From positions 64,001-128,000 of the forward strand of contig JBKAGE010000001.1 of NCBI GenBank assembly GCA_046290225.1: 64,000 nt of DNA. Reading direction: 5' to 3'. This DNA is from Bradymonadia bacterium (lineage in GTDB: Bacteria > Myxococcota_A > Bradymonadia > UBA7976 > UBA1532). Each line of letters opens with the position of its first letter. Position 1 is the first letter of the stretch. The notes beneath the pieces are model-generated. The model was not told the DNA's origin. It saw nothing but the letters and a program-made list of their open reading frames with translations, and did not search any database. Position numbers and translations under genes: made by a program. Shown in pieces: positions 1 to 64,000 of the stretch.

Positions 1-1098
1 GATCTCAACAACATGCTCACCCTGATCCTCCCCTGCGCTGACATGCTCAAGATGCGGCTGCACGGCGATGAAGAGGCCCTCGGTGACGTCAAGATGATCC
101 TCGAAGCGGCACGGCGCTCGAAGAGCCTCGTCCGCGGCCTGCTGGCCTTTGGCCGCAAACAGATCCTCCGGCCCGCCCCCCTCGACCTCTGCGCGCTGCT
201 CGAGCGGTTCAACCCCCTCATCGATCGCACGCTCGGTGGCAGCATCACCCTCGAATACGCTCTGGACGACGATCTGCCCCCGGTGCTCTTCGACACCTCG
301 CAGATGGAGCTGATCCTGGTGAACCTCGCGGCCAACGCCCGCGAGGCGGTGAAGCCTGGTGGTGGCCGCGCCCGCATCACGGTGCGACACGCCTCAAAGG
401 ACCGCCCCGTGGGCGTGCCCGACGGCCCCTTCGCCGAGCTGATCTTCGAAGATGAAGGTCAAGGCATCGCCCCTGACGTGCTCCCTCGCCTCTTCGAGCC
501 GTTCTTCACCACCAAGCCCGCCTCGGGCCACGGTGTGGGCCTGGCAAGTGTGTACGGCGTGATGCGCCAAAGCGGAGGGCACATTTGCGTGGAGAGCGAG
601 TACGGTCGTTGGACCCGCTTTACGCTCTATGTGCCCTTTGCCGAAGCAGCGGCTCAGGCCCCGACGATGGAGATCTCCGAGATCATCGAGCAGCCTCCTG
701 GGGGGTCAGAGCGTATTCTGGTGGTCGAAGACGAGGCTGGTGTGCGGCAAGTGGTGGTGCGCACCCTCATTCAAGCGGGCTACACAGTGCTCGACGCCGG
801 CAACGGCCCTGAGGCGCTACAGGTCGAAGCCTGCAGCGACAAACACCGGCTCGATCTGCTGCTCAGCGATGTGGTGATGCCCCACACCAACACCGGCGCC
901 TTCGTCAAAGAGATGTGCCGGCGTCGGCCAGGGATGAAGGTGATGTTCATGTCTGGGTATGCCGCTGACGAGACGGTGCGTCATGGCGTCGAGCTCGGCG
1001 AGCACGGCTTCTTGCACAAGCCCTTCACGGGGAATGGGCTCCTCCGAGCGGTTCGGAAAGCCCTCGATCAGAGTCAGTCGGCGGCCTTCACCGGCTGA
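1..1098 (+). CDS. Hybrid sensor histidine kinase/response regulator (5' part outside window)
   Basis: Frame 1 is open from base 1 (DLNNMLT, tail of the H-box). It has an N-box (NLAANARE), G1/F/G2 boxes (DEGQGI, LFEPFFTTK, GHGVGL) and a C-terminal receiver domain (VVEDE, LLSDVVMP, MSGY, KPF). Confidence 0.95.
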   Translation, partial: DLNNMLTLILPCADMLKMRLHGDEEALGDVKMILEAARRSKSLVRGLLAFGRKQILRPAPLDLCALLERFNPLIDRTLGGSITLEYALDDDLPPVLFDTSQMELILVNLAANAREAVKPGGGRARITVRHASKDRPVGVPDGPFAELIFEDEGQGIAPDVLPRLFEPFFTTKPASGHGVGLASVYGVMRQSGGHICVESEYGRWTRFTLYVPFAEAAAQAPTMEISEIIEQPPGGSERILVVEDEAGVRQVVVRTLIQAGYTVLDAGNGPEALQVEACSDKHRLDLLLSDVVMPHTNTGAFVKEMCRRRPGMKVMFMSGYAADETVRHGVELGEHGFLHKPFTGNGLLRAVRKALDQSQSAAFTG

Positions 1099-1796
1099 AA
1101 CCACTGGAACACCTGCACCCCGTACAGCCGGGGCATGCCCTCTTCGAACCGCAGCGCCACACCACACCCCATTTGTTTGCCCTGATCGCTGAGGATGTTC
1201 TCGCGATGCCCCGGTGATTTCATCCACTGCTCGACGATGGCCTTCGCAAAGGATCGATAGCTGTGCGGTGGGATGGGCTTACCCCCGGGGCGAGTGGCGA
1301 AATGACCCCTCTCCCGGTCGATCACGTACACCGCGCTGCCATTCGGCAAGTCGAGCCCTGTGCGCACAGCGACGTTCTCGGCGATGTACGGGTTGCTGAT
1401 ACCGGCGAGGCGCGCCCGCTCAGTGGGCCCTTTGCGCTTGGTGCTGTAGCGATCAGTGTGGCCGAAGAACTTCAGCCGGGCCATCCGACCAGCGTGGCCC
1501 TGGGCAGCCCGGGCGAGGCGCTTCTCGGTCGGCAACGCCTCGAGACCATGACGGGTGCGGGTGGTGTTGGTGATCTCACAAATGGCAGCACTCAAGCGCG
1601 GCAGATCGAGATCGTCGAAGTTCATGCGCGCATCTGGCACCTGGCGGTCTGGTGGATGCGCTGAGTCCCCCGGCGATGTCGCTGGCCGCTCTGCTGCAGC
1701 CTGACTGCTCATGAGACACACGCTCAGGGCGGTGGTGATCAACAGGGGGAAAGATCGCACGAGGGTCAGGGTGGGTCGATTCGTTGTGAGGTGCAT
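1074..1796 (-). CDS. Secreted CAP/SCP-domain protein
   Basis: Signal peptide; CAP motifs N..R..HGL, AAQGHA..M....FFGH, AENVA and WMKSPGHRENIL; GAGGAG RBS upstream. Confidence 0.9.
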   Translation of the reverse strand: MHLTTNRPTLTLVRSFPLLITTALSVCLMSSQAAAERPATSPGDSAHPPDRQVPDARMNFDDLDLPRLSAAICEITNTTRTRHGLEALPTEKRLARAAQGHAGRMARLKFFGHTDRYSTKRKGPTERARLAGISNPYIAENVAVRTGLDLPNGSAVYVIDRERGHFATRPGGKPIPPHSYRSFAKAIVEQWMKSPGHRENILSDQGKQMGCGVALRFEEGMPRLYGVQVFQWFQPVKAAD

Positions 1797-1893
1797 CAGG
1801 ATCTCCTCTTCGGCATACGCGTCTTCATCTCATCGAGATGACAGACGTGGGCCGAGGGAGAGTCATTCCTAGAAGAGTCAACTCTTCGGAAAC

Positions 1894-4188
1894 TCACTCT
1901 TCGGGGGCGCCCTCATCCTCACCCTCACCGAGGCCCTCGGGGGCCAGCGTGGTGAGAAAGGCTTCCGAGCCGGTCAAGGCCACAATCATCTCCGCGAGGC
2001 CTCCATCTTCGGCATCCAGGCGCTCGGCCATGAAGGCGATGCTGGCATCGTCGATCTCGTCTCCGAGGCCTTCCCAGCGGCCCATGCCATAGCGGAACCA
2101 CTGCCGCGCCATGCAGTTGAGGGCGTCGGGGTGCTGCGACAAAGCATCCGCCAGAGCCAGCGGCCCGTTGAAGTTGTCTTCGAGGCCGATGGTGCCGGCG
2201 ACGTGCCCTGAGTCGTCGATGGGCAGGCCCGCCTCGGTCAACCTAAAACGCCCGACGGCGTCGTACTTCTCGAACAAGAAGCCCACAGGGTTGATGAGGG
2301 CGTGGCAGTTGGCGCAGCTGTCGCCCCGCTGAGTGGTCATGGCGTCCCACCGCTGACGGGTGGTCATGGCGTCGTTCAGCTGGGGGGGCTGGGTGTTGAA
2401 GTCGGGGGGCGGCGGCATCTCCCGACACAAGATCTGCTCCTGAATGAACATGCCCCGGGCCACCGGAGACGTCTGAATGTGCTTGGAGGTCACCGAGAGC
2501 AAGCTGGCGTGGGTGAGCAGCCCCAGCCGCTGCTCTGTGGGCAGCGGGGTGTCGACGAAGTCGTTGGGCCCCAGGGAGCCCTGCACATCGACCCCATAGA
2601 AACGCCCGAGGCGGGTGTTCATGAACGACGAGGTGCTCACCATGAGATCGGCGTAGTCGCCCCCCTTGTCGAAGACGATGTATTCGATGAACGACAGCGT
2701 CTCTTTGAGGATGTCGCCTTTGAAGAGATCGAGGTTGCCGTCGTAGATCTCTTCGCTCCGGGAGATGGTGGGCACCTCGTAGAGCATCAGCCAGCGGGAG
2801 AAGAAGTCGAGGATCCGAGTCCGCGCCCGGGGATCTCCGAGCATACGCCGCGCCTGGCTCATGACCCCTTCACGGGTGTCGAGCTCACCGGCAGCGGCGG
2901 CCTGGAGCAACGCGTCGTCGGGCAACGAGCCCCAGAGGGCCTGCGCCAGCCGCCCGGCGAGTGACCAGCCGTCGAGAGGCACGCGACCGTTCTCGAGACG
3001 GGCGACGTCACCCCGCTCGAGCACGTAGAGGAACCGGGGAGAGAAGAAGACCCCGGCGAGCATGGCCTCGATGCCGGTGTGGAACCCGCCATCGGCGGCA
3101 CCAGCCTGATAAATGCGCCGCAGCTGCACCAGCTCCTCTTCGTCGAGCGGACGCCGCCACGCCCGCAACCCCACCCACTCGATGAATTGATCGAGGCAGG
3201 CCCGGCGCCGAGCATCGGCGTCTTCCACGGTCTGATCGATGGGCCCTTCGAACTCCAACCACTGCAGGTAGAAGTTGATGTCGCCTACGCCTTCCACGGA
3301 ATCATCGTTGATGAAGCGCACGTGGAACCGGGTCACCCCTTCGTCGAGGACTACGGCGTCGCTCTCGTAGGTGAACGGCTCGAGGCTGTTGACGTCGAAT
3401 TCGTGTACTGGCTCACCGTTCACTTCGATGACCACGTCGGGCCCTTCAAGGGCGAGTTGCTCCCCCCAAGCCCGCATGTGGAACCGGTACGCCCCAGGCT
3501 CGGTGATGTTGTAGTCGAAGAGCACGAAGCCGTTGATGAGATATGTGGCGAATTCGTCGCCGATGTCCTGACCGTCTGCACGGGTCATCTGCACGGACTG
3601 AATGCGCACCCGAGGGGCGGGCTCGCCGCAGTCGACGAAGCTCTCGATGGGGGGCAGCTTCTCGGCGAGGCGGTTGGCGATGACCTGGGCCGCCGTCCAG
3701 TGGGCCTCCACCATGATGTCGCTCGAGGACTGGCGCGAGGCGAGGTTCTCGAAACCCTTGAAGACAGCATCTGGTGGCAGCGCCGCGGTGACCTCGTCGA
3801 TGAAAGGCGATTCTTGCAACAGCAGATCCTCGCCGAGGAAGGCGATGAGATCTTTCATGCTGTTGTTGTACTCCTGCCGGGTCAGCCGCCTCAGGGTCAC
3901 GGGCCCACCAACGACATCATCAACACGCGCGTCGGGGAGAGGGCCCACCATGCTGGCGTCAGGCTCCAAGATCAGCGCGTCGGCGTCCGGCCCATCGCCC
4001 GACTCACCGCCGCTCGTTCGATCGAGGCAAACTTCGTTGAGGCAGATCTGGCCCTGCTCACAATCAGCCTGGGTGCTGCAGGTGTTGGGGTCGAGTAGCA
4101 GGCTGCACCCGCTGAACCACACCACCGCCATGATCCAGAGGCACATCGCCACTGCCGACATGCCCCGCATTTTGCGGTGGGGTTTCAT
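1894..4188 (-). CDS. DUF1592/DUF1588/DUF1587/DUF1595/DUF1585 multidomain lipoprotein with an inserted carbohydrate-binding-like module
   Basis: Lipobox FSGC; motifs LRRLTRQEYNNS, AWRRPL, SPRFLY, LWGSLPD, TSPVARG, CANCH..INPVGF and FRYGMGR; inserted FINDD...DINFYLQWLEF module. Start uncertain (4161-4251). Confidence 0.88.
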   Translation of the reverse strand: MKPHRKMRGMSAVAMCLWIMAVVWFSGCSLLLDPNTCSTQADCEQGQICLNEVCLDRTSGGESGDGPDADALILEPDASMVGPLPDARVDDVVGGPVTLRRLTRQEYNNSMKDLIAFLGEDLLLQESPFIDEVTAALPPDAVFKGFENLASRQSSSDIMVEAHWTAAQVIANRLAEKLPPIESFVDCGEPAPRVRIQSVQMTRADGQDIGDEFATYLINGFVLFDYNITEPGAYRFHMRAWGEQLALEGPDVVIEVNGEPVHEFDVNSLEPFTYESDAVVLDEGVTRFHVRFINDDSVEGVGDINFYLQWLEFEGPIDQTVEDADARRRACLDQFIEWVGLRAWRRPLDEEELVQLRRIYQAGAADGGFHTGIEAMLAGVFFSPRFLYVLERGDVARLENGRVPLDGWSLAGRLAQALWGSLPDDALLQAAAAGELDTREGVMSQARRMLGDPRARTRILDFFSRWLMLYEVPTISRSEEIYDGNLDLFKGDILKETLSFIEYIVFDKGGDYADLMVSTSSFMNTRLGRFYGVDVQGSLGPNDFVDTPLPTEQRLGLLTHASLLSVTSKHIQTSPVARGMFIQEQILCREMPPPPDFNTQPPQLNDAMTTRQRWDAMTTQRGDSCANCHALINPVGFLFEKYDAVGRFRLTEAGLPIDDSGHVAGTIGLEDNFNGPLALADALSQHPDALNCMARQWFRYGMGRWEGLGDEIDDASIAFMAERLDAEDGGLAEMIVALTGSEAFLTTLAPEGLGEGEDEGAPEE

Positions 4189-4452
4189 CCAGCCCCCTGA
4201 GACATTTCGAACCAATGAAAAATGTAGAACACTATTTTGGAAGAGCCTCACGTTTTTCCCGCTGGTGTGAGTCAGATTGGGTCAATCCGACTCTGTCCCA
4301 CTCTTCCCCCCCCTGAGTGTGATTGTAGGTAGCAAAATCCTTTGATTTTCTCAATCGTGGCGACCCCCTTGTGCAGAGATTTTAGCCGCTTGTAGATCGA
4401 AGTTGGTGCTTGCTCGTTCCCCACACAGCCCACCCGAGAATCAGGAGATCTC

Positions 4453-7400
4453 ATGGCCCCCGCCCGATGGCTCTCACAGGCTCTGCTCGCTCTGGCGCTC
4501 TCTCTCTGCGCCCTTCCTGCCGCAATGGCCCAGAATGACTCTGGTGATCCCGGCGAGCAGGTGCGCCTCTCTCTGGAGCGCTATGCCAAACTGCTCGCCA
4601 CGGCTCAACGCCAGGGGGGCCCACGGGCGACGTGGAGTCCGGGCTCGGTGAGCGTCTCTTTGCCCCAGGAGGGCAAGCGCTTTGCCCGTGTTGTGGTGCA
4701 AAGCCAGCTGAAGGTGGTGGGCGAAGGCGAAGCGATCGTACCGCTGCTGCCCAACGAGGTGGTGCTGCAGAGCGCCACCTTCAACGGCAGCCAGGCTGCC
4801 CTCACGCAGTCGAGCGGCACTCACGCATTGCTCCTGGGCAAAGATCGCCGCGAGGGCTTGGTTCGGCTGGAGTATCTGGTGGCCGTGGGCCCCGACGACG
4901 CAGGGGGCAGGAGCACGCTGGTGCCGGTGCCGCCTCTTCCAGGGGCCTCACTGACGGTGGACGGCCCTGGGGCCTCAGAGGCAGAGGCCTGGCCTGCGGC
5001 GGAGATCCGTCGCAGCGGGAACCTGCAGGGCCGCATCCCCGGCGTGTCCGCGGTGGCACTGCGTTGGGGCATGGGCAGTAAGGGCCACGATGTCCGCCAG
5101 GCAAACTACGCCCTCACCCCCGACGCCAGCGGCGGCGGCATGGATGTCTCTGCTGAGCTGACGGTGGTCCTCGAAGCCCGACGGGCAAAGGTTCGCGTGG
5201 CCCCGGCTTCTGTGGCCCTGATGTCGATCACCGACAACAACCGCCCCGTGCCGGTGGTGGTGATCGACGGCTGGCATACGGCTCGGCTCCAGGGGAAGGG
5301 CAACCACACCCTCACGGCGCAGTTCCGGCTGCCCATCGACCGCACTCAGGGCCAACCTCAGGTGAGCCTGGGGCTCACTCGGGTGCCCATCACCCGGGTC
5401 GAAGTGAAGGTGCCCGGCAAGCGCTCCATCGAGTTCGCCCCCGAGGTGCCCGCCCTCACCACCACCGTGGGCAAGGGCGACAACATCCAGACCCTCGCCG
5501 TGGCCCACCTGCCCCCGAGCAACGATCTCCGCGTGAAATGGACCGAGTCCAGGGCCGCTCCGGAGTCCACGGTGCGGGTGAACACCGAGACGTTCCAGCT
5601 GCTCACGTTGCAAGAAGGCGTACTCCGCAGCCGTGTCGTCATGCAGTACGAGGTGATCCGCGGTCGCCTGAAGGAGATCCCCGTGGAGATCCCCAACGGG
5701 GTGGTGGTCTACAAGGTCACCGGTGAAGGCATCGAAGACTGGCTGCCCTTCCCCAAGACCGAGGACGAGCCCCGACAGGTGCGCATCACCCTGGGCCGTG
5801 AGCTTCAGGGCAAGACCACCATCGAGATGATCCTGGAACAGAAGGTGCCCCTCACTGAAGGCGCAGCCCTGAACCTGCCCCTGGTGAAGCCCATGAAGGT
5901 GTTCCGCGAGATGGGGGTGGTGGCGCTCTTCGACGGCGAGAAGGTGGGCTTTGCCCCGGCAAAGGCCGACGCCTTCACCAAGGTGGGGCAAGATGCCCTG
6001 CCCACCTCGATCCGTCAGACCCTCAAAGACAAGGTGAACCAGGCCTACAAGCACATCGGACCGCCCGGGAGCATCACCAGTGCCGTGGCCCCGGCGAAGG
6101 CCCGCAAGGCCCGCTTCGATGCAGTGGTGCAGTCTCTCTACACCATCAAGGAGGGTGCCCTCGCCGCCAACGCGGTGATCACGATGAATGTGAAGAGCGG
6201 CCGCAAGGACACGCTGATCTTCAGCATCCCCGAGGGTGTGACCGAGCCTCAGGTGAACGCCCCGAAGCAGAACAAGGTGGAGCAGAAGAAGGACTTCGAC
6301 GCGGGCCCGGGGCGTAAGGCCTATGAGCTGCGGTTCACGCAGGCTCTCAAGGGTGAGATCACCATCATCGTGGACTTCGAGCAGCTGCTGCCCAAGGAGC
6401 TCGGCAAGATCGCGCTCCCCGACGTGCGGGTGCACGAGGCCGAGGTGGAGAGCGGTCAGCTGGCGGTGACCGCAGACACCGAGATCGAGATCACCCCCCT
6501 CGAGAACAAAGATCTGCGCCGCATCGACATCACCGAGCTGCCCCGCTCGCTGCTCAAGCGCACCGAGCAGGATCTACGCCTGGGCTACCAGTACACCCTG
6601 GGGCCCTGGGGCCTCACCCTCGAGGTAAAGCGCAACGAGACAGTACAGACCCTCGAGGCGGTGGTCTCACGGGCCTGGCTCGACACCCACGTGCTCGAGA
6701 GTGGTTACATCGTGAGCCGGGCCACCTACGAGGTGGTGAACCAGGATCGCCAGTATCTGCGGGTGAACCTGCCTGAGGGGGCCAAGGTGCTCGGCGTCTC
6801 GGTGGGCGCACGCCAGGTGAAGGCAGTGACCGACGAGAATCAGGCCATCGCCGTGCCTCTACTCCGTCGCCGGGCGGCGCTGGTGGATATCGCCTACCAG
6901 ATCAAGGCTGATCCTCTGGGCAGCTTCACCAGCCTCGATCTGCTCAGCCCCCGCCTCGATCTGCGCATGAGCGATCTGCAGTGGCGGGTGCGCACCCCCT
7001 GGGATCTCGGCGTGCTGAGCACCGACACCGATCTCGAGCAGCTCGGCTCAGGGCAGTGGAGCGGGGTGGACCGCGCCGAGGGCGACGCCCTCGCGGCGAT
7101 TCAGATGCCCAACCAGCGCTCCGCCCGCACCCAGGTCTTCGCCTACGCGGTCCACGACGCCAACAGCCCCGCCCTCGAGGTGAGCTTCTTCATGGCCAGG
7201 ACCCTGGGCTCTGGCACCGCTGACATCTTGGGCATCCTGGGCCTGCTCGCCCTGATCTGGGTGATCCGTCTGCGCCGCAACAACGCCCAGCTCGGCGGAC
7301 TCGGCTGGACCCTGGTGGTCTTCGGCCTCGGCGCCATCGTCCTGCGTACGGTGTTCTGGGGCATGAACGTGCCTGAAGGCTTGCTCGCGCTGGCGGTCCT

Positions 7401-7470
7401 GGTGGCGGCGGCGGCCTGGCCCCGCAAGCTCCCGAAGTCAGCGCCTGCTGACGACGGTGCGTCGGCATGA
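4453..7470 (+). CDS. Large exported beta-rich protein with C-terminal transmembrane helices, function unknown
   Basis: AGGAG RBS, signal peptide (AMA|QND), strong GC3 codon bias, three hydrophobic segments at the C-terminus; ATGA overlap with the next gene. Confidence 0.85.
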   Translation: MAPARWLSQALLALALSLCALPAAMAQNDSGDPGEQVRLSLERYAKLLATAQRQGGPRATWSPGSVSVSLPQEGKRFARVVVQSQLKVVGEGEAIVPLLPNEVVLQSATFNGSQAALTQSSGTHALLLGKDRREGLVRLEYLVAVGPDDAGGRSTLVPVPPLPGASLTVDGPGASEAEAWPAAEIRRSGNLQGRIPGVSAVALRWGMGSKGHDVRQANYALTPDASGGGMDVSAELTVVLEARRAKVRVAPASVALMSITDNNRPVPVVVIDGWHTARLQGKGNHTLTAQFRLPIDRTQGQPQVSLGLTRVPITRVEVKVPGKRSIEFAPEVPALTTTVGKGDNIQTLAVAHLPPSNDLRVKWTESRAAPESTVRVNTETFQLLTLQEGVLRSRVVMQYEVIRGRLKEIPVEIPNGVVVYKVTGEGIEDWLPFPKTEDEPRQVRITLGRELQGKTTIEMILEQKVPLTEGAALNLPLVKPMKVFREMGVVALFDGEKVGFAPAKADAFTKVGQDALPTSIRQTLKDKVNQAYKHIGPPGSITSAVAPAKARKARFDAVVQSLYTIKEGALAANAVITMNVKSGRKDTLIFSIPEGVTEPQVNAPKQNKVEQKKDFDAGPGRKAYELRFTQALKGEITIIVDFEQLLPKELGKIALPDVRVHEAEVESGQLAVTADTEIEITPLENKDLRRIDITELPRSLLKRTEQDLRLGYQYTLGPWGLTLEVKRNETVQTLEAVVSRAWLDTHVLESGYIVSRATYEVVNQDRQYLRVNLPEGAKVLGVSVGARQVKAVTDENQAIAVPLLRRRAALVDIAYQIKADPLGSFTSLDLLSPRLDLRMSDLQWRVRTPWDLGVLSTDTDLEQLGSGQWSGVDRAEGDALAAIQMPNQRSARTQVFAYAVHDANSPALEVSFFMARTLGSGTADILGILGLLALIWVIRLRRNNAQLGGLGWTLVVFGLGAIVLRTVFWGMNVPEGLLALAVLVAAAAWPRKLPKSAPADDGASA

Positions 7471-10112
7471 GCGCGGCGATGCACCACACACGACACCTCG
7501 GAGTGGCCCTGGCCCTGTGCGCACTCTGGAGCTGCGCATATGACAGCATGGCCCCTGCAGGGGGCGAAGAGGCGCCCCCAGCGACCCAGACAGCACGCTC
7601 GGCCAGAGGTGCAGCCAAGGGCAAGGCGATGCAGCCGAGGCCCGAAGAGCCCATGGTCGGCCACAGCAGCGCCCTCACTGGCGAGCCCGCCGACGCCCCC
7701 GCTGTGCCACAGGATGCTCTGGAAACGGGAGGCAGAGCGATGCCCTCTGCCAAGCCTGCCACGCCAGCGAAGCCAAAGATCGCTGCGGCCTTCGAGCCAC
7801 CGTCTCCGCCGGTGGTCGACCCCTCCGCCAACATGCCTTCTGGTGGTGATGGCAAGATGGGCTGGAACGCAGAGAAGAAGGCCGCCGACAGGAAGGCCGA
7901 AGACAAGTCGAAGGTGGCCGACTTCGAGCGTACGCCTCGAAACAAGGTGGCGGCCCCGCCGATGTTTCAGGCGAACATGCGGGGCGGAGGGCTCGACGAT
8001 CAGGCACAAGTTGGCCAAGCCCAAGGCGGTGAGGTGGCCCTGGGGCTCGTTGACGGGCGCTTCGGGCAACCTGTCAGCAGCACGGCGCAAGGGCTGAGCG
8101 GCAAGAAGAGCAACGCCGATGGCCTGACGATCGACTTGCCACCTGCTCAACTGGCCGAGCAGCCCGAGCTTGAGCGCTTTGCCCGTGTGAAGGCAGAAGC
8201 GCAGAAACGCCAGGTTGTCGAAGAGCTCGCCAAAGAGAAGCTCGCGGAGAAGTCTCAACAGGAGGTCGAGCTGCTCAAGAAGCAACGCAAGAAGAAGCGC
8301 AAGAAGAAGCGTGGCCGCCGGCAGCTGCTCTCCGACGGCGATCTCGCCGACAACACAGTGGGCAAGGATCGCATCATCGTGCTCGACGAGATCACCGTCG
8401 ACGAAGATGTGCGATACGCATGGGATCTCGAGCCTGAGGCCATAGAGGAAGAAGAGCAGGACGACGACGATGGCGAGGCCGACAACGATCAATGGCGCGC
8501 CGCCACGCGCAACAAGAACACCCAGCGCGGCCGCGGCTACAGGGGTGAAGAGGGCGAGACCCGCGGTCCCATGGGCGACCTCGCCAACCCCCTCCCCGCC
8601 CGGGACGACATGCCCCTGATCCTCGAGACCGAGAAGCCCGCAGAGTTCCTACCCCGCATGTGCTACTTCGAGAACACATACCTCGGAGGCAACGCCGCCT
8701 ACCTCGAGCAGCTGCGGCGACTCGACGCCAGTTTCCAGTCCATCGATCCTCAATCTGTGAGCCCTCGCCCTCACCGGCTGGCTCGCTTGCCAGTGCAGAG
8801 CTTCGACGCCCCCTCGAAGAGCGGCATCCAGATCGACGCCACGTTGCACACCCGCACCCTCGACGCCCCCGGGCGGGTCTTCTTGCAAATCGGCCTCAAG
8901 GGCAGCCAGCGGTACGGCTGGCGACGCCCGCCCCTCGACGTGATGCTCGTCGTGGATCAAAGCGCCCTGGACATGCGCTCGAGCGCTGGTCAGGAGGCCG
9001 TAGAGGCCTTGATTCAGCAGCTCGGTGCCGCTGATCGCGTCGGAGTGATTCTCGTGGATGCCTCGGGGGCGGCGTTGTCTACCCCGCTCAAGCCTCAGCC
9101 CGAGGTGCGCTTCTCCTTGGGCAAGCAGCTCGCAGGGGTCGAATCTGCCGGTCGCGGCGGCGCCGCCGCCCTGGCCAGCGCCCTCGATCGTGCAGGGATT
9201 CGCCTCGCCGAGGCCGCCGAAGATCAGGCGCGGATCCCCGGCAGCCGTACGGTGATCCTGCTCACGGGCCCTGGGGACGCCCACCGGGCAGATCTCGCCC
9301 AACAGGCAGCCCACCGCCTCACGCTTCAGGGCGCCGTGACGTCGGTCATCGAGGTGGGCCAGGCCGGCAGCTTCGGCGGCCGCTGGTGGTCAGTGGCCAA
9401 CGCAGGCCACGGCAACTACCACCGGGCCACCGGAGATGTGGGCACCCTCGTCAATGAGGAGCTCGAAGCCCTGAGCCGGGTCGTGGCGCGGCTGCTTCGC
9501 CTCAACATCCGCCTCGGCAAGCACGCTGATGGGGTGCGCATCCTGGGCAGCCGTGTGCTCGAGCAAAAAGAGGTGAAGGCTGTGAAGGCCCGAGAAGAGG
9601 CCACTGATCGCAGCCTGAGCGAGAGCCTCGGCGTCGACTCCGATCGCGGCGATGATGATGACGGCATCCAGACGGTGATCCCCTACTTCTACGGTGGGGA
9701 CGATCACGTGATCCTGGTGGAACTCTGGGTGGAGAAGTCCGGGCTGGTGGCCGACATCTCGCTCAAATACAAAGACATGGTCAACCTGACCAACGCCACG
9801 GCACAGACCTCGGTGAGTCTGCGCTCGGGCAACCACCCCGACACCCCGGCGCAGGCCCTCGTCAAGCGCAACATCCGGGCGTTCCAGGTGGCGGAGCACC
9901 TGGCCCAGGCGGGCAAGCTGGCCCGCACTCAGGGTGTCTACGCCGCCCGGGCGGCGCTGAACGAGGCTCGAGCCCTTGCTCGGATCCCTGCTGATCGTCG
10001 GGTGGTGGACGCCTTCGACACCATCATCAACCGCTTCCCTGGCCAGAACGCCATGGTGGCCGAGGCCCTGGAACTGGCGGCGAAGCGCCGCGTGGGTCAA
10101 TCACCGGATTGA
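7467..10112 (+). CDS. VWA-domain lipoprotein with a degenerate MIDAS motif
   Basis: Lipobox LWSC; low-complexity N-terminus; RRPPLDVMLVVDQS, DRVGVI, VILLT and GHGNYH are characteristic of vWA domains. Confidence 0.8.
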   Translation: MSAAMHHTRHLGVALALCALWSCAYDSMAPAGGEEAPPATQTARSARGAAKGKAMQPRPEEPMVGHSSALTGEPADAPAVPQDALETGGRAMPSAKPATPAKPKIAAAFEPPSPPVVDPSANMPSGGDGKMGWNAEKKAADRKAEDKSKVADFERTPRNKVAAPPMFQANMRGGGLDDQAQVGQAQGGEVALGLVDGRFGQPVSSTAQGLSGKKSNADGLTIDLPPAQLAEQPELERFARVKAEAQKRQVVEELAKEKLAEKSQQEVELLKKQRKKKRKKKRGRRQLLSDGDLADNTVGKDRIIVLDEITVDEDVRYAWDLEPEAIEEEEQDDDDGEADNDQWRAATRNKNTQRGRGYRGEEGETRGPMGDLANPLPARDDMPLILETEKPAEFLPRMCYFENTYLGGNAAYLEQLRRLDASFQSIDPQSVSPRPHRLARLPVQSFDAPSKSGIQIDATLHTRTLDAPGRVFLQIGLKGSQRYGWRRPPLDVMLVVDQSALDMRSSAGQEAVEALIQQLGAADRVGVILVDASGAALSTPLKPQPEVRFSLGKQLAGVESAGRGGAAALASALDRAGIRLAEAAEDQARIPGSRTVILLTGPGDAHRADLAQQAAHRLTLQGAVTSVIEVGQAGSFGGRWWSVANAGHGNYHRATGDVGTLVNEELEALSRVVARLLRLNIRLGKHADGVRILGSRVLEQKEVKAVKAREEATDRSLSESLGVDSDRGDDDDGIQTVIPYFYGGDDHVILVELWVEKSGLVADISLKYKDMVNLTNATAQTSVSLRSGNHPDTPAQALVKRNIRAFQVAEHLAQAGKLARTQGVYAARAALNEARALARIPADRRVVDAFDTIINRFPGQNAMVAEALELAAKRRVGQSPD

Positions 10113-10958
10113 TCGCGAGAGACACTCACCGATGCGCGCTGCGGTGTCAGCGGGTGACTCCAGGTGGGCAGCGTGACCCGCACCGGGGATGACGATGTGG
10201 TGCCCTCGGGGCAGTGCCTCGAGCATCCGCTCGGCGATGCCTGTGAACTTCTCGTCCTCTGCCCCCGTAACGAGCCACACTGGCAGCGCGAGGGGGCTCA
10301 GCGCACCCCATAGAGACGGCATGGCTCCAGTGCCCATCCCCAAGAGACTGTTGGCCAGCCCCGTCGAGCTGTTCTGACGACGCCGCACCTCCATCAGCAC
10401 GCGGTACCGCTCAGGCGTTCTGCTCTGTGTGGCGATGATGGGCACCTGCCGCCACCAATCAGCGAAGGCTTCAACCCCGATGTCTCTGATCATCCGGGCG
10501 CGCTCGGCATCGACCGCTCGCCGAGCTGCACGCTCGGGCTCCCCCTCAATGCCCGGCGTCGCCCCGATGAGCACCAGGGCCGACCATCGACGCGGATCTC
10601 GGGCCGCGAGTGTCAGCGCCACCCGGCCGCCCATGCTGTAGCCGAGCAGTACGGGCTTCACCGCACCGAAACACGCTTCGGAGATGGCGAGCACATCGTC
10701 AGCGCAACGACCGATGGCGTAGCGCTCCACCGACTCGGGGGCCTCGGTCTGGCCGTGGCCCACGAGATCCGGAGCTGCGACGGACACCCCCTCGGGCAGA
10801 TGCTCCCAGAGCGCCTCGAAGTCTTCACCGCTCCCCGTGAAGCCGTGCAACGCCACCACGGGGACGCCCTCTTCCCCCCATCGCCAGACAGCATGGCGTA
10901 CATCATCGTGAAATACGTTGATGCGCTGTTTCGTGCCTCGGAGGTATGCTCGGCTCAT
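10101..10958 (-). CDS. menH: MenH-like alpha/beta hydrolase (SHCHC synthase)
   Basis: LHGFTGS, DLVGHG, nucleophile elbow GYSMGGRVAL, GLANSLLGMGTG, G..DEKF and AGHAAHLE. Start placed at the ATG at 10958. Confidence 0.85.
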   Translation of the reverse strand: MSRAYLRGTKQRINVFHDDVRHAVWRWGEEGVPVVALHGFTGSGEDFEALWEHLPEGVSVAAPDLVGHGQTEAPESVERYAIGRCADDVLAISEACFGAVKPVLLGYSMGGRVALTLAARDPRRWSALVLIGATPGIEGEPERAARRAVDAERARMIRDIGVEAFADWWRQVPIIATQSRTPERYRVLMEVRRRQNSSTGLANSLLGMGTGAMPSLWGALSPLALPVWLVTGAEDEKFTGIAERMLEALPRGHHIVIPGAGHAAHLESPADTAARIGECLSRSIR

Positions 10959-11577
10959 GGCCTCACGGTACACCATCGAACGACCGGTCACGCACGAGAT
11001 CGAGCCCATCAAAGGCTCCCGCTTCATCGTGGTGATCGACGTGGCGCTGAGCGGCGCCGACGGCAAAGCCCTTGTAGAGCAGTGTCGGGCCCGGTGGCCC
11101 GACGCCAGCCACCATTGCTTCGCGTGGCGAGCGGGCCCCGGACCCTTCGACACCCGATGCAGCGACGACGGCGAGCCCAAGGGCACCGCGGGCATGCCCA
11201 TGCTCCGGGTGCTTGAGGGCCGGCAGATGGTCTGCACCGCTGTTGTGGTCACCCGGTGGTTCGGCGGCACCAAACTGGGCACGGGGGGCCTCGCCCGTGC
11301 CTATGGCCAGGCCACTGCCGAGGGCCTCGAGCTCGCGGGTGCCAAACCACTGCGCACCGAATACGAGCTCTATGTGCAGTGCCCCTACGATCTGATGGGG
11401 CTGGTGAACCGCATCTGCGAGCAGCATCGCATCTCGCCCACCATGATGGGCTATACCGAGCAGGTCACTTTGAAGATCAAGGTGGCCGAGGCGGATCTCC
11501 CTGCGCTGCGTGCAGACATTCAGGAAGCCACCGCCGGCCGCATCATCTTGCCCGATCCCTCCACTTCATCACGATGA
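10957..11577 (+). CDS. yigZ: YigZ/IMPACT family protein
   Basis: IKGSRF, ASHHCFAW, SDDGEPKGTAGMPML and VVTRWFGGTKLGTGGLARAY; GGAGG upstream of ATG 10957. Confidence 0.95.
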   Translation: MASRYTIERPVTHEIEPIKGSRFIVVIDVALSGADGKALVEQCRARWPDASHHCFAWRAGPGPFDTRCSDDGEPKGTAGMPMLRVLEGRQMVCTAVVVTRWFGGTKLGTGGLARAYGQATAEGLELAGAKPLRTEYELYVQCPYDLMGLVNRICEQHRISPTMMGYTEQVTLKIKVAEADLPALRADIQEATAGRIILPDPSTSSR

Positions 11578-11595
11578 CACCACTGTGAGGCATTC

Positions 11596-12663
11596 ATGAG
11601 TCGTCGCCGCATCTTCAACGCCGGGCCCACGGCCCTCCCCCTCCCCGTGCTCCAGCGCGCGCAGGCTGACCTGCTCGATTATCAAGGCCAGGGTCTCTCG
11701 GTGATGGAGATGAGCCATCGCAGCCCGGGCTTCCAGGCCATCTTCGACGAGTCGGTGGCCGCCCTCACCGAGGTGCTGAGCATCCCCGACACCCACGAGG
11801 TGTTGTTCCTACAGGGAGGCGCCAGCCTGCAGTTCGCCATGCTGGCCTACAACCTCGGCGACGGCGGCGCCTACTTGAACACCGGAGCGTGGTCCACCAA
11901 GGCCCTCAAAGAGGCGAACATCCTCGGCAAGGGCTCGGAGATCTGGAGCAGCGCCGACACGGGCTTCAACGCCGTGCCTCAACCCGACGAAGCCCTCAAT
12001 CTGCCCTCGGACACCACCTACCTGCACTACACCAGCAACAACACGATCTACGGCACACAATACAGCGCGCCGCCCAAGGTCGATGTGCCGTTGGTGTGCG
12101 ACATGTCCAGCGACATCATGTCGAGGCCCGTGGACATCGGGGCCCACGACTTCATCTACGCCGGAGCCCAGAAGAACGCCGGCCCCTCAGGGGTGACCAT
12201 CATCATCGCCAGGAAGGAGATCCTGCACGGGGCTCCAAAGCGCGAGGGCGTGCCCACGATGTTGCGCTACGACACCCACGCCAAGAAGGGGTCGATGTTC
12301 AACACCCCGAACACCTTCGGCATCTACCTGATCGGCCTGGTGGCTCGATGGGTGCTCGATCAGGGGGGCGTCGAAGCCATGGCCCGGCTCAACACCCAGA
12401 AGTCGAGCTTGCTCTACGACATCTTCGACGATCGTGCCGACATCTTCGCCGGCCACGCCCAGCGCCACAGCCGCTCGCAGATGAACGTCACGTTCACCAT
12501 GCGAGACGACAGCGCCACCCCAGCCCTGCTCGCCGCAGCAGCTGATCGGGGCATCATCGGTCTCAAGGGGCACCGAAGCGTCGGTGGCCTGCGGGCGTCC
12601 ATCTACAACGCCGTGCCCCTCGAAGACGTCGAGGTGCTCGCCGAGCTGCTCCGCAGCGTGTGA
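11596..12663 (+). CDS. serC: 3-phosphoserine/phosphohydroxythreonine aminotransferase
   Basis: FNAGP, SVMEMSHRS, FLQGGASLQF, DMSSD, PLP-lysine motif YAGAQKNAGP, NTP and LKGHRSVGGLRASIYNA. Confidence 0.98.
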   Translation: MSRRRIFNAGPTALPLPVLQRAQADLLDYQGQGLSVMEMSHRSPGFQAIFDESVAALTEVLSIPDTHEVLFLQGGASLQFAMLAYNLGDGGAYLNTGAWSTKALKEANILGKGSEIWSSADTGFNAVPQPDEALNLPSDTTYLHYTSNNTIYGTQYSAPPKVDVPLVCDMSSDIMSRPVDIGAHDFIYAGAQKNAGPSGVTIIIARKEILHGAPKREGVPTMLRYDTHAKKGSMFNTPNTFGIYLIGLVARWVLDQGGVEAMARLNTQKSSLLYDIFDDRADIFAGHAQRHSRSQMNVTFTMRDDSATPALLAAAADRGIIGLKGHRSVGGLRASIYNAVPLEDVEVLAELLRSV

Positions 12664-12670
12664 GGTCATC

Positions 12671-13006
12671 ATGGGAGAAGACGATCAGGAGGAGGCGACC
12701 GTCATCGAAGAGATGGGGGTGGCCGAAGACGTCGAAGGCTATATCGACAACCTGGAGTGGTACGACTGGACGGCCATCTCCGTAGCAGGTGTCGTGCTGC
12801 TGTATTCCCTGGTGAAGTCCTCCAGCTTCGACGTCATCGTCGTCCGCGGTGGGGTTCTGGTGGGGCTCACCTGTCTCGTGCTGACCCGCTGGACCGACAA
12901 CAGCATCTTCAACTGGGCCTACATCTATCTGGGTGTCAGCCTGTTCATGTGGATCTTCCGCCCAGTGCTCGGGCAGTTCGTCTCGAACACCCCAAATCGT
13001 CTGTAG
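12671..13006 (+). CDS. Small membrane protein (about 3 TM segments), unknown function
   Basis: GAGG RBS directly after the serC stop; acidic N-terminus followed by three hydrophobic segments; host-like codon usage. Confidence 0.7.
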   Translation: MGEDDQEEATVIEEMGVAEDVEGYIDNLEWYDWTAISVAGVVLLYSLVKSSSFDVIVVRGGVLVGLTCLVLTRWTDNSIFNWAYIYLGVSLFMWIFRPVLGQFVSNTPNRL

Positions 13007-13163
13007 ATATTCTACCCAGTGCATAAACACCCTGCGCCCCTCGTCGGGCCGGCGCCTCCAGCGCCAGACGGGTGTTCCACTCAAACGAGACCGAATCTAT
13101 CAAAGCCCCTCTGAGCAGCTTTCTGGAGTGTTGAACATCAACGGCTCGATCAGGGAGTAGCCT

Positions 13164-14579
13164 TTGAGAATCGCGATTCAATTGTGCCTGTCTTCGCTCT
13201 TGTTCGGGTGCGCGGCCACCAGCTACGACGACGAGCCAACTGAATCAGCGCTTTTTCTTCAGAGCGAAAAGCAATCCCTGGTGAAGCGATTGCACGACTG
13301 GGCTGAAGACAACGCTCGCAAGACGTGCCCGCGCCCAGTGCTGCACGGACAGCCCACCCCCGGAAACGGTGAAGAGGCGCTTCTCGATGCCATCAGCCAT
13401 GATGGGCCCAACGCCCAATGTTATGAGGCGCTCAAGTCTGTTCGAGAGAAACAGCCCAAGACCTCGTACTCAGTCTCCGACATCTCCCTCACTGATCGGC
13501 TGAGCGCCGACGAGCGTTCGAAGGTGTTGGCAGCGTGCGCCTCGGTGCCTGATCAGATCACCCGCTTCGCCGCCTATGAGCAGATGTGCAACCCCATCAT
13601 GCAAGGCCGGCGCTCGGCACGCACCGACAACACTCGGAGTCAAGCGATTCAGCTGGCCCAAGCCACGGCACTCCATGGTCGCCACCTTGCCACGAAAGAT
13701 CCGACAGCGGCCCTGAAGTTGCTCCTCGACGGTGTGCGGGTGCAGCACGATCTCGAGCGGGGCGGCCGTCCTTTTCTCACGGCAGCGCTCAGCACGCATG
13801 CCACAAGATCTCTCGGCGCAGCGATCACCGTCGTCCTCGATGATCCTCGACTACAGACCGCCGACCTCGTCGAAGCTGAGCGCATGATCGATGTGCTACT
13901 CGACACTCTGCCTCCGGTGGGCGGTGTCGCAATAGACGAGCGACGTGACGTCGCCTACTCCATCGCCTTCATCGAAGATCAGCCCGCCAACCAGCCATCG
14001 AAGCCAGGCGTCGCCGACATCAAGCCAGATCGCTGGCCCTTCCTCATGTACTCCGACGAGTCTGCAGAGCTCCACACCCGTCTGTGCCCACATGAAGCGA
14101 CGCTCGAGGCGTGTCTGTCGGGGCTCGGTGATGCGGCGAAGCTCTACGACGAGATCGCCTCACGCCGAGACAAAGCCGTGCTCGAAGCCGGCGCCTCTAC
14201 ACCGGCTCGATACATTGAAAAGCGCCGCGGAGCCCTGCGACGCCTCAACGAACTCACCTCACCAGACATCAACTGGCTGCGGCAAATCGCCCGTCGAGAA
14301 GTGATCTTGAGGGCGCTGAAGCTTCAGGCGGCCACCCATCGACTCGCAGGGGGCAATGGTCGATGTCCGCAAGGCGATGCACGAAACAGCGACACGCGCA
14401 CAGCTCTGATGCGCATCCCCTCCATCGGCGACACCTTGCAGGTGCGCCCCCGTGACGATCAGGCAACTGGAGCGTGGTTCTACCTGCCAGGGCAATTGTT
14501 GGGGGACGATGCTGTAGACAAGATGGTCGTGGGCGGTATCCGCTGCGCACCTGAGAGTGCACTCGGCGCCCCACAGTAA
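13164..14579 (+). CDS. Hypothetical helical lipoprotein
   Basis: GGGAG RBS, TTG start, lipobox LFGC; 471-aa ORF with several Cys. Confidence 0.75.
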   Translation: MRIAIQLCLSSLLFGCAATSYDDEPTESALFLQSEKQSLVKRLHDWAEDNARKTCPRPVLHGQPTPGNGEEALLDAISHDGPNAQCYEALKSVREKQPKTSYSVSDISLTDRLSADERSKVLAACASVPDQITRFAAYEQMCNPIMQGRRSARTDNTRSQAIQLAQATALHGRHLATKDPTAALKLLLDGVRVQHDLERGGRPFLTAALSTHATRSLGAAITVVLDDPRLQTADLVEAERMIDVLLDTLPPVGGVAIDERRDVAYSIAFIEDQPANQPSKPGVADIKPDRWPFLMYSDESAELHTRLCPHEATLEACLSGLGDAAKLYDEIASRRDKAVLEAGASTPARYIEKRRGALRRLNELTSPDINWLRQIARREVILRALKLQAATHRLAGGNGRCPQGDARNSDTRTALMRIPSIGDTLQVRPRDDQATGAWFYLPGQLLGDDAVDKMVVGGIRCAPESALGAPQ

Positions 14580-14592
14580 AGCATCACCCCGC

Positions 14593-16302
14593 TCACTCTT
14601 CGGGGCGGTCGCTCCCGGCGAAGATGAACTCCTGGACCCGCGGATCGGGATGATCCTGCAGTGCCTCTGGCGTGCCCACCGCCACCAGGTGCCCTTTGTA
14701 GATCATCGAGATCTGATCGGCGATGCGGAACGTCGAGGGCATGTCGTGGCTGATAACGATCGAGGTGATGTTGAAGGTCTCTGCCGCCTCCACGATCATG
14801 TCGTCCACCCGCTTCATCATGATCGGATCCTGCCCGGTGGTGGGCTCGTCGTAGATCATGATCTCGGGCTTGGTCACGATGGCCCGGGCGAGGCCCACGC
14901 GCTTGCGCTCACCATTGCTCACCGCCGCGGGGTAGCGGTCGAGGATGTCTTTGACCTTGAGCTGCTCGGCCACTTCTTCCACGCGCTCTTTGACGGCCTT
15001 CTTCTTCCAGCGCAGACGCTCGGCGAGGGGGAAGCCGATGTTGTCTCTGACAGTCATCGAGTCGAAGAGGGCAGCGCTCTGGAACAACAGCCCGATGCGC
15101 GCCTGCACCTTCTGCATCTCCTGGCCGCTCAGCCCATTGAGGCGCTGACCGAAGACATCCACGGTGCCTGCCGTGGGCTGGAACAGCCCGATGATGTGCT
15201 TGATGAGCACAGATTTACCCGAGCCCGATCCACCGATGACCACGGAGATCTTCTGCTTGGGAAACTCGAGGGTGATCCCCTTGAGCACCTTGTTGGTGCC
15301 AAAGCTCTTGTGCAGGCCTTCCACCACCACGACGGGCTCGCCGCCAATGCTCCTGGGCACAGGCACGATGGGCCCACCCTCGAGATCGGGCACCACATCG
15401 ACGGTGCTGATGTCTTCCGAGACCGACGAGGCGTCGGGCAGGCCCTCGATGCGCTCGACCTCGGGCGCCTCATCTGTGTGGGCAGCCTCACCACGGGTCA
15501 AACGCTCGGTGGAGATGTTCGCCATGAAGGCCTTCACCGCGGGCAGATCACTCGACGCCACCTCGTCGAAGGTGCCCTCGGTGATGATCTTGCCCCCTGA
15601 CAACATGGCCATCTGATCGGCGAGTCGCTGGTTCGACGCCATGTCGTGGCTGATGATGACCGAGGTGATCTTGTACTCGCGCTGGGTACGGATGATCAGG
15701 TTGTCGACGAACTCGATCATCACCGGATCGAGGCCCGTCGTGGGCTCATCGAAGAGCACCACCTCGGGGTTGGTGATGACGGCCCGGGCGAGGCTGACGC
15801 GCTTCTTCATGCCCCCGGACAACTCGCTGGGCATGCGGTGCCGGGCGTGGGGCAGCTCGAGCATCTCGAGCAAATCGTCCACGAGCTTGGCGATCTCCGG
15901 GGCCTTCATGCGCGTGTTCTCCCGCAGCGGGAACGCGATGTTGGCGAAGACGTCCATGGAGTCGATGAGGGCGTAGCTCTGGAACACCATGGTGCAGCGC
16001 TTGCGCAGCTCGGTGCGGGCGGTCTCGCTGGACCGGGCGAGATCTTCCCCGAAGAGGCGCACCTTGCCGCTGTCGGGGATCACCAGACCGTTCATCATGC
16101 GCAACAAGACCGACTTGCCTGACCCGGACTCGCCGACGATGACCGTGGTCTTGCCAGTGCCGATCTTGAGGTTGAGGCCATCGATGATGGTCTCGCCGTC
16201 ATAGCGCTTGGTGACGTTCTCGAGCTCGATGACGGGCTCGCTGTCGGGCCACCGCGTGATGTCGGGCAGCAGCAGGTTCTTACGGGTGGTGGGGCTGTTC
16301 AC
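14593..16302 (-). CDS. ABC ATPase with two tandem MlaF/Mkl-like nucleotide-binding domains
   Basis: Two Walker A motifs (GESGSGKS, GGSGSGKS), two Q-loops (FQSYAL, FQSAALFDS), signatures LSGGMKKRV and VSNGERKRV, DEPTTG twice and ISHDM twice. Start placed at GTG 16302. Confidence 0.92.
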   Translation of the reverse strand: MNSPTTRKNLLLPDITRWPDSEPVIELENVTKRYDGETIIDGLNLKIGTGKTTVIVGESGSGKSVLLRMMNGLVIPDSGKVRLFGEDLARSSETARTELRKRCTMVFQSYALIDSMDVFANIAFPLRENTRMKAPEIAKLVDDLLEMLELPHARHRMPSELSGGMKKRVSLARAVITNPEVVLFDEPTTGLDPVMIEFVDNLIIRTQREYKITSVIISHDMASNQRLADQMAMLSGGKIITEGTFDEVASSDLPAVKAFMANISTERLTRGEAAHTDEAPEVERIEGLPDASSVSEDISTVDVVPDLEGGPIVPVPRSIGGEPVVVVEGLHKSFGTNKVLKGITLEFPKQKISVVIGGSGSGKSVLIKHIIGLFQPTAGTVDVFGQRLNGLSGQEMQKVQARIGLLFQSAALFDSMTVRDNIGFPLAERLRWKKKAVKERVEEVAEQLKVKDILDRYPAAVSNGERKRVGLARAIVTKPEIMIYDEPTTGQDPIMMKRVDDMIVEAAETFNITSIVISHDMPSTFRIADQISMIYKGHLVAVGTPEALQDHPDPRVQEFIFAGSDRPEE

Positions 16303-16342
16303 GGGGTGAGGATGGCGATGGTCTCGAGCGGATGCAAGGCCA

Positions 16343-16684
16343 TCAACGGGGCCGGGTATACGTCCGCTTCCGTTTCTTCTTGGGCAGGCGCACCGGCAGG
16401 GCCTCGACGACGACGTCACCGTGGACCTCGGACTGGCAGGCCAGACGCTCCTGGGTGAGATGGAAGATGTTCCCCAGCTGGCGCTTCTCAAGGGCATTGG
16501 GCGACGAGAGGTGCGCCATGCCTTCGAGGACCTTCACCTTGCACTGCACACAGGCGCCGGCACCGTTACAGAGGGTGTGCACCGGCGCCTCGACCTTGTG
16601 GGCCAGGCGCAACAATGTGTCGCCGTCTTCCGCCTCGACGGTCCAGCGCTCTTCTTCTTTGACGAATACGACGGTGTGGCTCAC
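16343..16684 (-). CDS. 2Fe-2S ferredoxin (adrenodoxin-like)
   Basis: C-x5-C-x2-C (CNGAGACVQC) plus RLACQ. Confidence 0.92.
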   Translation of the reverse strand: MSHTVVFVKEEERWTVEAEDGDTLLRLAHKVEAPVHTLCNGAGACVQCKVKVLEGMAHLSSPNALEKRQLGNIFHLTQERLACQSEVHGDVVVEALPVRLPKKKRKRTYTRPR

Positions 16685-16777
16685 GGCAGGCCCTGAGATC
16701 GATCACATGCAGAGGTTCAGATGCCCAAGTACCACATTTGGCCGCGTCGAACCTGAAGCTGATGTTCAGAGGCCCTC

Positions 16778-17572
16778 TCAGCCACCCGCGACGGCAGGCT
16801 GGCGGCTGGCTGCGGTGATGGGTGTGATGCGCCCCGCCACGGGGTGGTAGAGCGTGTCGGTGTAGATGCCGTGCACGGCATCGCGCAGGGCCTCGGCCCG
16901 GCTCTTGTCGTCGCCTTCTTCCGGCGCCCACACGGGGGGCAACACGGTGACGGTGATGTCTTCTCGGGCATGGGCCTCGGAGATCTCCAGACGCCCCTTG
17001 GCCATCAACCCGCCCGTCCCTCGAATCACCAGAGGCAGGATGGGCTTGTTCTCCGTCACCGCGGTGCGGAAGGCGCCGATACGGAAATCCTTGATCTGCC
17101 CGTCAGGGCTGCGCGTGCCTTCGGGGAAGATCAGCACGTCGGCGCCCTCTTCGAAGACCTCGTGGATCAAGTGTGGCAGCTGACGGTTCTCGGCTTTGGC
17201 CTTCTCACCCCGGGCCACGGGGATGTGCCCTGCCGCCGTGAGGTGCCACCCGAGGAAGGGCACCTTGAACACCCCTTCTTTGGCCATCCAGCGGTAGTCC
17301 CGCTTGACCACCGCCCCGAGCACCAGGATGTCGAGCAGGCTCAGGTGATTGCTCACCAGGACCGCCTGTGGTGCGCTGTCGAGCAGCTCGCCGTTGACGA
17401 GGCGCGGCTTGAGACCGACCCCCTTGCAGGCCAGCTTGCACCATTGGTGCATGCACCACTGAGAGACCTGGTTCTCCCGGGTCACCAGCGCCCCCATGAT
17501 GGAGACCGTACCAAAGCCCACTGCGGGCAAGGCCACCCAGCCCCAGTCTTTGGCCGCCTGGAGATAATTCAT
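16778..17572 (-). CDS. plsC: 1-acyl-sn-glycerol-3-phosphate acyltransferase (PlsC family)
   Basis: NHLSLLD (HX4D), AKEGVFKVPFLGW and IFPEGTRS. Confidence 0.92.
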   Translation of the reverse strand: MNYLQAAKDWGWVALPAVGFGTVSIMGALVTRENQVSQWCMHQWCKLACKGVGLKPRLVNGELLDSAPQAVLVSNHLSLLDILVLGAVVKRDYRWMAKEGVFKVPFLGWHLTAAGHIPVARGEKAKAENRQLPHLIHEVFEEGADVLIFPEGTRSPDGQIKDFRIGAFRTAVTENKPILPLVIRGTGGLMAKGRLEISEAHAREDITVTVLPPVWAPEEGDDKSRAEALRDAVHGIYTDTLYHPVAGRITPITAASRQPAVAGG

Positions 17573-17580
17573 GCTCGCCT

Positions 17581-17609
17581 CGTGTCGAATCCGTGTCGAA
17601 ATCTAGAAT
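17581..17609 (+). promoter_or_regulatory. Tandem 9-bp direct repeat CGTGTCGAA (11-bp period) followed by a TAGAAT -10-like box
   Basis: CGTGTCGAA at 17581-17589 and 17592-17600; TAGAAT at 17604-17609. Lies between the plsC start and the MITE. Confidence 0.35.
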
Positions 17610-17621
17610 CTGCAGGGTTTA

Positions 17622-17780
17622 GAGGTCCTAACACAACGGCGGACCGAGTCAGGAGGGTGAGGCGCGAGTGAGGCAGTCGAAAGAACCGCAGGCGGGCCCA
17701 AAGGCCCGTCGAGGACGCTTTCGGCTGCATCGCGAAGTGCATCACCCTCCTGGCGACGGGAGCTGTTTTGTTAGGAACTC
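17622..17780 (+). mobile_element. 159-bp MITE with IS5-family (IS1031-group-like) ends that folds into a long rod
   Basis: TIRs GAGGTCCTAACACAAC and GTTTTGTTAGGAACTC (14/16 complementary); TTA direct repeats at 17619-17621 and 17781-17783; internal stems CAGGAGGGTGA/TCACCCTCCTG, GCAGTCGAAAG/CTTTCGGCTGC and GGGCC-CAAA-GGCCC; no transposase. Confidence 0.78.
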
Positions 17781-17788
17781 TTAGATGC

Positions 17789-17818
17789 CGCCAGTGCGCA
17801 CATTGTTACACACTGGCG
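17789..17818 (-). terminator. Stem-loop downstream of the TonB-dependent receptor gene
   Basis: CGCCAGTG...CACTGGCG inverted repeat; no clear U tract. Confidence 0.35.
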
Positions 17819-17903
17819 AACACTCTGCGTCAAGACGTCAACTGTGGTGCAACACTTGAGTGTTCGGGCAGATGCCCACCTCGACACATCTCAGAGAGGT
17901 CTC

Positions 17904-20105
17904 TCAGTAGGGTCCCGGGTGCCACTCGAGCTGCACCATGAAGCCCCGGCCCGGACCGTTCACGGCACTGCCGTGGGTACGATAGGGCTGATCGGTGACG
18001 TTCTCGAGCACTGTGGCGAGCATGAAACGCCCAGGCAAGTCCACTCCGGCCCGCAGATCGAAGACCTCGTACCCAGGCGTGCCTCCGAAGGGAATGCGGG
18101 TGTCGCCGGCATCGCCCACGGAGAGTCGATCCTGCACAGTGGCCCACCGCATGGCGCCGCCCGCATAGATCCCCTTCTCCAGACTGCCCCACATCAACTC
18201 GGCGGTGCCGTTGAGGGGGGGGATCCGTGAGCGGGGCACTCGATCTGACCGACCGACGATGGGGTTCTGAGTCTCACCCCAGGCATAGGCGATGGTGGCC
18301 CGGGCGGTGACCCCATAGAACGGGCCCACCTTCGTCACCGCCTCGGCGCCGCGGATGATCGTGTCCCCCTCGACGTTGATGAGCGTGACCGGCACCGATC
18401 TCGACGCCCGACACTCGCGATCAGTCTCCGGGCAGTCCGCGGGTCGGCGCTCCATGAAATCACGGCCCCACATCTGAAACGCGCTGCCGGTGATCATGAA
18501 GCGCTTCTGAGCCCATTTGAGCGCCAGCTCTGCGGTGAGGGTCTTCTCCGCTGCAAGGTTGGGGTTTTCGAGCTGAAAGCCCTGACCCGTCTGCTGACGG
18601 GCGGTGAGATCGTCGAGGTTCGGCGGTCGATAGCCCTGCTCCAGGACCGCGCTCGCCGTGAGCCGCTTCGTCGCTCGCCAGGTCACACCGCCATGGCTCA
18701 CCACCGCCCACCACGTGTTCTCGAGGGGGCGGGTGAGGGTGGCCTCGTCTCCTGGCGCCTTCGCCGTGGCCATGGCGAAACGCACCCCCGTCCGCAGGGT
18801 GAGGTCCTCGGTGATGTCGAGGCGGGGCGAGGCCCATACGCCGCCTTGGGCATAGCGGCTGCCGTCGAGGTAGAGCCCCCGGCTCATCGTCCGGATGACC
18901 TCGAGGCGGGTCAGCTCGGTCCAGGCCGCAGACTGCACGGTCTCCCAGGTGCCGTCGGCGCCGTACTCCAGCCGCAGAGATCCGAGGGGGCCCACGGACC
19001 AGCGCTTGCTCTTGATGCGGGCTGTGGCCCCCCAGATGTTGAGGGCATCCCGGCTGCCATTCTTGACCCCGATGGTGTCGGAGCGATCGCGCTCACGCTT
19101 CTCGTGCTGACGCTGGAACCCGCCAGAGAGCATGATCGTGTAGGCCAGCTCAGCTCGGGGCATCAAATCGGCCCGACTGTAGAGATGGGTTCGAAACTGC
19201 TCGGTGAAGACGAGGCAATCGTTGAGCGGCGCCTCTGGTGGCGGACACTGATCGGTCCGAGGCGAGTCGAACTGCCGATACACATAAGCCGCCACGGTGA
19301 TGCGATCATCGGCGTTGAGCCGGTGCACCAGACGGGCATCGGCGGTGAACTCCCGAAAGCCAGTGCCCAGCATGGTCCGACCATCTTCGGCGAAGGTGGG
19401 CACCTCTTTTTCGAAGAGCGGCACCCCCACCTCTTCTTCGGTGAGCAGCAACGGGAGGGGCCCGGAAGATTCGAGCCGGCCCGCCTCTCGGTAGCCCATG
19501 CCCACGAGCAATCCTGTGCGACGCCCGAACTGGGTGTCCAACTCGAGTCGCCCTCCGGCCTCGCGATCGGCAGTGGCGTGCCGCGCGAAGACCGCCGGGC
19601 GAAAGGTCACCCCATCGGCAAAGGGATCGATGAGCGGATCACGCGGCTTCACCATCACCGCGCCGCCGAGGGCGTCTGCGCCGAGGATCACCCCGGCGCT
19701 CCCTCTGACCACCTCGATGCGATCGACGGTACGGCTGTCCACGGTGAACAGGTACTGGTTGGGGCCCTGACGGAAGAGGGCGTTGTTGATGCGCATGCCG
19801 TCGAAGACGAGCAGTACCTGCTGACCCGTGAGTCCTCTCACGTAGGGTGAGGCCTGACCGTGACCTGTCTGCTGAATGTAGACACCGGGTGTGTACTTGA
19901 GCGCGTCAGGCGTAGACCGGGCCTGCCGACGGGCCACCTCACGGGCGGTGATGATCTCGGTGGACCGCCCCTCAAGGGTCTCGTCGCGGGCTCTCAGCCC
20001 CTCGACGAGGATCTCTTTCTCTTCTGATTCAGGGGTGTTGTCGGCCACGCTCACCGGAGTGGCCATCAACCACATCAAACTCAGTACGGCAGGTGGGGTG
20101 AACAT
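17904..20105 (-). CDS. TonB-dependent receptor
   Basis: Plug motifs (PGVYIQQTGHGQASPYVRG, LVFDGMRINN, RIEVVRGS, GADALGG), GYRPPNLDDL, NPNLAAEK and a C-terminal ENVTDQPY...PGRGF. Start placed at MFTPP (20105). Confidence 0.95.
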   Translation of the reverse strand: MFTPPAVLSLMWLMATPVSVADNTPESEEKEILVEGLRARDETLEGRSTEIITAREVARRQARSTPDALKYTPGVYIQQTGHGQASPYVRGLTGQQVLLVFDGMRINNALFRQGPNQYLFTVDSRTVDRIEVVRGSAGVILGADALGGAVMVKPRDPLIDPFADGVTFRPAVFARHATADREAGGRLELDTQFGRRTGLLVGMGYREAGRLESSGPLPLLLTEEEVGVPLFEKEVPTFAEDGRTMLGTGFREFTADARLVHRLNADDRITVAAYVYRQFDSPRTDQCPPPEAPLNDCLVFTEQFRTHLYSRADLMPRAELAYTIMLSGGFQRQHEKRERDRSDTIGVKNGSRDALNIWGATARIKSKRWSVGPLGSLRLEYGADGTWETVQSAAWTELTRLEVIRTMSRGLYLDGSRYAQGGVWASPRLDITEDLTLRTGVRFAMATAKAPGDEATLTRPLENTWWAVVSHGGVTWRATKRLTASAVLEQGYRPPNLDDLTARQQTGQGFQLENPNLAAEKTLTAELALKWAQKRFMITGSAFQMWGRDFMERRPADCPETDRECRASRSVPVTLINVEGDTIIRGAEAVTKVGPFYGVTARATIAYAWGETQNPIVGRSDRVPRSRIPPLNGTAELMWGSLEKGIYAGGAMRWATVQDRLSVGDAGDTRIPFGGTPGYEVFDLRAGVDLPGRFMLATVLENVTDQPYRTHGSAVNGPGRGFMVQLEWHPGPY

Positions 20106-20300
20106 CGTTCGGTATGCTCTCACATAGAAAATATCAGCCGTATGCGTAGACCTACGAAACCCGCAGGGCATGCCGGTTCTGGCAGATAACACTTTGTCGT
20201 CGATTGGGTATTGACGCGTGAGCCTCGATGCACAATAAGACCGCCCACGGCCACACAGTGGCCTGAGTTTCCGACCTGACATTCTCGTTGGAGGAGAGGC

Positions 20301-20576
20301 ATGAAGCCTGAGCTGGGTTCGAAGCACACCTGTGGTGAATGCGGAGCCAAGTACTATGACTTCAACAAGGCAGATCCGGTCTGCCCGAAGTGTGGTGCGC
20401 CTGCACCGGCACCAGAGCCGGTGAAGATCAAATCGAGCAAGAAGTCCAGCCGCAAGGCTCCGCCGAAGGTGGTCAAGGATCCCGAGGCTGAAGAAGAGTT
20501 CGAGGGCGACGACATCGACCTCGGCGACGACATCGGCGACGACGACATCAACGACGACGACATCGATCTGGGTTGA
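20301..20576 (+). CDS. FYDLN-acid (TIGR02300) zinc-ribbon protein
   Basis: KPELGSKHTCGECGAKYYDFNKADPVCPKCG with an acidic tail; GGAGGAG RBS. Confidence 0.93.
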   Translation: MKPELGSKHTCGECGAKYYDFNKADPVCPKCGAPAPAPEPVKIKSSKKSSRKAPPKVVKDPEAEEEFEGDDIDLGDDIGDDDINDDDIDLG

Positions 20577-20604
20577 CTTCCATCCGCCTGATGGGTGGCA
20601 TCTC

Positions 20605-22440
20605 TCATTTACCCTTCTGTAGACCCTCTCTGAGATAGAGCTGCTCGAGGTTCCAGTGCGTCTTCGGCCGTAAGGGGCTCGGGCGGAAATTGCCCACTCT
20701 ATCTTGAGCGGCGGCGAAGGACGACTCGACGACAAGCATGATCTGCGGCAGCTGATCGCTGAACAGATACATCAGCTCATCGAGGGCTTTCTTGCGCACG
20801 GCGTCGTCCCCCCCAGCGCTCGCCTGCTCGATGAGGGTGTTCATCCGGGCTTCCCAGGGCCGCCTGGGGCTCGACTGCCCCGGATCCCAGAGATGACTGC
20901 CACCACTCGACAAGAAGACGCTCTTGAGCAATGTGGGCTCTGGCGGCACCGAGGCACCCCACCCGAGCAATACCGCCTCGAAGGTTCTTGTCCGGGTCAA
21001 CTTGACCACCAGTTCCTGAAACGGCAGCGGCCGCACATGCATGGTGATGCCCAACCGATCGAGATCGTCTTTGATCAGATTGAGCAGCTGTACCCGGATG
21101 GCGTTCTCGGCGTTGGTGAGGGCGGTGAAGATCACCGGCTGGCCCTCAGGGCTGATGAGCGTCTTCTTGCCTGCCCGCTGCTCGATGGTGAACCCCTCGG
21201 CCTCGAGGAGAGCCCCAGCTCGCTCCAGGTCGTAGGGGTACTCCACCACATCGGCCCCTGACCACCGGGTATTCCCCGGGCTGATGAAGCTGTAGAGCGG
21301 CTCACCCCGATTGTGTAGGGCCACACGCACCATGGAGGCACGATCGATGGCGTGGCTGATGGCTTTGCGGAACCCCTGCCGTTCAAACCACTGCCGGCGC
21401 GTGGGATCGATCCTCGGCACACCATCAGCGTCGGGTCGTGGGTCGAGGTTGAACATGAAGTAATGCGTGTTGAGGGAGGGGCCCAGGGCCTTCACGGTGA
21501 AATTCCGTGTCTTCGACGCCCGCTGGAGCAGCTCGACGAACTCGTTGCGCACATCGTAGAGATCGATCTGCCCCTCGCGAAACAGCATGAAGGCCGAGTT
21601 CGGATCTGGGGTGATGAGATAGGTCACAGTGTCGAGGTACGGCAGCTGCTGACCCTGGGCATCAACCTGCCAATAATGGGGGTTCCTGGTGAGCACCAGG
21701 CGCTCGCTCTCTGTGTATTTATCGAGCATGAAAGGGCCAGAGGTGACGAGTTCTTCGGGCTTCGTCTCCATGCTCATCACCTCATCGAAAGTGCCTGCAT
21801 CTCGTGCGGCAGCCCACCGGGCCTTGGGCACAAAACGCACGGAGCTGGCGAGCAGTTCGAACTTGGGCACGGGTTGGGTCAGGATGTACTTGAACCGCCG
21901 CCCGTCGATCTTCTCGATCTGCACGTACCGCGGCTGGCCGTCATCGCCCTGCCCCTGATGGAACGCCGACTTGAGGGGGCTGGCCACCCTGGGGTCGAGG
22001 GCCAGCTCATGGCTGAAGACCGCATCATCAGCGGTGATGGGGGTACCATCTGACCACTTCGCCCCCGCTCGCAGCGTGAAGGTGTACGTCAGCCCGTCCT
22101 CGCTCAGCTCGAAGGACTCGCACAACGCCGGCATGCCCTCCTGCTTGCTGTAGTCGAAGGCCCAGCACGGGGCGAAGAGGGCGAACTGCACCACCTCGCC
22201 CGAGTGAGCGTCACGGATCTTCAAGGGGTTGAGGGTGGAGGGGGCAGAGGTGAGGCTCAGCACGAGATCCCCACCAGACTTGCCGACTTCACCGCCTCCA
22301 GGGGCGCTGCCACCCTTGGGCAGAGCGGGCTTTGGCGCAGTGCTCGGCGCAGAAGGCTCTGGTGGGCTCTTGCTGCACCCCCACGGCAGGCAGATGGCCA
22401 ACATCATGGCACTGTAGATGGAGTGAGCTCCCCCGGCCAT
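20605..22440 (-). CDS. ABC transporter substrate-binding lipoprotein, family 5 (peptide/nickel)
   Basis: PSTLNP, SEDGLTYTFTLR..AKWSDGTPITADD, SGPF, RNPHYW, LPYLD and FRKAISHAIDR; lipobox PWGC. Start uncertain. Confidence 0.93.
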   Translation of the reverse strand: MAGGAHSIYSAMMLAICLPWGCSKSPPEPSAPSTAPKPALPKGGSAPGGGEVGKSGGDLVLSLTSAPSTLNPLKIRDAHSGEVVQFALFAPCWAFDYSKQEGMPALCESFELSEDGLTYTFTLRAGAKWSDGTPITADDAVFSHELALDPRVASPLKSAFHQGQGDDGQPRYVQIEKIDGRRFKYILTQPVPKFELLASSVRFVPKARWAAARDAGTFDEVMSMETKPEELVTSGPFMLDKYTESERLVLTRNPHYWQVDAQGQQLPYLDTVTYLITPDPNSAFMLFREGQIDLYDVRNEFVELLQRASKTRNFTVKALGPSLNTHYFMFNLDPRPDADGVPRIDPTRRQWFERQGFRKAISHAIDRASMVRVALHNRGEPLYSFISPGNTRWSGADVVEYPYDLERAGALLEAEGFTIEQRAGKKTLISPEGQPVIFTALTNAENAIRVQLLNLIKDDLDRLGITMHVRPLPFQELVVKLTRTRTFEAVLLGWGASVPPEPTLLKSVFLSSGGSHLWDPGQSSPRRPWEARMNTLIEQASAGGDDAVRKKALDELMYLFSDQLPQIMLVVESSFAAAQDRVGNFRPSPLRPKTHWNLEQLYLREGLQKGK

Positions 22441-22568
22441 CGCGTATCCTCCCCGACCACGATTGCACATCGGGATTGATTACCACGGCTCTGGACCTCG
22501 CACGCAACACCAACACTCATCACGAACCACACCAGCGCTGTGGTGAGGCTCATCGTAGGGCAATCACC

Positions 22569-23243
22569 CTACCCGCAATGCGCCTCGGGACACTCTGCCA
22601 GGGCGCCGGCGATGTAGGCCCCAAGTCGGGCGGCGGTGTCGACGTCTTCAATGGCGCGATCGCCAAAGCGCTCGCCAGGGATCTCGCGCCACATGAACTT
22701 GTCCTCGGCGCTGCACCCCTTCCAGAGAGAGAAGCCCACCCGCTCCGGGCTCGATGAGCGCCACACATCGACGTAAATGTGCCGGCCCTCGCAATGTGTG
22801 TGGGCCGCCGGGCTGGCAAGCTCGGGGGAGAAGAACTTCTCAGGGCTCAACGACGTAAAGCTGGGGGCGCCCTCCACCATCAGCTCTGCGGCGACAGGCT
22901 GCTCCATGGCGGCGACGAGGCCGTCGGCGAGGGCCTCGAGCCAGAGGGTGCGAGTGTCCTGGTCCTTCACTTTGAGGCCCACGTCTTTGAACGAGATGAC
23001 GTCGGCCCAATAGGGCCCTTGCACCCGCACGGCGAAGGGTGAGTACACCGGGGTAAAGCGCTTGGTGGCACTCTTCATCTCCGCCTTGGCGGTCGGTGCC
23101 ATGGGTGGCGGCGCTGAAGCCCCTGTGGGGGTTTTCTTGCTGCAGCCCGAGAAGGCGAGGCAGGCCACGGCGAAGGCGCTCAGAGAGAGGCAGGCGGCCC
23201 GGCGCAGGGGGCGCCGAGGGTTGCGGTGTCGGGGGTCTGCCAT
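22569..23243 (-). CDS. Hypothetical lipoprotein
   Basis: Arg-rich n-region, hydrophobic core, lipobox FSGC; GGAG upstream. Confidence 0.72.
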   Translation of the reverse strand: MADPRHRNPRRPLRRAACLSLSAFAVACLAFSGCSKKTPTGASAPPPMAPTAKAEMKSATKRFTPVYSPFAVRVQGPYWADVISFKDVGLKVKDQDTRTLWLEALADGLVAAMEQPVAAELMVEGAPSFTSLSPEKFFSPELASPAAHTHCEGRHIYVDVWRSSSPERVGFSLWKGCSAEDKFMWREIPGERFGDRAIEDVDTAARLGAYIAGALAECPEAHCG

Positions 23244-23290
23244 TAAAACTCTCCGTTTCGTTGAGCCTTTGCCCAGAGGAGGCGACGCCG

Positions 23291-24133
23291 TTGACGCCGG
23301 CCGATGCTGTAGATCTCAAGGCCCTCGTGCAGAGCCTGCTCGGCCCCGACGAGGGAGAGCAGGCGTTGCCATCGGGGCGCGCAGGCGCCGGCCTGGCTTC
23401 GATGCTCGATCCCGCAGGGGGGGTGCAGCTCGCCGAGGCCTTGAGCCATCCGCCCCTGCCCCTCGCGACCAGCGCCATCAGCGCGTATGCACCGGACACC
23501 GCTCAGGTGGAGCGGCAGATTCGCCGGGGGCTCGACGCCCTCGAGCGCCGGCTGCGCCGCACCTTCGACGACGCGTTCAAGGCGCGCTATCGGTTGCCTG
23601 GGCCCAGCAGATGCCTCGACCTGCTGCAGGAATCCGGGGCCCTGAGCGAGCGCAACGCCAAGGGGAAGCCCCTCGCCAAGGCCCTGAAGAAAGCCTGCCG
23701 CACCCTGTGGGCCCCCTTTGGGGCCTTCATCGAGACTCAGTATAAACGGGCGCGCTTCGACTTGCGTCAGCTCAGGGACGATCTCGGGGCCGCTCTCAGG
23801 GCCCGCGGCGGCGACGCCGCCCGCCTCGAGCACCTCGACGGGTTGCTCCGAGAGGCCATACGGGTGGAGGGGGAGCGCCGTTACCGTCGTCTGCTCCATG
23901 CCCTCGAGCAACGCTTCGCCACACAAATCGAAGCCCTCGCCACCGAGCTGACCGCCCAGGCCACCGTACACGATCTCGAGCCCGCCTTCGGCGACGACGG
24001 CCCCTTTGCGGAGCTGGTGCGTCTGGGGCGCTCGGTGGTGTTTTCGGTGATGCAACATGAGCGGGCCTTGTTGGAGGGCCTGATGAACGTCGTGACACCT
24101 GCATACGATCAACGACGCGAGGGGATCCATTGA
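23291..24133 (+). CDS. zorF: DUF3348-like protein (Zorya type III ZorF-like)
   Basis: GAGGAGG RBS then TTG at 23291. LASMLDPAGGVQLAEAL and LR..L.AAL.ARGGDAARLEHLDGLL...LEQRF resemble DUF3348 as I recall it. First gene of the ZorA/ZorB/DUF2894 operon. Confidence 0.7.
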   Translation: MTPADAVDLKALVQSLLGPDEGEQALPSGRAGAGLASMLDPAGGVQLAEALSHPPLPLATSAISAYAPDTAQVERQIRRGLDALERRLRRTFDDAFKARYRLPGPSRCLDLLQESGALSERNAKGKPLAKALKKACRTLWAPFGAFIETQYKRARFDLRQLRDDLGAALRARGGDAARLEHLDGLLREAIRVEGERRYRRLLHALEQRFATQIEALATELTAQATVHDLEPAFGDDGPFAELVRLGRSVVFSVMQHERALLEGLMNVVTPAYDQRREGIH

Positions 24134-26277
24134 CGTCGATTTGGATCGCGATCTTCGGTGGAATCGGGGCCACGGTGGTGGCCCGGATCGGCTTCACAGC
24201 CTATGGGCGTGACCCGGTGGCCCTGGGGCTGTCGGTGCTCATCGGCGCCGGCCTCCTGTTGGGCCTCGTGGAATTATGGCGCCGAGCTCGCCGGGCCCAT
24301 CAAGCCCTCGACGCGCTCAACGCCGAGGTCGACTTCACTGACACGACACACCGCGAGCGCCTCCCCGCCCACGTCCGAGGGCCCCTCGAGGGCGCGCTCG
24401 CCGGCCACGGCGCCCCAGGCGAGATTCCAGGGTTCACCCCCTACCTCGCAGGGCTCGTGGTCATGCTGGGGCTCATCGGCACCTTCCTCGGCCTCGTGGA
24501 GGCACTCTCGGGAGCCCGTGAGGCCCTGGTGACCGGCGACGGCGCCGCTGATGTCGATGGCCTCCGCTCTGGCCTGGTGGCGCCGATGCAGGGCCTGACC
24601 CGCGCCTTTGGCACCTCGGTGGCCGGTGTGGCGGCCTCTGCCTCTCTCGGGCTGTGTCTCGTATGGGTACGTCGAGTAGAGGCCCGAGTACGACGCCGCC
24701 TTGATCAGCTGCTCGCGGGGCCCCTGGCCCACCTGACCCCCGCAGGGCGCCACCACGCAGCCCTCGACGCCCTCGTCTCTCAGAGCGCAGCCCTGCCTCA
24801 GGCCGCCGAGGCCCTGCAGGGGGCCGTCGAGCGACTGGATGTCCTCGGCAAGGATCTCGCCCGGGCCCATGGAGAGGCCACCCGCGCCACCACCAAAGCC
24901 CACCTCGACGCCGTGGCCGCCGCCGAGAAGGCTCATCGTGAAGCCACGATGGCCCTCGAGAAAGCACACCTGGAGGCCACGACCCGGGCAGAGAAGGCCC
25001 ATCGCGAAGCCACGGCCAGCGCCGAGCAAGCTCACCGAGAGGCCACCGCCAACGCTGAGAAGGCCCACCACGAAGCGGTCACAGCCGCGGCGAAGGCCCA
25101 CCACGACGCGGTCAAAGAGGCATCTGCCGCTCAGAGCGACGCCACACGAGCGACTGTTCAGGCCCTCACCGAAGGGGTGAAGGCGATCCGCGCCGATCTG
25201 CAAGAGGCCAGCATCATCGTGAGCACTGAGGCCGTCGCCGCCGTGCAGCCCCTCGTCGCCGAGGGGGTGGCGAAGCTCACCACCACTGCAGAGGAGCACG
25301 TCAGCCGGCTTCAACAACAGCTGAGTGAAGAGGCCACCGCTCGACAAGCAGAGAGCGCGGCCCACCTCGACCGGCTGCGAGAGGCCCTGCAGGCCACGGT
25401 GCAATCCATCCAATCGCAACAGGCTGCACAAGGTCAGCAGATCACCGAAGGTGTCACGGGGGTCATGACCTCTCTCGACGCCACCGCCCAGTCCGTCGCC
25501 GAGGGCCTCGGCACCCTCGAGCGTCAGGGGACGCAATGGATGATCGAGATCCGAGGCGATCTCTCAGGGCACCTCGAAGCGATCCAGCAGGCGGTGGTTG
25601 CGCCTCTCGAAGCCACCGCCGAGGCCCACCGGGCAAAGGCCGAGGCCCTTGATGGCCTCATCACCGCCTCCAACGCCCAGCTCGAAGCACAAGGGGAAGC
25701 CCTCGCCGCCCAGAGGCAGGCCATGCAGACGCAGCATGGTGAGATCACCGCGCAGCTCACGGAGAGCGCAGCCCAGGTGAGCGCCGCAGCTGAAGGATCC
25801 AGCGCGGCCATCGCAGCCCTCGGCGAGGCCCTCACCGAGACCGTGCGCCAGGGGCTCGACCGTCGGCTCACAGATCAGCAGACACTCGAAGCTCAGCTCA
25901 CCACTCAACATGAGAAGGCCCTCGCCGATCTCGGCGCCCGTCTGGTGGAGCACGCCCAGAGCATGAGCGCCGATCTGGCATCTACAGGAGACATCGTCCG
26001 CGAGGCAGCTGAGCTCGCCCGGGCGAGCGGCGTGGAGCTGTCGCTGGTGGCAGAGTTGTTCACCGAGGCCGTGGATCGTTATCGCGGCGCCAGCGAAGCC
26101 TGGCTCGACACCCTGGCCCGCCTCGAAGGGACCCTGAGCAGCAGCGGTGATGGCCAGAGCAGCGTGGCCCTCGGGCAATACCTCGATCAAACCCGCGAGG
26201 TCTTCAGCGACTCTCTCCGGGTGCAACAGGCCCTCTTCGCCGAGCTGCGCAGCCTGAAGGCTCGAGAGGCCAGCTGA
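24130..26277 (+). CDS. zorA: ZorA-like MotA/TolQ/ExbB-family membrane protein with a long coiled-coil tail (DUF802-type)
   Basis: N-terminal TM helices; FTPYLAGLVVMLGLIGTFLGL and APMQGLTRAFGTSVAGV channel motifs; Ala/Glu/Gln-rich helical tail of about 530 aa; TTGA overlap with the upstream gene. Confidence 0.85.
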   Translation: MTSIWIAIFGGIGATVVARIGFTAYGRDPVALGLSVLIGAGLLLGLVELWRRARRAHQALDALNAEVDFTDTTHRERLPAHVRGPLEGALAGHGAPGEIPGFTPYLAGLVVMLGLIGTFLGLVEALSGAREALVTGDGAADVDGLRSGLVAPMQGLTRAFGTSVAGVAASASLGLCLVWVRRVEARVRRRLDQLLAGPLAHLTPAGRHHAALDALVSQSAALPQAAEALQGAVERLDVLGKDLARAHGEATRATTKAHLDAVAAAEKAHREATMALEKAHLEATTRAEKAHREATASAEQAHREATANAEKAHHEAVTAAAKAHHDAVKEASAAQSDATRATVQALTEGVKAIRADLQEASIIVSTEAVAAVQPLVAEGVAKLTTTAEEHVSRLQQQLSEEATARQAESAAHLDRLREALQATVQSIQSQQAAQGQQITEGVTGVMTSLDATAQSVAEGLGTLERQGTQWMIEIRGDLSGHLEAIQQAVVAPLEATAEAHRAKAEALDGLITASNAQLEAQGEALAAQRQAMQTQHGEITAQLTESAAQVSAAAEGSSAAIAALGEALTETVRQGLDRRLTDQQTLEAQLTTQHEKALADLGARLVEHAQSMSADLASTGDIVREAAELARASGVELSLVAELFTEAVDRYRGASEAWLDTLARLEGTLSSSGDGQSSVALGQYLDQTREVFSDSLRVQQALFAELRSLKAREAS
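24865..25128 (+). repeat. Eight 33-bp (11-aa) tandem coding repeats AHxEAxxxAEK inside zorA
   Basis: AHGEATRATTK/AHLDAVAAAEK/AHREATMALEK/AHLEATTRAEK/AHREATASAEQ/AHREATANAEK/AHHEAVTAAAK/AHHDAVKEASA. Confidence 0.9.
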
Positions 26278-26278
26278 C

Positions 26279-26998
26279 GTGTACGGCGGCCCCCCTCAGT
26301 CTCAGCGCTCAGGCGTTGTCGAGCCCGATGAGAGCCCTCCGGTCTGGCCGGTCTTCGGCGATCTCATGGCGGGCCTCTTCGGGCTCTTCGTGCTGTTCTT
26401 CATGTGGGCCATCACCTTCCAGACTGATCTGGCCAACACCCTCGAAGCCCGAGAGGCCGCCCTGGTGGCTCAGCAGAAGGCCCTGGCCCAGAAGCAGGCC
26501 GATCTCGACGCTGAGCGCGCCGCTCGAAAGAAAGAGAAGGCCCGGCTCGAGGCCCTGGAGCGCGCCCTCGCCGGGCCACTCTCTGAAGGCCTCATCACGC
26601 TCACTGAGGGACGCATCGGGATTCGGGGCAGCGTGCTCTTCAGTTCGAACTCCGCTGCCCTCACCGCCGAAGGCACCACCCTCATCGGCCAGCTCGCCGG
26701 CCCTCTCGAAGCGTTCCTCAAAGGCCGTGAAGAGATGGTCATGATCAGCGGCTACACCGACGACAAGCCCATCGCTCGGGGCAACGCCCGCTTCGCCGAC
26801 AACTGGGCGCTCTCCTCCGAGCGGGCCCTCACGGTGACCCGAGCGCTCACCGAGTCCGGCCTGCCTGGGGATCGCCTCATCGCCGCGGGCTTCGGGCCCA
26901 ATCACCCAGTGGCCACCAACGAGACCCCCGAGGGCCGCGCCCTGAATCGCCGAGTGGAGATTCAGCCGGTCCCTCGAGCCACCGCCGGGGGCCGGTGA
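26279..26998 (+). CDS. zorB: ZorB/MotB-like protein (TM helix plus OmpA-like peptidoglycan-binding domain)
   Basis: PVWPVFGDLMAGLFGLF (conserved channel Asp), GYTDD, DNWALSSERA..V, GFG..HPVA.N and NRRVEI. Confidence 0.88.
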   Translation: MYGGPPQSQRSGVVEPDESPPVWPVFGDLMAGLFGLFVLFFMWAITFQTDLANTLEAREAALVAQQKALAQKQADLDAERAARKKEKARLEALERALAGPLSEGLITLTEGRIGIRGSVLFSSNSAALTAEGTTLIGQLAGPLEAFLKGREEMVMISGYTDDKPIARGNARFADNWALSSERALTVTRALTESGLPGDRLIAAGFGPNHPVATNETPEGRALNRRVEIQPVPRATAGGR

Positions 26999-27789
26999 TG
27001 GCCTCCCCTGATCTCGCCACGGATCTCGTCGCCCGCCTCGACGCCCTGAAGGCACGCGGCGCCGAGGGCTTCGACGGCCCCGCGGTGCGCTTCATCGCCA
27101 ACCTCGTACAGAAAGCCACCACCATCGGGGGTGGCGCAGGCGATCGTCTGGTCGATCGCGCCCACGTGCGCCTGCAGGCCCTGGAGACCCAGCTCGACGA
27201 GGCCCTGGCGAAGTCCGAAGAGGCTTTGAGCGCCCTCGCAGCTGTGGCACAGGGGCCCGAGGGAGAGGGCGCCGTCGCCACCGTTCAAGCCCTCGTGGAC
27301 CAGGGTGATCACCGAGAGGCACTTCGGACCGCACAGCGCTTACGGCGTACGCTCGGCGATGGCCGCCAGCCTCAGGCGAAGGCCCGCGTCCGTCGCCAGC
27401 TGTCCCGGGCCGAGGCCGCCGACACCTCTGCCTTGTCACAACCACTCCGGCAGCGCATGCAGGCGGCCCTCGATGATCCGACGAGCCCGCCCGAGACCCT
27501 CGACGCCCTCGCTGACGAGGCAGCAAAGGCGATGTACCGCGCCGTGGCCGACGATGCCCACGCGACTCTCGCAGTGGCCCAGGCCGGTGACGAGGTCCCC
27601 GACGAAGCAGGGCCCTACAACCCCCAGGCGGTGAGCGCCCGGGCCCTCGCAGCCCTCGAAGCCCTGTCGCCAGCGCACCTGCGCCATTGGGTGCGACACC
27701 TCGAAGGCTTCGAATCCCTCTCAGCGCTCCCCGAGCCGCCGGCACCCAAGAAGCGAGGCAGCAAGCGAGGCGGAGGCCGCCGAAGGTGA
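26995..27789 (+). CDS. zorG: DUF2894-like protein (Zorya type III ZorG-like)
   Basis: LDALKARGAEGFDGPAVRFI and VPDEAGPYNPQAVSARAL..L..LSPAHL resemble DUF2894; basic tail; GTGA overlap with zorB. Confidence 0.75.
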   Translation: MMASPDLATDLVARLDALKARGAEGFDGPAVRFIANLVQKATTIGGGAGDRLVDRAHVRLQALETQLDEALAKSEEALSALAAVAQGPEGEGAVATVQALVDQGDHREALRTAQRLRRTLGDGRQPQAKARVRRQLSRAEAADTSALSQPLRQRMQAALDDPTSPPETLDALADEAAKAMYRAVADDAHATLAVAQAGDEVPDEAGPYNPQAVSARALAALEALSPAHLRHWVRHLEGFESLSALPEPPAPKKRGSKRGGGRRR

Positions 27790-27793
27790 CGTC

Positions 27794-28942
27794 ATGGCTG
27801 ATCTGAAGGCAGAGCTCGACCGGCTGCTCGCGGAAGCCGATCACCAGGCCCACCTGAGCCGGGATCCGATCCGCTTCGTACACCGCTACCCCGATCCGCT
27901 CGATCGCGAGGTGGTGTCGATCTACGCCGCCCTCATGGCCTATGGCCGGGTCGATCTCATCGGCAGGGCCCTGGAAGATCTCGTGGCCCGCCTCGGGCCA
28001 AAACCCTTCGAGGCCCTGAAGCAGCGTCGGAGCGACGCCGAAGTGATCGCCCACTTCGACGGCTTCGTCTATCGACTCACCCGGGGGATCGATCTCGCCC
28101 GCCTCTGGCAGGGCCTCGCCGCCGTGGTCGACACCCACGGCAACCTCGGTGAGGCCATGGCGTGCTTCGACGACGCCGAGTCCCCCACCCTGCTCCACGC
28201 CGTGAGCACACTGCGCAAGGCCATCTACGACGCCACCTCGCACTTCGAGAGTCGGCGGGCCTTCAACCACTTTCTCGCTGATCCACAAGGGGCGAGCCCG
28301 TGCAAGCGCTGGTGCATGTGGCTGCGGTGGATGGTCCGGGGCCCTGACGAGATCGATCTGGGGCTGTGGCGTGATCTGGGGGCGCACCGTCTGGTCATGC
28401 CACTCGATACGCACATCCACCGGCTCGGCCGCTACCTGGGCCTCACCGCCCGAAAGAGCGGTGACCGGCGCACGGCCCTCGAGATCACCACCGCGCTCAA
28501 AGCCCTCGATCCGCTCGATCCGCTCAAGTACGACTTCGCGGTGGCCCACATGGGCATCAGTGGCCAGTGCCCTACCCGCCGAGTGGCGGAGATCTGCGCG
28601 CATTGCCCCATTCAAAAGGTGTGTCAGCTGCCGGACGGGCGCCGAAGCGGCCGTCCGCTCAACCCGGCAGAGGCTGCTTGTCCACGGCCCTTGGGGGCTG
28701 CGGTACGCCCTTGCGGTAGCGAGACTTTTCTCCTGGCCCCGAGTCGTCGATCCACGAGTACGACCGCTTGCGCACGTCGAGGTGCACGAACCGCGCGTTG
28801 GGGTAGTAGCCCGAGCCCACCTTCGGCAGCGTGCGCAGCACTGACCACACCTCTTTATGATCGACGCCGTCAACCCGCAGATCGATGGCCTTGCCCTGAT
28901 AGTGCCTGCTGCTCTTGCGCGTGGTGGATCGATGCCCGCTGA
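27794..28942 (+). CDS. TIGR02757/DUF2400 family protein with a C-terminal EndoIII-like Cys cluster and an atypical extension
   Basis: DPIRFVHRY, AYGRV, SPCKRWCMWLRWMVR..D.IDLGLW, MPLDTHIHR, DPLDPLKYDFA and C-x8-C-x2-C-x5-C. The last about 95 codons overlap the convergent gene. Confidence 0.88.
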   Translation: MADLKAELDRLLAEADHQAHLSRDPIRFVHRYPDPLDREVVSIYAALMAYGRVDLIGRALEDLVARLGPKPFEALKQRRSDAEVIAHFDGFVYRLTRGIDLARLWQGLAAVVDTHGNLGEAMACFDDAESPTLLHAVSTLRKAIYDATSHFESRRAFNHFLADPQGASPCKRWCMWLRWMVRGPDEIDLGLWRDLGAHRLVMPLDTHIHRLGRYLGLTARKSGDRRTALEITTALKALDPLDPLKYDFAVAHMGISGQCPTRRVAEICAHCPIQKVCQLPDGRRSGRPLNPAEAACPRPLGAAVRPCGSETFLLAPSRRSTSTTACARRGARTARWGSSPSPPSAACAALTTPLYDRRRQPADRWPCPDSACCSCAWWIDAR

Positions 28943-29384
28943 TGATGTGGATACGGGCCTCGAAGTGCCGGGCGAGGGCGTGCAGGTGATGCAGTAGACG
29001 ATCAGGCGGGATCTTCTCGACCCCTTTGCGCCAGTCCCTCAAAAAATGCGCCATCTGTGTGCGACCCTCAGGGCGCACCACCCAGCCGTCCACAGCGTCC
29101 ATATCGGGCTCGAGCAGGCGGATCGAGGCCTCTTCCCGGGTGTTCACGTGACGCACGTGGATGTAGCCGGCATTGATGGCCTCGAGTTTTTTTCGCCCCA
29201 AGGGCTCGGGACGATCTTCTGCGGCGAGCGGCCCGAGATCGGACTCGTCGTCTGCATCACGGAATCCGCCATCAGGCCCTGCGGCAGATCGACCCTGACG
29301 ACCCGCGCAGCCAGTGGCCATCAGGCCGCCGAGCATCAACACCTCTCGGCGGGTGGGGATCACGATGTTCGAGGCTCGCCGCAT
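28659..29384 (-). CDS. YcbK/DUF882 peptidase M15A-type (MepK-like) Tat lipoprotein
   Basis: TRREVL...ATGC signal; HFLRDWR, IISGHRS, SRHYQGKAID (H-x6-D) and FVHLDVR (HxD); GAGGAG RBS. Confidence 0.9.
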   Translation of the reverse strand: MRRASNIVIPTRREVLMLGGLMATGCAGRQGRSAAGPDGGFRDADDESDLGPLAAEDRPEPLGRKKLEAINAGYIHVRHVNTREEASIRLLEPDMDAVDGWVVRPEGRTQMAHFLRDWRKGVEKIPPDRLLHHLHALARHFEARIHIISGHRSTTRKSSRHYQGKAIDLRVDGVDHKEVWSVLRTLPKVGSGYYPNARFVHLDVRKRSYSWIDDSGPGEKSRYRKGVPQPPRAVDKQPLPG

Positions 29385-29553
29385 AATCAGAACTCCTCTT
29401 GTCTTTCAAAGGGTTCGCTCGATGCTCATGACGATGACACACCCCCTCCGACTTCACCAAAACCCCCTTGCACCTTCGATGCATCCTCCGGCATCCTCAG
29501 TAAAACCACATCAACCTACACCGACCTTATGACAGAGGTCCGAGGAGGCACAG

Positions 29554-29865
29554 ATGGCGACGTCGCTCACCCACGACACCCCCCGCTTCATCATCCGCCG
29601 CGCCCTCGCCCTCGTGGAAGACCCCCGCACCGACGCCCACCGCCTCGGCCGGCTGCTGGAAGGTCACCCCGATCTCGCCGCCTTCGTCATGAGCGCCGCC
29701 CGAGCAAAAGTGCAGGGCCGAGTGAACATCCGCACCGTCACCGACGCCGTGGTCTATCTCGGCTATGGCAGGCTGCCGGCCATCCTGAGGCGGTATGGCT
29801 ATGCCGCTGAAGAGCAAGACGAAATCTGGCGGCGCCAGATCAGGTACGGCCTCATCGAAGACTGA
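29554..29865 (+). CDS. Small stand-alone protein matching the N-terminal half of an HDOD domain
   Basis: L..LLE.HPDLAAFVM.AA...IRTVTDAVVYLG; GAGGAGG RBS. Confidence 0.72.
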   Translation: MATSLTHDTPRFIIRRALALVEDPRTDAHRLGRLLEGHPDLAAFVMSAARAKVQGRVNIRTVTDAVVYLGYGRLPAILRRYGYAAEEQDEIWRRQIRYGLIED

Positions 29866-30059
29866 CCGACGCCACGCTTTCCCCACTCCGCGGCGCACCC
29901 CAGACAATTTTAAGTGACAATTCCGGCCTTTCAGCTTCAACACCTGGGTGACGGCCGCGGTGTCAGGTGTCTCAATACTTGCGCCGCAGTAGATGCGTCA
30001 CCCCCGTGAGCTGTACTAGACTGCCGCGCACTCGGGGATTCACTGGAGATCTGCGCCTC

Positions 30060-32186
30060 ATGCAACCTTTGGCCGCTGCAGCCACATCGTGTCTCACTCT
30101 CGCCCTCGTGGGCGCTGCTTACACGTCCGCCCTCGCCCAGAGCGGCGCGCCTGCCGCTGAAGCCCCAGCTGCTGAGGCCCCAGCTGCGGCGCCTGCGGAG
30201 GGCGCGGCCACGGAGACGGCGGCTTCGACAGAGGCTGCGGCACCGGCCTCGGGCGACGATGGAGGCGCCACCAGTGAGGTGGTGAACACCATCGAGGGTG
30301 AAGTCTCCCTGGTGAGCGACGAGCGCGTGCCGCCTGATCAGCGCGGGCCGAACATGGAGGGCGGCAACGGCCTCAACCGCACGCTCTCTGCAGATCCTGG
30401 CCCCCAAGGGACCTTCCGCTTCCGGCTCAGCGGGTTCCTCTCCGAGTCCGAAGACTTCCCCGCCCCGGGCTCGTCGAACAGCTTCTCTGGTGCCAGCCTG
30501 GCCCTGGGCTACACCCCCATCGAGTTCCTCGAGGTGTTCTTCAACGCCCGGAACACCAGCAACGTCAACGAGGGCACCCGCCCCGACCTGTTGCAGACGC
30601 AGGGCGACATGTCGCTGGGCCTCAAGGGCGGCTACTTCATCCTCCCCGAGGTGGCCGTGGGCCTCGCGGCGAGCGCCCATCTCTACAGCGGCCTCGGTGA
30701 GGGCTCGTTCTCCCTCGACACCACAAGCTTCTGGGTGCGGCTCCTCACCACCGTCGATCTCAAGCGCAGCCAGAACATCCCGGTGCGCTTCACGCTCAAC
30801 GTCGGCTACTACAACGAGAACTCCGAGAACCTCTATGGAGACGGCGACAACCTCGACGTCATCCAGGAGTGGGGGCTGCAGACCTACCGTTATGATCGCC
30901 TCACCATCGGTGCGGGACTCGAGGTGCCCTTCAACGAGTATGTGAGCCCCTTCGTCGAGTACCGCCTCGACGGCCCCCTGAAGGTGAAGCTCAAGGACTT
31001 CGCCGCGAACTCCTCTTTCGAATACGACTTCAGCGCGGTGCCTCACACCTTCACGCCGGGCCTGCGCGGGTTCCCGCTGCCCGAGCTGATGCTCGAAGCC
31101 GCAGCGGAGATCGCCATCACCACGGAGACCACCTTCAGCGGCGTGCCCGCCACGCCGCCGTGGATGATCACCTTCGGCATCGCCTACACCCTCGACCCTC
31201 GCCCCGTGGTCATGTCGAAGGAGATCGTGAAGGAGGTGGCCCCCATCGCGCCTCCGCCGCCGCCCGTCGCGCCTGCCCCGAAGGAGGGCCGCATCGCCGG
31301 AAAGGTGCTCGACGCCAAGACCGGCAAGCCCATCAAGGACGCCCGCATCACCTATCCGGGCCGCACGGTGAGCGCTCAGCTCGCCGACGCCAGTGGCCGC
31401 TTCGGCAGCTACCCCTTCGAGCCCGGCAAGGTGAAGGTGCAGGTCATGGCCGACGGCTACCTCGCCATGAGCGGCGAGGCCGACGTCACTGCTGACAAGG
31501 ACACCCCCCTCGAGCTCAAGCTCAAGCTCGATCCGGAGCAGCAGAAGACCACCTTCACCATCGAGGTGGCCAACGAGAAGGGCAAGACGCTCCCCAAGGC
31601 CACCTACACCGTGGGCACCACCAAAGAGCCCGCCCTCAAGACGGGCCAGATGGGCCCCACGGGCATCGTCGCCGTGCGCGATCTGCCCCCGGGCACCTAC
31701 GATCTGACGGTGAAGGCCAAGCGCTACGAAGACTTCACCCGCAGCTACCGCCTGAAGGGGGGCACCCCCCTCACGGCGAAGGTGGTCATGACGAAGCCCG
31801 AGCGGAAGAAGCGCTCGCTGGTGGTGCTCAAGCGGAACCGCATCGTGATCCGCCGCAAAGTGCACTTCGCCACGGGGACCGCCAACCTGACCCGTGACTC
31901 GAAGGCCCTCCTCGCCGAGGTGGCCCAGGTCCTCAAGGACAACCCCCGCATCAGCAAGGTGCGCATCGACGGCCACACCGACGGCAAGGGCAGCCGCACC
32001 AAGAACCTGAAGCTGAGCAAAGAGCGCGCTGAGGCGGTGAAGACCTATCTCGCCCGCCGCGGGGTGCGCAAGAAGCGCCTCGTGACCAAGGGCTGGGGCC
32101 CCGACAAGCCCCTGGCGCCGAACATGACCAGCCGCGGCCGCGAGAAGAACCGTCGGGTGGAGTTCATCATTCTCGGGAGACGTTGA
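30060..32186 (+). CDS. Outer-membrane beta-barrel, Pro linker, carboxypeptidase-regulatory-like domains and an OmpA C-terminal domain
   Basis: Signal peptide (ALA|Q); alternating aromatic beta-strands ending ITFGIAY; PPPPP linker; GRIAGKVLDAKTGKPI; DLPPGTYDL; OmpA motifs VHFATG, IDGHTD, LS.ERA.AV and NRRVEF. Confidence 0.9.
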   Translation: MQPLAAAATSCLTLALVGAAYTSALAQSGAPAAEAPAAEAPAAAPAEGAATETAASTEAAAPASGDDGGATSEVVNTIEGEVSLVSDERVPPDQRGPNMEGGNGLNRTLSADPGPQGTFRFRLSGFLSESEDFPAPGSSNSFSGASLALGYTPIEFLEVFFNARNTSNVNEGTRPDLLQTQGDMSLGLKGGYFILPEVAVGLAASAHLYSGLGEGSFSLDTTSFWVRLLTTVDLKRSQNIPVRFTLNVGYYNENSENLYGDGDNLDVIQEWGLQTYRYDRLTIGAGLEVPFNEYVSPFVEYRLDGPLKVKLKDFAANSSFEYDFSAVPHTFTPGLRGFPLPELMLEAAAEIAITTETTFSGVPATPPWMITFGIAYTLDPRPVVMSKEIVKEVAPIAPPPPPVAPAPKEGRIAGKVLDAKTGKPIKDARITYPGRTVSAQLADASGRFGSYPFEPGKVKVQVMADGYLAMSGEADVTADKDTPLELKLKLDPEQQKTTFTIEVANEKGKTLPKATYTVGTTKEPALKTGQMGPTGIVAVRDLPPGTYDLTVKAKRYEDFTRSYRLKGGTPLTAKVVMTKPERKKRSLVVLKRNRIVIRRKVHFATGTANLTRDSKALLAEVAQVLKDNPRISKVRIDGHTDGKGSRTKNLKLSKERAEAVKTYLARRGVRKKRLVTKGWGPDKPLAPNMTSRGREKNRRVEFIILGRR

Positions 32187-32189
32187 GCC

Positions 32190-35100
32190 ATGCACCGTAC
32201 ACACCTGCCAGCGCTCCACGGCGCGCTGCTCCTGCTCCTCAGCGTGCTCCTCGGCGGCTGCGGTCGCTCGAGCCTCGACTGCGCCACCACGGCGGATTGC
32301 CCCTCGGGCAACATCTGCATTCAAGATCAGTGCGTGAGCGGCCCGCCGTGTGCCTTGGGCCTGTGTCCCACAGGCCAGGTGTGCGTCTCCGACATCTGCG
32401 TCGACGAGGAGCGCCTCGCCGGCGTGTGCGGGCCCAACCGCGCCTGCCCCGACGGCCAGCGCTGCAGCGAGCAGAACCTCTGTGAGCCCTGTGGCCCCGA
32501 GGGCTGTGATCCGCTGATCTGTGATCCGGAAGATCCCAACTGTCAGGTCTGCGCCGGTGATCAAGAGTGTGGCGCCGGTCTCATCTGTGACGACGGTCGC
32601 TGCCGTGTAGGCTGCCGCTTCAACCAGGACTGCCCGGGTGGCCTGTGTGATCCGCAGAGCCAGACCTGCGTCGACCGCCAGTGCAATCAAGACCTCGACT
32701 GCCCTGATCCTCTGCTGTGCGATCCTCAGGGCCAGTGTGTGGACTGCCTCTCTGATCCCGATTGCGGTCCGGGCCGCGTATGTGATCTGAACATCTGCCG
32801 CCCCTCTGATCAGTGCATCGGCGACGAGGAATGCCCTGCGGGCTTCCTCTGCCTCAACGGCGCCTGCGAGCGGGGTGAGGGCTGCCTCGGCGACTTCGAC
32901 TGTCAAAACGGCGAGGTCTGCATCGACGGCGCCTGCATCCCCGCCGGCTGCCAGTCCGACGAGGAGTGTGGTGACGGTCGCCAGTGCGTCGCCGGTGAGT
33001 GCCTGCCCGTCGGCCAGTGCCGCCGGGACACGGATTGCGATCCGGGCTTCTCCTGCATCGCCGGTGAGTGCCGCTTCGATCCCGAGTGCCGCGTCGACGT
33101 GGACTGCCCCCCAGGCCTCATCTGCGAGCAAAACCGCTGCATCGAGCAGCTCGAGTGCACCATCGACGGCGACTGCCTGCCGGGCCAGCAATGTCGCGGT
33201 GGCTTGTGTGTCGGGGTGCCCGACTGTCGCGGTGACTTCGACTGCCCTCCTGGCCGCGTGTGCCAGATGGGCCAGTGCATCGTGGGGCCCGAGTGCCTCG
33301 ACAACTTCGACTGCCCACCTGGTGAAGAGTGCATCGACGAGCTGTGTGTGTCGGCGCCTGAGTGCCGCAACGACAACGACTGCCCCTTCGGCACCCAGTG
33401 CGTCGACGAGCTGTGCGTCCCAGTGCCCGGCTGCCGTGGCGACTTCGATTGCCCAGATGGCCGCCTCTGCCAGGCAGGGCAATGTGTCATCGCGGGCTGC
33501 ATCAACGACCTCGACTGCCCTCCTGACACCATCTGTGAAGCGGGCCTGTGCCAGCCGGTGCAGTGCCGGTTCGACGGCCAGTGCCCCGCCCAGCAAATCT
33601 GCGACGACGGCCGCTGCACCCCGGTGGAGTGCCGTGACGACAACGACTGCCCCGCAGGGGGCGAGTGTCGCGGCAACGTGTGCTTCCAGGATCCCCGCTG
33701 CCGCGTGGACGACGACTGTCCTCCGGGGAACGCTTGCCTCGCAGGCAGCTGCGCCCCCGTGGGCTGTGCCGACGATCGCGACTGTGACGAGGACGAGCAG
33801 TGTGAGCAGGGCCGATGCGTCGCCGGAGAGTGCCGCAACGACGATGATTGTGGTCCTGGGGTGACCTGTGTCGCCGGGTTCTGCCTGCCGGAGTTCGTCT
33901 GCGAAGACGCCAACGACTGCCCCCAGCCTCTGCAGTGCATCAACAACGAGTGCCGCGCAGGCTTCCAGTGCGAGCGTGACGAAGAGTGCGATCCCGGCGA
34001 GGAGTGCCTCTTCGGCATCTGCATCAGCCTGCCCCCGCCCCAGTGCCTCAACGACGGTGACTGCGGCCTCAACGAGCGCTGCGAGCTGGGCCAGTGCATC
34101 CCTGGCGGTGGCCCTCAGTGCCGCCGTGATGCCGATTGTGGCTTCGGCTTCCGCTGCGAGGGGGGCGCCTGTGTCGCCGATGGCTGCGTCGTCGACGGCC
34201 AGTGTGATCCCGGCGAAGTCTGTGAAGCCGGCGTGTGCATCCCCGCGCCGGAGTGTCGCGAGGACTTCGACTGCGGCGTCGGCGAGATCTGTCAGGCCGG
34301 TGTCTGCGTGTTCGCCGGCGAATGTCGCCGTGATCTCGACTGCCCCGAGCCCCTCGTCTGTGAAGACTTTCGCTGCGAGGTGCCTCCGGCCTGTGGCCCC
34401 GGGAACCCCTGCCCGGCCAACCAGATCTGCCGCGATGATCAGTGCGTGCCCGACGGCCGCTGCCAGAACGACTTCGAGTGTGGCCCGGGGAACCGCTGCG
34501 ACGACGGTGAGTGCGTGCCTGCCTTCGAATGTCGCGGTGACGTGGACTGTGGTGCCGGTGAGGCCTGCCGTGGCGGTCAGTGCGTCTTCGTGGGTCAGTG
34601 CCGCGAGAACATCGACTGCCCCCAGCCGTTGATTTGCGACAACTTCGAGTGTGTGCCCGACGTGGAGTGCAACGTCGCCGCAGACTGCGGCGGTCGAGGC
34701 TTCGAGTGCTTCGCCAACCAGTGCATCTTCGTCGGCGAGTGCGACTTCGACAACGAGTGCCCCCCGGGGAACCGCTGCGAAGACTTCCTCTGTGTCCCCG
34801 ACGAGCAGTGTGGTGCTGGCGATCCATGCCCTGCAGGCGAGCAGTGCCTCATGGGCCTCTGTGTCTTCGAGGGTGAGTGCCGCGTCGACAACGACTGCCC
34901 CTCGCTCTTCTCGTGTGAAGACTTCATCTGCGTCGAAACCGGTCGCTGCCAGCGCGACGAAGAGTGCGCCCCTCTGGGCCAGGTCTGCGATCCCTTCAGC
35001 CGCACCTGCGTCGACGAGAACTTCTGCAACGATCAGCGAGACTGCCCCGAGAACCAGCCCTGCATCGGCAACCTCTGCCGCCCTGTGGGCTTCTGCCGCG

Positions 35101-37220
35101 TCGACGAGAACTGCGAAGAGGACGAGATCTGCAACCAGCAGCTCAACATTTGCCAGCCTCGTCCTGAGTGCTTCGCCGATCAGGACTGCGCCCTGGACGA
35201 GCGCTGTGACGCGGGCAGCTGTGTCCCTCTGAGCTGCCGTGGGGACGACGACTGCAACGCCGGGTTCACGTGTATCGACGATCGCTGTATCCCCGAGTTC
35301 TTCTGCCAGGATCCAGGGGATTGTCCCTTCCCCGGCCAGGAGTGCATCAGCAACGAGTGTGTCGATCCTCAGGGCTGCATCAACGACGCCGACTGCCCCG
35401 AGGGCAGCGACTGCCTCGGCGGTGTCTGTGTGGTGATCCCGCCGCCAGACTGCGAGCGCGATGACGACTGTGGTCCCGGGGAGATCTGCGAGTTCGGCCT
35501 CTGTGGCCCCGATCCAGGGTGTCAGAACGACGGCCAGTGCCCCGCGGGGCAGTCGTGTGAGGCGGGCGTCTGCGTGGTGCCGCCGGATTGTCGCGTCGAC
35601 GCCGACTGTGGCGGCGGTGAGCAGTGCCTGAACGGTGTGTGTGTGGGTCTGCCGGGCTGCGGTGACGACGACGAGTGCCCGCTGACTCAGATTTGCCTGG
35701 ACCGTGCCTGCATCGATGGCTGCACCGACGAGAGCCGCTGCTTCGAAGATCAGCTGTGCGTCGATGGCCAGTGCCGTGACTTCGGCGGGCCCTGTCGCGA
35801 CGACGACAACTGCCTGCCCGGTGAGTTCTGTGACGGCAACGTGTGCGTCCCGGGCTGCCGCAACGACGCCGACTGCCCCGATGGCTTCGCGTGCAACGCC
35901 GGCGAATGTGTGCTCGACCGCTGTCGCAACGACGCCGACTGCCCCAACGGCCAGATCTGCGGCGACAATGGCGTCTGCGAGCCTGCACCTCTGTGCGAGC
36001 TTATCCCCGACGAAGATCTGACCTTCATCGCTTTCGAGGGCACCGAGACGTTCCCCACCAACACCTCGGGTCGGGAGAGCCAGTACGGCTCGAACTGCGC
36101 CGGCAACGCCCGGGCCGGTGAGCAGGTCTTCGTGCTCGACGTGGCCCAGACCTCCGAGGTGATCCTGGAGACCCTCGCCGCGGAGAACGGCAACCAGTAC
36201 GACACCGCGCTGCACGTACGTACGGTGTGCGACGACGCGGCGACGCAGCTCGACTGTGACGATGACGACGGCGACGGCACCCTGTCGCGCATCGAGCTGC
36301 CTCAGGCGTCGCCTGGCCGGTACATCATCTTCGTCGACGGCTTCAACCAGAACACCGGCGAGGCCCGCCTCGAGGTGACGGTGACCCCACTCACCCCCTG
36401 CGACGGCAACTTCGACTGTGACAACGGCGCCTGTGTCGACGGCTTCTGCCAGCAGCCCGACTTCTGCGGTGACGACAACGACTGCGACTTCAGAGAGGTC
36501 TGTCGTCAGGGCATCTGCGCCCCTCAGCAGCGATGCATCGACGATACCGGCTGCGAGAACGGCATCTGCGTCAACCGGGTCTGCCGGGATCCCCAGTGTG
36601 TGCAGGACGAACAGTGTGAGGGCGGTCGGATTTGCGAGTCTGGCCGCTGCTCCGAGCCTCAATGTCTGCGGGACAACGATTGCGACGCCGGAGAGCGCTG
36701 CGACAGTGGGCGGTGTGTCGAAGGCTGTGCTTCGGATCTCCAGTGCCCGGGGCTCCAGATTTGCCAGCAGCGTGTCTGCGTCGATCCGCAGTGTGTGCGC
36801 GACGAGAACTGCGAGGCCGGCCAGCGCTGCAACGAGGGCCGCTGTGAAGATGCTGGTGAGTGCGTCAACGACGCCCAGTGTAGTGGCGGCGACAACATCT
36901 GCGAGAACAACGCCTGCATCGACGCAGGGGGCCGCTGCGCCGACGTCGATGCCTGCAACCCCGGTGCAGCCTGTGTGAGCGGCGCCTGTGTCGATCCGGT
37001 GCCCTGCGCCAACGACCAGATCTGTCAGCAGATTATCCCGATCTTCACGTGTCAGGCAGGGGTCTGTCGGGCGCCGTTCAACCAGTGCGACAGCAACGCC
37101 GACTGCGCGGCGAATGGCAGCTGCATCTTCGGCGTGTGCGCCCCGCTGCCGAGCCCCGAGTGTGTCCGGGACACTGATTGCCCCAACGGTCAGACCTGCG
37201 AAAACGAGAGTTGCCAGTAG
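32190..37220 (+). CDS. 1676-aa cysteine-rich repeat lipoprotein with an embedded PPC-like domain
   Basis: Lipobox LGGC-GRS; roughly 60 (by eye) units of C-x2-D-x-(D/E)-C-x4/5-C-x4-C; a non-repeat insert near 36000-36390 (YDTALHVRTVC...CDDD...PGRYIIFVDGF). Confidence 0.92.
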   Translation: MHRTHLPALHGALLLLLSVLLGGCGRSSLDCATTADCPSGNICIQDQCVSGPPCALGLCPTGQVCVSDICVDEERLAGVCGPNRACPDGQRCSEQNLCEPCGPEGCDPLICDPEDPNCQVCAGDQECGAGLICDDGRCRVGCRFNQDCPGGLCDPQSQTCVDRQCNQDLDCPDPLLCDPQGQCVDCLSDPDCGPGRVCDLNICRPSDQCIGDEECPAGFLCLNGACERGEGCLGDFDCQNGEVCIDGACIPAGCQSDEECGDGRQCVAGECLPVGQCRRDTDCDPGFSCIAGECRFDPECRVDVDCPPGLICEQNRCIEQLECTIDGDCLPGQQCRGGLCVGVPDCRGDFDCPPGRVCQMGQCIVGPECLDNFDCPPGEECIDELCVSAPECRNDNDCPFGTQCVDELCVPVPGCRGDFDCPDGRLCQAGQCVIAGCINDLDCPPDTICEAGLCQPVQCRFDGQCPAQQICDDGRCTPVECRDDNDCPAGGECRGNVCFQDPRCRVDDDCPPGNACLAGSCAPVGCADDRDCDEDEQCEQGRCVAGECRNDDDCGPGVTCVAGFCLPEFVCEDANDCPQPLQCINNECRAGFQCERDEECDPGEECLFGICISLPPPQCLNDGDCGLNERCELGQCIPGGGPQCRRDADCGFGFRCEGGACVADGCVVDGQCDPGEVCEAGVCIPAPECREDFDCGVGEICQAGVCVFAGECRRDLDCPEPLVCEDFRCEVPPACGPGNPCPANQICRDDQCVPDGRCQNDFECGPGNRCDDGECVPAFECRGDVDCGAGEACRGGQCVFVGQCRENIDCPQPLICDNFECVPDVECNVAADCGGRGFECFANQCIFVGECDFDNECPPGNRCEDFLCVPDEQCGAGDPCPAGEQCLMGLCVFEGECRVDNDCPSLFSCEDFICVETGRCQRDEECAPLGQVCDPFSRTCVDENFCNDQRDCPENQPCIGNLCRPVGFCRVDENCEEDEICNQQLNICQPRPECFADQDCALDERCDAGSCVPLSCRGDDDCNAGFTCIDDRCIPEFFCQDPGDCPFPGQECISNECVDPQGCINDADCPEGSDCLGGVCVVIPPPDCERDDDCGPGEICEFGLCGPDPGCQNDGQCPAGQSCEAGVCVVPPDCRVDADCGGGEQCLNGVCVGLPGCGDDDECPLTQICLDRACIDGCTDESRCFEDQLCVDGQCRDFGGPCRDDDNCLPGEFCDGNVCVPGCRNDADCPDGFACNAGECVLDRCRNDADCPNGQICGDNGVCEPAPLCELIPDEDLTFIAFEGTETFPTNTSGRESQYGSNCAGNARAGEQVFVLDVAQTSEVILETLAAENGNQYDTALHVRTVCDDAATQLDCDDDDGDGTLSRIELPQASPGRYIIFVDGFNQNTGEARLEVTVTPLTPCDGNFDCDNGACVDGFCQQPDFCGDDNDCDFREVCRQGICAPQQRCIDDTGCENGICVNRVCRDPQCVQDEQCEGGRICESGRCSEPQCLRDNDCDAGERCDSGRCVEGCASDLQCPGLQICQQRVCVDPQCVRDENCEAGQRCNEGRCEDAGECVNDAQCSGGDNICENNACIDAGGRCADVDACNPGAACVSGACVDPVPCANDQICQQIIPIFTCQAGVCRAPFNQCDSNADCAANGSCIFGVCAPLPSPECVRDTDCPNGQTCENESCQ

Positions 37221-37368
37221 TCACTGGTCTGCCGCTCGTTTTAAGCGCAACCCCCACCCCTCCAGCCTCACTACGGTCTGAAACTTGCTTTTCCGTGCGT
37301 ACGTGCACGGCAGACGTGGTCTCTCCTGACCGTCTGCTGGTCAGAGACATCAGAAGTTCGAGGATCAT

Positions 37369-40119
37369 ATGCGTTTTATCTGGGCCCTCCTCGGGGGCAG
37401 CCTGCTGATCACTGGACCCGGCCACGCTCAGCTCACCCCAGGGTCCACAGGCCCCACCACAGCGCCCGTTGCGCGCAGGATCGACGGGAAGTTCACCGTG
37501 CTCCGCGCAGCCATCGACCGACATGGCCATCGCGCGCCGATCTTCGGCCCCGAGGGCCTGCCCGCTGAGACAGATCTCAGCCGACTCGGCGCCACCCTCC
37601 GTTTCACCGAAGCCCTGGCCCCTGGGCAGATCGCGCAGCTCGAAGATAACGGCGTCGCCTTCGATCGTCGGGACGGAGAAGTAATCGCGCTGGGCACCGT
37701 CTACCCCGTACGGGTGACCTGGGCCGCCTTGCGATTCCTCGAAGCGTATCCAGGCCTCGTGCGCGCCGAGGCGAGCTGGCGCCCCTTCACCCTGAGCCCC
37801 TTGGAGATTACGGGCCTTCAATCCGGCACCGCGGCGGCGCGATGGCGAACTGAAGACGGCACTGATGGCACTGGCGTCACCGTGGCCACCATCGACAGCG
37901 GGGTGGACAGCCTGCACCCCCACTTCTTCAAGGCCGACGGCGAGTGGTTCGACTGGGTCGACGCCAATGGCGACGGTGACTTCGACCTGGGCACTGACGG
38001 GGTGGACTACGACAAAGACGGCAGCCTCGATGACAACGAGGTGATGCGGGTGCTCGACGCGGGCACCACAGGCTTCGGCTTTGGGCCCGCTGATGGCTTG
38101 GACGGCGTCCTCCAGCCCCGTCTCGACTGGCTCTACATCGACGTCAACGGCGATCGTCGACGCAACGTCGGCACTGACGATGGCTTCACCGAGTCTGATC
38201 CGGCCTACGGCGAGCCCCTCTTCGTCGTCGACGACGTCAACGGCAATGACGCCCTCGATCCCGGTGAGAAGGTGGTGCAGCTCGTCACCAGCAAGATCAG
38301 CAAGCTGGTATACGGCGAGCAGACCTTCACCCGAGGCGGCCCTCCGGGCTCGGGCCTCATCGACGCCGTGAAGCATCCGATCCACGAGGGCTCGTTCCAC
38401 GGCACGGGGGTGGCCAGCATCATCGTCGGCGGCCAGGCGGGCTTCCACGATCGCGTGGGCATGGCCCCCGGCTCGGAGATCATCAGCTACTCACCGTACG
38501 GCGAGCAGCAGGATCTCGAGTACGCCGGACAGGCCCGGGCCATCGCCGATGCCCTCGACAGCGGCGCCCGTCTCATCGTGCACGAGTGGACCGATCCGTT
38601 CTTCGTGGTGCAAGACGGCTCCACCAACCTCGAGGCGGCCATGGACGCCGCTCGAAATGGTGGCCTGATCCAGGTGAACCCCCTCGGCAACCTCAACGTG
38701 GCCCGCAAGCACGCGATCCGTGAAGTGAACGCAGGCGACAGCCTCTCTCTGAGCTTCGAGGTGGGTCCGGGCTTTCAGAGCGGCTTCGGATTCCAGCCCT
38801 ACACAGTGTCGTACGGCCTGGTCATGTGGCAGGGGGATCACAACCTCACCGTGGGGGTGAGGCGGCCCTTCAGTGCCAGCACCATCAACGTGCCCCTCGA
38901 TGGGCAATATCACGATCTCGGCGAGCGCACCTTCGCCCAGGCATACTGGGATGTGACCGATCGCGGCACGCGCTATGCCCTGGTCTTCGTCTTCAAAGAA
39001 GATTTCAACGGCGCAGAGGGCCTCACTGAAGGTGCATGGAACCTCGAGCTCGGAGGCTTCGCCGAGGCCGACACGGTACATGCCCGCATCGCGGACTACT
39101 ACTCGAGCTGGGGCCTGGGCATCGCCTGGGAAGACGCCACCCCCGACGTGAGCAGCGCGGTGTTCCCTTCGACCGCCGACTCGGCCATCGGGGTGGCAGC
39201 CTACGGCGGCCGTCACGATCTGCCTGACTTTGATGGCAGCCGCGCCGGTGAGCTGCGCAACTACTCAGGCCGTGGCCCACGCATCGATGGTGCGCCGGTG
39301 GTGGACATCGCCGCCTCTGATGATCCTTACGCTGCCATGGCGGCCACAGCCGAAACGATTCAGGCGGGCTATGGACGCTCCTGGTTCAGCACCTTCGGCG
39401 GCACCAGCGGCGCGGGCCCTCACGTAGCGGGTGCCCTGGCCCTCATGGCAGCCCATGATCCGGAGGCGAGCGCCACGGCCCTGGAAGATCGCCTCATCGC
39501 CACAGTGGATCAGTCGGCGCCGGTGCCCGACTACGGCGCCTTCCCGAACGATCACTGGGGGTATGGCCGCCTCGACGCCTACCGGGCGATCTACGACGCT
39601 CAGGCGCCGATCCCCGATCAGCGCCCTGATGTGGTGGTGGATGTGCAGGTCACCGAGTCCGAGGTGATCTTCGATCCCAGCCGCTCCAGTGATCCTGAGG
39701 GGGCGGCCATGAAGGTGCGCTTCGACATCGACTACGACGGCCGCTGGGAGTCGACGTGGCAGGATCTCACCCCCATGGCGATGCCCTTGGACGTCTTCGG
39801 CGGCGAGCCTGGACTGGCCAAAGTGCAAATCAGAGACGTGAGCGGTGCGACCCACGGGTTGCTGGTGCCCTTCGATCCCAGTCAGGTGACACCCCCACCC
39901 ATGCCTGATGCAGGCGTCTCTCCCGAGGCCGACTCGGGCCCGAACGGCGGCTCCGGTGGAGGCGCTGGAGGCGGCAACTCTTCTGATGGTGGCATCGACG
40001 TGATGCGGGCCACCGACGATGGTGGCTGCAACTGCTCGACGAAGGGCACAAGCCCAGCGGCCTTGCTCTGGCCACTGCTGGTCCTGGCAGGGCTTGCACG
40101 CAGGCGCGCCTCTCGCTGA
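37369..40119 (+). CDS. S8 subtilisin-like serine peptidase with MYXO-CTERM
   Basis: Catalytic motifs IDSGVD, HGTGVASI and GGTSGAGPHVAG; WGYGRLDA; PKD-like region; C-terminal GGCNCS...LLVLAGLARRR. Confidence 0.93.
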   Translation: MRFIWALLGGSLLITGPGHAQLTPGSTGPTTAPVARRIDGKFTVLRAAIDRHGHRAPIFGPEGLPAETDLSRLGATLRFTEALAPGQIAQLEDNGVAFDRRDGEVIALGTVYPVRVTWAALRFLEAYPGLVRAEASWRPFTLSPLEITGLQSGTAAARWRTEDGTDGTGVTVATIDSGVDSLHPHFFKADGEWFDWVDANGDGDFDLGTDGVDYDKDGSLDDNEVMRVLDAGTTGFGFGPADGLDGVLQPRLDWLYIDVNGDRRRNVGTDDGFTESDPAYGEPLFVVDDVNGNDALDPGEKVVQLVTSKISKLVYGEQTFTRGGPPGSGLIDAVKHPIHEGSFHGTGVASIIVGGQAGFHDRVGMAPGSEIISYSPYGEQQDLEYAGQARAIADALDSGARLIVHEWTDPFFVVQDGSTNLEAAMDAARNGGLIQVNPLGNLNVARKHAIREVNAGDSLSLSFEVGPGFQSGFGFQPYTVSYGLVMWQGDHNLTVGVRRPFSASTINVPLDGQYHDLGERTFAQAYWDVTDRGTRYALVFVFKEDFNGAEGLTEGAWNLELGGFAEADTVHARIADYYSSWGLGIAWEDATPDVSSAVFPSTADSAIGVAAYGGRHDLPDFDGSRAGELRNYSGRGPRIDGAPVVDIAASDDPYAAMAATAETIQAGYGRSWFSTFGGTSGAGPHVAGALALMAAHDPEASATALEDRLIATVDQSAPVPDYGAFPNDHWGYGRLDAYRAIYDAQAPIPDQRPDVVVDVQVTESEVIFDPSRSSDPEGAAMKVRFDIDYDGRWESTWQDLTPMAMPLDVFGGEPGLAKVQIRDVSGATHGLLVPFDPSQVTPPPMPDAGVSPEADSGPNGGSGGGAGGGNSSDGGIDVMRATDDGGCNCSTKGTSPAALLWPLLVLAGLARRRASR

Positions 40120-40193
40120 CAGGCCGACGTGAGTCCTTGACCGCGCTCATATTTCGGAACACCTTGATCTTCCACAACATGCAGGAGGGTCAG

Positions 40194-40724
40194 ATGAATC
40201 TCGAAGCGCTGCTCAAAGACACCGGCGAACTGCGCTCCCCCCTCGACGTCTCGGCCTTTGTGCTCGTGCAGGCCCTCAAGTCGATCGACTCCCCACAAGC
40301 AGAGCAGATCGAGGCGCTCTTCAAGGCCTCGATCCCCAGAGTGAGTGACGAAGACACCGAGCTTCTGTCTCAAGTGCTCATGCACCACCTCGCCGAGGCC
40401 CTCGCCCACGGCGCCTACTACGGCACTGTGCAGCTCGCTGGCAGCCTCACCATGGTGGAAGCCCACATCCTGCACGACGCTCTGAAACAGTCAGGCGTGG
40501 CCAACCGGATCCGCCATGATCACCAGACCGGGAACAGCTTCCCCAACCTGGGCAACGATGTGGAGATCTGGGTGTATCCCAACGATCTCGAGCGCGCGCG
40601 GGCCATCTACCAGCAGACCCAGGCCACCGACGCATCCACTGTGACCTGCAGCAACTGCGGTGAAGAGAACCCCGGTCACTTCGGGCGCTGTTGGAACTGC
40701 GGCTCCACCCTGAGCAACGACTGA
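40194..40724 (+). CDS. DUF2007-like protein with a C-terminal RanBP2-type zinc ribbon
   Basis: EAHILHDALKQSGV...VEIWV..DLERA; CSNCGEENPGHFGRCWNCG; AGGAGG RBS. Confidence 0.8.
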   Translation: MNLEALLKDTGELRSPLDVSAFVLVQALKSIDSPQAEQIEALFKASIPRVSDEDTELLSQVLMHHLAEALAHGAYYGTVQLAGSLTMVEAHILHDALKQSGVANRIRHDHQTGNSFPNLGNDVEIWVYPNDLERARAIYQQTQATDASTVTCSNCGEENPGHFGRCWNCGSTLSND

Positions 40725-40809
40725 TTTCACAGCACATCTCAAGCGACCCCCACCTCTCCCAGCCATCTTTACAACGCGATCTCATTGGAGACCCTCTCGA
40801 GGAGCGTTT

Positions 40810-42273
40810 GTGGCCACTCAAACCGATCAGGTGTCGACCGAGCCCGATCTCGTACAGCACACGGGCACCCGCGAGTTCAGTCGCCGATTGCCCCTGAGCA
40901 TCAGCGCCCAAACGCTGTATGACTGGCACGCCCGGCCGGGGGCCTTCGAACGCCTCGCCCCACCTTGGGAGGACATCGAGGTGGTGCACAAAGCCGGGGG
41001 AATCGAGGACGGCGCCCAGCTGATCATGAAGATCAAGAAGGGCCCCTTCAAACTCACATGGGAAGCCCTGCACCAGGGTCACGTCCCTGGTGCGCAGTTC
41101 CAGGACCAGCAAGTGCGTGGACCCTTCGGGTTCTGGTTGCACACCCACCGGTTCGAAGAGCGAGAGGGCGGCAGCATGTTGCACGATCATGTGCAGTATC
41201 GACTGCCCGTACACCCACTCGGGCAGTGGTTCGGTGGATGGTTCGCCCGACGCATGCTCGACCAGATGTTCACCCATCGTCATCACCGCACGCAGGCAGA
41301 TCTCATGCGACACCAGGCCTTCGCCGATCAGCGCCCCCTCACTGTGGTCATCGCCGGGGCCAGCGGCCTCGTGGGCAGCGCCCTGACCCCCTTCTTGACT
41401 ACGGGTGGCCACAGCGTGCGGCGGCTGGTGCGCCGGCCCGCTGCTGGTCAGGGCGTGCCCGAGAACACCGAGCATCGGTGGGATCCGGCAAAGGGCGAGC
41501 TCGATCCGTCGATCTTCGAAGGCGTCGACGCAGTGATCTGTCTCTCTGGGGCTGGGGTGGCCGACAAACGATGGAGCCCTGATCGCAAACGCGTGCTCGT
41601 CGAGAGTCGCACCGACACGGTGGGTCTCATCGCCCGCACCCTCGCTGAGCTGAAAGCCCAGGGTCGGCCGTGCCCCCAGACCTTCATCGCCGCCTCGGCC
41701 ATCGGGTACTACGGATTTCACCGAGACGACCACGACGCCTTCTCCGAGGCCGACGCCCCTGGGGAAGACTTCCTCGCCCGGCTCTGCGTAGACTGGGAGA
41801 AAGCTGCAGAGCCGGCCCGAGACGCAGGCATCCGGGTGGTGACCCCACGGATCGGGGTGGTGATGTCTCCCAAGGGGGGCGCCCTGGGCAAGCTGCTCAC
41901 CCCTTTCAAGCTCGGCGGCGGTGGGCCTGTGGGCCACGGCGGGCAGATGATGAGCTGGATCGCCCTCGACGATCTCGTGGGGCTGATTCACTTCGCTCTG
42001 CTCGACGAGCGTGTCGAGGGACCGGTGAACGCCGTGGCGCCGAACCCGGTCACCAGCCGTGAGTTCGCCAGAACGCTGGGCCGGGTGCTCAAACGACCAG
42101 CGATCATCCCTGCCCCTGCCTTTGCCATCAAAGCGGCCTTCGGTGAGATGGGCGAGACGGTGCTGCTCCATGGGCAACGCGTGAAGCCCCAGGCCCTCAT
42201 CGACGCGGGCTTTCAGTGGCAGCACCCTCACCTCGAAGATGCTCTGCGCCACGAGCTGGGCCTGATTCAGTGA
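40810..42273 (+). CDS. SRPBCC domain fused to a TIGR01777 NAD-dependent epimerase
   Basis: WHARPGAFERLAPPW, F.D.QVRGPF..W.HTH; Rossmann motif AGASGLVG; ASAIGYYG, DFLARLCVDWE and SWIALDD. Confidence 0.93.
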   Translation: MATQTDQVSTEPDLVQHTGTREFSRRLPLSISAQTLYDWHARPGAFERLAPPWEDIEVVHKAGGIEDGAQLIMKIKKGPFKLTWEALHQGHVPGAQFQDQQVRGPFGFWLHTHRFEEREGGSMLHDHVQYRLPVHPLGQWFGGWFARRMLDQMFTHRHHRTQADLMRHQAFADQRPLTVVIAGASGLVGSALTPFLTTGGHSVRRLVRRPAAGQGVPENTEHRWDPAKGELDPSIFEGVDAVICLSGAGVADKRWSPDRKRVLVESRTDTVGLIARTLAELKAQGRPCPQTFIAASAIGYYGFHRDDHDAFSEADAPGEDFLARLCVDWEKAAEPARDAGIRVVTPRIGVVMSPKGGALGKLLTPFKLGGGGPVGHGGQMMSWIALDDLVGLIHFALLDERVEGPVNAVAPNPVTSREFARTLGRVLKRPAIIPAPAFAIKAAFGEMGETVLLHGQRVKPQALIDAGFQWQHPHLEDALRHELGLIQ

Positions 42274-42710
42274 GCATGTTCCTGTTGGTCCATGCCGCCT
42301 CCACCTGGGCGCTCGTGGGCCTCATCTGGACCATTCAGATGGTGCACTATCCACTCTTCGCCCAAGTGGGCCCCGAGGGCTTCACGGCGTATCACCACGA
42401 TCACACCCGCCTCATCACCTTCGTGGTGGGTCCATTGATGCTTGCCGAGGCCTTCACCACAGCGGCGCTGGTCTTCATGCCCGATGCGTTGCCAAGTGAC
42501 TTGAAGGGCGCCGCATGGGTTGGGGCGATCCTGCTCGCGGTGGTCTGGTTGACGACGGCCTTTATCTCGGTGCCATGCCACAACCAGCTCGCCGGAGGCT
42601 TCAATGCGCACGCCCACGACAAGCTGGTGAGCACCAACTGGATCCGCACCATCGCATGGACCGCCCGAGGCGCTCTGGTGCTGTGGATCTTTAATCGCAC
42701 ATCCTCTTGA
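42270..42710 (+). CDS. Conserved 4-TM membrane protein
   Basis: GLIWTIQMVHYPLF, VGPLMLAE, SVPCH..L and LVSTNWIRT; GTGA overlap with the upstream gene. Confidence 0.8.
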   Translation: MSMFLLVHAASTWALVGLIWTIQMVHYPLFAQVGPEGFTAYHHDHTRLITFVVGPLMLAEAFTTAALVFMPDALPSDLKGAAWVGAILLAVVWLTTAFISVPCHNQLAGGFNAHAHDKLVSTNWIRTIAWTARGALVLWIFNRTSS

Positions 42711-42765
42711 TTACCCCTCACCCTTTGCGGAGACTCCGCCCCTTGAACGCACCACAGGTGACCTC

Positions 42766-44022
42766 ATGACCCGCGCTATCTGTTGGATCGCCGCGGCATC
42801 GCTCTTTGGTGGCTGTGCCGGCGATGCAGAAACTTCCCTGGGCAACGAGCGTGTCCGTGCCCCCGATGCTCAAATGGCCCCTGACGCAGCAGGCCCCCTC
42901 CCCGGGCAACCGGACATGGGCCTGCCCGACACCGACGCCGCCGTGGGCTCTGCCGATGTGGGTACGGCCGATCCGGACGCGATGGCTGCAGATCCCGACG
43001 CCGGGCGCGATGAACCCGACGCCGAGGTGATGCCGGATCCTGATGCAGCCATGGGTGAAGCTGATGCCGAGCCTGACGCTGACATCGACGCACCCGATGC
43101 GGCGCCTGAGCCCGACATGGGACCTGTCGATCCGAACCTCGACCCTGGGGCACCAGGGCCCTATGCGGTCTCTGTGGAGGCTGGGGTGAACGTGGCCCTG
43201 CCCGAGAACAGCAGCAGCACACTCATCGTGTGCACCCCTGAAGAGAACGGTGCCCCCCTCGACGAGGCGCTGCCTCTGGTGGTCATCTCCCCGGGCTTCC
43301 AGCTCGAGACCAGCCTCTACCGTTCATACTGCGAGCGCATCGCCAGCTGGGGCTTTTTCACGGTCATCCGTAGCCTCAACGTAGTGGGCTTCACCGCAGA
43401 CCACCCTGCGATGGCTCGGGATCTCAGCGGCCTCATCGACGTACTCACCGCCAACGACAGCCCCTATGCAGGGCAGATCGATGCCTCGGCCATTGCCGCA
43501 GCAGGCCACTCCCTCGGCGGAAAGCTGAGCGCCCTCGCTGCCGCTGACGATGATCGCATTGATGGGGTGATCGGCTGGGATCCGGTTGATGCTGATCCCC
43601 CCGGCGGCTTCGGCGTCGGCGCCTCAGTCGTGCCAGAGCGCGGGGGTGATCTGTCGATGCCCGTGCTGGTCTTTGGTGAGACCCTCGATGCTGATCCGGT
43701 CTTCGGGTTCGGGCCCTCGTGCGCCCCCGCTGACCAGAACTACACGCAGTACTATGACGCCGCCTCTGGGGAGGCCACGGAGATCACCTTCGCCGGGGCT
43801 GATCACGTGGACTGGCTCGACAATGTCAACTGTGGGCTGTTCTGCAACGCGTGCCAGTCAGGCATGGCCGATGATGCGGTGGTGCGCTCGATCACTCAAC
43901 GCACCACAGTGGCCTTCTTGCTGCTGCACTTGCAGGGTATGCAGGGCATGGCCCGCTGGGTCGATGGTGACGGCCTCGACGCCGACGAGCAGGCAGGGAC
44001 GATCACGGTGCGCTCTCGTTGA
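42766..44022 (+). CDS. Lipoprotein alpha/beta hydrolase (chlorophyllase/cutinase-like)
   Basis: Lipobox FGGC; PDA-rich linker; PGPYAV, ISPGF, IASWGF, nucleophile GHSLGG, WDPVD and GADHVDWLD. Confidence 0.85.
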   Translation: MTRAICWIAAASLFGGCAGDAETSLGNERVRAPDAQMAPDAAGPLPGQPDMGLPDTDAAVGSADVGTADPDAMAADPDAGRDEPDAEVMPDPDAAMGEADAEPDADIDAPDAAPEPDMGPVDPNLDPGAPGPYAVSVEAGVNVALPENSSSTLIVCTPEENGAPLDEALPLVVISPGFQLETSLYRSYCERIASWGFFTVIRSLNVVGFTADHPAMARDLSGLIDVLTANDSPYAGQIDASAIAAAGHSLGGKLSALAAADDDRIDGVIGWDPVDADPPGGFGVGASVVPERGGDLSMPVLVFGETLDADPVFGFGPSCAPADQNYTQYYDAASGEATEITFAGADHVDWLDNVNCGLFCNACQSGMADDAVVRSITQRTTVAFLLLHLQGMQGMARWVDGDGLDADEQAGTITVRSR

Positions 44023-44023
44023 C

Positions 44024-45865
44024 TCACTGCCCCGCCTGCTGATCTGAGAGCCAGGCCAGCGCAGCCTGAGCCGCCTCGCCTTGCACGCCATACCGACCGA
44101 TCAGCCCCTTTACCCGGCTGTGATTCACCGAGTGCACATCCCCTTCGAGCACCATCTCTGCCAGGGCCGTCTGCATCTCCGGGGTCAGACGGCCCGCGCG
44201 GGCCTGCTCGTCGAGCGCGTCGAGGGCCGAGCCCTGCACGCCATAGTCAGCGTCGAGCGCCAGATCCAGCAACAACGCCCCAGCCCCAGGATCAGCCACA
44301 GCCCGCAGGGCCGTCGCCGTCGCCGCTCGCACACCCACCTCGGGGTGCTGGGCGTCGCCTTCGAGCAGCTGTACCAGCTCAGATCGGGCGGTGTTGCCCA
44401 GCGCACGGATCATGTCTCCACGAGCCTCGGTGTCTTCGATGCCATCCAGCCCGGAGGCGAGGCGCTGGTAGGCCTGCACGCTACGGCCCTCGTCGCTGTG
44501 GTGATCGATGGCGCTGCCCAGAGCGAATGCCGCAGCCATGGGCGCTGCGCCTGCCGCGTCGCTGGTCAGCTCCTCCTCGAGCCAATCGAGTGAAGCCGCA
44601 GTGGTCGACTCCACCATGGAGAACCGCTGAATCAGCAACCCACGCTCGTCATCTGCCCGCGCAGCGGGGGTCTCCAGAGCTGTACGCAGTGCGTTCTGTG
44701 CCTGTGGATGGCCAGCGTTGGCCAGCAGATCAGCTACGAGGGCGCGGCCCTTCTGGCCCAGGGCCGGCTCTTCGAAGAGGGTGACCAGCTGCTCGCACAG
44801 CTCCGGCTGAAGCCTGAGCAGCCCCGTGGCGCGCCAGAGCCACCGCTGGTGATCAGGCATCTCCCCAGCAGGGCCGAAGCGCATCAGGTCATCGCTGATC
44901 TGGTCGAAGGTCAGCCCCGCCGCTCGACGCGTGAGCATCTGGCGCTCGGCATCGGCGCTCACTTTGATCTGACCGGGCACTCGACGCTCAAGCTCTGTCT
45001 TCTGTTGCGCCACGACCTCAGCTTCAGTGATGTCCACGAGCACAAGGCTCAGGCTGTGATGCGCGGAGAGACCATGCCCCGGCTCGGAGACCTCGATGTG
45101 CATCGTGCTCTGGAGATCCACCACATGGCCTGCAGGACTCACGTGGGCCAGGGTGCGCCCATCCACAGGGGCCCCACCCTCGGGCAAGGCCTGTAGACGC
45201 TCGCATTGTTCGCGCCGGCGCTCTACCTGCCACTGGGCCCCCACCTCAGTGGCTGTATAGTCCCCCACCATGGCGCCGTACTGTGTGTACTGCTCAGCCG
45301 ACCACGCCCCCTCCGCTTGCACCACGAGTTCAAGCTCCGAGGCCATCATCTGAGCGATGTGCTTGAAGAGACGGTGGCTGTCCTGAGGCATGTCGATGGC
45401 CCGCACGCGCCCGTCGAGACCCACAGTCAGCTCTGCATAGGCACCATCGAACACAGCAGCAGCGGCCTCTGCGCTGGGGATCGCATCGGTGTCGAGGACC
45501 ATCAGCCGATGTCGGGTGACGTCGGCGAGGCGCACCTTCAACCGCCAATGATCAGCGGCCTGAGCGATGGGCTCGATGATCCAGATGCCTTCGAGATCAG
45601 CCTGACCAGCGATGTCGACGGTCTCTCCTACACCCACAGTCCGCGTCACGGTCTGCTCTGCGGTGTAGGTGAGCTGGTAGCGGTAGCGTCGGCCGAGTTG
45701 CCACGCCAGCTGTGGGCCGTCGCCAAGTGAAGCCTGCCGAGTGATGGTGTTGTGTTTGGCGGTCTGCTCAGGCTGTGAGGCGGCCTGCTCGCTCTCACCG
45801 CCAAAGCCCGCCCAGAGTGCCACCGAGATGCCCGCCGCTGCCGTGATGATGCCAATACGCCGCAT
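44024..45865 (-). CDS. Exported protein with an N-terminal beta domain and HEAT-like repeats (vitellogenin/MTP N-terminal-like architecture)
   Basis: N-terminal signal or anchor; WQLGRRYRYQLTY beta-start; LANAGHPQAQ.AL, AAFALGS, IRALGNT and VRAATATAL; AGGAG RBS. Confidence 0.78.
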   Translation of the reverse strand: MRRIGIITAAAGISVALWAGFGGESEQAASQPEQTAKHNTITRQASLGDGPQLAWQLGRRYRYQLTYTAEQTVTRTVGVGETVDIAGQADLEGIWIIEPIAQAADHWRLKVRLADVTRHRLMVLDTDAIPSAEAAAAVFDGAYAELTVGLDGRVRAIDMPQDSHRLFKHIAQMMASELELVVQAEGAWSAEQYTQYGAMVGDYTATEVGAQWQVERRREQCERLQALPEGGAPVDGRTLAHVSPAGHVVDLQSTMHIEVSEPGHGLSAHHSLSLVLVDITEAEVVAQQKTELERRVPGQIKVSADAERQMLTRRAAGLTFDQISDDLMRFGPAGEMPDHQRWLWRATGLLRLQPELCEQLVTLFEEPALGQKGRALVADLLANAGHPQAQNALRTALETPAARADDERGLLIQRFSMVESTTAASLDWLEEELTSDAAGAAPMAAAFALGSAIDHHSDEGRSVQAYQRLASGLDGIEDTEARGDMIRALGNTARSELVQLLEGDAQHPEVGVRAATATALRAVADPGAGALLLDLALDADYGVQGSALDALDEQARAGRLTPEMQTALAEMVLEGDVHSVNHSRVKGLIGRYGVQGEAAQAALAWLSDQQAGQ

Positions 45866-45936
45866 GATCTTGCTCCTGAAGTCCGAGGTCTCTGCCTTGG
45901 GCTACGCAAGATCGATACGGCTTTTTTTCGAGCACG

Positions 45937-46404
45937 ATGTTTTTGTCACCATCGTGCGAAACAACCACTGCTGAAGTGCCAATCAACATACATGTCATGG
46001 TGGCGATGCGTAGATGGGGTCAGCTCTACCTTGAGCTCGTCAGACATCCTGGAGGATGGGAAAACTCCATCCCATTCTTCCGCTATACTCTGCTCACCCA
46101 CGACGGCTTGAGAGACACAACCCTCGTCCACACACTCAAAACCGTGGTCGACAACCTCGCAGGAGAGGAGATCATGCCGTACGGAAACCGCTATCTGGAA
46201 GCACTTGAGAGCCGAGGCGAGGCCCGCGGTCAAGCGATGACCCGCATCGAGATGACCATGAAGGTCATCCGTCGCTTCTTCCCAGATGAGGCAGAATCTG
46301 CGCGCTCATGGGTAGAGCAGGCAACACCCGAGATGATTGATGGCATGATCGACCGGCTCGTCGACGCCAGGACCTTGGCAGAGCTGTTGGGTCAACTACC
46401 ATAA
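45937..46404 (+). pseudogene. C-terminal remnant of an Rpn (YhgA-like putative transposase) gene with a DUF4351-like end; possible short internal ORF 46174-46404
   Basis: RWGQLYLELVRHPGG...FRYTL, EEIMPYG...RGEARG and RRF...VEQAT.E.ID...DRLVDARTLAELL; no N-terminal PD-(D/E)xK domain; AGGAGAGGAG RBS before ATG 46174. Confidence 0.65.
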
Positions 46405-46409
46405 CGTAA

Positions 46410-46457
46410 AACGCCCGCCCCCGACTCGCTGTGCATAGCGAGCCAGAAGCGGGCGTT
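46410..46457 (-). terminator. Rho-independent terminator of the 785-aa gene
   Basis: AACGCCCGC...GCGGGCGTT stem with an inner CTCGCT..AGCGAG stem; T run on the minus strand. Confidence 0.65.
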
Positions 46458-46480
46458 CGCTCAAATGAGCGCGCTCATTT

Positions 46481-48838
46481 TCAGGGGTTCGCAGCGAGCG
46501 ACTGCAACCCGAAGAGCGGCACCTTCAGCTTCGTCTTGAAGATGTTCGTGTTCCACTTGGGGCCGGTCCACTTGAAGATGGTCACCTGACCCTTCACGCA
46601 GAAGGGGCACCAGCCCGCCTCGCCCCAGAGGGCGATCTTGCCGCTCAGAGCCCGGAAGGCGAAGTCGAGGCCCGTCTCGACCACCAGCTCCAGGGCGCGG
46701 ATGTCACCGCGGGGCGCGTTGAGAGCGATCTTGGCCTTGAAGGGCAGCGACATGTTCAGGAACTCCAGGGTGCCCTTGATGCCCGCTCGGGCGATGAGGA
46801 TGTCGATGGAGAGCGCCGCGAAGCCGTTGAGCATGGCGTAGGGCTTCACCTGACCCTTTACGTAGGCGGCGACGTGGGTGCACTGCGCGCCACCCTTGTC
46901 CACACCAGCCTTGGCGCCGAAGCTCAAGCCCAGCTTGCCGGAGATGCCGCCTTCCACCTTCACGGGGATGAAGACCACCGTGAACCACATCGACCCCTTC
47001 ACCTCCATCTTGGGGGTCTCGATCTTCTGGTCCTTCACCAGGTCGAAGGTCAGGGCACCCACCAGGTTTTTACGGCCCTTGTAGAGGCTCTTCCCGGCAA
47101 TTTGAACGTCACCCTCGTACTTGTGCATGTTGGCGAAGAAGCGCACGTAGATGAGGTTCACCTGCTTGCCGAAGCCCGTGGCGCCGGCGCGGAACATGGC
47201 CTCGAACTCGGCGTTCACGTTGCAGAGGATCCGCTCGAAGTCGAAGACCCGCCAGCGCATCAGGTACTCGTAGTACAGGTTGAAGTCGTTGTTTCCGAGC
47301 TTGCTGAACTTGCTGAACTTCTGCGCGGGATCCTTCAGACCACCGCCCACCTTGGACATGGCCGCCTTCGCCGCGGCCCGGGCCTTCTCCTCTTGAGCGC
47401 GCTGCTCTGCCTGGCGACGCTCCGCCTCTGCCTTGCGGGCGTTGTCGTTGAGCTCTTTGAGCACCCGGAACAGGTCGAAGCTGCGGGGTGAGGCGAGCCA
47501 GAGGCGGCCTTCGGCGACGACGTTGCCGTCGAGGTCGAGCAGGGGCACCCCGTTGAGGTTCGTCAATACACTGTGCTCGGCCTCTTTCTGCAGTGCGCGG
47601 CATGCAGCGTAGTCCGCCTCACGCTTGTCATTCACCTTGTCGGCGATGGCCTCCACAAGACGGCGCGGTGAGTAGTCACAAGGGGTGATCTCCCTGGCGC
47701 TCAGGCAGCCCTCTGCCTCAGCGACGAGCAGGCCCTCGACGATTTGCTCGTTGACCACCTCGAGCTCCACCTGGGCCACCTCGAGTGCGGCGCCGGCCTC
47801 TTCAGCGTCGAGAGACTCCCCGTTGCAGAAGCCTGTCTCTTCGTCGATCTCCCCATAACAGTCCCCGATGGGATCGGCCGTGGAGAGCAGGTCGATGCGG
47901 GCGACGAGATCCGCCCGGCGCTCGACGGCATAGGAGAAGGCACGCTGGGGCATATCGTGCTGCAGCATGACCTCGTCGAGCGTGTCGCTCAGTTGCCGAG
48001 CTGCCTGCATCTGCCAAGCGAGGGTGTCAGGTCGGGTACTGACCTCGGGATCTTCGAAGAGCCCTGTCAGGTGCGAGAGGCGATCATCACCAGCGATGAG
48101 ATCGATGGGTGCGCCGAAGTAGGCGTTGCGTGGCACCATCTGCACCTCGCCTTGCTCGATGGGCGTGCCATCGAAACCGCGAAGCTCGGGCCCGGGATCG
48201 GAAGGGTCCAGACCCATGTGGGCAGCAGCGATGCCCTCTCGGGCCACCTCCACCATGGTGGTGTATTCAGTGCCCAGAGGGGCGATGGCATCCTCGAAGC
48301 GGCTGACGTCGTAGTATTTCTCGTAGATGTATTCCTCACAGGTCTCGAAGCCGGCGTCGTTGGCGCGATAGTCCCTCCGCTTCTGCAATACATCTTCAGT
48401 GAAACCGCCGAAAGCCGTGGTCTGGGTGTGGGTCTGGGCCACGATGTCGCCGTAGGTGTCGGCGCCTTCTCGCACATAGGTCATGCCCTCGTGGCTGTAG
48501 GGGGTCTCGGCGACCACCTCCACCTCACCCTCGGGGCTCAGCGCCAGCACCTGAGGCAGTGTGTGGGCGTTGGAGAAGCCGTGCTCGGCGAGCTGTTCGG
48601 TGCAGCTCGGGGTGCCGTCGGGGTAGGCGCTCTGGCGACGGGTGGCCTCGACGCCACACGAGGTCTCCAGATAGGCCGGTGACAGGCAATCGGCGAGTGT
48701 AGGCGGCGCGCAGAGCACGGTGGGCTCGTAGAACACCCCAGTGGGCTCGGCGATGAAGAACTGAGCGCTGGCCTGACCGGCCACGATGGTGGCTGCGGTG
48801 GCGCAGACAACAGACGCAATTCGACGACGGAATGACAT
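46481..48838 (-). CDS. Secreted protein with a Cys-containing helical N-half and a basic beta-sheet C-terminal domain
   Basis: Signal peptide (ASA|QF); TCEEYIYEKYYDVSRF, GCL...TPCDYSP; coiled coil; amphipathic beta-strands (FTVVFIPVKVEGG, RAGIKGTLEF, LSGKIALW); GAGGAAG RBS. Confidence 0.82.
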   Translation of the reverse strand: MSFRRRIASVVCATAATIVAGQASAQFFIAEPTGVFYEPTVLCAPPTLADCLSPAYLETSCGVEATRRQSAYPDGTPSCTEQLAEHGFSNAHTLPQVLALSPEGEVEVVAETPYSHEGMTYVREGADTYGDIVAQTHTQTTAFGGFTEDVLQKRRDYRANDAGFETCEEYIYEKYYDVSRFEDAIAPLGTEYTTMVEVAREGIAAAHMGLDPSDPGPELRGFDGTPIEQGEVQMVPRNAYFGAPIDLIAGDDRLSHLTGLFEDPEVSTRPDTLAWQMQAARQLSDTLDEVMLQHDMPQRAFSYAVERRADLVARIDLLSTADPIGDCYGEIDEETGFCNGESLDAEEAGAALEVAQVELEVVNEQIVEGLLVAEAEGCLSAREITPCDYSPRRLVEAIADKVNDKREADYAACRALQKEAEHSVLTNLNGVPLLDLDGNVVAEGRLWLASPRSFDLFRVLKELNDNARKAEAERRQAEQRAQEEKARAAAKAAMSKVGGGLKDPAQKFSKFSKLGNNDFNLYYEYLMRWRVFDFERILCNVNAEFEAMFRAGATGFGKQVNLIYVRFFANMHKYEGDVQIAGKSLYKGRKNLVGALTFDLVKDQKIETPKMEVKGSMWFTVVFIPVKVEGGISGKLGLSFGAKAGVDKGGAQCTHVAAYVKGQVKPYAMLNGFAALSIDILIARAGIKGTLEFLNMSLPFKAKIALNAPRGDIRALELVVETGLDFAFRALSGKIALWGEAGWCPFCVKGQVTIFKWTGPKWNTNIFKTKLKVPLFGLQSLAANP

Positions 48839-48988
48839 GACTTCCTCCCCTCGAGCAGATGCTCTTGTGTGATGCGTGTCGGTGACATTGAGTGGGCCGC
48901 GTTGGCCTTCATTGACCCCTACGCCAGGGAGGTGGAGTTCTTTTTTTCGAGGCGGGATTTTTTTGATGAGGGCGGAAAGACGCCCCCT

Positions 48989-50347
48989 TCAGCGGCACGC
49001 GAGGGGCATGCTCCGGTTCACCGGTACCCAGGCCTTCGGAGCGCTGCGGGCTTTCTTGGGGGCGCTCTTGCCGATCTTGAAGGAGAAGCTCAGGGCGTCT
49101 TTGTTCAAGGCCACCGTGGAGAGGTTCAGGCCCTTGTCGCCGCCTTTGCCCATGCCCAGGGCCGCCGTGGAGAACGAGGCTTTGGTCTTGCCCATGCTGT
49201 CGCCCCACAGCTGCTTCGCCCAGGCGGTGCCGTCCGTGATGAGGGGGGGACCGATGATCTCTTCGATCTCCACACCGTTCACCCCGAGGTCCAGGGCCCC
49301 CTTCGACAGCGCCACAGAGGGGTCAGCGGCGATGCGGGCGCGGATACAGGCACCCTGGGCGCTCCAGACGTTCACCTTCAGCGGCTTGGCGCCCCCGGCC
49401 CACTCCACAGCGGGGGTGAAGGTGCCGCTCGGCGAGGCCTTGCCGCTCATGTCGTAGGTGCTTGGCAGCTTGCCGCCGGCGATGGCCCAGTTGGCCAGCT
49501 CCACAGCGGTCGCCGGGGCGATGCGCACGTGTACGCGATCAGAGGGCAGCGAGCGCGCCATCGAAGCGGTCATCGGGTTCAACCCCGTGGACACGGGCAG
49601 CGTCGTGCGGGCGTTCACCTGGAACACGCCATTCGCCGACGACAGCGACAGCTCGGCGATGGGCAGATCAGGCAGGGTGAAGCGCACCCGGGCCAGCTCA
49701 CCGATGGGCTTGAGCACCTGGCTCTGCAGCAAGCGGAAGGCGTTGTCGGTGAGGTACTTGATGGCGCCGTCGGCGAGCTGACGCACTTGGCGCTCAGGCA
49801 CGAGGTTGCGCACGAGGCTGGGTACGTTCGACATCAACGCGCTCACCAGCTTGCTCCCGGCGTTGGCGCTCACCGAAGGGGTCACCGACTTGAGATCGTC
49901 GGCCCGAAAGGCCAGCTCGAGGGTGCCCTTTTTGGCGTCGGCCACGGGCTTGGTCTCTGTGGCCATGGACATGGTGAACAGCGAGCGGCTGCCATACCCC
50001 ACGTCGAGATCGAGGCCCATCTTGTACTGCCCCTTCTGCGTCTGGGTGATGACCATGCGCTTGGGGGCGACCTTGAAGTCTTTGACGTAATCGGCGAGCC
50101 GGCCCATGCCGGGGATGGGGATCGATTTGGGGGTGATCCTGTCGATGCCGGCGCTGATGGCATCATCGAGCATCTTTTGCGGGATGGCGATCGACAGGTG
50201 GGGCGCAGTCTGCTGAGCCACCGGCTGGCGGTTCATGAAAGCATCCCGGTGGGCGGCGATCTCCTGGCAGGGGCCGCAGCCAGTGGTCAGGGCGGCGACG
50301 CCGACGCTGAAGGTGGCCCAGAGGGCGCCTCGGATCAGGCGGTGCAT
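48989..50347 (-). CDS. Hypothetical lipoprotein, possibly with a TULIP/BPI-like fold
   Basis: GGAGG RBS, lipobox TTGC; two repeated 'strand then helix' motifs (HLSIAIPQKMLDDAI, RVHVRIAPATAVELAN). The fold is an inference. Confidence 0.75.
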   Translation of the reverse strand: MHRLIRGALWATFSVGVAALTTGCGPCQEIAAHRDAFMNRQPVAQQTAPHLSIAIPQKMLDDAISAGIDRITPKSIPIPGMGRLADYVKDFKVAPKRMVITQTQKGQYKMGLDLDVGYGSRSLFTMSMATETKPVADAKKGTLELAFRADDLKSVTPSVSANAGSKLVSALMSNVPSLVRNLVPERQVRQLADGAIKYLTDNAFRLLQSQVLKPIGELARVRFTLPDLPIAELSLSSANGVFQVNARTTLPVSTGLNPMTASMARSLPSDRVHVRIAPATAVELANWAIAGGKLPSTYDMSGKASPSGTFTPAVEWAGGAKPLKVNVWSAQGACIRARIAADPSVALSKGALDLGVNGVEIEEIIGPPLITDGTAWAKQLWGDSMGKTKASFSTAALGMGKGGDKGLNLSTVALNKDALSFSFKIGKSAPKKARSAPKAWVPVNRSMPLACR

Positions 50348-50452
50348 GTGTTTCCTCCACATTGAGCGGGCCCATCTGACCCCTTCAAGGCCTGGGGCTC
50401 AACCCTTTCTTGTGCCAGAATCCCCCGCCAGACTCAGATCAGAGGCCACTTG

Positions 50453-52744
50453 ATGACCGACGCGCCCCAACAGACCGCCCCGACACCTGATTTCAGCGTG
50501 CACGACTTCGCCCGAGGCACCCTCAAGACGTGGGGTGTGATCAGCATCGTGCATGGCCTCGTCATGGTCCTCGCCACCTGGTTCGGGATCCCTTGGAAGT
50601 CACCGATGATCAACACCCTGCTCATCGTCCTGGGCCTCGGTGGGATCGTCGCCGGCGTGCTGCAGTGGCGTGGGGGTCGCCTGGGCTGGCGTGCAGGTCA
50701 GGTCGTGGCCTCGATCTGGCTGGTGCTGGGCACCCTGATCATCGGCGGCCTGTTGATGTCGTGGGCCTATCTCAAGGGCATTTACGGCGACTTTGGCCGC
50801 GGCGGCGCCATCGCCAGCATGTTGGTGGCCCTGGTGGCGTTCCTGGTCATCGCGCTGGTGCCCACGCTGCACCTGCGGGCGCTGCTGCGCAAAGAAATGC
50901 GTCTGGCCTTCGGCGCCGGAGACAAGATCAAGGCCGCGGCGCTCATCATCGCACTGTTGCCTCTACCCGTGGCCTGGTGGGCCCACAGCCAGCACCACCT
51001 CGCACCTGAGGTGCCTGCTCTGAGCGCAGCGGGCCAGTTGCAGGCGGTCCAGCTGCTCAAGGCCCGGATGCAGGGGGCCGACCTGCCCCCGACCCCAGAT
51101 CTCGACGGCGCCCCCATGGGGCCTGGGCCAGTGTATGTCTCTCTGTGGGGGCGAGGCGAGCTGGCCGCCCGCGTGGGGGCCGAGAGCACCGACCTCAAGA
51201 GCGCCCTGCTCGCCGCAGCCGACACGCTGAAAGATCATCCCGTGCTCACGGGCAAACGCCTCGCCCGCCACACCCTCAAGATCGACCGTGTCGTGGCGAA
51301 AGGCCCGGTTCTCTCTTCTGCGGGGCCCATCCTCGCCCTCTCGGTGAACCCGGGCCTCGACGGCCTGCGCCGTGCCCCTGGGGCCGATGAGCTGCCCGTA
51401 CAGCTCGACCCGTTCGTGGCCCTGCCCGACGACATGATCCAGGCCGACGTGTTCGGTGCCGCCCCCCTGGTCCCGGGCATTCGCGAGCTGCGTCTGGGGT
51501 TGGACGTCGATCAGGTGCTGCCTCGCCTGGCCAACGACGGAGCCCCCATCGAGCGCCTGCGCCTGGAGAGCTGGGTGAGCGCGGGGCAAAAGGTGCTGCC
51601 CGTGGTCCGCGGCAACACCCCAGGCCCCGAGCCCGGCCCTGTGGCATGGCGAAACGCCGCCATCCGTGGCGGCGACTTTGTCAGGCGGCAGATTCGGAAG
51701 GACAACCGCTTCCACTATCAATACCTGCCCTACACAGATCATCACCCTGGGGGTGCCAACTACAGCATCCCCCGCCACGCCGGCACCGTGTACAGCCTCG
51801 CTCTGCTCTTCGGCGAGACGGGGCACAAGCGCTTCAAGCAGTCTGCAGAGCGGGCGATCCTCTGGCTCGGCGAGCAGACCCACGAGGGCTGCCTGAACGA
51901 CGGCGACCGGTGTGTGGTGAAGGGCGGTGTCGCCATGCTCGGCTCCACGGCCCTCACGCTCGTCGGCATGCTGGAATACCAGCGACGTACCGGCGATACC
52001 CGCTACGCAGAGCAGGCACGCTCACTGTTGAAGTACGTCATGGCATTACAGCAGCCCAATGGTGAGTTTCAGCACAAGGTCATCGTGGGCAAGCGCCAGA
52101 TCGATCCAAGCTACAAAGGCATGTTCTACAGCGAAGAGGCAGCGCTGGCTCTGGTCATGGCCCACAAGATCCTCGGCGATGACACATACCTCGCCGCAGC
52201 GGAGCGCGCGTTGAACTATCTGACCGGGCCCAAATACGACTTCTTCCTCGGACGCTTTGTCTATGGGGCCGATCACTGGACCTGCATCGCCGCCGAGGAG
52301 GCATGGCCCACCCTCAAACACGACCAGTACTTCGATTTTTGTAAGGGCTACGCCGACTTCATCGCGCTCATGCAATACCCGCAAGAGGGCTGGCAGAATG
52401 CCGACTTCCGTGGGCACTACGGCTTCGGGGCCTTGCTGGTGCCTCAAGCGCCAGCGGCGGCGGGCTTCACCGAGGCCATCGTGTCGACCTATCGTCTCAG
52501 TCGTCACCGAGGTGCCCCAGACCCCGAGCTGAAGGCGCAGATGTCGCATGCCCTCGACGCCCTCGTGCGCGATCAGCTGCGCTTCGACAACGCCTGGCTG
52601 GTGAAACGGCCCCTGAGCGCTGTAGGCGGCTTTCGCCGTAGCCTCGTAGAGTCAGAGGTCCGCATCGACTTCACTCAACACGCTTTGAGCGCGCTGATCC
52701 GTGGCGCGGTGGTCCTCGAAGAAGAGACACGACCGGAGAGCTGA
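50453..52744 (+). CDS. Membrane protein with an AMMECR1-like segment and a C-terminal (alpha/alpha)6 barrel
   Basis: About 5 N-terminal TM helices; VYVSLW.RG; PGLDGL; RFHYQY, YSIPRHAGTVYSL, LGSTAL, YSEEAALAL and VRIDFTQHALSAL. Confidence 0.75.
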   Translation: MTDAPQQTAPTPDFSVHDFARGTLKTWGVISIVHGLVMVLATWFGIPWKSPMINTLLIVLGLGGIVAGVLQWRGGRLGWRAGQVVASIWLVLGTLIIGGLLMSWAYLKGIYGDFGRGGAIASMLVALVAFLVIALVPTLHLRALLRKEMRLAFGAGDKIKAAALIIALLPLPVAWWAHSQHHLAPEVPALSAAGQLQAVQLLKARMQGADLPPTPDLDGAPMGPGPVYVSLWGRGELAARVGAESTDLKSALLAAADTLKDHPVLTGKRLARHTLKIDRVVAKGPVLSSAGPILALSVNPGLDGLRRAPGADELPVQLDPFVALPDDMIQADVFGAAPLVPGIRELRLGLDVDQVLPRLANDGAPIERLRLESWVSAGQKVLPVVRGNTPGPEPGPVAWRNAAIRGGDFVRRQIRKDNRFHYQYLPYTDHHPGGANYSIPRHAGTVYSLALLFGETGHKRFKQSAERAILWLGEQTHEGCLNDGDRCVVKGGVAMLGSTALTLVGMLEYQRRTGDTRYAEQARSLLKYVMALQQPNGEFQHKVIVGKRQIDPSYKGMFYSEEAALALVMAHKILGDDTYLAAAERALNYLTGPKYDFFLGRFVYGADHWTCIAAEEAWPTLKHDQYFDFCKGYADFIALMQYPQEGWQNADFRGHYGFGALLVPQAPAAAGFTEAIVSTYRLSRHRGAPDPELKAQMSHALDALVRDQLRFDNAWLVKRPLSAVGGFRRSLVESEVRIDFTQHALSALIRGAVVLEEETRPES

Positions 52745-54174
52745 TGCGACACTGGGGTACAGGCATCGAGGGTGACTTAGAAGGCGATCTGATCGCCCTG
52801 GGCATCGGGATCCTGCTCCTGATCGCCGGCACCGGTGTCAAGCTGTGGCAATACTACATCATGCGCAAGGCTGCGCAGGCTGTGGACTTCTCGGCGAGCT
52901 CGGTGGGTCCGGGCCTGTTCAGCGAGATGGACGGCAAGCTGCACGGCCTCAGGGTGATGGTCCGGGTCAAACGCTCCGCCTGGTTCTTTCCAGAGACAGT
53001 CATCACAGCCCTGGGCCTCCCCAAAAACCTGAGAGTGCATCCTGCGGGTCTGCAATCTCGCCTCAATGATTTGATGGATGGAGATCGCGTCCTCACGGGG
53101 GATGATGTCTTCGACCAGAAGGTCTGGTTGGCGGGCGACGAGGCCGCCCTGCGCGGCGGGCTCACAGAGCAGGCCCGAGCAGCATTGAGCAAGGCGATGT
53201 CCACACACCCGTTCATGGTCGAAGACGGCACGCTCACGGCGACGATCTCCGGCCTGCCGCTCTCCAGCGGTGGCATCGTGAGCATCCTGAAGGCTCTCGA
53301 CGATGCGCTGCCGCACCTGAAGGCTCTGGAAGAGGCTCGACCCGAACTCTTGAGTCGACAGGCTCTGCGCGACCCTGACACCGACGTACGCCGTGCAGCT
53401 CTGACGCAACTGCTCCACCGATTCCCCGAAGATCCTCTGGCGACGACGACTCTTGAGAAGGTCATGGAGAGCGCACCCAGCGGCGATCAGGTCGCCGCCC
53501 TCGAACTGGCCTTCGATGGTCGCATGGGCCAGTCTTTCTGGCCGAAGCTCTGCACCCTGCTCATGTCGACCCGGCTGAAGCAGGACACCCGTTTGCAAGC
53601 CCTCGTGATCTTCTCCGCGCACATGAGCATGGTGGTGTCGCCTGATCCCCGCCCTTCTGCAGTGCTCGCCTCACTGCTGTCAGAGCCCTTCCCACTGGTG
53701 GAGGCGGTCCAACTCGCCGGTCGCCGCGTGTTCCCGGATATCCGTGCTCCACTCATGGGCCTCGAGGCGTCGTCGACCGCGCTCAAGCTGGCTCAGGTGC
53801 AAGCGTTGAGCACGTACGCTGGAGACACATACGACGACGCACTGCAGCAACTGCTCGTCGAACGCCTCGCCGACGAGGAGCGAGAGGTTCAGGTGGCTGC
53901 CGCACACGTACTCCGAGATCATGCGGATGTGAGCGCGGTGGCCCCGCTTCAGGCCCTGCTGTCTTCTGGCATCAAGGGGGTGCTGGTCTCTGGCGAGATC
54001 AAGCGGGTGGTGGAAGAGGCGGTGTCGGCGATTCAAGGGCGCCTCGGCGAAGGCGCTGCGCACGCGGTGGGTGGCTTGACTCTGGAGGCGCTCAAAGAAA
54101 AGTCGGGTGGCCTCTCAGAAGCCACAGAAGGCCGTTTGAGCATCGCCAAACCAGAGAAATCACAACCAACATAG
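52744..54174 (+). CDS. Single-TM HEAT-repeat protein (paralog 1)
   Basis: TGATG coupling; TM helix; TGDDVFDQKV; DPDTDVRRAAL; VQVAAAHVL; C-terminal AIQGRLGEGAA..VGGL.L. Confidence 0.8.
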   Translation: MRHWGTGIEGDLEGDLIALGIGILLLIAGTGVKLWQYYIMRKAAQAVDFSASSVGPGLFSEMDGKLHGLRVMVRVKRSAWFFPETVITALGLPKNLRVHPAGLQSRLNDLMDGDRVLTGDDVFDQKVWLAGDEAALRGGLTEQARAALSKAMSTHPFMVEDGTLTATISGLPLSSGGIVSILKALDDALPHLKALEEARPELLSRQALRDPDTDVRRAALTQLLHRFPEDPLATTTLEKVMESAPSGDQVAALELAFDGRMGQSFWPKLCTLLMSTRLKQDTRLQALVIFSAHMSMVVSPDPRPSAVLASLLSEPFPLVEAVQLAGRRVFPDIRAPLMGLEASSTALKLAQVQALSTYAGDTYDDALQQLLVERLADEEREVQVAAAHVLRDHADVSAVAPLQALLSSGIKGVLVSGEIKRVVEEAVSAIQGRLGEGAAHAVGGLTLEALKEKSGGLSEATEGRLSIAKPEKSQPT

Positions 54175-54178
54175 CCTG

Positions 54179-55585
54179 GTGGTCATCCAACCCAAGCACC
54201 AGAATGAGGATGATGCAGCGGTGGATGGCGAGTTACTCTTGATTCTGATGGGGTTGGGTACCCTCGCTACGCTCATCTATCTCGTCTATCGCCTTGAGCG
54301 CGTGTTCAAAGACGCAGGGCAGGCAACAGGCCTGACCCTGTATGGCGACGAGTATGAGGACTGGTGGCACCGGCTCGAGGGTGAGTCTCATCAATGCCCC
54401 ATCAAAGTGGTGATCGCTCGATCGCCCTGGCTGCTCCCCGAGACCCGCATCATCGTCTCAGATCTGCCGCCTCCTCTCTGTGTGCGCCCTGCTGTGCCCA
54501 ACGGTACGTGTACTCTCCCCACTGGAGACGAGCGCTTCGATGGTGTTGTCGAAGTCACTGGAAACCCCCAAGTGATCCGCAGGTCCCTGTCTTCGTCTGT
54601 CCGGGATGCACTGTTCGAGGCGATGTCGCGCAGCCCCTTCATTGTGGAAGATGGTCGGCTCATCTCACGTAGGTTGGGGTTCCCTTTCTCCACGCAGTCT
54701 TTCATCGAGCGCATCGAGGCGGTCACCATGGTGCTCCCTCATCTGAAGTCGATGACTGATGGTCTCACCGCTGATTTGAGCCAACGCGCCCTCCAAGATC
54801 CCGATCCGCAGGTGCGCTTCCAAGCCCTGGCAGATCTGCTGCGCAACTTCCCAGGACACCCTGACGGTCGACAGACGTTGGGAGACTTCGTGCACGCCCC
54901 CGATCTCGAGACACGGCTCGCCGCCCTCGAACTCGCCGCGGACAATGGGCTGCTGGACGAGTACTGGTCAATGATCTGCGCTCAAGTCACCGCGCTACAA
55001 TCGACCACTGAAGCTCGCCTGTCTGCGCTGAGGCTCTTCGAGACATATGCTGACAGAGTGTTGGATCCAAACCCGGCTCCGCTGGAGGTGCTTCGGGCTC
55101 TCTTGTCGGAGCAACCCCCTGTAATAGCTTTGGTTGAGCGCCTCTTCGAGCGGGCACGGCCCGAGCTGCTGCCGGACATCATCGTGATGCAGGCAGACAC
55201 GCCAGCGCTCCAAGAGCTTCAGGTGCAAGCGATCGCACGTCATGCCCGCTCGGGGTACAGCGAAGCGATGCAAGATCTGCTGATTCGACGCCTGAGCACA
55301 GGCTCGAGCGCGGTCAAACTCGAAGCCGCACGTGTATTGGGCACCCATGGCAATGTGGAGGCAGTGGAGCCGCTGCTGAAGTCACGGACTTCGGGGATCG
55401 CTGGAGCGCTCTCGGGCACACTCAATGAGGCCATCGATGGGGCGGTCGTCGCGATTCAAAGGCGACTTGGAGAAGGTGCAGCTCAGGCGGTGGGTGGCCT
55501 GGCCTTGGAAGAGTTCCAGGGCAAAGCAGGGGGACTGTCAGAGGCAGTAGATGGCCGCCTGAGCGTGACCCTGGCGAAGGAGTAA
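54179..55585 (+). CDS. Single-TM HEAT-repeat protein (paralog 2)
   Basis: Collinear with the upstream gene (TGDERFDGVV, DPDPQVRFQAL, AIQRRLGEGAAQAVGGLAL). Start could be GTG 54221. Confidence 0.8.
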   Translation: MVIQPKHQNEDDAAVDGELLLILMGLGTLATLIYLVYRLERVFKDAGQATGLTLYGDEYEDWWHRLEGESHQCPIKVVIARSPWLLPETRIIVSDLPPPLCVRPAVPNGTCTLPTGDERFDGVVEVTGNPQVIRRSLSSSVRDALFEAMSRSPFIVEDGRLISRRLGFPFSTQSFIERIEAVTMVLPHLKSMTDGLTADLSQRALQDPDPQVRFQALADLLRNFPGHPDGRQTLGDFVHAPDLETRLAALELAADNGLLDEYWSMICAQVTALQSTTEARLSALRLFETYADRVLDPNPAPLEVLRALLSEQPPVIALVERLFERARPELLPDIIVMQADTPALQELQVQAIARHARSGYSEAMQDLLIRRLSTGSSAVKLEAARVLGTHGNVEAVEPLLKSRTSGIAGALSGTLNEAIDGAVVAIQRRLGEGAAQAVGGLALEEFQGKAGGLSEAVDGRLSVTLAKE

Positions 55586-55614
55586 GATCTGCGCACTACG
55601 GCGGTGCCTCTTCA

Positions 55615-55995
55615 TCACTCCGCCGTGAACTCCACCTGATCCATGCCCGTAGAGGCGCTCACCACCAGCAGCGTGACCTCCTCGTCACTCTCGTTCACCA
55701 CTGTATGTGTCTCGTGCTCTCCAGCAGGACACATGACCACGTCACCAGGCTTCAACACCCGACGCGCCGTACCCAGCTCTGCAGTGGGATGACCGGAGAG
55801 CACCACGAAGGCCTCTTCACGCTCAGTGTGTCTATGAGGCGGCGCGGTTCTACACCCTGAGGGCAGGCGCTCGTGGTGCATGCGCAACAGACCGAGCTGT
55901 GACGACAGCTCGGCCACCCAGCCCAGGGCCTCTCCTGTCGCACGGACCCGAGATCGCGCGTGTGGGGCCTCGTACAGGTTGATGATTTCAGGCAT
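55615..55995 (-). CDS. Cupin-domain protein
   Basis: ERLPSG..TAPPHRHTEREEAFVVLSG and LKPGDVVMCPAG...HTVVN. Confidence 0.88.
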   Translation of the reverse strand: MPEIINLYEAPHARSRVRATGEALGWVAELSSQLGLLRMHHERLPSGCRTAPPHRHTEREEAFVVLSGHPTAELGTARRVLKPGDVVMCPAGEHETHTVVNESDEEVTLLVVSASTGMDQVEFTAE

Positions 55996-56041
55996 GGTGA
56001 CTCCCATTCGGCCATCGCTGCGAATGTCAAAGGGGATCACC

Positions 56042-56695
56042 ATGCGCCGTACACGCGTCAAGATTTGCTGCATCGCCAGTGAAGCAGAAGCTCAAATCGC
56101 CATCGAAGCAGGGGCGGATGCTCTGGGGCTCGTCTCCGCCATGCCCACGGGCCCTGGCGTAATCAGCGATGATGACATCGCCACCATTGCCGCCAGCGTA
56201 CCGCCACTCATCTCCACGTGGCTGCTCACCAGCAAGACAGCGCCTGAGGCCATCGTGGCCCAGGTGAACGCTGCTGGAGTCGACACCGTACAGCTCGTCA
56301 CCGATATCCCCGAGGGTGGTCATGCGTACTTGAAGGCGAAGCTGCCCGGACGGCGCATCGTACAGGTGCTCCATGTCGTGGGACCCGAGATCATCGACGA
56401 TGCCCTCGCGCTGCGTGCCCACGTCGACGCCATCCTGCTCGACTCGGGCAACCCGAGCCAGGCGGAGCTCGGTGGGACAGGGCGCACCCATGACTGGTCT
56501 GTGAGCGCCCAGCTGGTGGCGGCGGTGGCGCCGACCCCAGTCTTTCTCGCTGGAGGTCTGAGAAGGGAGAACATCGCCGACGCCATCGAGCAAGTGAAGC
56601 CCTTCGGTGTCGACGTGTGCAGCGGCGTCAGGGCCAGTGGCCAGCTGAACCCCGAGCGGCTCTCATCGTTGATCCGCGCGATCCACACTGACTGA
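56042..56695 (+). CDS. trpF: Phosphoribosylanthranilate isomerase
   Basis: RVKICCI, GADALGLV, ILLDS, LGGTGRTHDW, VFLAGGL and PFGVDVCSGV. Confidence 0.95.
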   Translation: MRRTRVKICCIASEAEAQIAIEAGADALGLVSAMPTGPGVISDDDIATIAASVPPLISTWLLTSKTAPEAIVAQVNAAGVDTVQLVTDIPEGGHAYLKAKLPGRRIVQVLHVVGPEIIDDALALRAHVDAILLDSGNPSQAELGGTGRTHDWSVSAQLVAAVAPTPVFLAGGLRRENIADAIEQVKPFGVDVCSGVRASGQLNPERLSSLIRAIHTD

Positions 56696-59455
56696 CCCTT
56701 TGACGGGCAACACCCATCGATCCACCCAGCACGTACGACTGTATGGCCGGTTCACCACCTCACCGAGATCATCGTAGATGGACTGGGTCAGGCGACGGCC
56801 GTGGCGCCTGGAGGTCTGATCCAGCGCGCGCCATCGCTCGAGTTCAACCTCTTGCGCAACTCGCCTCGACGTTTCCCGGGGCATCACCAGACCCTGCAAC
56901 CCCAGCGCAGGGGCCAGCCCATGTTTCAACGCCCGTATCACGTGCTTTCGCAGCCTCTTATTCGACTCTGACAGATAGATGCCCGAGAGCAGCAAGACAG
57001 GTCGACTCCTGGCCAGCAGCCCGTACCCACCAAAGGCGAAGCCCACAGGCAGCCCATCTGGATCGAGGATCTGCATGGCCACCGAGAGCGGATCAGCCCA
57101 GAGTGACCAGAGCCATTGAGCCGTCTGCATACCGCTGTTGTAACTGTAGCTCTCACTGCTGAAACAGCAGTGTGTGGCATCTGCCAGACGTGGCCAGGTC
57201 AGGATGTCGGTGCACTTGTCCAGCCATTGAAGCGCATATCCGTCCTCGAAATACATCTTCGACGGCCCCTGCCCTGGCCATCGCCCCATGTGGAGCGCGC
57301 TCATGTGCCTGGCCACGTCGCCCTCCAGGTGAGCGCCCCACTGCATCAACCGCATCTTGTTGATCCGCTTGCTGAGGCGCGCCATCGCCTTCAGGCTCTG
57401 CTGGTATCGAGCAGGTGTCCATGGCGTGCTCTTCCGAGGCAGCCTCGGCGGATGAAGCAACATCTGCCTCGCCAGCGCCCGCTCGTCCGTACTCAAGGTC
57501 TCCACCAGCTGTGTCGGCGACCGCGTGCAATGGTCATCAACCTCTGCTTGCACTTCGGTCAGCCACAGCCCCCCATCAAGAGACCAGCCCCGCCACTCGC
57601 CAATGGCTGCGATGGTCCTGAGCTGTTCGGCCTCCAGGCATGTCGGGCACGCCTTGATCAGTGCCCGCAGCCAGGGCAGCGGATCCACACCAACCCGATA
57701 GAGCCGTTGCCCCAGGTCGAGCCAGGCGTTGACGATGGCCTCGGGCAGCACGCCGCCCTCGACCAGATGGCGCAGCGTTCGAGCAGACTCAGGGCCAAGA
57801 CGGGTCAGCAACCATGGGGTCGATTGCTTGGGCATCACGTGCTCGAGGACTTTGGTGAGGGGTAAAAACAACGGATGACCCTGCGGCACCTGATCCAGCA
57901 GATGAGCCACCTTCTTGCCTGTGTGCGGGTCTTTCAGCAGAGACAGAACCCGCAGGCGCGCTTGAGCAGCTGGAGTGAAGACGCGCTCTGGCTGACTGAT
58001 CGTCCCCCTGAGCTCACCCAGAGATGCCCGCCGGACCCCCTCTCGATAGACCTTCATCCCGAGGACCAGGCGCTGCTCGTCGACGAGCGCTCTCGGCACC
58101 CCACTGGTCTGGGCCATGGCATCAACCGCCCCGTCGATCCGCTTGCCCATCTCGTCGATGAGCCACATGCACCACAGCCGCCACTCCGAGCTCAGCTGAC
58201 TCACAGCATGCATCGTAGACACATCGACCGCCTTGAGGCGCCGGAAGACATTGAGCACTTTTTGATGGCCTGTAGGGGCAAAGAGCACGCGATACACTGA
58301 TCGCTTTGCCGTATCTGGCAGGGTGTCCTCGGATGATTTGGCCCAGACTTCGACCCAGGCCAGCCCCAGCGCCTGCTGCTCTGACACGCTGAGTGCTCTG
58401 TAGTCGTCACACAACGTTTCCAGGACCTCCATCCCTTTCCAGGCGCGACCTGCCACAGCGTGGAGTCTCGCCCTAGCGAGGGCGACGCTCGATGGTGGGT
58501 AGAGCCCCGTGGAGGCCCAACGCTCACCAGACTGCAGCGCCTTGCGCGCTTCTGCGGTGGCGCCGGCTTGCCACAGCAGGGGGGCGAGCTTCAACGCAGC
58601 TCTGCCGCGCCTCGCCCCCTCGGGGTATGCGCTCAACAATAACCAGGCTTCTCGAGGGCAGCCTCGGGCCACGGCGTCGCTCACCGCTCTGTCCAGGGCG
58701 AGGAGTCGCGCGCTGCGTTGTCGCAACCCTTCTATCGCGCTCAGCGCCCGCTTGACCCCGTGGAAGCGATGCAGAATACGGACGGACCACGCCTCCGCTC
58801 GATCGAGCATTCGTTTCGGCAGCTCGCTCTGCCTCGCCTTGATCCAGGGCAACAGCCCTGCCCCTGCAGCATGCTCGCAGCTCAGATCGACCGCTCGCGC
58901 CCAGAGAGAGAAGCTCATGGGAAACTGAGCTTCTTGCCCTGGGCGACGCAGATCGACACAACATGCGTTGGGATCATCACGGCGCCAGGTGCCCCGTTTG
59001 AGTAACCGGATCATCCGCTCGTAGTCGTTCGGATTCACCTCGTCGAGCATCTTCCAAGCAGCCTTCGACGCGCCCAGCTTCATCAGATCCTTGATGCGCT
59101 CGACGACGGGGTAGGCCCCATTGACGGGCCTCAACAACGCCATCCAGCTCAGCGCATCCTCTGCGAGATACGGATCAGAGTCGTGGATCGCGCGCTGAAG
59201 CGCCCTGGCCGCGATACGCACCGACTCATCTTGTGCGTCCACGAAGGGTTCAAGCCGTTTGAGTACCCTGGTTTTGACCCCAGGGCTCTCCATATTTCTG
59301 GTCATCAGATTGCCCAGGAGGGCGAGATCGAATGCAAAGGCGTGGGCCTCGCATCTTTGGGTCAGGCCCCAGTTGATCCACTCACCGAAGTGCGGCTCAG
59401 CTGATGTGCTGGACACACCGAATCGCTTCGCCTCAATAGACGTATTCGCAGTCAT
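56663..59455 (-). CDS. Large hypothetical helical protein with a conserved-looking C-terminal alpha/beta domain
   Basis: Open frame of about 930 codons filling the gap; C-terminal LADATHCCFSS...WADP...PVGFAFG...LLLSGIYL. Start uncertain. Confidence 0.68.
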   Translation of the reverse strand: MTANTSIEAKRFGVSSTSAEPHFGEWINWGLTQRCEAHAFAFDLALLGNLMTRNMESPGVKTRVLKRLEPFVDAQDESVRIAARALQRAIHDSDPYLAEDALSWMALLRPVNGAYPVVERIKDLMKLGASKAAWKMLDEVNPNDYERMIRLLKRGTWRRDDPNACCVDLRRPGQEAQFPMSFSLWARAVDLSCEHAAGAGLLPWIKARQSELPKRMLDRAEAWSVRILHRFHGVKRALSAIEGLRQRSARLLALDRAVSDAVARGCPREAWLLLSAYPEGARRGRAALKLAPLLWQAGATAEARKALQSGERWASTGLYPPSSVALARARLHAVAGRAWKGMEVLETLCDDYRALSVSEQQALGLAWVEVWAKSSEDTLPDTAKRSVYRVLFAPTGHQKVLNVFRRLKAVDVSTMHAVSQLSSEWRLWCMWLIDEMGKRIDGAVDAMAQTSGVPRALVDEQRLVLGMKVYREGVRRASLGELRGTISQPERVFTPAAQARLRVLSLLKDPHTGKKVAHLLDQVPQGHPLFLPLTKVLEHVMPKQSTPWLLTRLGPESARTLRHLVEGGVLPEAIVNAWLDLGQRLYRVGVDPLPWLRALIKACPTCLEAEQLRTIAAIGEWRGWSLDGGLWLTEVQAEVDDHCTRSPTQLVETLSTDERALARQMLLHPPRLPRKSTPWTPARYQQSLKAMARLSKRINKMRLMQWGAHLEGDVARHMSALHMGRWPGQGPSKMYFEDGYALQWLDKCTDILTWPRLADATHCCFSSESYSYNSGMQTAQWLWSLWADPLSVAMQILDPDGLPVGFAFGGYGLLARSRPVLLLSGIYLSESNKRLRKHVIRALKHGLAPALGLQGLVMPRETSRRVAQEVELERWRALDQTSRRHGRRLTQSIYDDLGEVVNRPYSRTCWVDRWVLPVKGSVSVDRADQR

Positions 59456-59935
59456 ACCACCCACTTTCAACAACAGTCAGAAGTATCGATTCATCTCGAC
59501 GGCGGCATGTTCGAGCATGGGAGGACACACAATGCCCGCCTGCTCGACTCAACAGACCCCCAGACCTCTATGTCTGGTGGCAGCAGCCACTCGCCACGAC
59601 AACAAAATATCGGGATGACCTGCAGTTACACGCGTACAACGCCCCTGTCGAAGATGCTCAGGGGGGTAAAATCAGCCGATTGAATGCCTGCGTGTAAATC
59701 TGCAGGAGTTGTTCAAATGAAGGTGAAGAGATGCAACATGACACGGCTCCTGCTGCTGGAGTGGAGGGTTCGTCGAGGACTATAGTGATGGATTTTCGCA
59801 AATACAAGATAGAGGCGAAAATTTGTCTGTTCAGGTTGCGTACTCTGCGCTGAGGCACAAAGAAGAAGCACAGAAACCTGTCGTGAGATCTCCCCATGCG
59901 TCGCCCCAGAAGACGAACGACGAGCACGGGAGTGA

Positions 59936-60874
59936 ATGATGCGTTGGCTGATGATGATGTGTTTGGTGAGCATGATGGCCTGTCACGAGGCCGAAGATGC
60001 ATCGAACTCGGAGCCACTCGGAGAAAACGAGCAGAATGCTGGAGAGGCCTTTGCCCCTGGACAGCCCGCCGAGGATGCCATGCCTGAGGGTGATGCGGGG
60101 ACGAGTTCGCCAGATGCCCAGGCCAATCGGCCCGATGCGATGTCAGACATCCCGGAGTCGGCCCCCGATGCCATGATGCCCAATGCCGAGATGCCCGACG
60201 CAGAGATGCCTGCGAGACCTTTGTTCGAGGCCAGCTTTGACGGCCCTGACGGCGCCGAGTGGCCTGCGCCGTGGTCGATCTCAGGTGGTGTGGAGTCTGC
60301 CACCCTCGAAGACGGTATGGCCTGCCTCGTGCCCTCGATCAGCGACTACTCCCTCGGCCGCATGCACGCGCCCCTCGGCGCGACGAACGTCGAGGTCCTG
60401 TTCACCCTCCGCTTCAGCCATGTGCGTCGCCAGGGCATAGGGTTCTACGTACGACAAAACGGCGCCTACCTCGCCACCGAAGATCCTGCGGGGACCGGTT
60501 ACGCCATCTTCATCGAAGGCTTCCGCGGCGACGGCATTGGCCTATGGAGAGAGGTCGAAGGTCACGAGCAGGACATCGACATCCACTTCAATGACGCCCT
60601 CGACTTGCAGGACGGGGTGCGCTACCGCGTGCGCTTCCGAGCAGCGCGACAGGGTGACGGCACTCTGCTTCAGGGACGCATTTGGCCCGAAGATGAAGCT
60701 GAGCCCGACACGTGGCAGATCGAAGCCCAGGACGACACCCGCGGATTGCAGGACCAACCTCTCGGCATCGCGGTGGACAGCTGGAACAACTTCGACGTGG
60801 AAGATCCCGGACCTGCAGTGCGGGGTGCCACCTGTGTCGACGACATCTCCATCCGTGCGCTTGCTGGTGAATGA
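59936..60874 (+). CDS. Lipoprotein with a beta-sandwich (ConA/LamG-like) domain
   Basis: GGGAG RBS, MMAC lipobox, PDA linker; FEASFDG and YRVRFR...LQGRIWP....EP.TW...D. Confidence 0.72.
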   Translation: MMRWLMMMCLVSMMACHEAEDASNSEPLGENEQNAGEAFAPGQPAEDAMPEGDAGTSSPDAQANRPDAMSDIPESAPDAMMPNAEMPDAEMPARPLFEASFDGPDGAEWPAPWSISGGVESATLEDGMACLVPSISDYSLGRMHAPLGATNVEVLFTLRFSHVRRQGIGFYVRQNGAYLATEDPAGTGYAIFIEGFRGDGIGLWREVEGHEQDIDIHFNDALDLQDGVRYRVRFRAARQGDGTLLQGRIWPEDEAEPDTWQIEAQDDTRGLQDQPLGIAVDSWNNFDVEDPGPAVRGATCVDDISIRALAGE

Positions 60875-61017
60875 CATGTGTCCCGTGAGACGTCCCCTGG
60901 GACACGGGGTGACTCTCCGGCGCCCCATTCCTCCAGTAGTATTTCAATTCAACCACTTACGCATTCTGGCATGGTCTCTGAAAAGGCGTCGAGGCACACC
61001 TTCTTCGGAGCACTGCC

Positions 61018-63699
61018 ATGTCGTTTCTTCGCACCCTAACTACGCTGAGCGCTGCCTGTCTCGCCCTCGCCGCCTGTGATCCCAACGACGAGCTCGCCGA
61101 GCACGGCGCCGACGTCATGAGCCCTTCGGACGGCACGCCTGTCGATCGACCTCAAGATGCCCCACCTGGGGCCTGTCTCGAAGGTGTGGAGGCGAGGCAC
61201 TGGCCTGAGACGCTGGGCGATGCGCCAGCAGGTGCCACGCACATCGCCTGCCTCTCGATCAGAAACGACACAGACGTCGACCGTACAGAGGTCGCCCGCT
61301 CCGGGGTGCCACTCCCCGTCACGCTGGGTCTCACCGAGACATCACGACTCATTCTCGTGGGACCTGATGGCCAGCGCGTGCCCGCTCAGTTCGAGCCCCT
61401 CGCTCGCTGGGGATCTACAGTGGACGACATAGAGGCCCCACTCCAATGGGTACAGGTCTCAACACCGGTGACACTGCCTGCAGGCGACACGGCGCGTGGC
61501 AGCCTCATGATCCTCGATCGGGCAGCAGCCCCTGACGAGATGGGGATGCAGATGATGACTGACGGGACAGAGATATCCATCGACACAGGCACCGCCCAGT
61601 TCACCCTCGACTCTGATGCCCCCGGTCTCTTTCAGCGGATTTTGACGGGTGAGGTTGAACAGATCTTTGATGCCGAGCGCAGTGGCTTCGAGGTACACCT
61701 TGGTGATGGCACGATGCTCTCCCCGAGCAACGCGGTGATCGAGGGCTTCGAGATCGTCGAGCAAGGCCCGGTGCGGGTTGTGCTCCATCAACGTGGGCAT
61801 CTCGTCGACCCTGGAGGCGCCACCCGATGTATGGCCTCGGGCTCGCCTTATGAACGGCTGGCCTTCGATCTGGTGGCCGCATTCCACCGCAGCTCGGGCG
61901 ACGTCGATCTTCAAGTTCATCTGACGCAGACATGTGGTGACGCCTTCTCGGGGCCCTGGACCGACGATGGCTTGCAGGTGGAGTCTGCGCAGTGGCGCCT
62001 CGTGGGTTTTGAGGGCGCTCAGCTCTGGGTCGGGGGCACCGAGCAGGTCAGCGCCGTGGAGGGCGCCTCGGTACAGGTGATTCAACGCAAGGGCAGCGGC
62101 GCGCCATGGACCCGCCGCGCCGAGGTGCGTCTCGATGCCCAGGTGACTGAGCGCGCCGAGGCCTTCGACGCTCCATTTGTGGCTCTCGGCAACGCAGCGG
62201 CAGCATGGTCACTGCAAATGCCATGGATGCGCTTCCGGGAGCCTCAAGGACTGCGTGCGACGGCTGATCCTCGAGGTGGCGCCCTGGCGCTGGAGCTCAT
62301 CAGCGAGCCTCTGTACGTCGGCGAGGCTCGAGGCCTGTGGCACACAGCCCGCCTGTCCATGATCGCCCAGCCAGACGAAGGGGCCCTCGAACAGGCTCGA
62401 CGCCGTGGAGTGGCGGCCCTGGAGCGCGGCCTGCTCGTCTCCACAGACCTCGATGCCTTCAATACCGCTCAGGTCATGCCACCTCTCGGCCAGAGCGGCT
62501 CGGCGATGGATCTCGCCTTCACTGCGCTGATGCACACGCTGCACACAGACACGGTGCAGTCTCAGTGGGCCCGCTCTCGGAGCTATGGCAGCCAGCTGTG
62601 GCCCGACACGCACGCCGATCCGTGGGTGATCGACCAGCCCTCCCCCATGGCCATGACTGCCAACATGAACTACTGGAACCCCACAGGCGCAGAGTTGTTG
62701 GAGTTCTGGCGTACGGGGGATCCGCAGTGGGCATGGGAGATGGCTCTGCCGGGCAGCTGGCTGCAGATGTACAGCGCCTACTACAACATCGGCGACGAGG
62801 GCCACGGCAACCGGAACGGCTTTGCAGTCACCTCGGGTGGCAGCGGCGAAGGTCAGTGGCATCGCAGCAGCTTCGGGAGCGACGATTACAGTTACAACCA
62901 GGGGATGGCCGACGCCTACCTGCTCCGACCCGACCCGCTCTTCAGGGCTCGGCTGAGGCAAGCAGGTCTGACCGCGACGACTCGGTACAGCGTGGCTGAT
63001 GAAGACGCCCGGGAACAGTATGTCAATCATGTAGACATCACCCGCCAGACCATCCAGCACTATGAAATGCTGATGAACTGCGCCCGCTTTGTCCCTGGCC
63101 CTGAAGGTGCCACCTGTCTGCGCCGCTCGGTGGACATCATGGCGGAGCTGTACCGCGACAACCTCGCCCTGGGCCTCATGTGTCAGGGCGATCTGCGGCA
63201 GGCCGATCGCTGCGACACACCTCAACAGTTCATGCAGAACGCCATGATGTACCGCTTCTTCTACACCTGGCTGCTCAGCTTCGAGGCTCACCCGAGTGCA
63301 CCGGCAGGCCTGCGTGCAGCTCTGGTGGACGTCGGACGCAATCTGCTTGCGTTCACCACCCCCTCTGAGGACGGGCTCATCGACACAGCTGCTGACTTTG
63401 CCGCAGGGCTCAGCTGCACCGTGGCCGAAGACACCATCACGACGTGTGTCCCAGCGTTGGACTCCGATGGACTTCTGGCCATGTATCGACCCACACGGCC
63501 CCATACGCTGGTGCCCATCGCCATCGCCGGCTGGCTCGGCGACGACGAAGACCTCACCGGCTCGGCGTGCACAGCCCTCGAAGACGCCGCGCTCTTCGAG
63601 GGTTGGGGTGACTTCTTCGTCGAAGGCGCGGGGTATTGGAAGGGCGCCAACCAGATGATTCAGGGGATGGGCTTTGGCCCCGGAGCCTGCCTGCCCTGA
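61018..63699 (+). CDS. Lipoprotein of the PcRGLX/YetA-like (exo-rhamnogalacturonan lyase-like) family
   Basis: Lipobox LAAC; SGVPLP, VPAQFEPLARW...LQWV, IDTG..QFTL, IVEQGPVRVV; helical C-half (NYW, EFWRTGDP). Confidence 0.75.
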   Translation: MSFLRTLTTLSAACLALAACDPNDELAEHGADVMSPSDGTPVDRPQDAPPGACLEGVEARHWPETLGDAPAGATHIACLSIRNDTDVDRTEVARSGVPLPVTLGLTETSRLILVGPDGQRVPAQFEPLARWGSTVDDIEAPLQWVQVSTPVTLPAGDTARGSLMILDRAAAPDEMGMQMMTDGTEISIDTGTAQFTLDSDAPGLFQRILTGEVEQIFDAERSGFEVHLGDGTMLSPSNAVIEGFEIVEQGPVRVVLHQRGHLVDPGGATRCMASGSPYERLAFDLVAAFHRSSGDVDLQVHLTQTCGDAFSGPWTDDGLQVESAQWRLVGFEGAQLWVGGTEQVSAVEGASVQVIQRKGSGAPWTRRAEVRLDAQVTERAEAFDAPFVALGNAAAAWSLQMPWMRFREPQGLRATADPRGGALALELISEPLYVGEARGLWHTARLSMIAQPDEGALEQARRRGVAALERGLLVSTDLDAFNTAQVMPPLGQSGSAMDLAFTALMHTLHTDTVQSQWARSRSYGSQLWPDTHADPWVIDQPSPMAMTANMNYWNPTGAELLEFWRTGDPQWAWEMALPGSWLQMYSAYYNIGDEGHGNRNGFAVTSGGSGEGQWHRSSFGSDDYSYNQGMADAYLLRPDPLFRARLRQAGLTATTRYSVADEDAREQYVNHVDITRQTIQHYEMLMNCARFVPGPEGATCLRRSVDIMAELYRDNLALGLMCQGDLRQADRCDTPQQFMQNAMMYRFFYTWLLSFEAHPSAPAGLRAALVDVGRNLLAFTTPSEDGLIDTAADFAAGLSCTVAEDTITTCVPALDSDGLLAMYRPTRPHTLVPIAIAGWLGDDEDLTGSACTALEDAALFEGWGDFFVEGAGYWKGANQMIQGMGFGPGACLP

Positions 63700-63746
63700 T
63701 CTCCCTCTGGCTCCCTTCTCGACGTCGTGGCATCATCTACGGGTCA

Positions 63747-63989
63747 ATGAGGGGGCAGTCAGAAACCGTGATCTCCAATCCGCTCGAGGCCACCACGCCC
63801 GAGGCACTCTTCGGTGCCGAGGCTTTGGCAGATGCCAGGCAGCTCAAACGCGTTTATGCGCGTTTGATTCGCGTACACACGCCTGAGCAGGCCCCTGAGG
63901 TGTTCGCACACATTCGCTGTCTCTACGAACAGGCTCAGTCATCACTCGCCGAAGGCACACCGCGCTGCTACTCTGGCCAGCTCGCGTAG
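63747..63989 (+). CDS. Short J-domain-like ORF, possibly truncated
   Basis: ADARQLKRVYARLIRVHTPEQAPEVFAHIRCLYEQA; the HPD motif is replaced by TPE; TAG at 63987-63989. Confidence 0.55.
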   Translation: MRGQSETVISNPLEATTPEALFGAEALADARQLKRVYARLIRVHTPEQAPEVFAHIRCLYEQAQSSLAEGTPRCYSGQLA

Positions 63990-64000
63990 AGCTGGTCGCG

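Follow-up and report, generated by a model that had tools for sequence, protein, structure and literature searches.

A probable type III Zorya anti-phage system with an adjoining DUF2400 gene in the chromosome of a Bradymonadia bacterium

Results

Gene content and organization of the locus

The window, by which we mean the whole 64,000-nt stretch of DNA that was analyzed, contains four co-oriented genes spanning positions 23291-27789 of the forward strand (Table 1), whose open reading frames and junctions were read directly from the sequence. The original prediction had described four tightly packed genes, the outer pairs overlapping at TTGA and GTGA and the middle pair lying 1 bp apart, and all three junctions were confirmed: the TTG start of zorA (24130) overlaps the TGA of gene 1 (24131-24133), the TGA of zorA (26275-26277) is separated by a single base from the GTG of zorB (26279), and the GTG of gene 4 (26995) overlaps the TGA of zorB (26996-26998). 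An alternative ATG start for gene 4 is present at 26998. The frame of gene 1 is open from 23096 to its stop at 24133 with an alternative start at TTG 23291, and the latter, as originally proposed, is likely to be correct based on the GAGGAGG found 8 nt upstream. The longer frame (23096-23290) does not have a coding GC pattern, as its GC2 (0.72) exceeds its GC3 (0.71), while GC3 within the four Zorya genes is 0.78-0.82. The codon usage of the locus correlates closely with that of 10 neighboring genes (RSCU r = 0.963), consistent with the expectation that it would be native.

Although the four genes proposed to form the operon are real, a fifth co-oriented gene, which encodes a DUF2400 protein, had been missed. 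It begins 4 bp after the stop of the DUF2894 gene and runs the same way, no terminator-like site having been found between the two, and a transcription unit of five genes is probable.

Table 1. Features of the Zorya locus and its surroundings (positions in the window).
Feature	Position	Strand	Length	Evidence or remark
SBP_bac_5 gene, beyond the 224-aa ORF	20605-22470			
Divergent ORF, upstream boundary	22569..23243	-	224 aa	One hydrophobic segment, no family
Shine-Dalgarno-like GAGGAGG	23276..23282	+		8 nt 5' of the gene 1 TTG start
Gene 1, divergent DUF3348 protein	23291..24133	+	280 aa	PADLOC ZorG3, E 1.2e-4
zorA	24130..26277	+	715 aa	PADLOC ZorA3, E 1e-61
Tandem repeat within the ZorA tail	24921..25076	+	33/66-nt unit	TRF
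zorB	26279..26998	+	239 aa	PADLOC ZorB3 (PDLC00651), E 6.9e-79
Gene 4, soluble DUF2894 protein	26995..27789	+	264 aa	Pfam DUF2894, E 1.6e-15
Fifth co-oriented gene, DUF2400/TIGR02757	27794..28942	+		Pfam, E 3.4e-64
Convergent Peptidase_M15 (DUF882) gene, downstream boundary	28659..29384	-		Pfam, E 1.1e-15

The SBP_bac_5 gene upstream of the locus adjoins the DUF3348 gene in relatives. The Peptidase_M15 gene on the downstream side, which has a coding GC pattern and overlaps the tail of the DUF2400 gene, does not keep its position beside the locus in relatives. No integrase, transposase or phage gene was found among 36 neighboring ORFs scanned with Pfam, no tRNA was found in the window by ARAGORN, and PADLOC returned generic domains only and no convincing defense gene for 20 neighbors, in agreement with the earlier claim that there are no neighboring defense or mobility genes.

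The putative motor proteins ZorA and ZorB

ZorA has a membrane head of ~180 aa, with hydrophobic segments at residues 3-24, 28-50, 99-129, and 160-180, followed by a cytoplasmic helical tail of ~530 aa (residues ~185 to 715) that has 2 prolines in its last 485 residues and a hydrophobic period of 3.6-3.65. These features uphold the original description, in which a membrane protein bore a helical tail of that length, and at the level of sequence they show the long cytoplasmic tail typical of type III. Within the tail, TRF identified a repeat (period 33 x 3.4 copies; period 66 x 2.4 copies) that encodes 11-residue AEKAHREAT-type units at residues 265, 287, 298, and 309. ZorA was matched by the PADLOC models PDLC00648 (E 1e-61) and PDLC00647 (E 2.5e-59), and by ZorA1 models at 2.6e-6 or weaker, and had no match to Pfam MotA_ExbB (PF01618) at an E-value of 0.1 or better. 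When a profile of the ZorA head was compared with solved structures, the sole match was the Shewanella type I ZorA (8vvn_C, E 7.6e-8), with no MotA, TolQ, or ExbB retrieved. The locus is the only one of ZorA3 type in the genome.

ZorB has one transmembrane helix and, beyond a coiled linker, a peptidoglycan-binding domain of OmpA type (Pfam E 3.4e-18). Its channel aspartate, D28, lies in the sequence FGDLMAG and is invariant in 16/16 aligned homologs, so that the original description of a MotB-like protein with the FGDLM aspartate and an OmpA-type domain holds. The NCBIfam model NF006547 exceeded its cut-off of 194 with ZorB (267 bits), whereas the flagellar MotB, MotD, and MotS models all scored under their cut-offs, the best being MotD (NF006541, 102.6 bits vs. 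283). The ZorB3 profile matched the flagellar MotB 6ysf (2e-27) more strongly than it did the solved ZorB proteins (8vvn_B, 1.3e-15; 8qyd_F, 2e-9) and, because of this stronger match to MotB, it is the gene order, ZorA and the two DUF genes, rather than ZorB, that identify the locus as Zorya.

The DUF3348 and DUF2894 proteins

The product of gene 1 is all-helical and soluble (AF2 pLDDT 92.5), with no hydrophobic segment found in it. The DUF3348-like motifs originally noted in this protein were not sufficient for Pfam alone, where the DUF3348 model gave 12.7 bits (E 0.11) against a cut-off of 25, and only 10.6 bits in a scan of the genome with the same model and cut-off; they were supported by the PADLOC ZorG3 match (Table 1) and by a profile search. 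The profile, built from gene 1 and its orthologs, matched 191 proteins, and 71 of 150 aligned sequences (gene 1 of the window plus 149 profile matches) were matched by PF11828 (DUF3348) with E-values up to 1e-3, and no other family competed. At a locus of the same phylum (L045), tblastn matched gene 1 to a gene (8e-14) that in turn has a Pfam DUF3348 match of 6e-10. A DUF3348 protein thus appears to be encoded directly before zorA, an assignment made via transitive homology and not at the curated Pfam threshold.

The DUF2894-like motifs proposed for gene 4 proved to be genuine, with the protein scoring 58.6 bits against PF11445 (DUF2894; cut-off 25) and E 1.9e-16 against PADLOC ZorF3. In its GPYN motif the G, Y, and N residues are invariant in 17/17 sequences and the P is conserved in at least 70%. 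The F and G names have been used both ways: gene 1 is ZorF in the text of Payne et al. (2021; PMC8565338) and ZorG3 in PADLOC-DB, while gene 4 is ZorG in the former and ZorF3 in the latter.

The DUF2400 protein

The fifth protein matched TIGR02757 with 185 bits. Comparison of its structural model with endonuclease III (EndoIII, 1orp) by VIA gave a Z-score of 12.5 and an rmsd of 3.8 over 203/213 residues of 1orp, and the top VIA rows were all EndoIII, MutY, OGG, or QNG1; Foldseek gave a probability of 1.00, yet an E-value of 1e-2. The model accordingly predicts an HhH-GPD, endonuclease III-like fold. Residue D205 (in PLDTH) aligns with the PVDTH of Deinococcus radiodurans EndoIII-1, whose Cys loop is matched by C259, C268, C271, and C277; among homologs the VDTH-type Asp is invariant, with conservation of at least 90% for the four Cys. 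As we take the Asp of the VDTH motif to be the catalytic Asp of EndoIII, the DUF2400 protein has putative counterparts of both the catalytic Asp and the four-Cys (Fe-S) loop. With regard to the catalytic Lys of bifunctional enzymes, residues K171 and R172 are also invariant. The conserved core ends near 28645, and the last ~100 codons form a window-specific, disordered read-through tail with pLDDT <50 and a non-coding GC pattern. A text search of the literature on DUF2400 found no functional paper.

Distribution and synteny in relatives

ZorA was identified in 16/24 genomes of the same family and in 0/16 genomes from other families of the class. Five family genomes lack the system, of which four are 87-100% complete and one is 72% complete. 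A single clade was not rejected (p-AU 0.81) and local synteny around the locus is common to the family relatives, and together with the 16/24 count these results bear out the suggestion that the locus is long-resident. ZorB3 was found in 10/13 family genomes vs. 8/237 elsewhere in the phylum sample, and the ZorB tree groups largely by taxon. In the genus of a Stenotrophomonas record ZorB3 was found in 59/61 species genomes (58/60 leaving out G322), and the distribution in the family of a Sorangium record is patchy, at 8/41. The presence of ZorA in 16/24 family genomes and of ZorB3 in 59/61 genomes of one genus is unusual for a defense system.

The DUF3348 gene is separated from zorA in most relatives, and three genomes in which no ZorA was found still have it. 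The DUF2400 gene is directly 3' of the DUF2894 gene in 9/12 fetched family loci, in which all other flanking genes differ, and by contig coordinates it adjoins the Zor genes in 11/16 same-family relatives, which is 11/15 of those holding both; two of these relatives (G002 and G023) keep the Zor genes and DUF2400 apart. Among the 24 family genomes both genes were found in 15, ZorA only in 1, DUF2400 only in 3 (67-92% complete), and neither in 5. DUF2400 is also single-copy in 10/16 other-family genomes of the class, none with ZorA, where it was beside a gene for an Rce1-like protease in 4/4 loci examined and beside tsaE in 2/4. Among type III loci of other lineages, DUF2400 is present in one of 80, and the ZorB of that record falls inside the host-family clade.

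Discussion

Type III Zorya models match each of the four genes, and the genes follow the canonical order, as given for these systems in PMC11946911, substantiating the original assignment of the gene set to type III Zorya. Based on these data we believe, with a probability of about 0.72, that the locus is a type III Zorya system, chromosomal and inherited vertically, whose function is most likely anti-phage defense. The system probably occupies a conserved chromosomal place in the family and is probably co-transcribed with the DUF2400 glycosylase-like gene. Type III Zorya is an already published and tested defense type, and it is the DUF2400 neighbor, the family distribution and the separation of DUF3348 from zorA in most relatives that are new here. 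The type was defined by PADLOC, with 6,401 instances, in PMC8565338, which describes reduced plaquing in E. coli carrying a Stenotrophomonas nitritireducens system, the only type III system for which protection against phage is known from that source. Since that system protected E. coli, defense is the most likely role of the locus. Weighing against the reading as a whole are the stronger match of ZorB3 to flagellar MotB, the high frequency of the system in the family and in one genus, the separation of the DUF3348 gene from zorA, and the derivation of the mechanism from types I and II, whose nuclease effectors type III is without.

By homology with the solved type I and II ZorAB, ZorA and ZorB would form an ion-driven inner-membrane motor of 5:2 stoichiometry, the latter inferred from 8QYD and 8VVN (PMC11946911, PMC11890865). 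The ZorA5B2 architecture, the loss of function of D26N and the requirement for the tail are described in PMC11946911. In the window's system, ZorB would anchor the motor to peptidoglycan via its OmpA-type domain, ions would be conducted past Asp28, and the cytoplasmic coiled-coil tail of ZorA would pass a signal of envelope perturbation to its soluble partners, for which the helical DUF3348 and DUF2894 proteins are the candidates.

It is conceivable, if unlikely, that DUF2400 is a working part of the family's system, as an endonuclease III-like Fe-S enzyme or a base reader that the ZorAB tail and the DUF2894 protein would recruit onto incoming phage DNA, taking the role of the ZorD/ZorE nucleases of types I and II. 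The spacing of 4 bp on one strand with no terminator-like site between, the retention of this neighbor (9/12 loci directly downstream despite differing flanks; 11/15 adjoining), the finding or missing of ZorA and DUF2400 together (both 15, neither 5; n = 24), and the HhH-GPD fold (Z 12.5) with its invariant D205 and four Cys at least 90% conserved are all consistent with such a role, and stand-alone anti-phage glycosylases of the HhH superfamily are reported in bioRxiv 10.1101/2025.10.29.685425. However, DUF2400 occurs without ZorA in other families (10/16 genomes; beside the Rce1-like protease gene in the 4 loci examined), is found in only 1/80 type III loci of other lineages, and lies apart from the Zor genes in G002 and G023; moreover, the genomes are related and do not count as independent observations, and the co-occurrence may go back to a single old juxtaposition with joint loss. 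We are similarly doubtful that the family's type III system has been rewired, such that zorA-zorB-DUF2894-DUF2400 stays together, DUF3348 has drifted and persists in the absence of ZorAB, and DUF2400 is the DNA-acting arm. If true, this would provide the first candidate effector for type III and the first function for DUF2400.

The locus might alternatively be a domesticated motor in the host family, and perhaps in type III in general, whereby a stator resembling ZorAB serves in housekeeping, for surveillance or upkeep of the envelope, with phage defense secondary or absent. This we judge to be quite improbable. The distribution in the family and beyond it (ZorA 16/24 vs. 0/16 in other families of the class; ZorB3 10/13 vs. 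8/237 elsewhere in the phylum sample), the single copy, native codon usage and lack of island features, the 59/61 occurrence in one genus, and the grouping of the ZorB tree largely by taxon would all suit a resident motor, but E. coli was protected from phage by a system of type III (PMC8565338), type III genes are described as up-regulated on phage exposure (10.64898/2026.01.02.697320; PMC12584637), the 8/41 patchiness in the family of the Sorangium record is usual for defense, five family genomes (four of them 87-100% complete) lack the system, and the genome has seven ordinary MotA/TolQ/ExbB-family loci elsewhere. Those seven loci, identified by a six-frame search of the genome with PF01618 that found none at the Zorya locus, also bear on whether the pair is simply a flagellar, gliding (AglRQS), Tol, or Ton stator that resembles Zorya, which we consider extremely improbable. 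The best solved match of the ZorB profile is indeed the flagellar MotB, but ZorA is without a PF01618 match, the MotB, MotD, and MotS models fail where NF006547 succeeds, and neither a 530-aa tail nor DUF3348 and DUF2894 genes at its flanks are known from any stator of these kinds; on these grounds the identity was rejected.

Among the Zorya types, type III is the one least understood, and while the locus alone adds little, its host family has three features worth following, namely that a type III system is inherited like a core module, that DUF3348 and the motor genes can come apart, and that a glycosylase-fold gene stays attached across genera whose synteny is otherwise lost. Through these features a fifth component specific to the lineage can be tested for directly and, along with the 59/61 occurrence of ZorB3 in one genus, they bear on whether type III is purely a defense system.

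Relative to the type III Zorya of Payne et al. (2021), the window's system has the same four families in the same order and strand, the long ZorA tail, and a ZorB with the channel Asp and OmpA domain; it differs in that its DUF3348 member is too diverged for the Pfam threshold, DUF2400 follows in a probable operon, and it comes from the Myxococcota, whereas type III is described as most frequent in the Burkholderia, Xanthomonas, and Stenotrophomonas groups (PMC11890865). The DUF2400 protein has in common with EndoIII and MutY the fold, the PLDTH/VDTH motif, and the C-terminal four-Cys loop, although the sequence similarity is marginal (profile E 0.0035) and the Cys spacing is C-x8-C-x2-C-x5-C. 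The flagellar MotAB/PomAB stators (Clostridium sporogenes 6YSF/8UCS) have a related B subunit (2e-27), with one transmembrane helix, the Asp, and an OmpA-like domain, whereas the window's A subunit has no MotA_ExbB match and bears the 530-aa tail. In comparison with the type I ZorAB of E. coli (8QYD) and Shewanella ANA-3 (8VVN), the ZorA head is homologous (8vvn_C, 7.6e-8) and the long helical tail, the ZorB Asp, and the peptidoglycan-binding domain are held in common, whereas the window's ZorB is no closer to that of type I than to MotB. The soluble partners are unrelated, with neither ZorC nor the ZorD nuclease at the window's locus.

Organization of the locus

The four genes at 23291-27789 occupy open reading frames on one strand, and their junctions, read directly from the sequence, agree with the tight packing described in the original prediction (a TTGA overlap, a 1-bp gap and a GTGA overlap). 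The start of gene 1 is most likely the TTG at 23291, as GAGGAGG lies 8 nt 5' of it; a longer frame for this gene, from 23096, is without the excess of GC at third codon positions that is seen in all four genes. A fifth gene on the same strand, absent from the prediction, begins with an ATG 4 bp past the stop codon of gene 4 and has a frame of 382 aa. A scan of the locus for promoters and terminators returned nothing above shuffled expectation.

Features of the type III Zorya locus and its surroundings (window positions)
Feature	Position	Strand	Match or basis
Divergent 224-aa ORF, SBP_bac_5 gene and TonB-dependent receptor gene	upstream side		
Tandem ABC_tran ATPase	14593-16497	-	PADLOC mad3 5.7e-47
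Gene 1 (DUF3348-like)	23291 (most likely start)-24133	+	PADLOC ZorG3/DUF3348 1.2e-4; Pfam DUF3348 E 0.11
Gene 1/zorA junction	TTG 24130 overlapping gene 1 TGA 24131-24133	+	read in sequence
zorA	24130-26277	+	PADLOC ZorA3 1e-61
zorA/zorB junction	stop 26275-26277, 1 base, GTG 26279	+	read in sequence
zorB	26279-26998	+	PADLOC ZorB3 6.9e-79; Pfam OmpA 3.4e-18; NF006547 267 bits (cut-off 194)
zorB/gene 4 junction	GTG 26995 overlapping zorB stop 26996-26998; alternative start ATG 26998	+	read in sequence
Gene 4 (DUF2894)	26995-27789	+	PADLOC ZorF3/DUF2894 1.9e-16; Pfam DUF2894 1.6e-15
Fifth gene (DUF2400/TIGR02757)	27794-28942	+	Pfam 3.4e-64; TIGR02757 185 bits (cut-off 139)
DUF2400 tail (last ~90-100 codons)	28643-28942	+	
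Peptidase_M15 gene, downstream	28659-29384	- (convergent)	overlaps DUF2400 tail
OmpA-domain and DUF7107 genes	29967-37220		DUF7107, Pfam E 1e-79

The DUF3348 gene and its separation from zorA

PADLOC and Pfam clearly matched zorA, zorB and gene 4 to type III Zorya, OmpA and DUF2894 models. For gene 1 the prediction of a DUF3348-like protein stood in part: the Pfam DUF3348 model remained below threshold (12.7 bits with the protein, 10.6 bits in a genome scan), whereas PADLOC ZorG3 and a profile link to PF11828 supported it. A word-indexed protein search with gene 1 recovered only itself and two close homologues. When a profile made from these three sequences and two orthologues from the family was searched against 1.84 billion representatives, it matched 191 proteins with E of at most 1e-3, 136 of them at 1e-10 or better. 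PF11828 was found in 71 of 150 aligned sequences (the window gene and 149 profile matches), among which the only match to any other family was a single one to rve. By tblastn with the gene 1 protein, the gene directly 5' of zorA was matched in two loci of the same phylum (7e-7 and 8e-14), and one of these two genes has a Pfam DUF3348 match of 6e-10. Judged by these sequence comparisons, gene 1 is a divergent DUF3348. Its AlphaFold model, computed from the 150-row alignment, is all-helical and confident (pLDDT 92.5). Foldseek with this model gave no match with E of 1e-3 or less, and the top match of the VIA-wide comparison (Z 9.5) was a designed helical bundle, under the level that is meaningful for helical bundles.

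A DUF3348-like gene is carried by 20 of the 24 family genomes and by none of the 16 genomes that represent other families in the class. It adjoins zorA only in the window and in the relatives G005 and G011; it lies 3.6 kb from zorA in a further relative, G012, shares a contig with zorA at a distance of 18-55 kb in three genomes, and is on a different contig in nine. In six of the ten fetched loci with a relocated gene, that gene adjoins the same SBP_bac_5 gene that stands upstream in the window. Around zorA itself, a DUF3348-like ORF was found in only 2 of 12 fetched family loci (with a three-sequence HMM and the 150-row profile), and PADLOC matched 0 of 17 ORFs 5' of zorA in the other family loci, plus one weakly in locus L026. 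Where DUF3348 has moved, the genes directly 5' of zorA belong by Pfam to unrelated families (arginase, CotH, metallo-beta-lactamase, SASA). An in-frame TGA was flagged in 11 of 21 DUF3348 matches and some stop in 14 of 21; in the 10 loci fetched, the TGA was explained by the alignment having overrun the natural stop codon.

In the ZorB tree a supported clade unites the genomes in which the genes are split, and the contiguous window and G005 fall outside it; the window therefore probably retains the older, canonical arrangement. In three relatives, G003 (100% complete), G016 (72%) and G018 (87%), a DUF3348-like gene is present and neither ZorA nor ZorB3 was found; its persistence there suggests that it may act independently of the motor. 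In these genomes (loci L138 and L139) the gene is well conserved (profile E values of 1e-65 to 1e-70) and lies beside SBP_bac_5.

Genomic context, distribution and descent

The original prediction had also described native codon usage and surroundings free of mobility and defence genes, and both descriptions hold. In codon usage the four genes resemble ten of their neighbours (RSCU r = 0.963); GC at 24-28 kb (0.68-0.69) slightly exceeds that of the remaining window sequence (0.60-0.67). Pfam identified no mobility or phage gene among the 36 other ORFs searched, no tRNA was found in the window, and PADLOC matches among 20 neighbours were generic (ABC ATPase, OmpA domain, subtilase). The 634-aa tandem ABC ATPase was considered as a MADS defence gene and rejected, since its mad3 match covers generic ATPase regions; we read it as generic and ABC-F-like. 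Just downstream of the locus is a large envelope/surface gene pair, encoding a 739-aa OmpA-domain protein with CarboxypepD_reg and PEGA, then a 1676-aa protein of repeated DUF7107. The Peptidase_M15 gene is not conserved beside the locus in relatives. In the whole genome (8.58 Mb in 83 contigs) there is a single ZorA3/ZorB3 locus, along with seven ordinary MotA_ExbB loci elsewhere.

No relative emerged from a related-locus search with ZorA as a lone protein query; a ZorB alignment succeeded as the query. ZorA relatives were found in 16 of 24 genomes of the family, and in 0 of 16 drawn from five further families in the class. An even sample of the phylum comprised 251 genomes, the window's own among them; at E 1e-30 or better, ZorB3 was identified in 19 of these, the window's own counted, with 10 of 13 from the family and 8 of 237 from outside it. 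Among named ZorB relatives, records of Sorangium, Byssovorax, Labilithrix and Polyangiaceae rank highest (54-59% identity), so that the "myxobacterial" context originally proposed is borne out at the level of the phylum; next come many Burkholderiales and Xanthomonadales, at 45-54% identity.

In the ZorB tree (99 rows), 70 rows make up a Pseudomonadota clade (support 99), there is a Polyangia group, and 11 family rows form a clade with a record titled "Bradymonadia bacterium" (support 97); the window and G005 take unresolved positions at the base. Constraining all 14 family rows to one clade was not rejected (p-AU 0.81), which fits vertical descent, short of proof. Among the species-representative genomes in the genus of a Stenotrophomonas record (G266), 59 of 61 have ZorB3, once each, or 58 of 60 if the unpublished G322 is left out; it is there close to a core gene, which is unusual for a defence system. 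Of the 41 genomes in the family of a Sorangium record, only 8 yielded it.

A DUF2400 gene attached to the locus

The fifth gene encodes a DUF2400/TIGR02757 protein, the model of which is confident over residues 1-283 and aligns with endonuclease III over 203 residues (Z 12.5, rmsd 3.8). As the top structural matches are all HhH-GPD glycosylases or QNG1, the modeled fold is of the HhH-GPD glycosylase type. With an 18-sequence profile (E 0.0035), the PLDTHxHR motif and C-x8-C-x2-C-x5-C loop of DUF2400 align with Deinococcus radiodurans EndoIII-1; D205, H207, K171 and R172 are invariant in the DUF2400 alignment and the four cysteines nearly so. The modeled tail is disordered, its GC pattern is non-coding, and none of the 17 orthologues has it; it looks like read-through following loss of the usual stop codon. 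The literature on glycosylase-based defence includes bioRxiv 10.1101/2025.10.29.685425 and PMC12191111.

The linkage of DUF2400 to the Zor genes is real and specific to the family lineage. By contig coordinates it adjoins the ZorA locus in 11 of 15 relatives holding both; among the family genomes, 15 have ZorA and DUF2400, one ZorA alone, three DUF2400 alone and five neither. A functional link within the family is a candidate explanation, as DUF2400 stays directly 3' of DUF2894 in 9 of 12 fetched family loci that have no other flanking genes in common. However, 10 of 16 genomes of other families, which have no ZorA, likewise carry one copy of DUF2400, and there it adjoins an Rce1-like gene in all 4 loci examined and tsaE in 2 of the 4; moreover, of 80 type III loci outside the lineage, just 1 includes it. 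A complex prediction for DUF3348, DUF2894 and DUF2400 (residues 1-290) scored 0.00 and gave no answer either way. The Rce1-like gene in these other-family loci (L038-L041) encodes a CAAX protease, in a conserved neighborhood of housekeeping type for DUF2400.

ZorA, ZorB and comparison with characterized systems

The ZorA protein has four hydrophobic segments within its first 180 residues, followed by a tail whose last 485 residues contain two prolines; the tail has a hydrophobic period of 3.6-3.65 and an 11-residue (33-nt) tandem repeat. Pfam found no MotA_ExbB match in it at E 0.1 or better, and as a single sequence it matched nothing credible in the PDB. A profile of 50 ZorA heads had a sole match among solved structures, 8vvn_C (7.6e-8), which is the Shewanella type I ZorA (PMC11890865). 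ZorA open frames in the family loci L021-L032 extend from 743 to 1346 aa, compared with 715 aa in the window, and nearly all of the difference in length is in the tail. For ZorB, D28 (FGDLMAG) and the OmpA-domain stretch N-x2-L-S-x2-R-A are invariant across 16 aligned sequences, and the flagellar MotB, MotD and MotS NCBIfam models all scored under their cut-offs. The best solved match of the ZorB profile is Clostridium sporogenes MotB (2e-27), ahead of the ZorB of Shewanella (1.3e-15) and Escherichia coli (2e-9), so that the Zorya assignment draws its support from ZorA, gene order and the two DUF genes rather than from ZorB.

The original observation, and its reading as type III Zorya, are correct. 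Gene-family membership, the channel aspartate, the peptidoglycan-binding domain, the long helical tail, the operon structure, residency and the fold of the DUF2400 protein are established, and the locus belongs to a known, experimentally supported defence type. What is noteworthy is that the locus is resident across the family, that its DUF3348 gene can separate from it and that a DUF2400 gene stays persistently attached. In the literature searched, with paywalled papers and supplements outside it, we found no mechanistic work on the type III partners or DUF2400. An anti-phage function is inferred by analogy with one experiment on another type III system (PMC8565338). If the locus operates as the solved type I and II systems do (PMC11946911, PMC11890865), ZorA and ZorB would assemble at a 5:2 stoichiometry, rotation of ZorAB would be ion-driven, perturbation of the envelope would activate the complex, and the signal would be passed via the ZorA tail.
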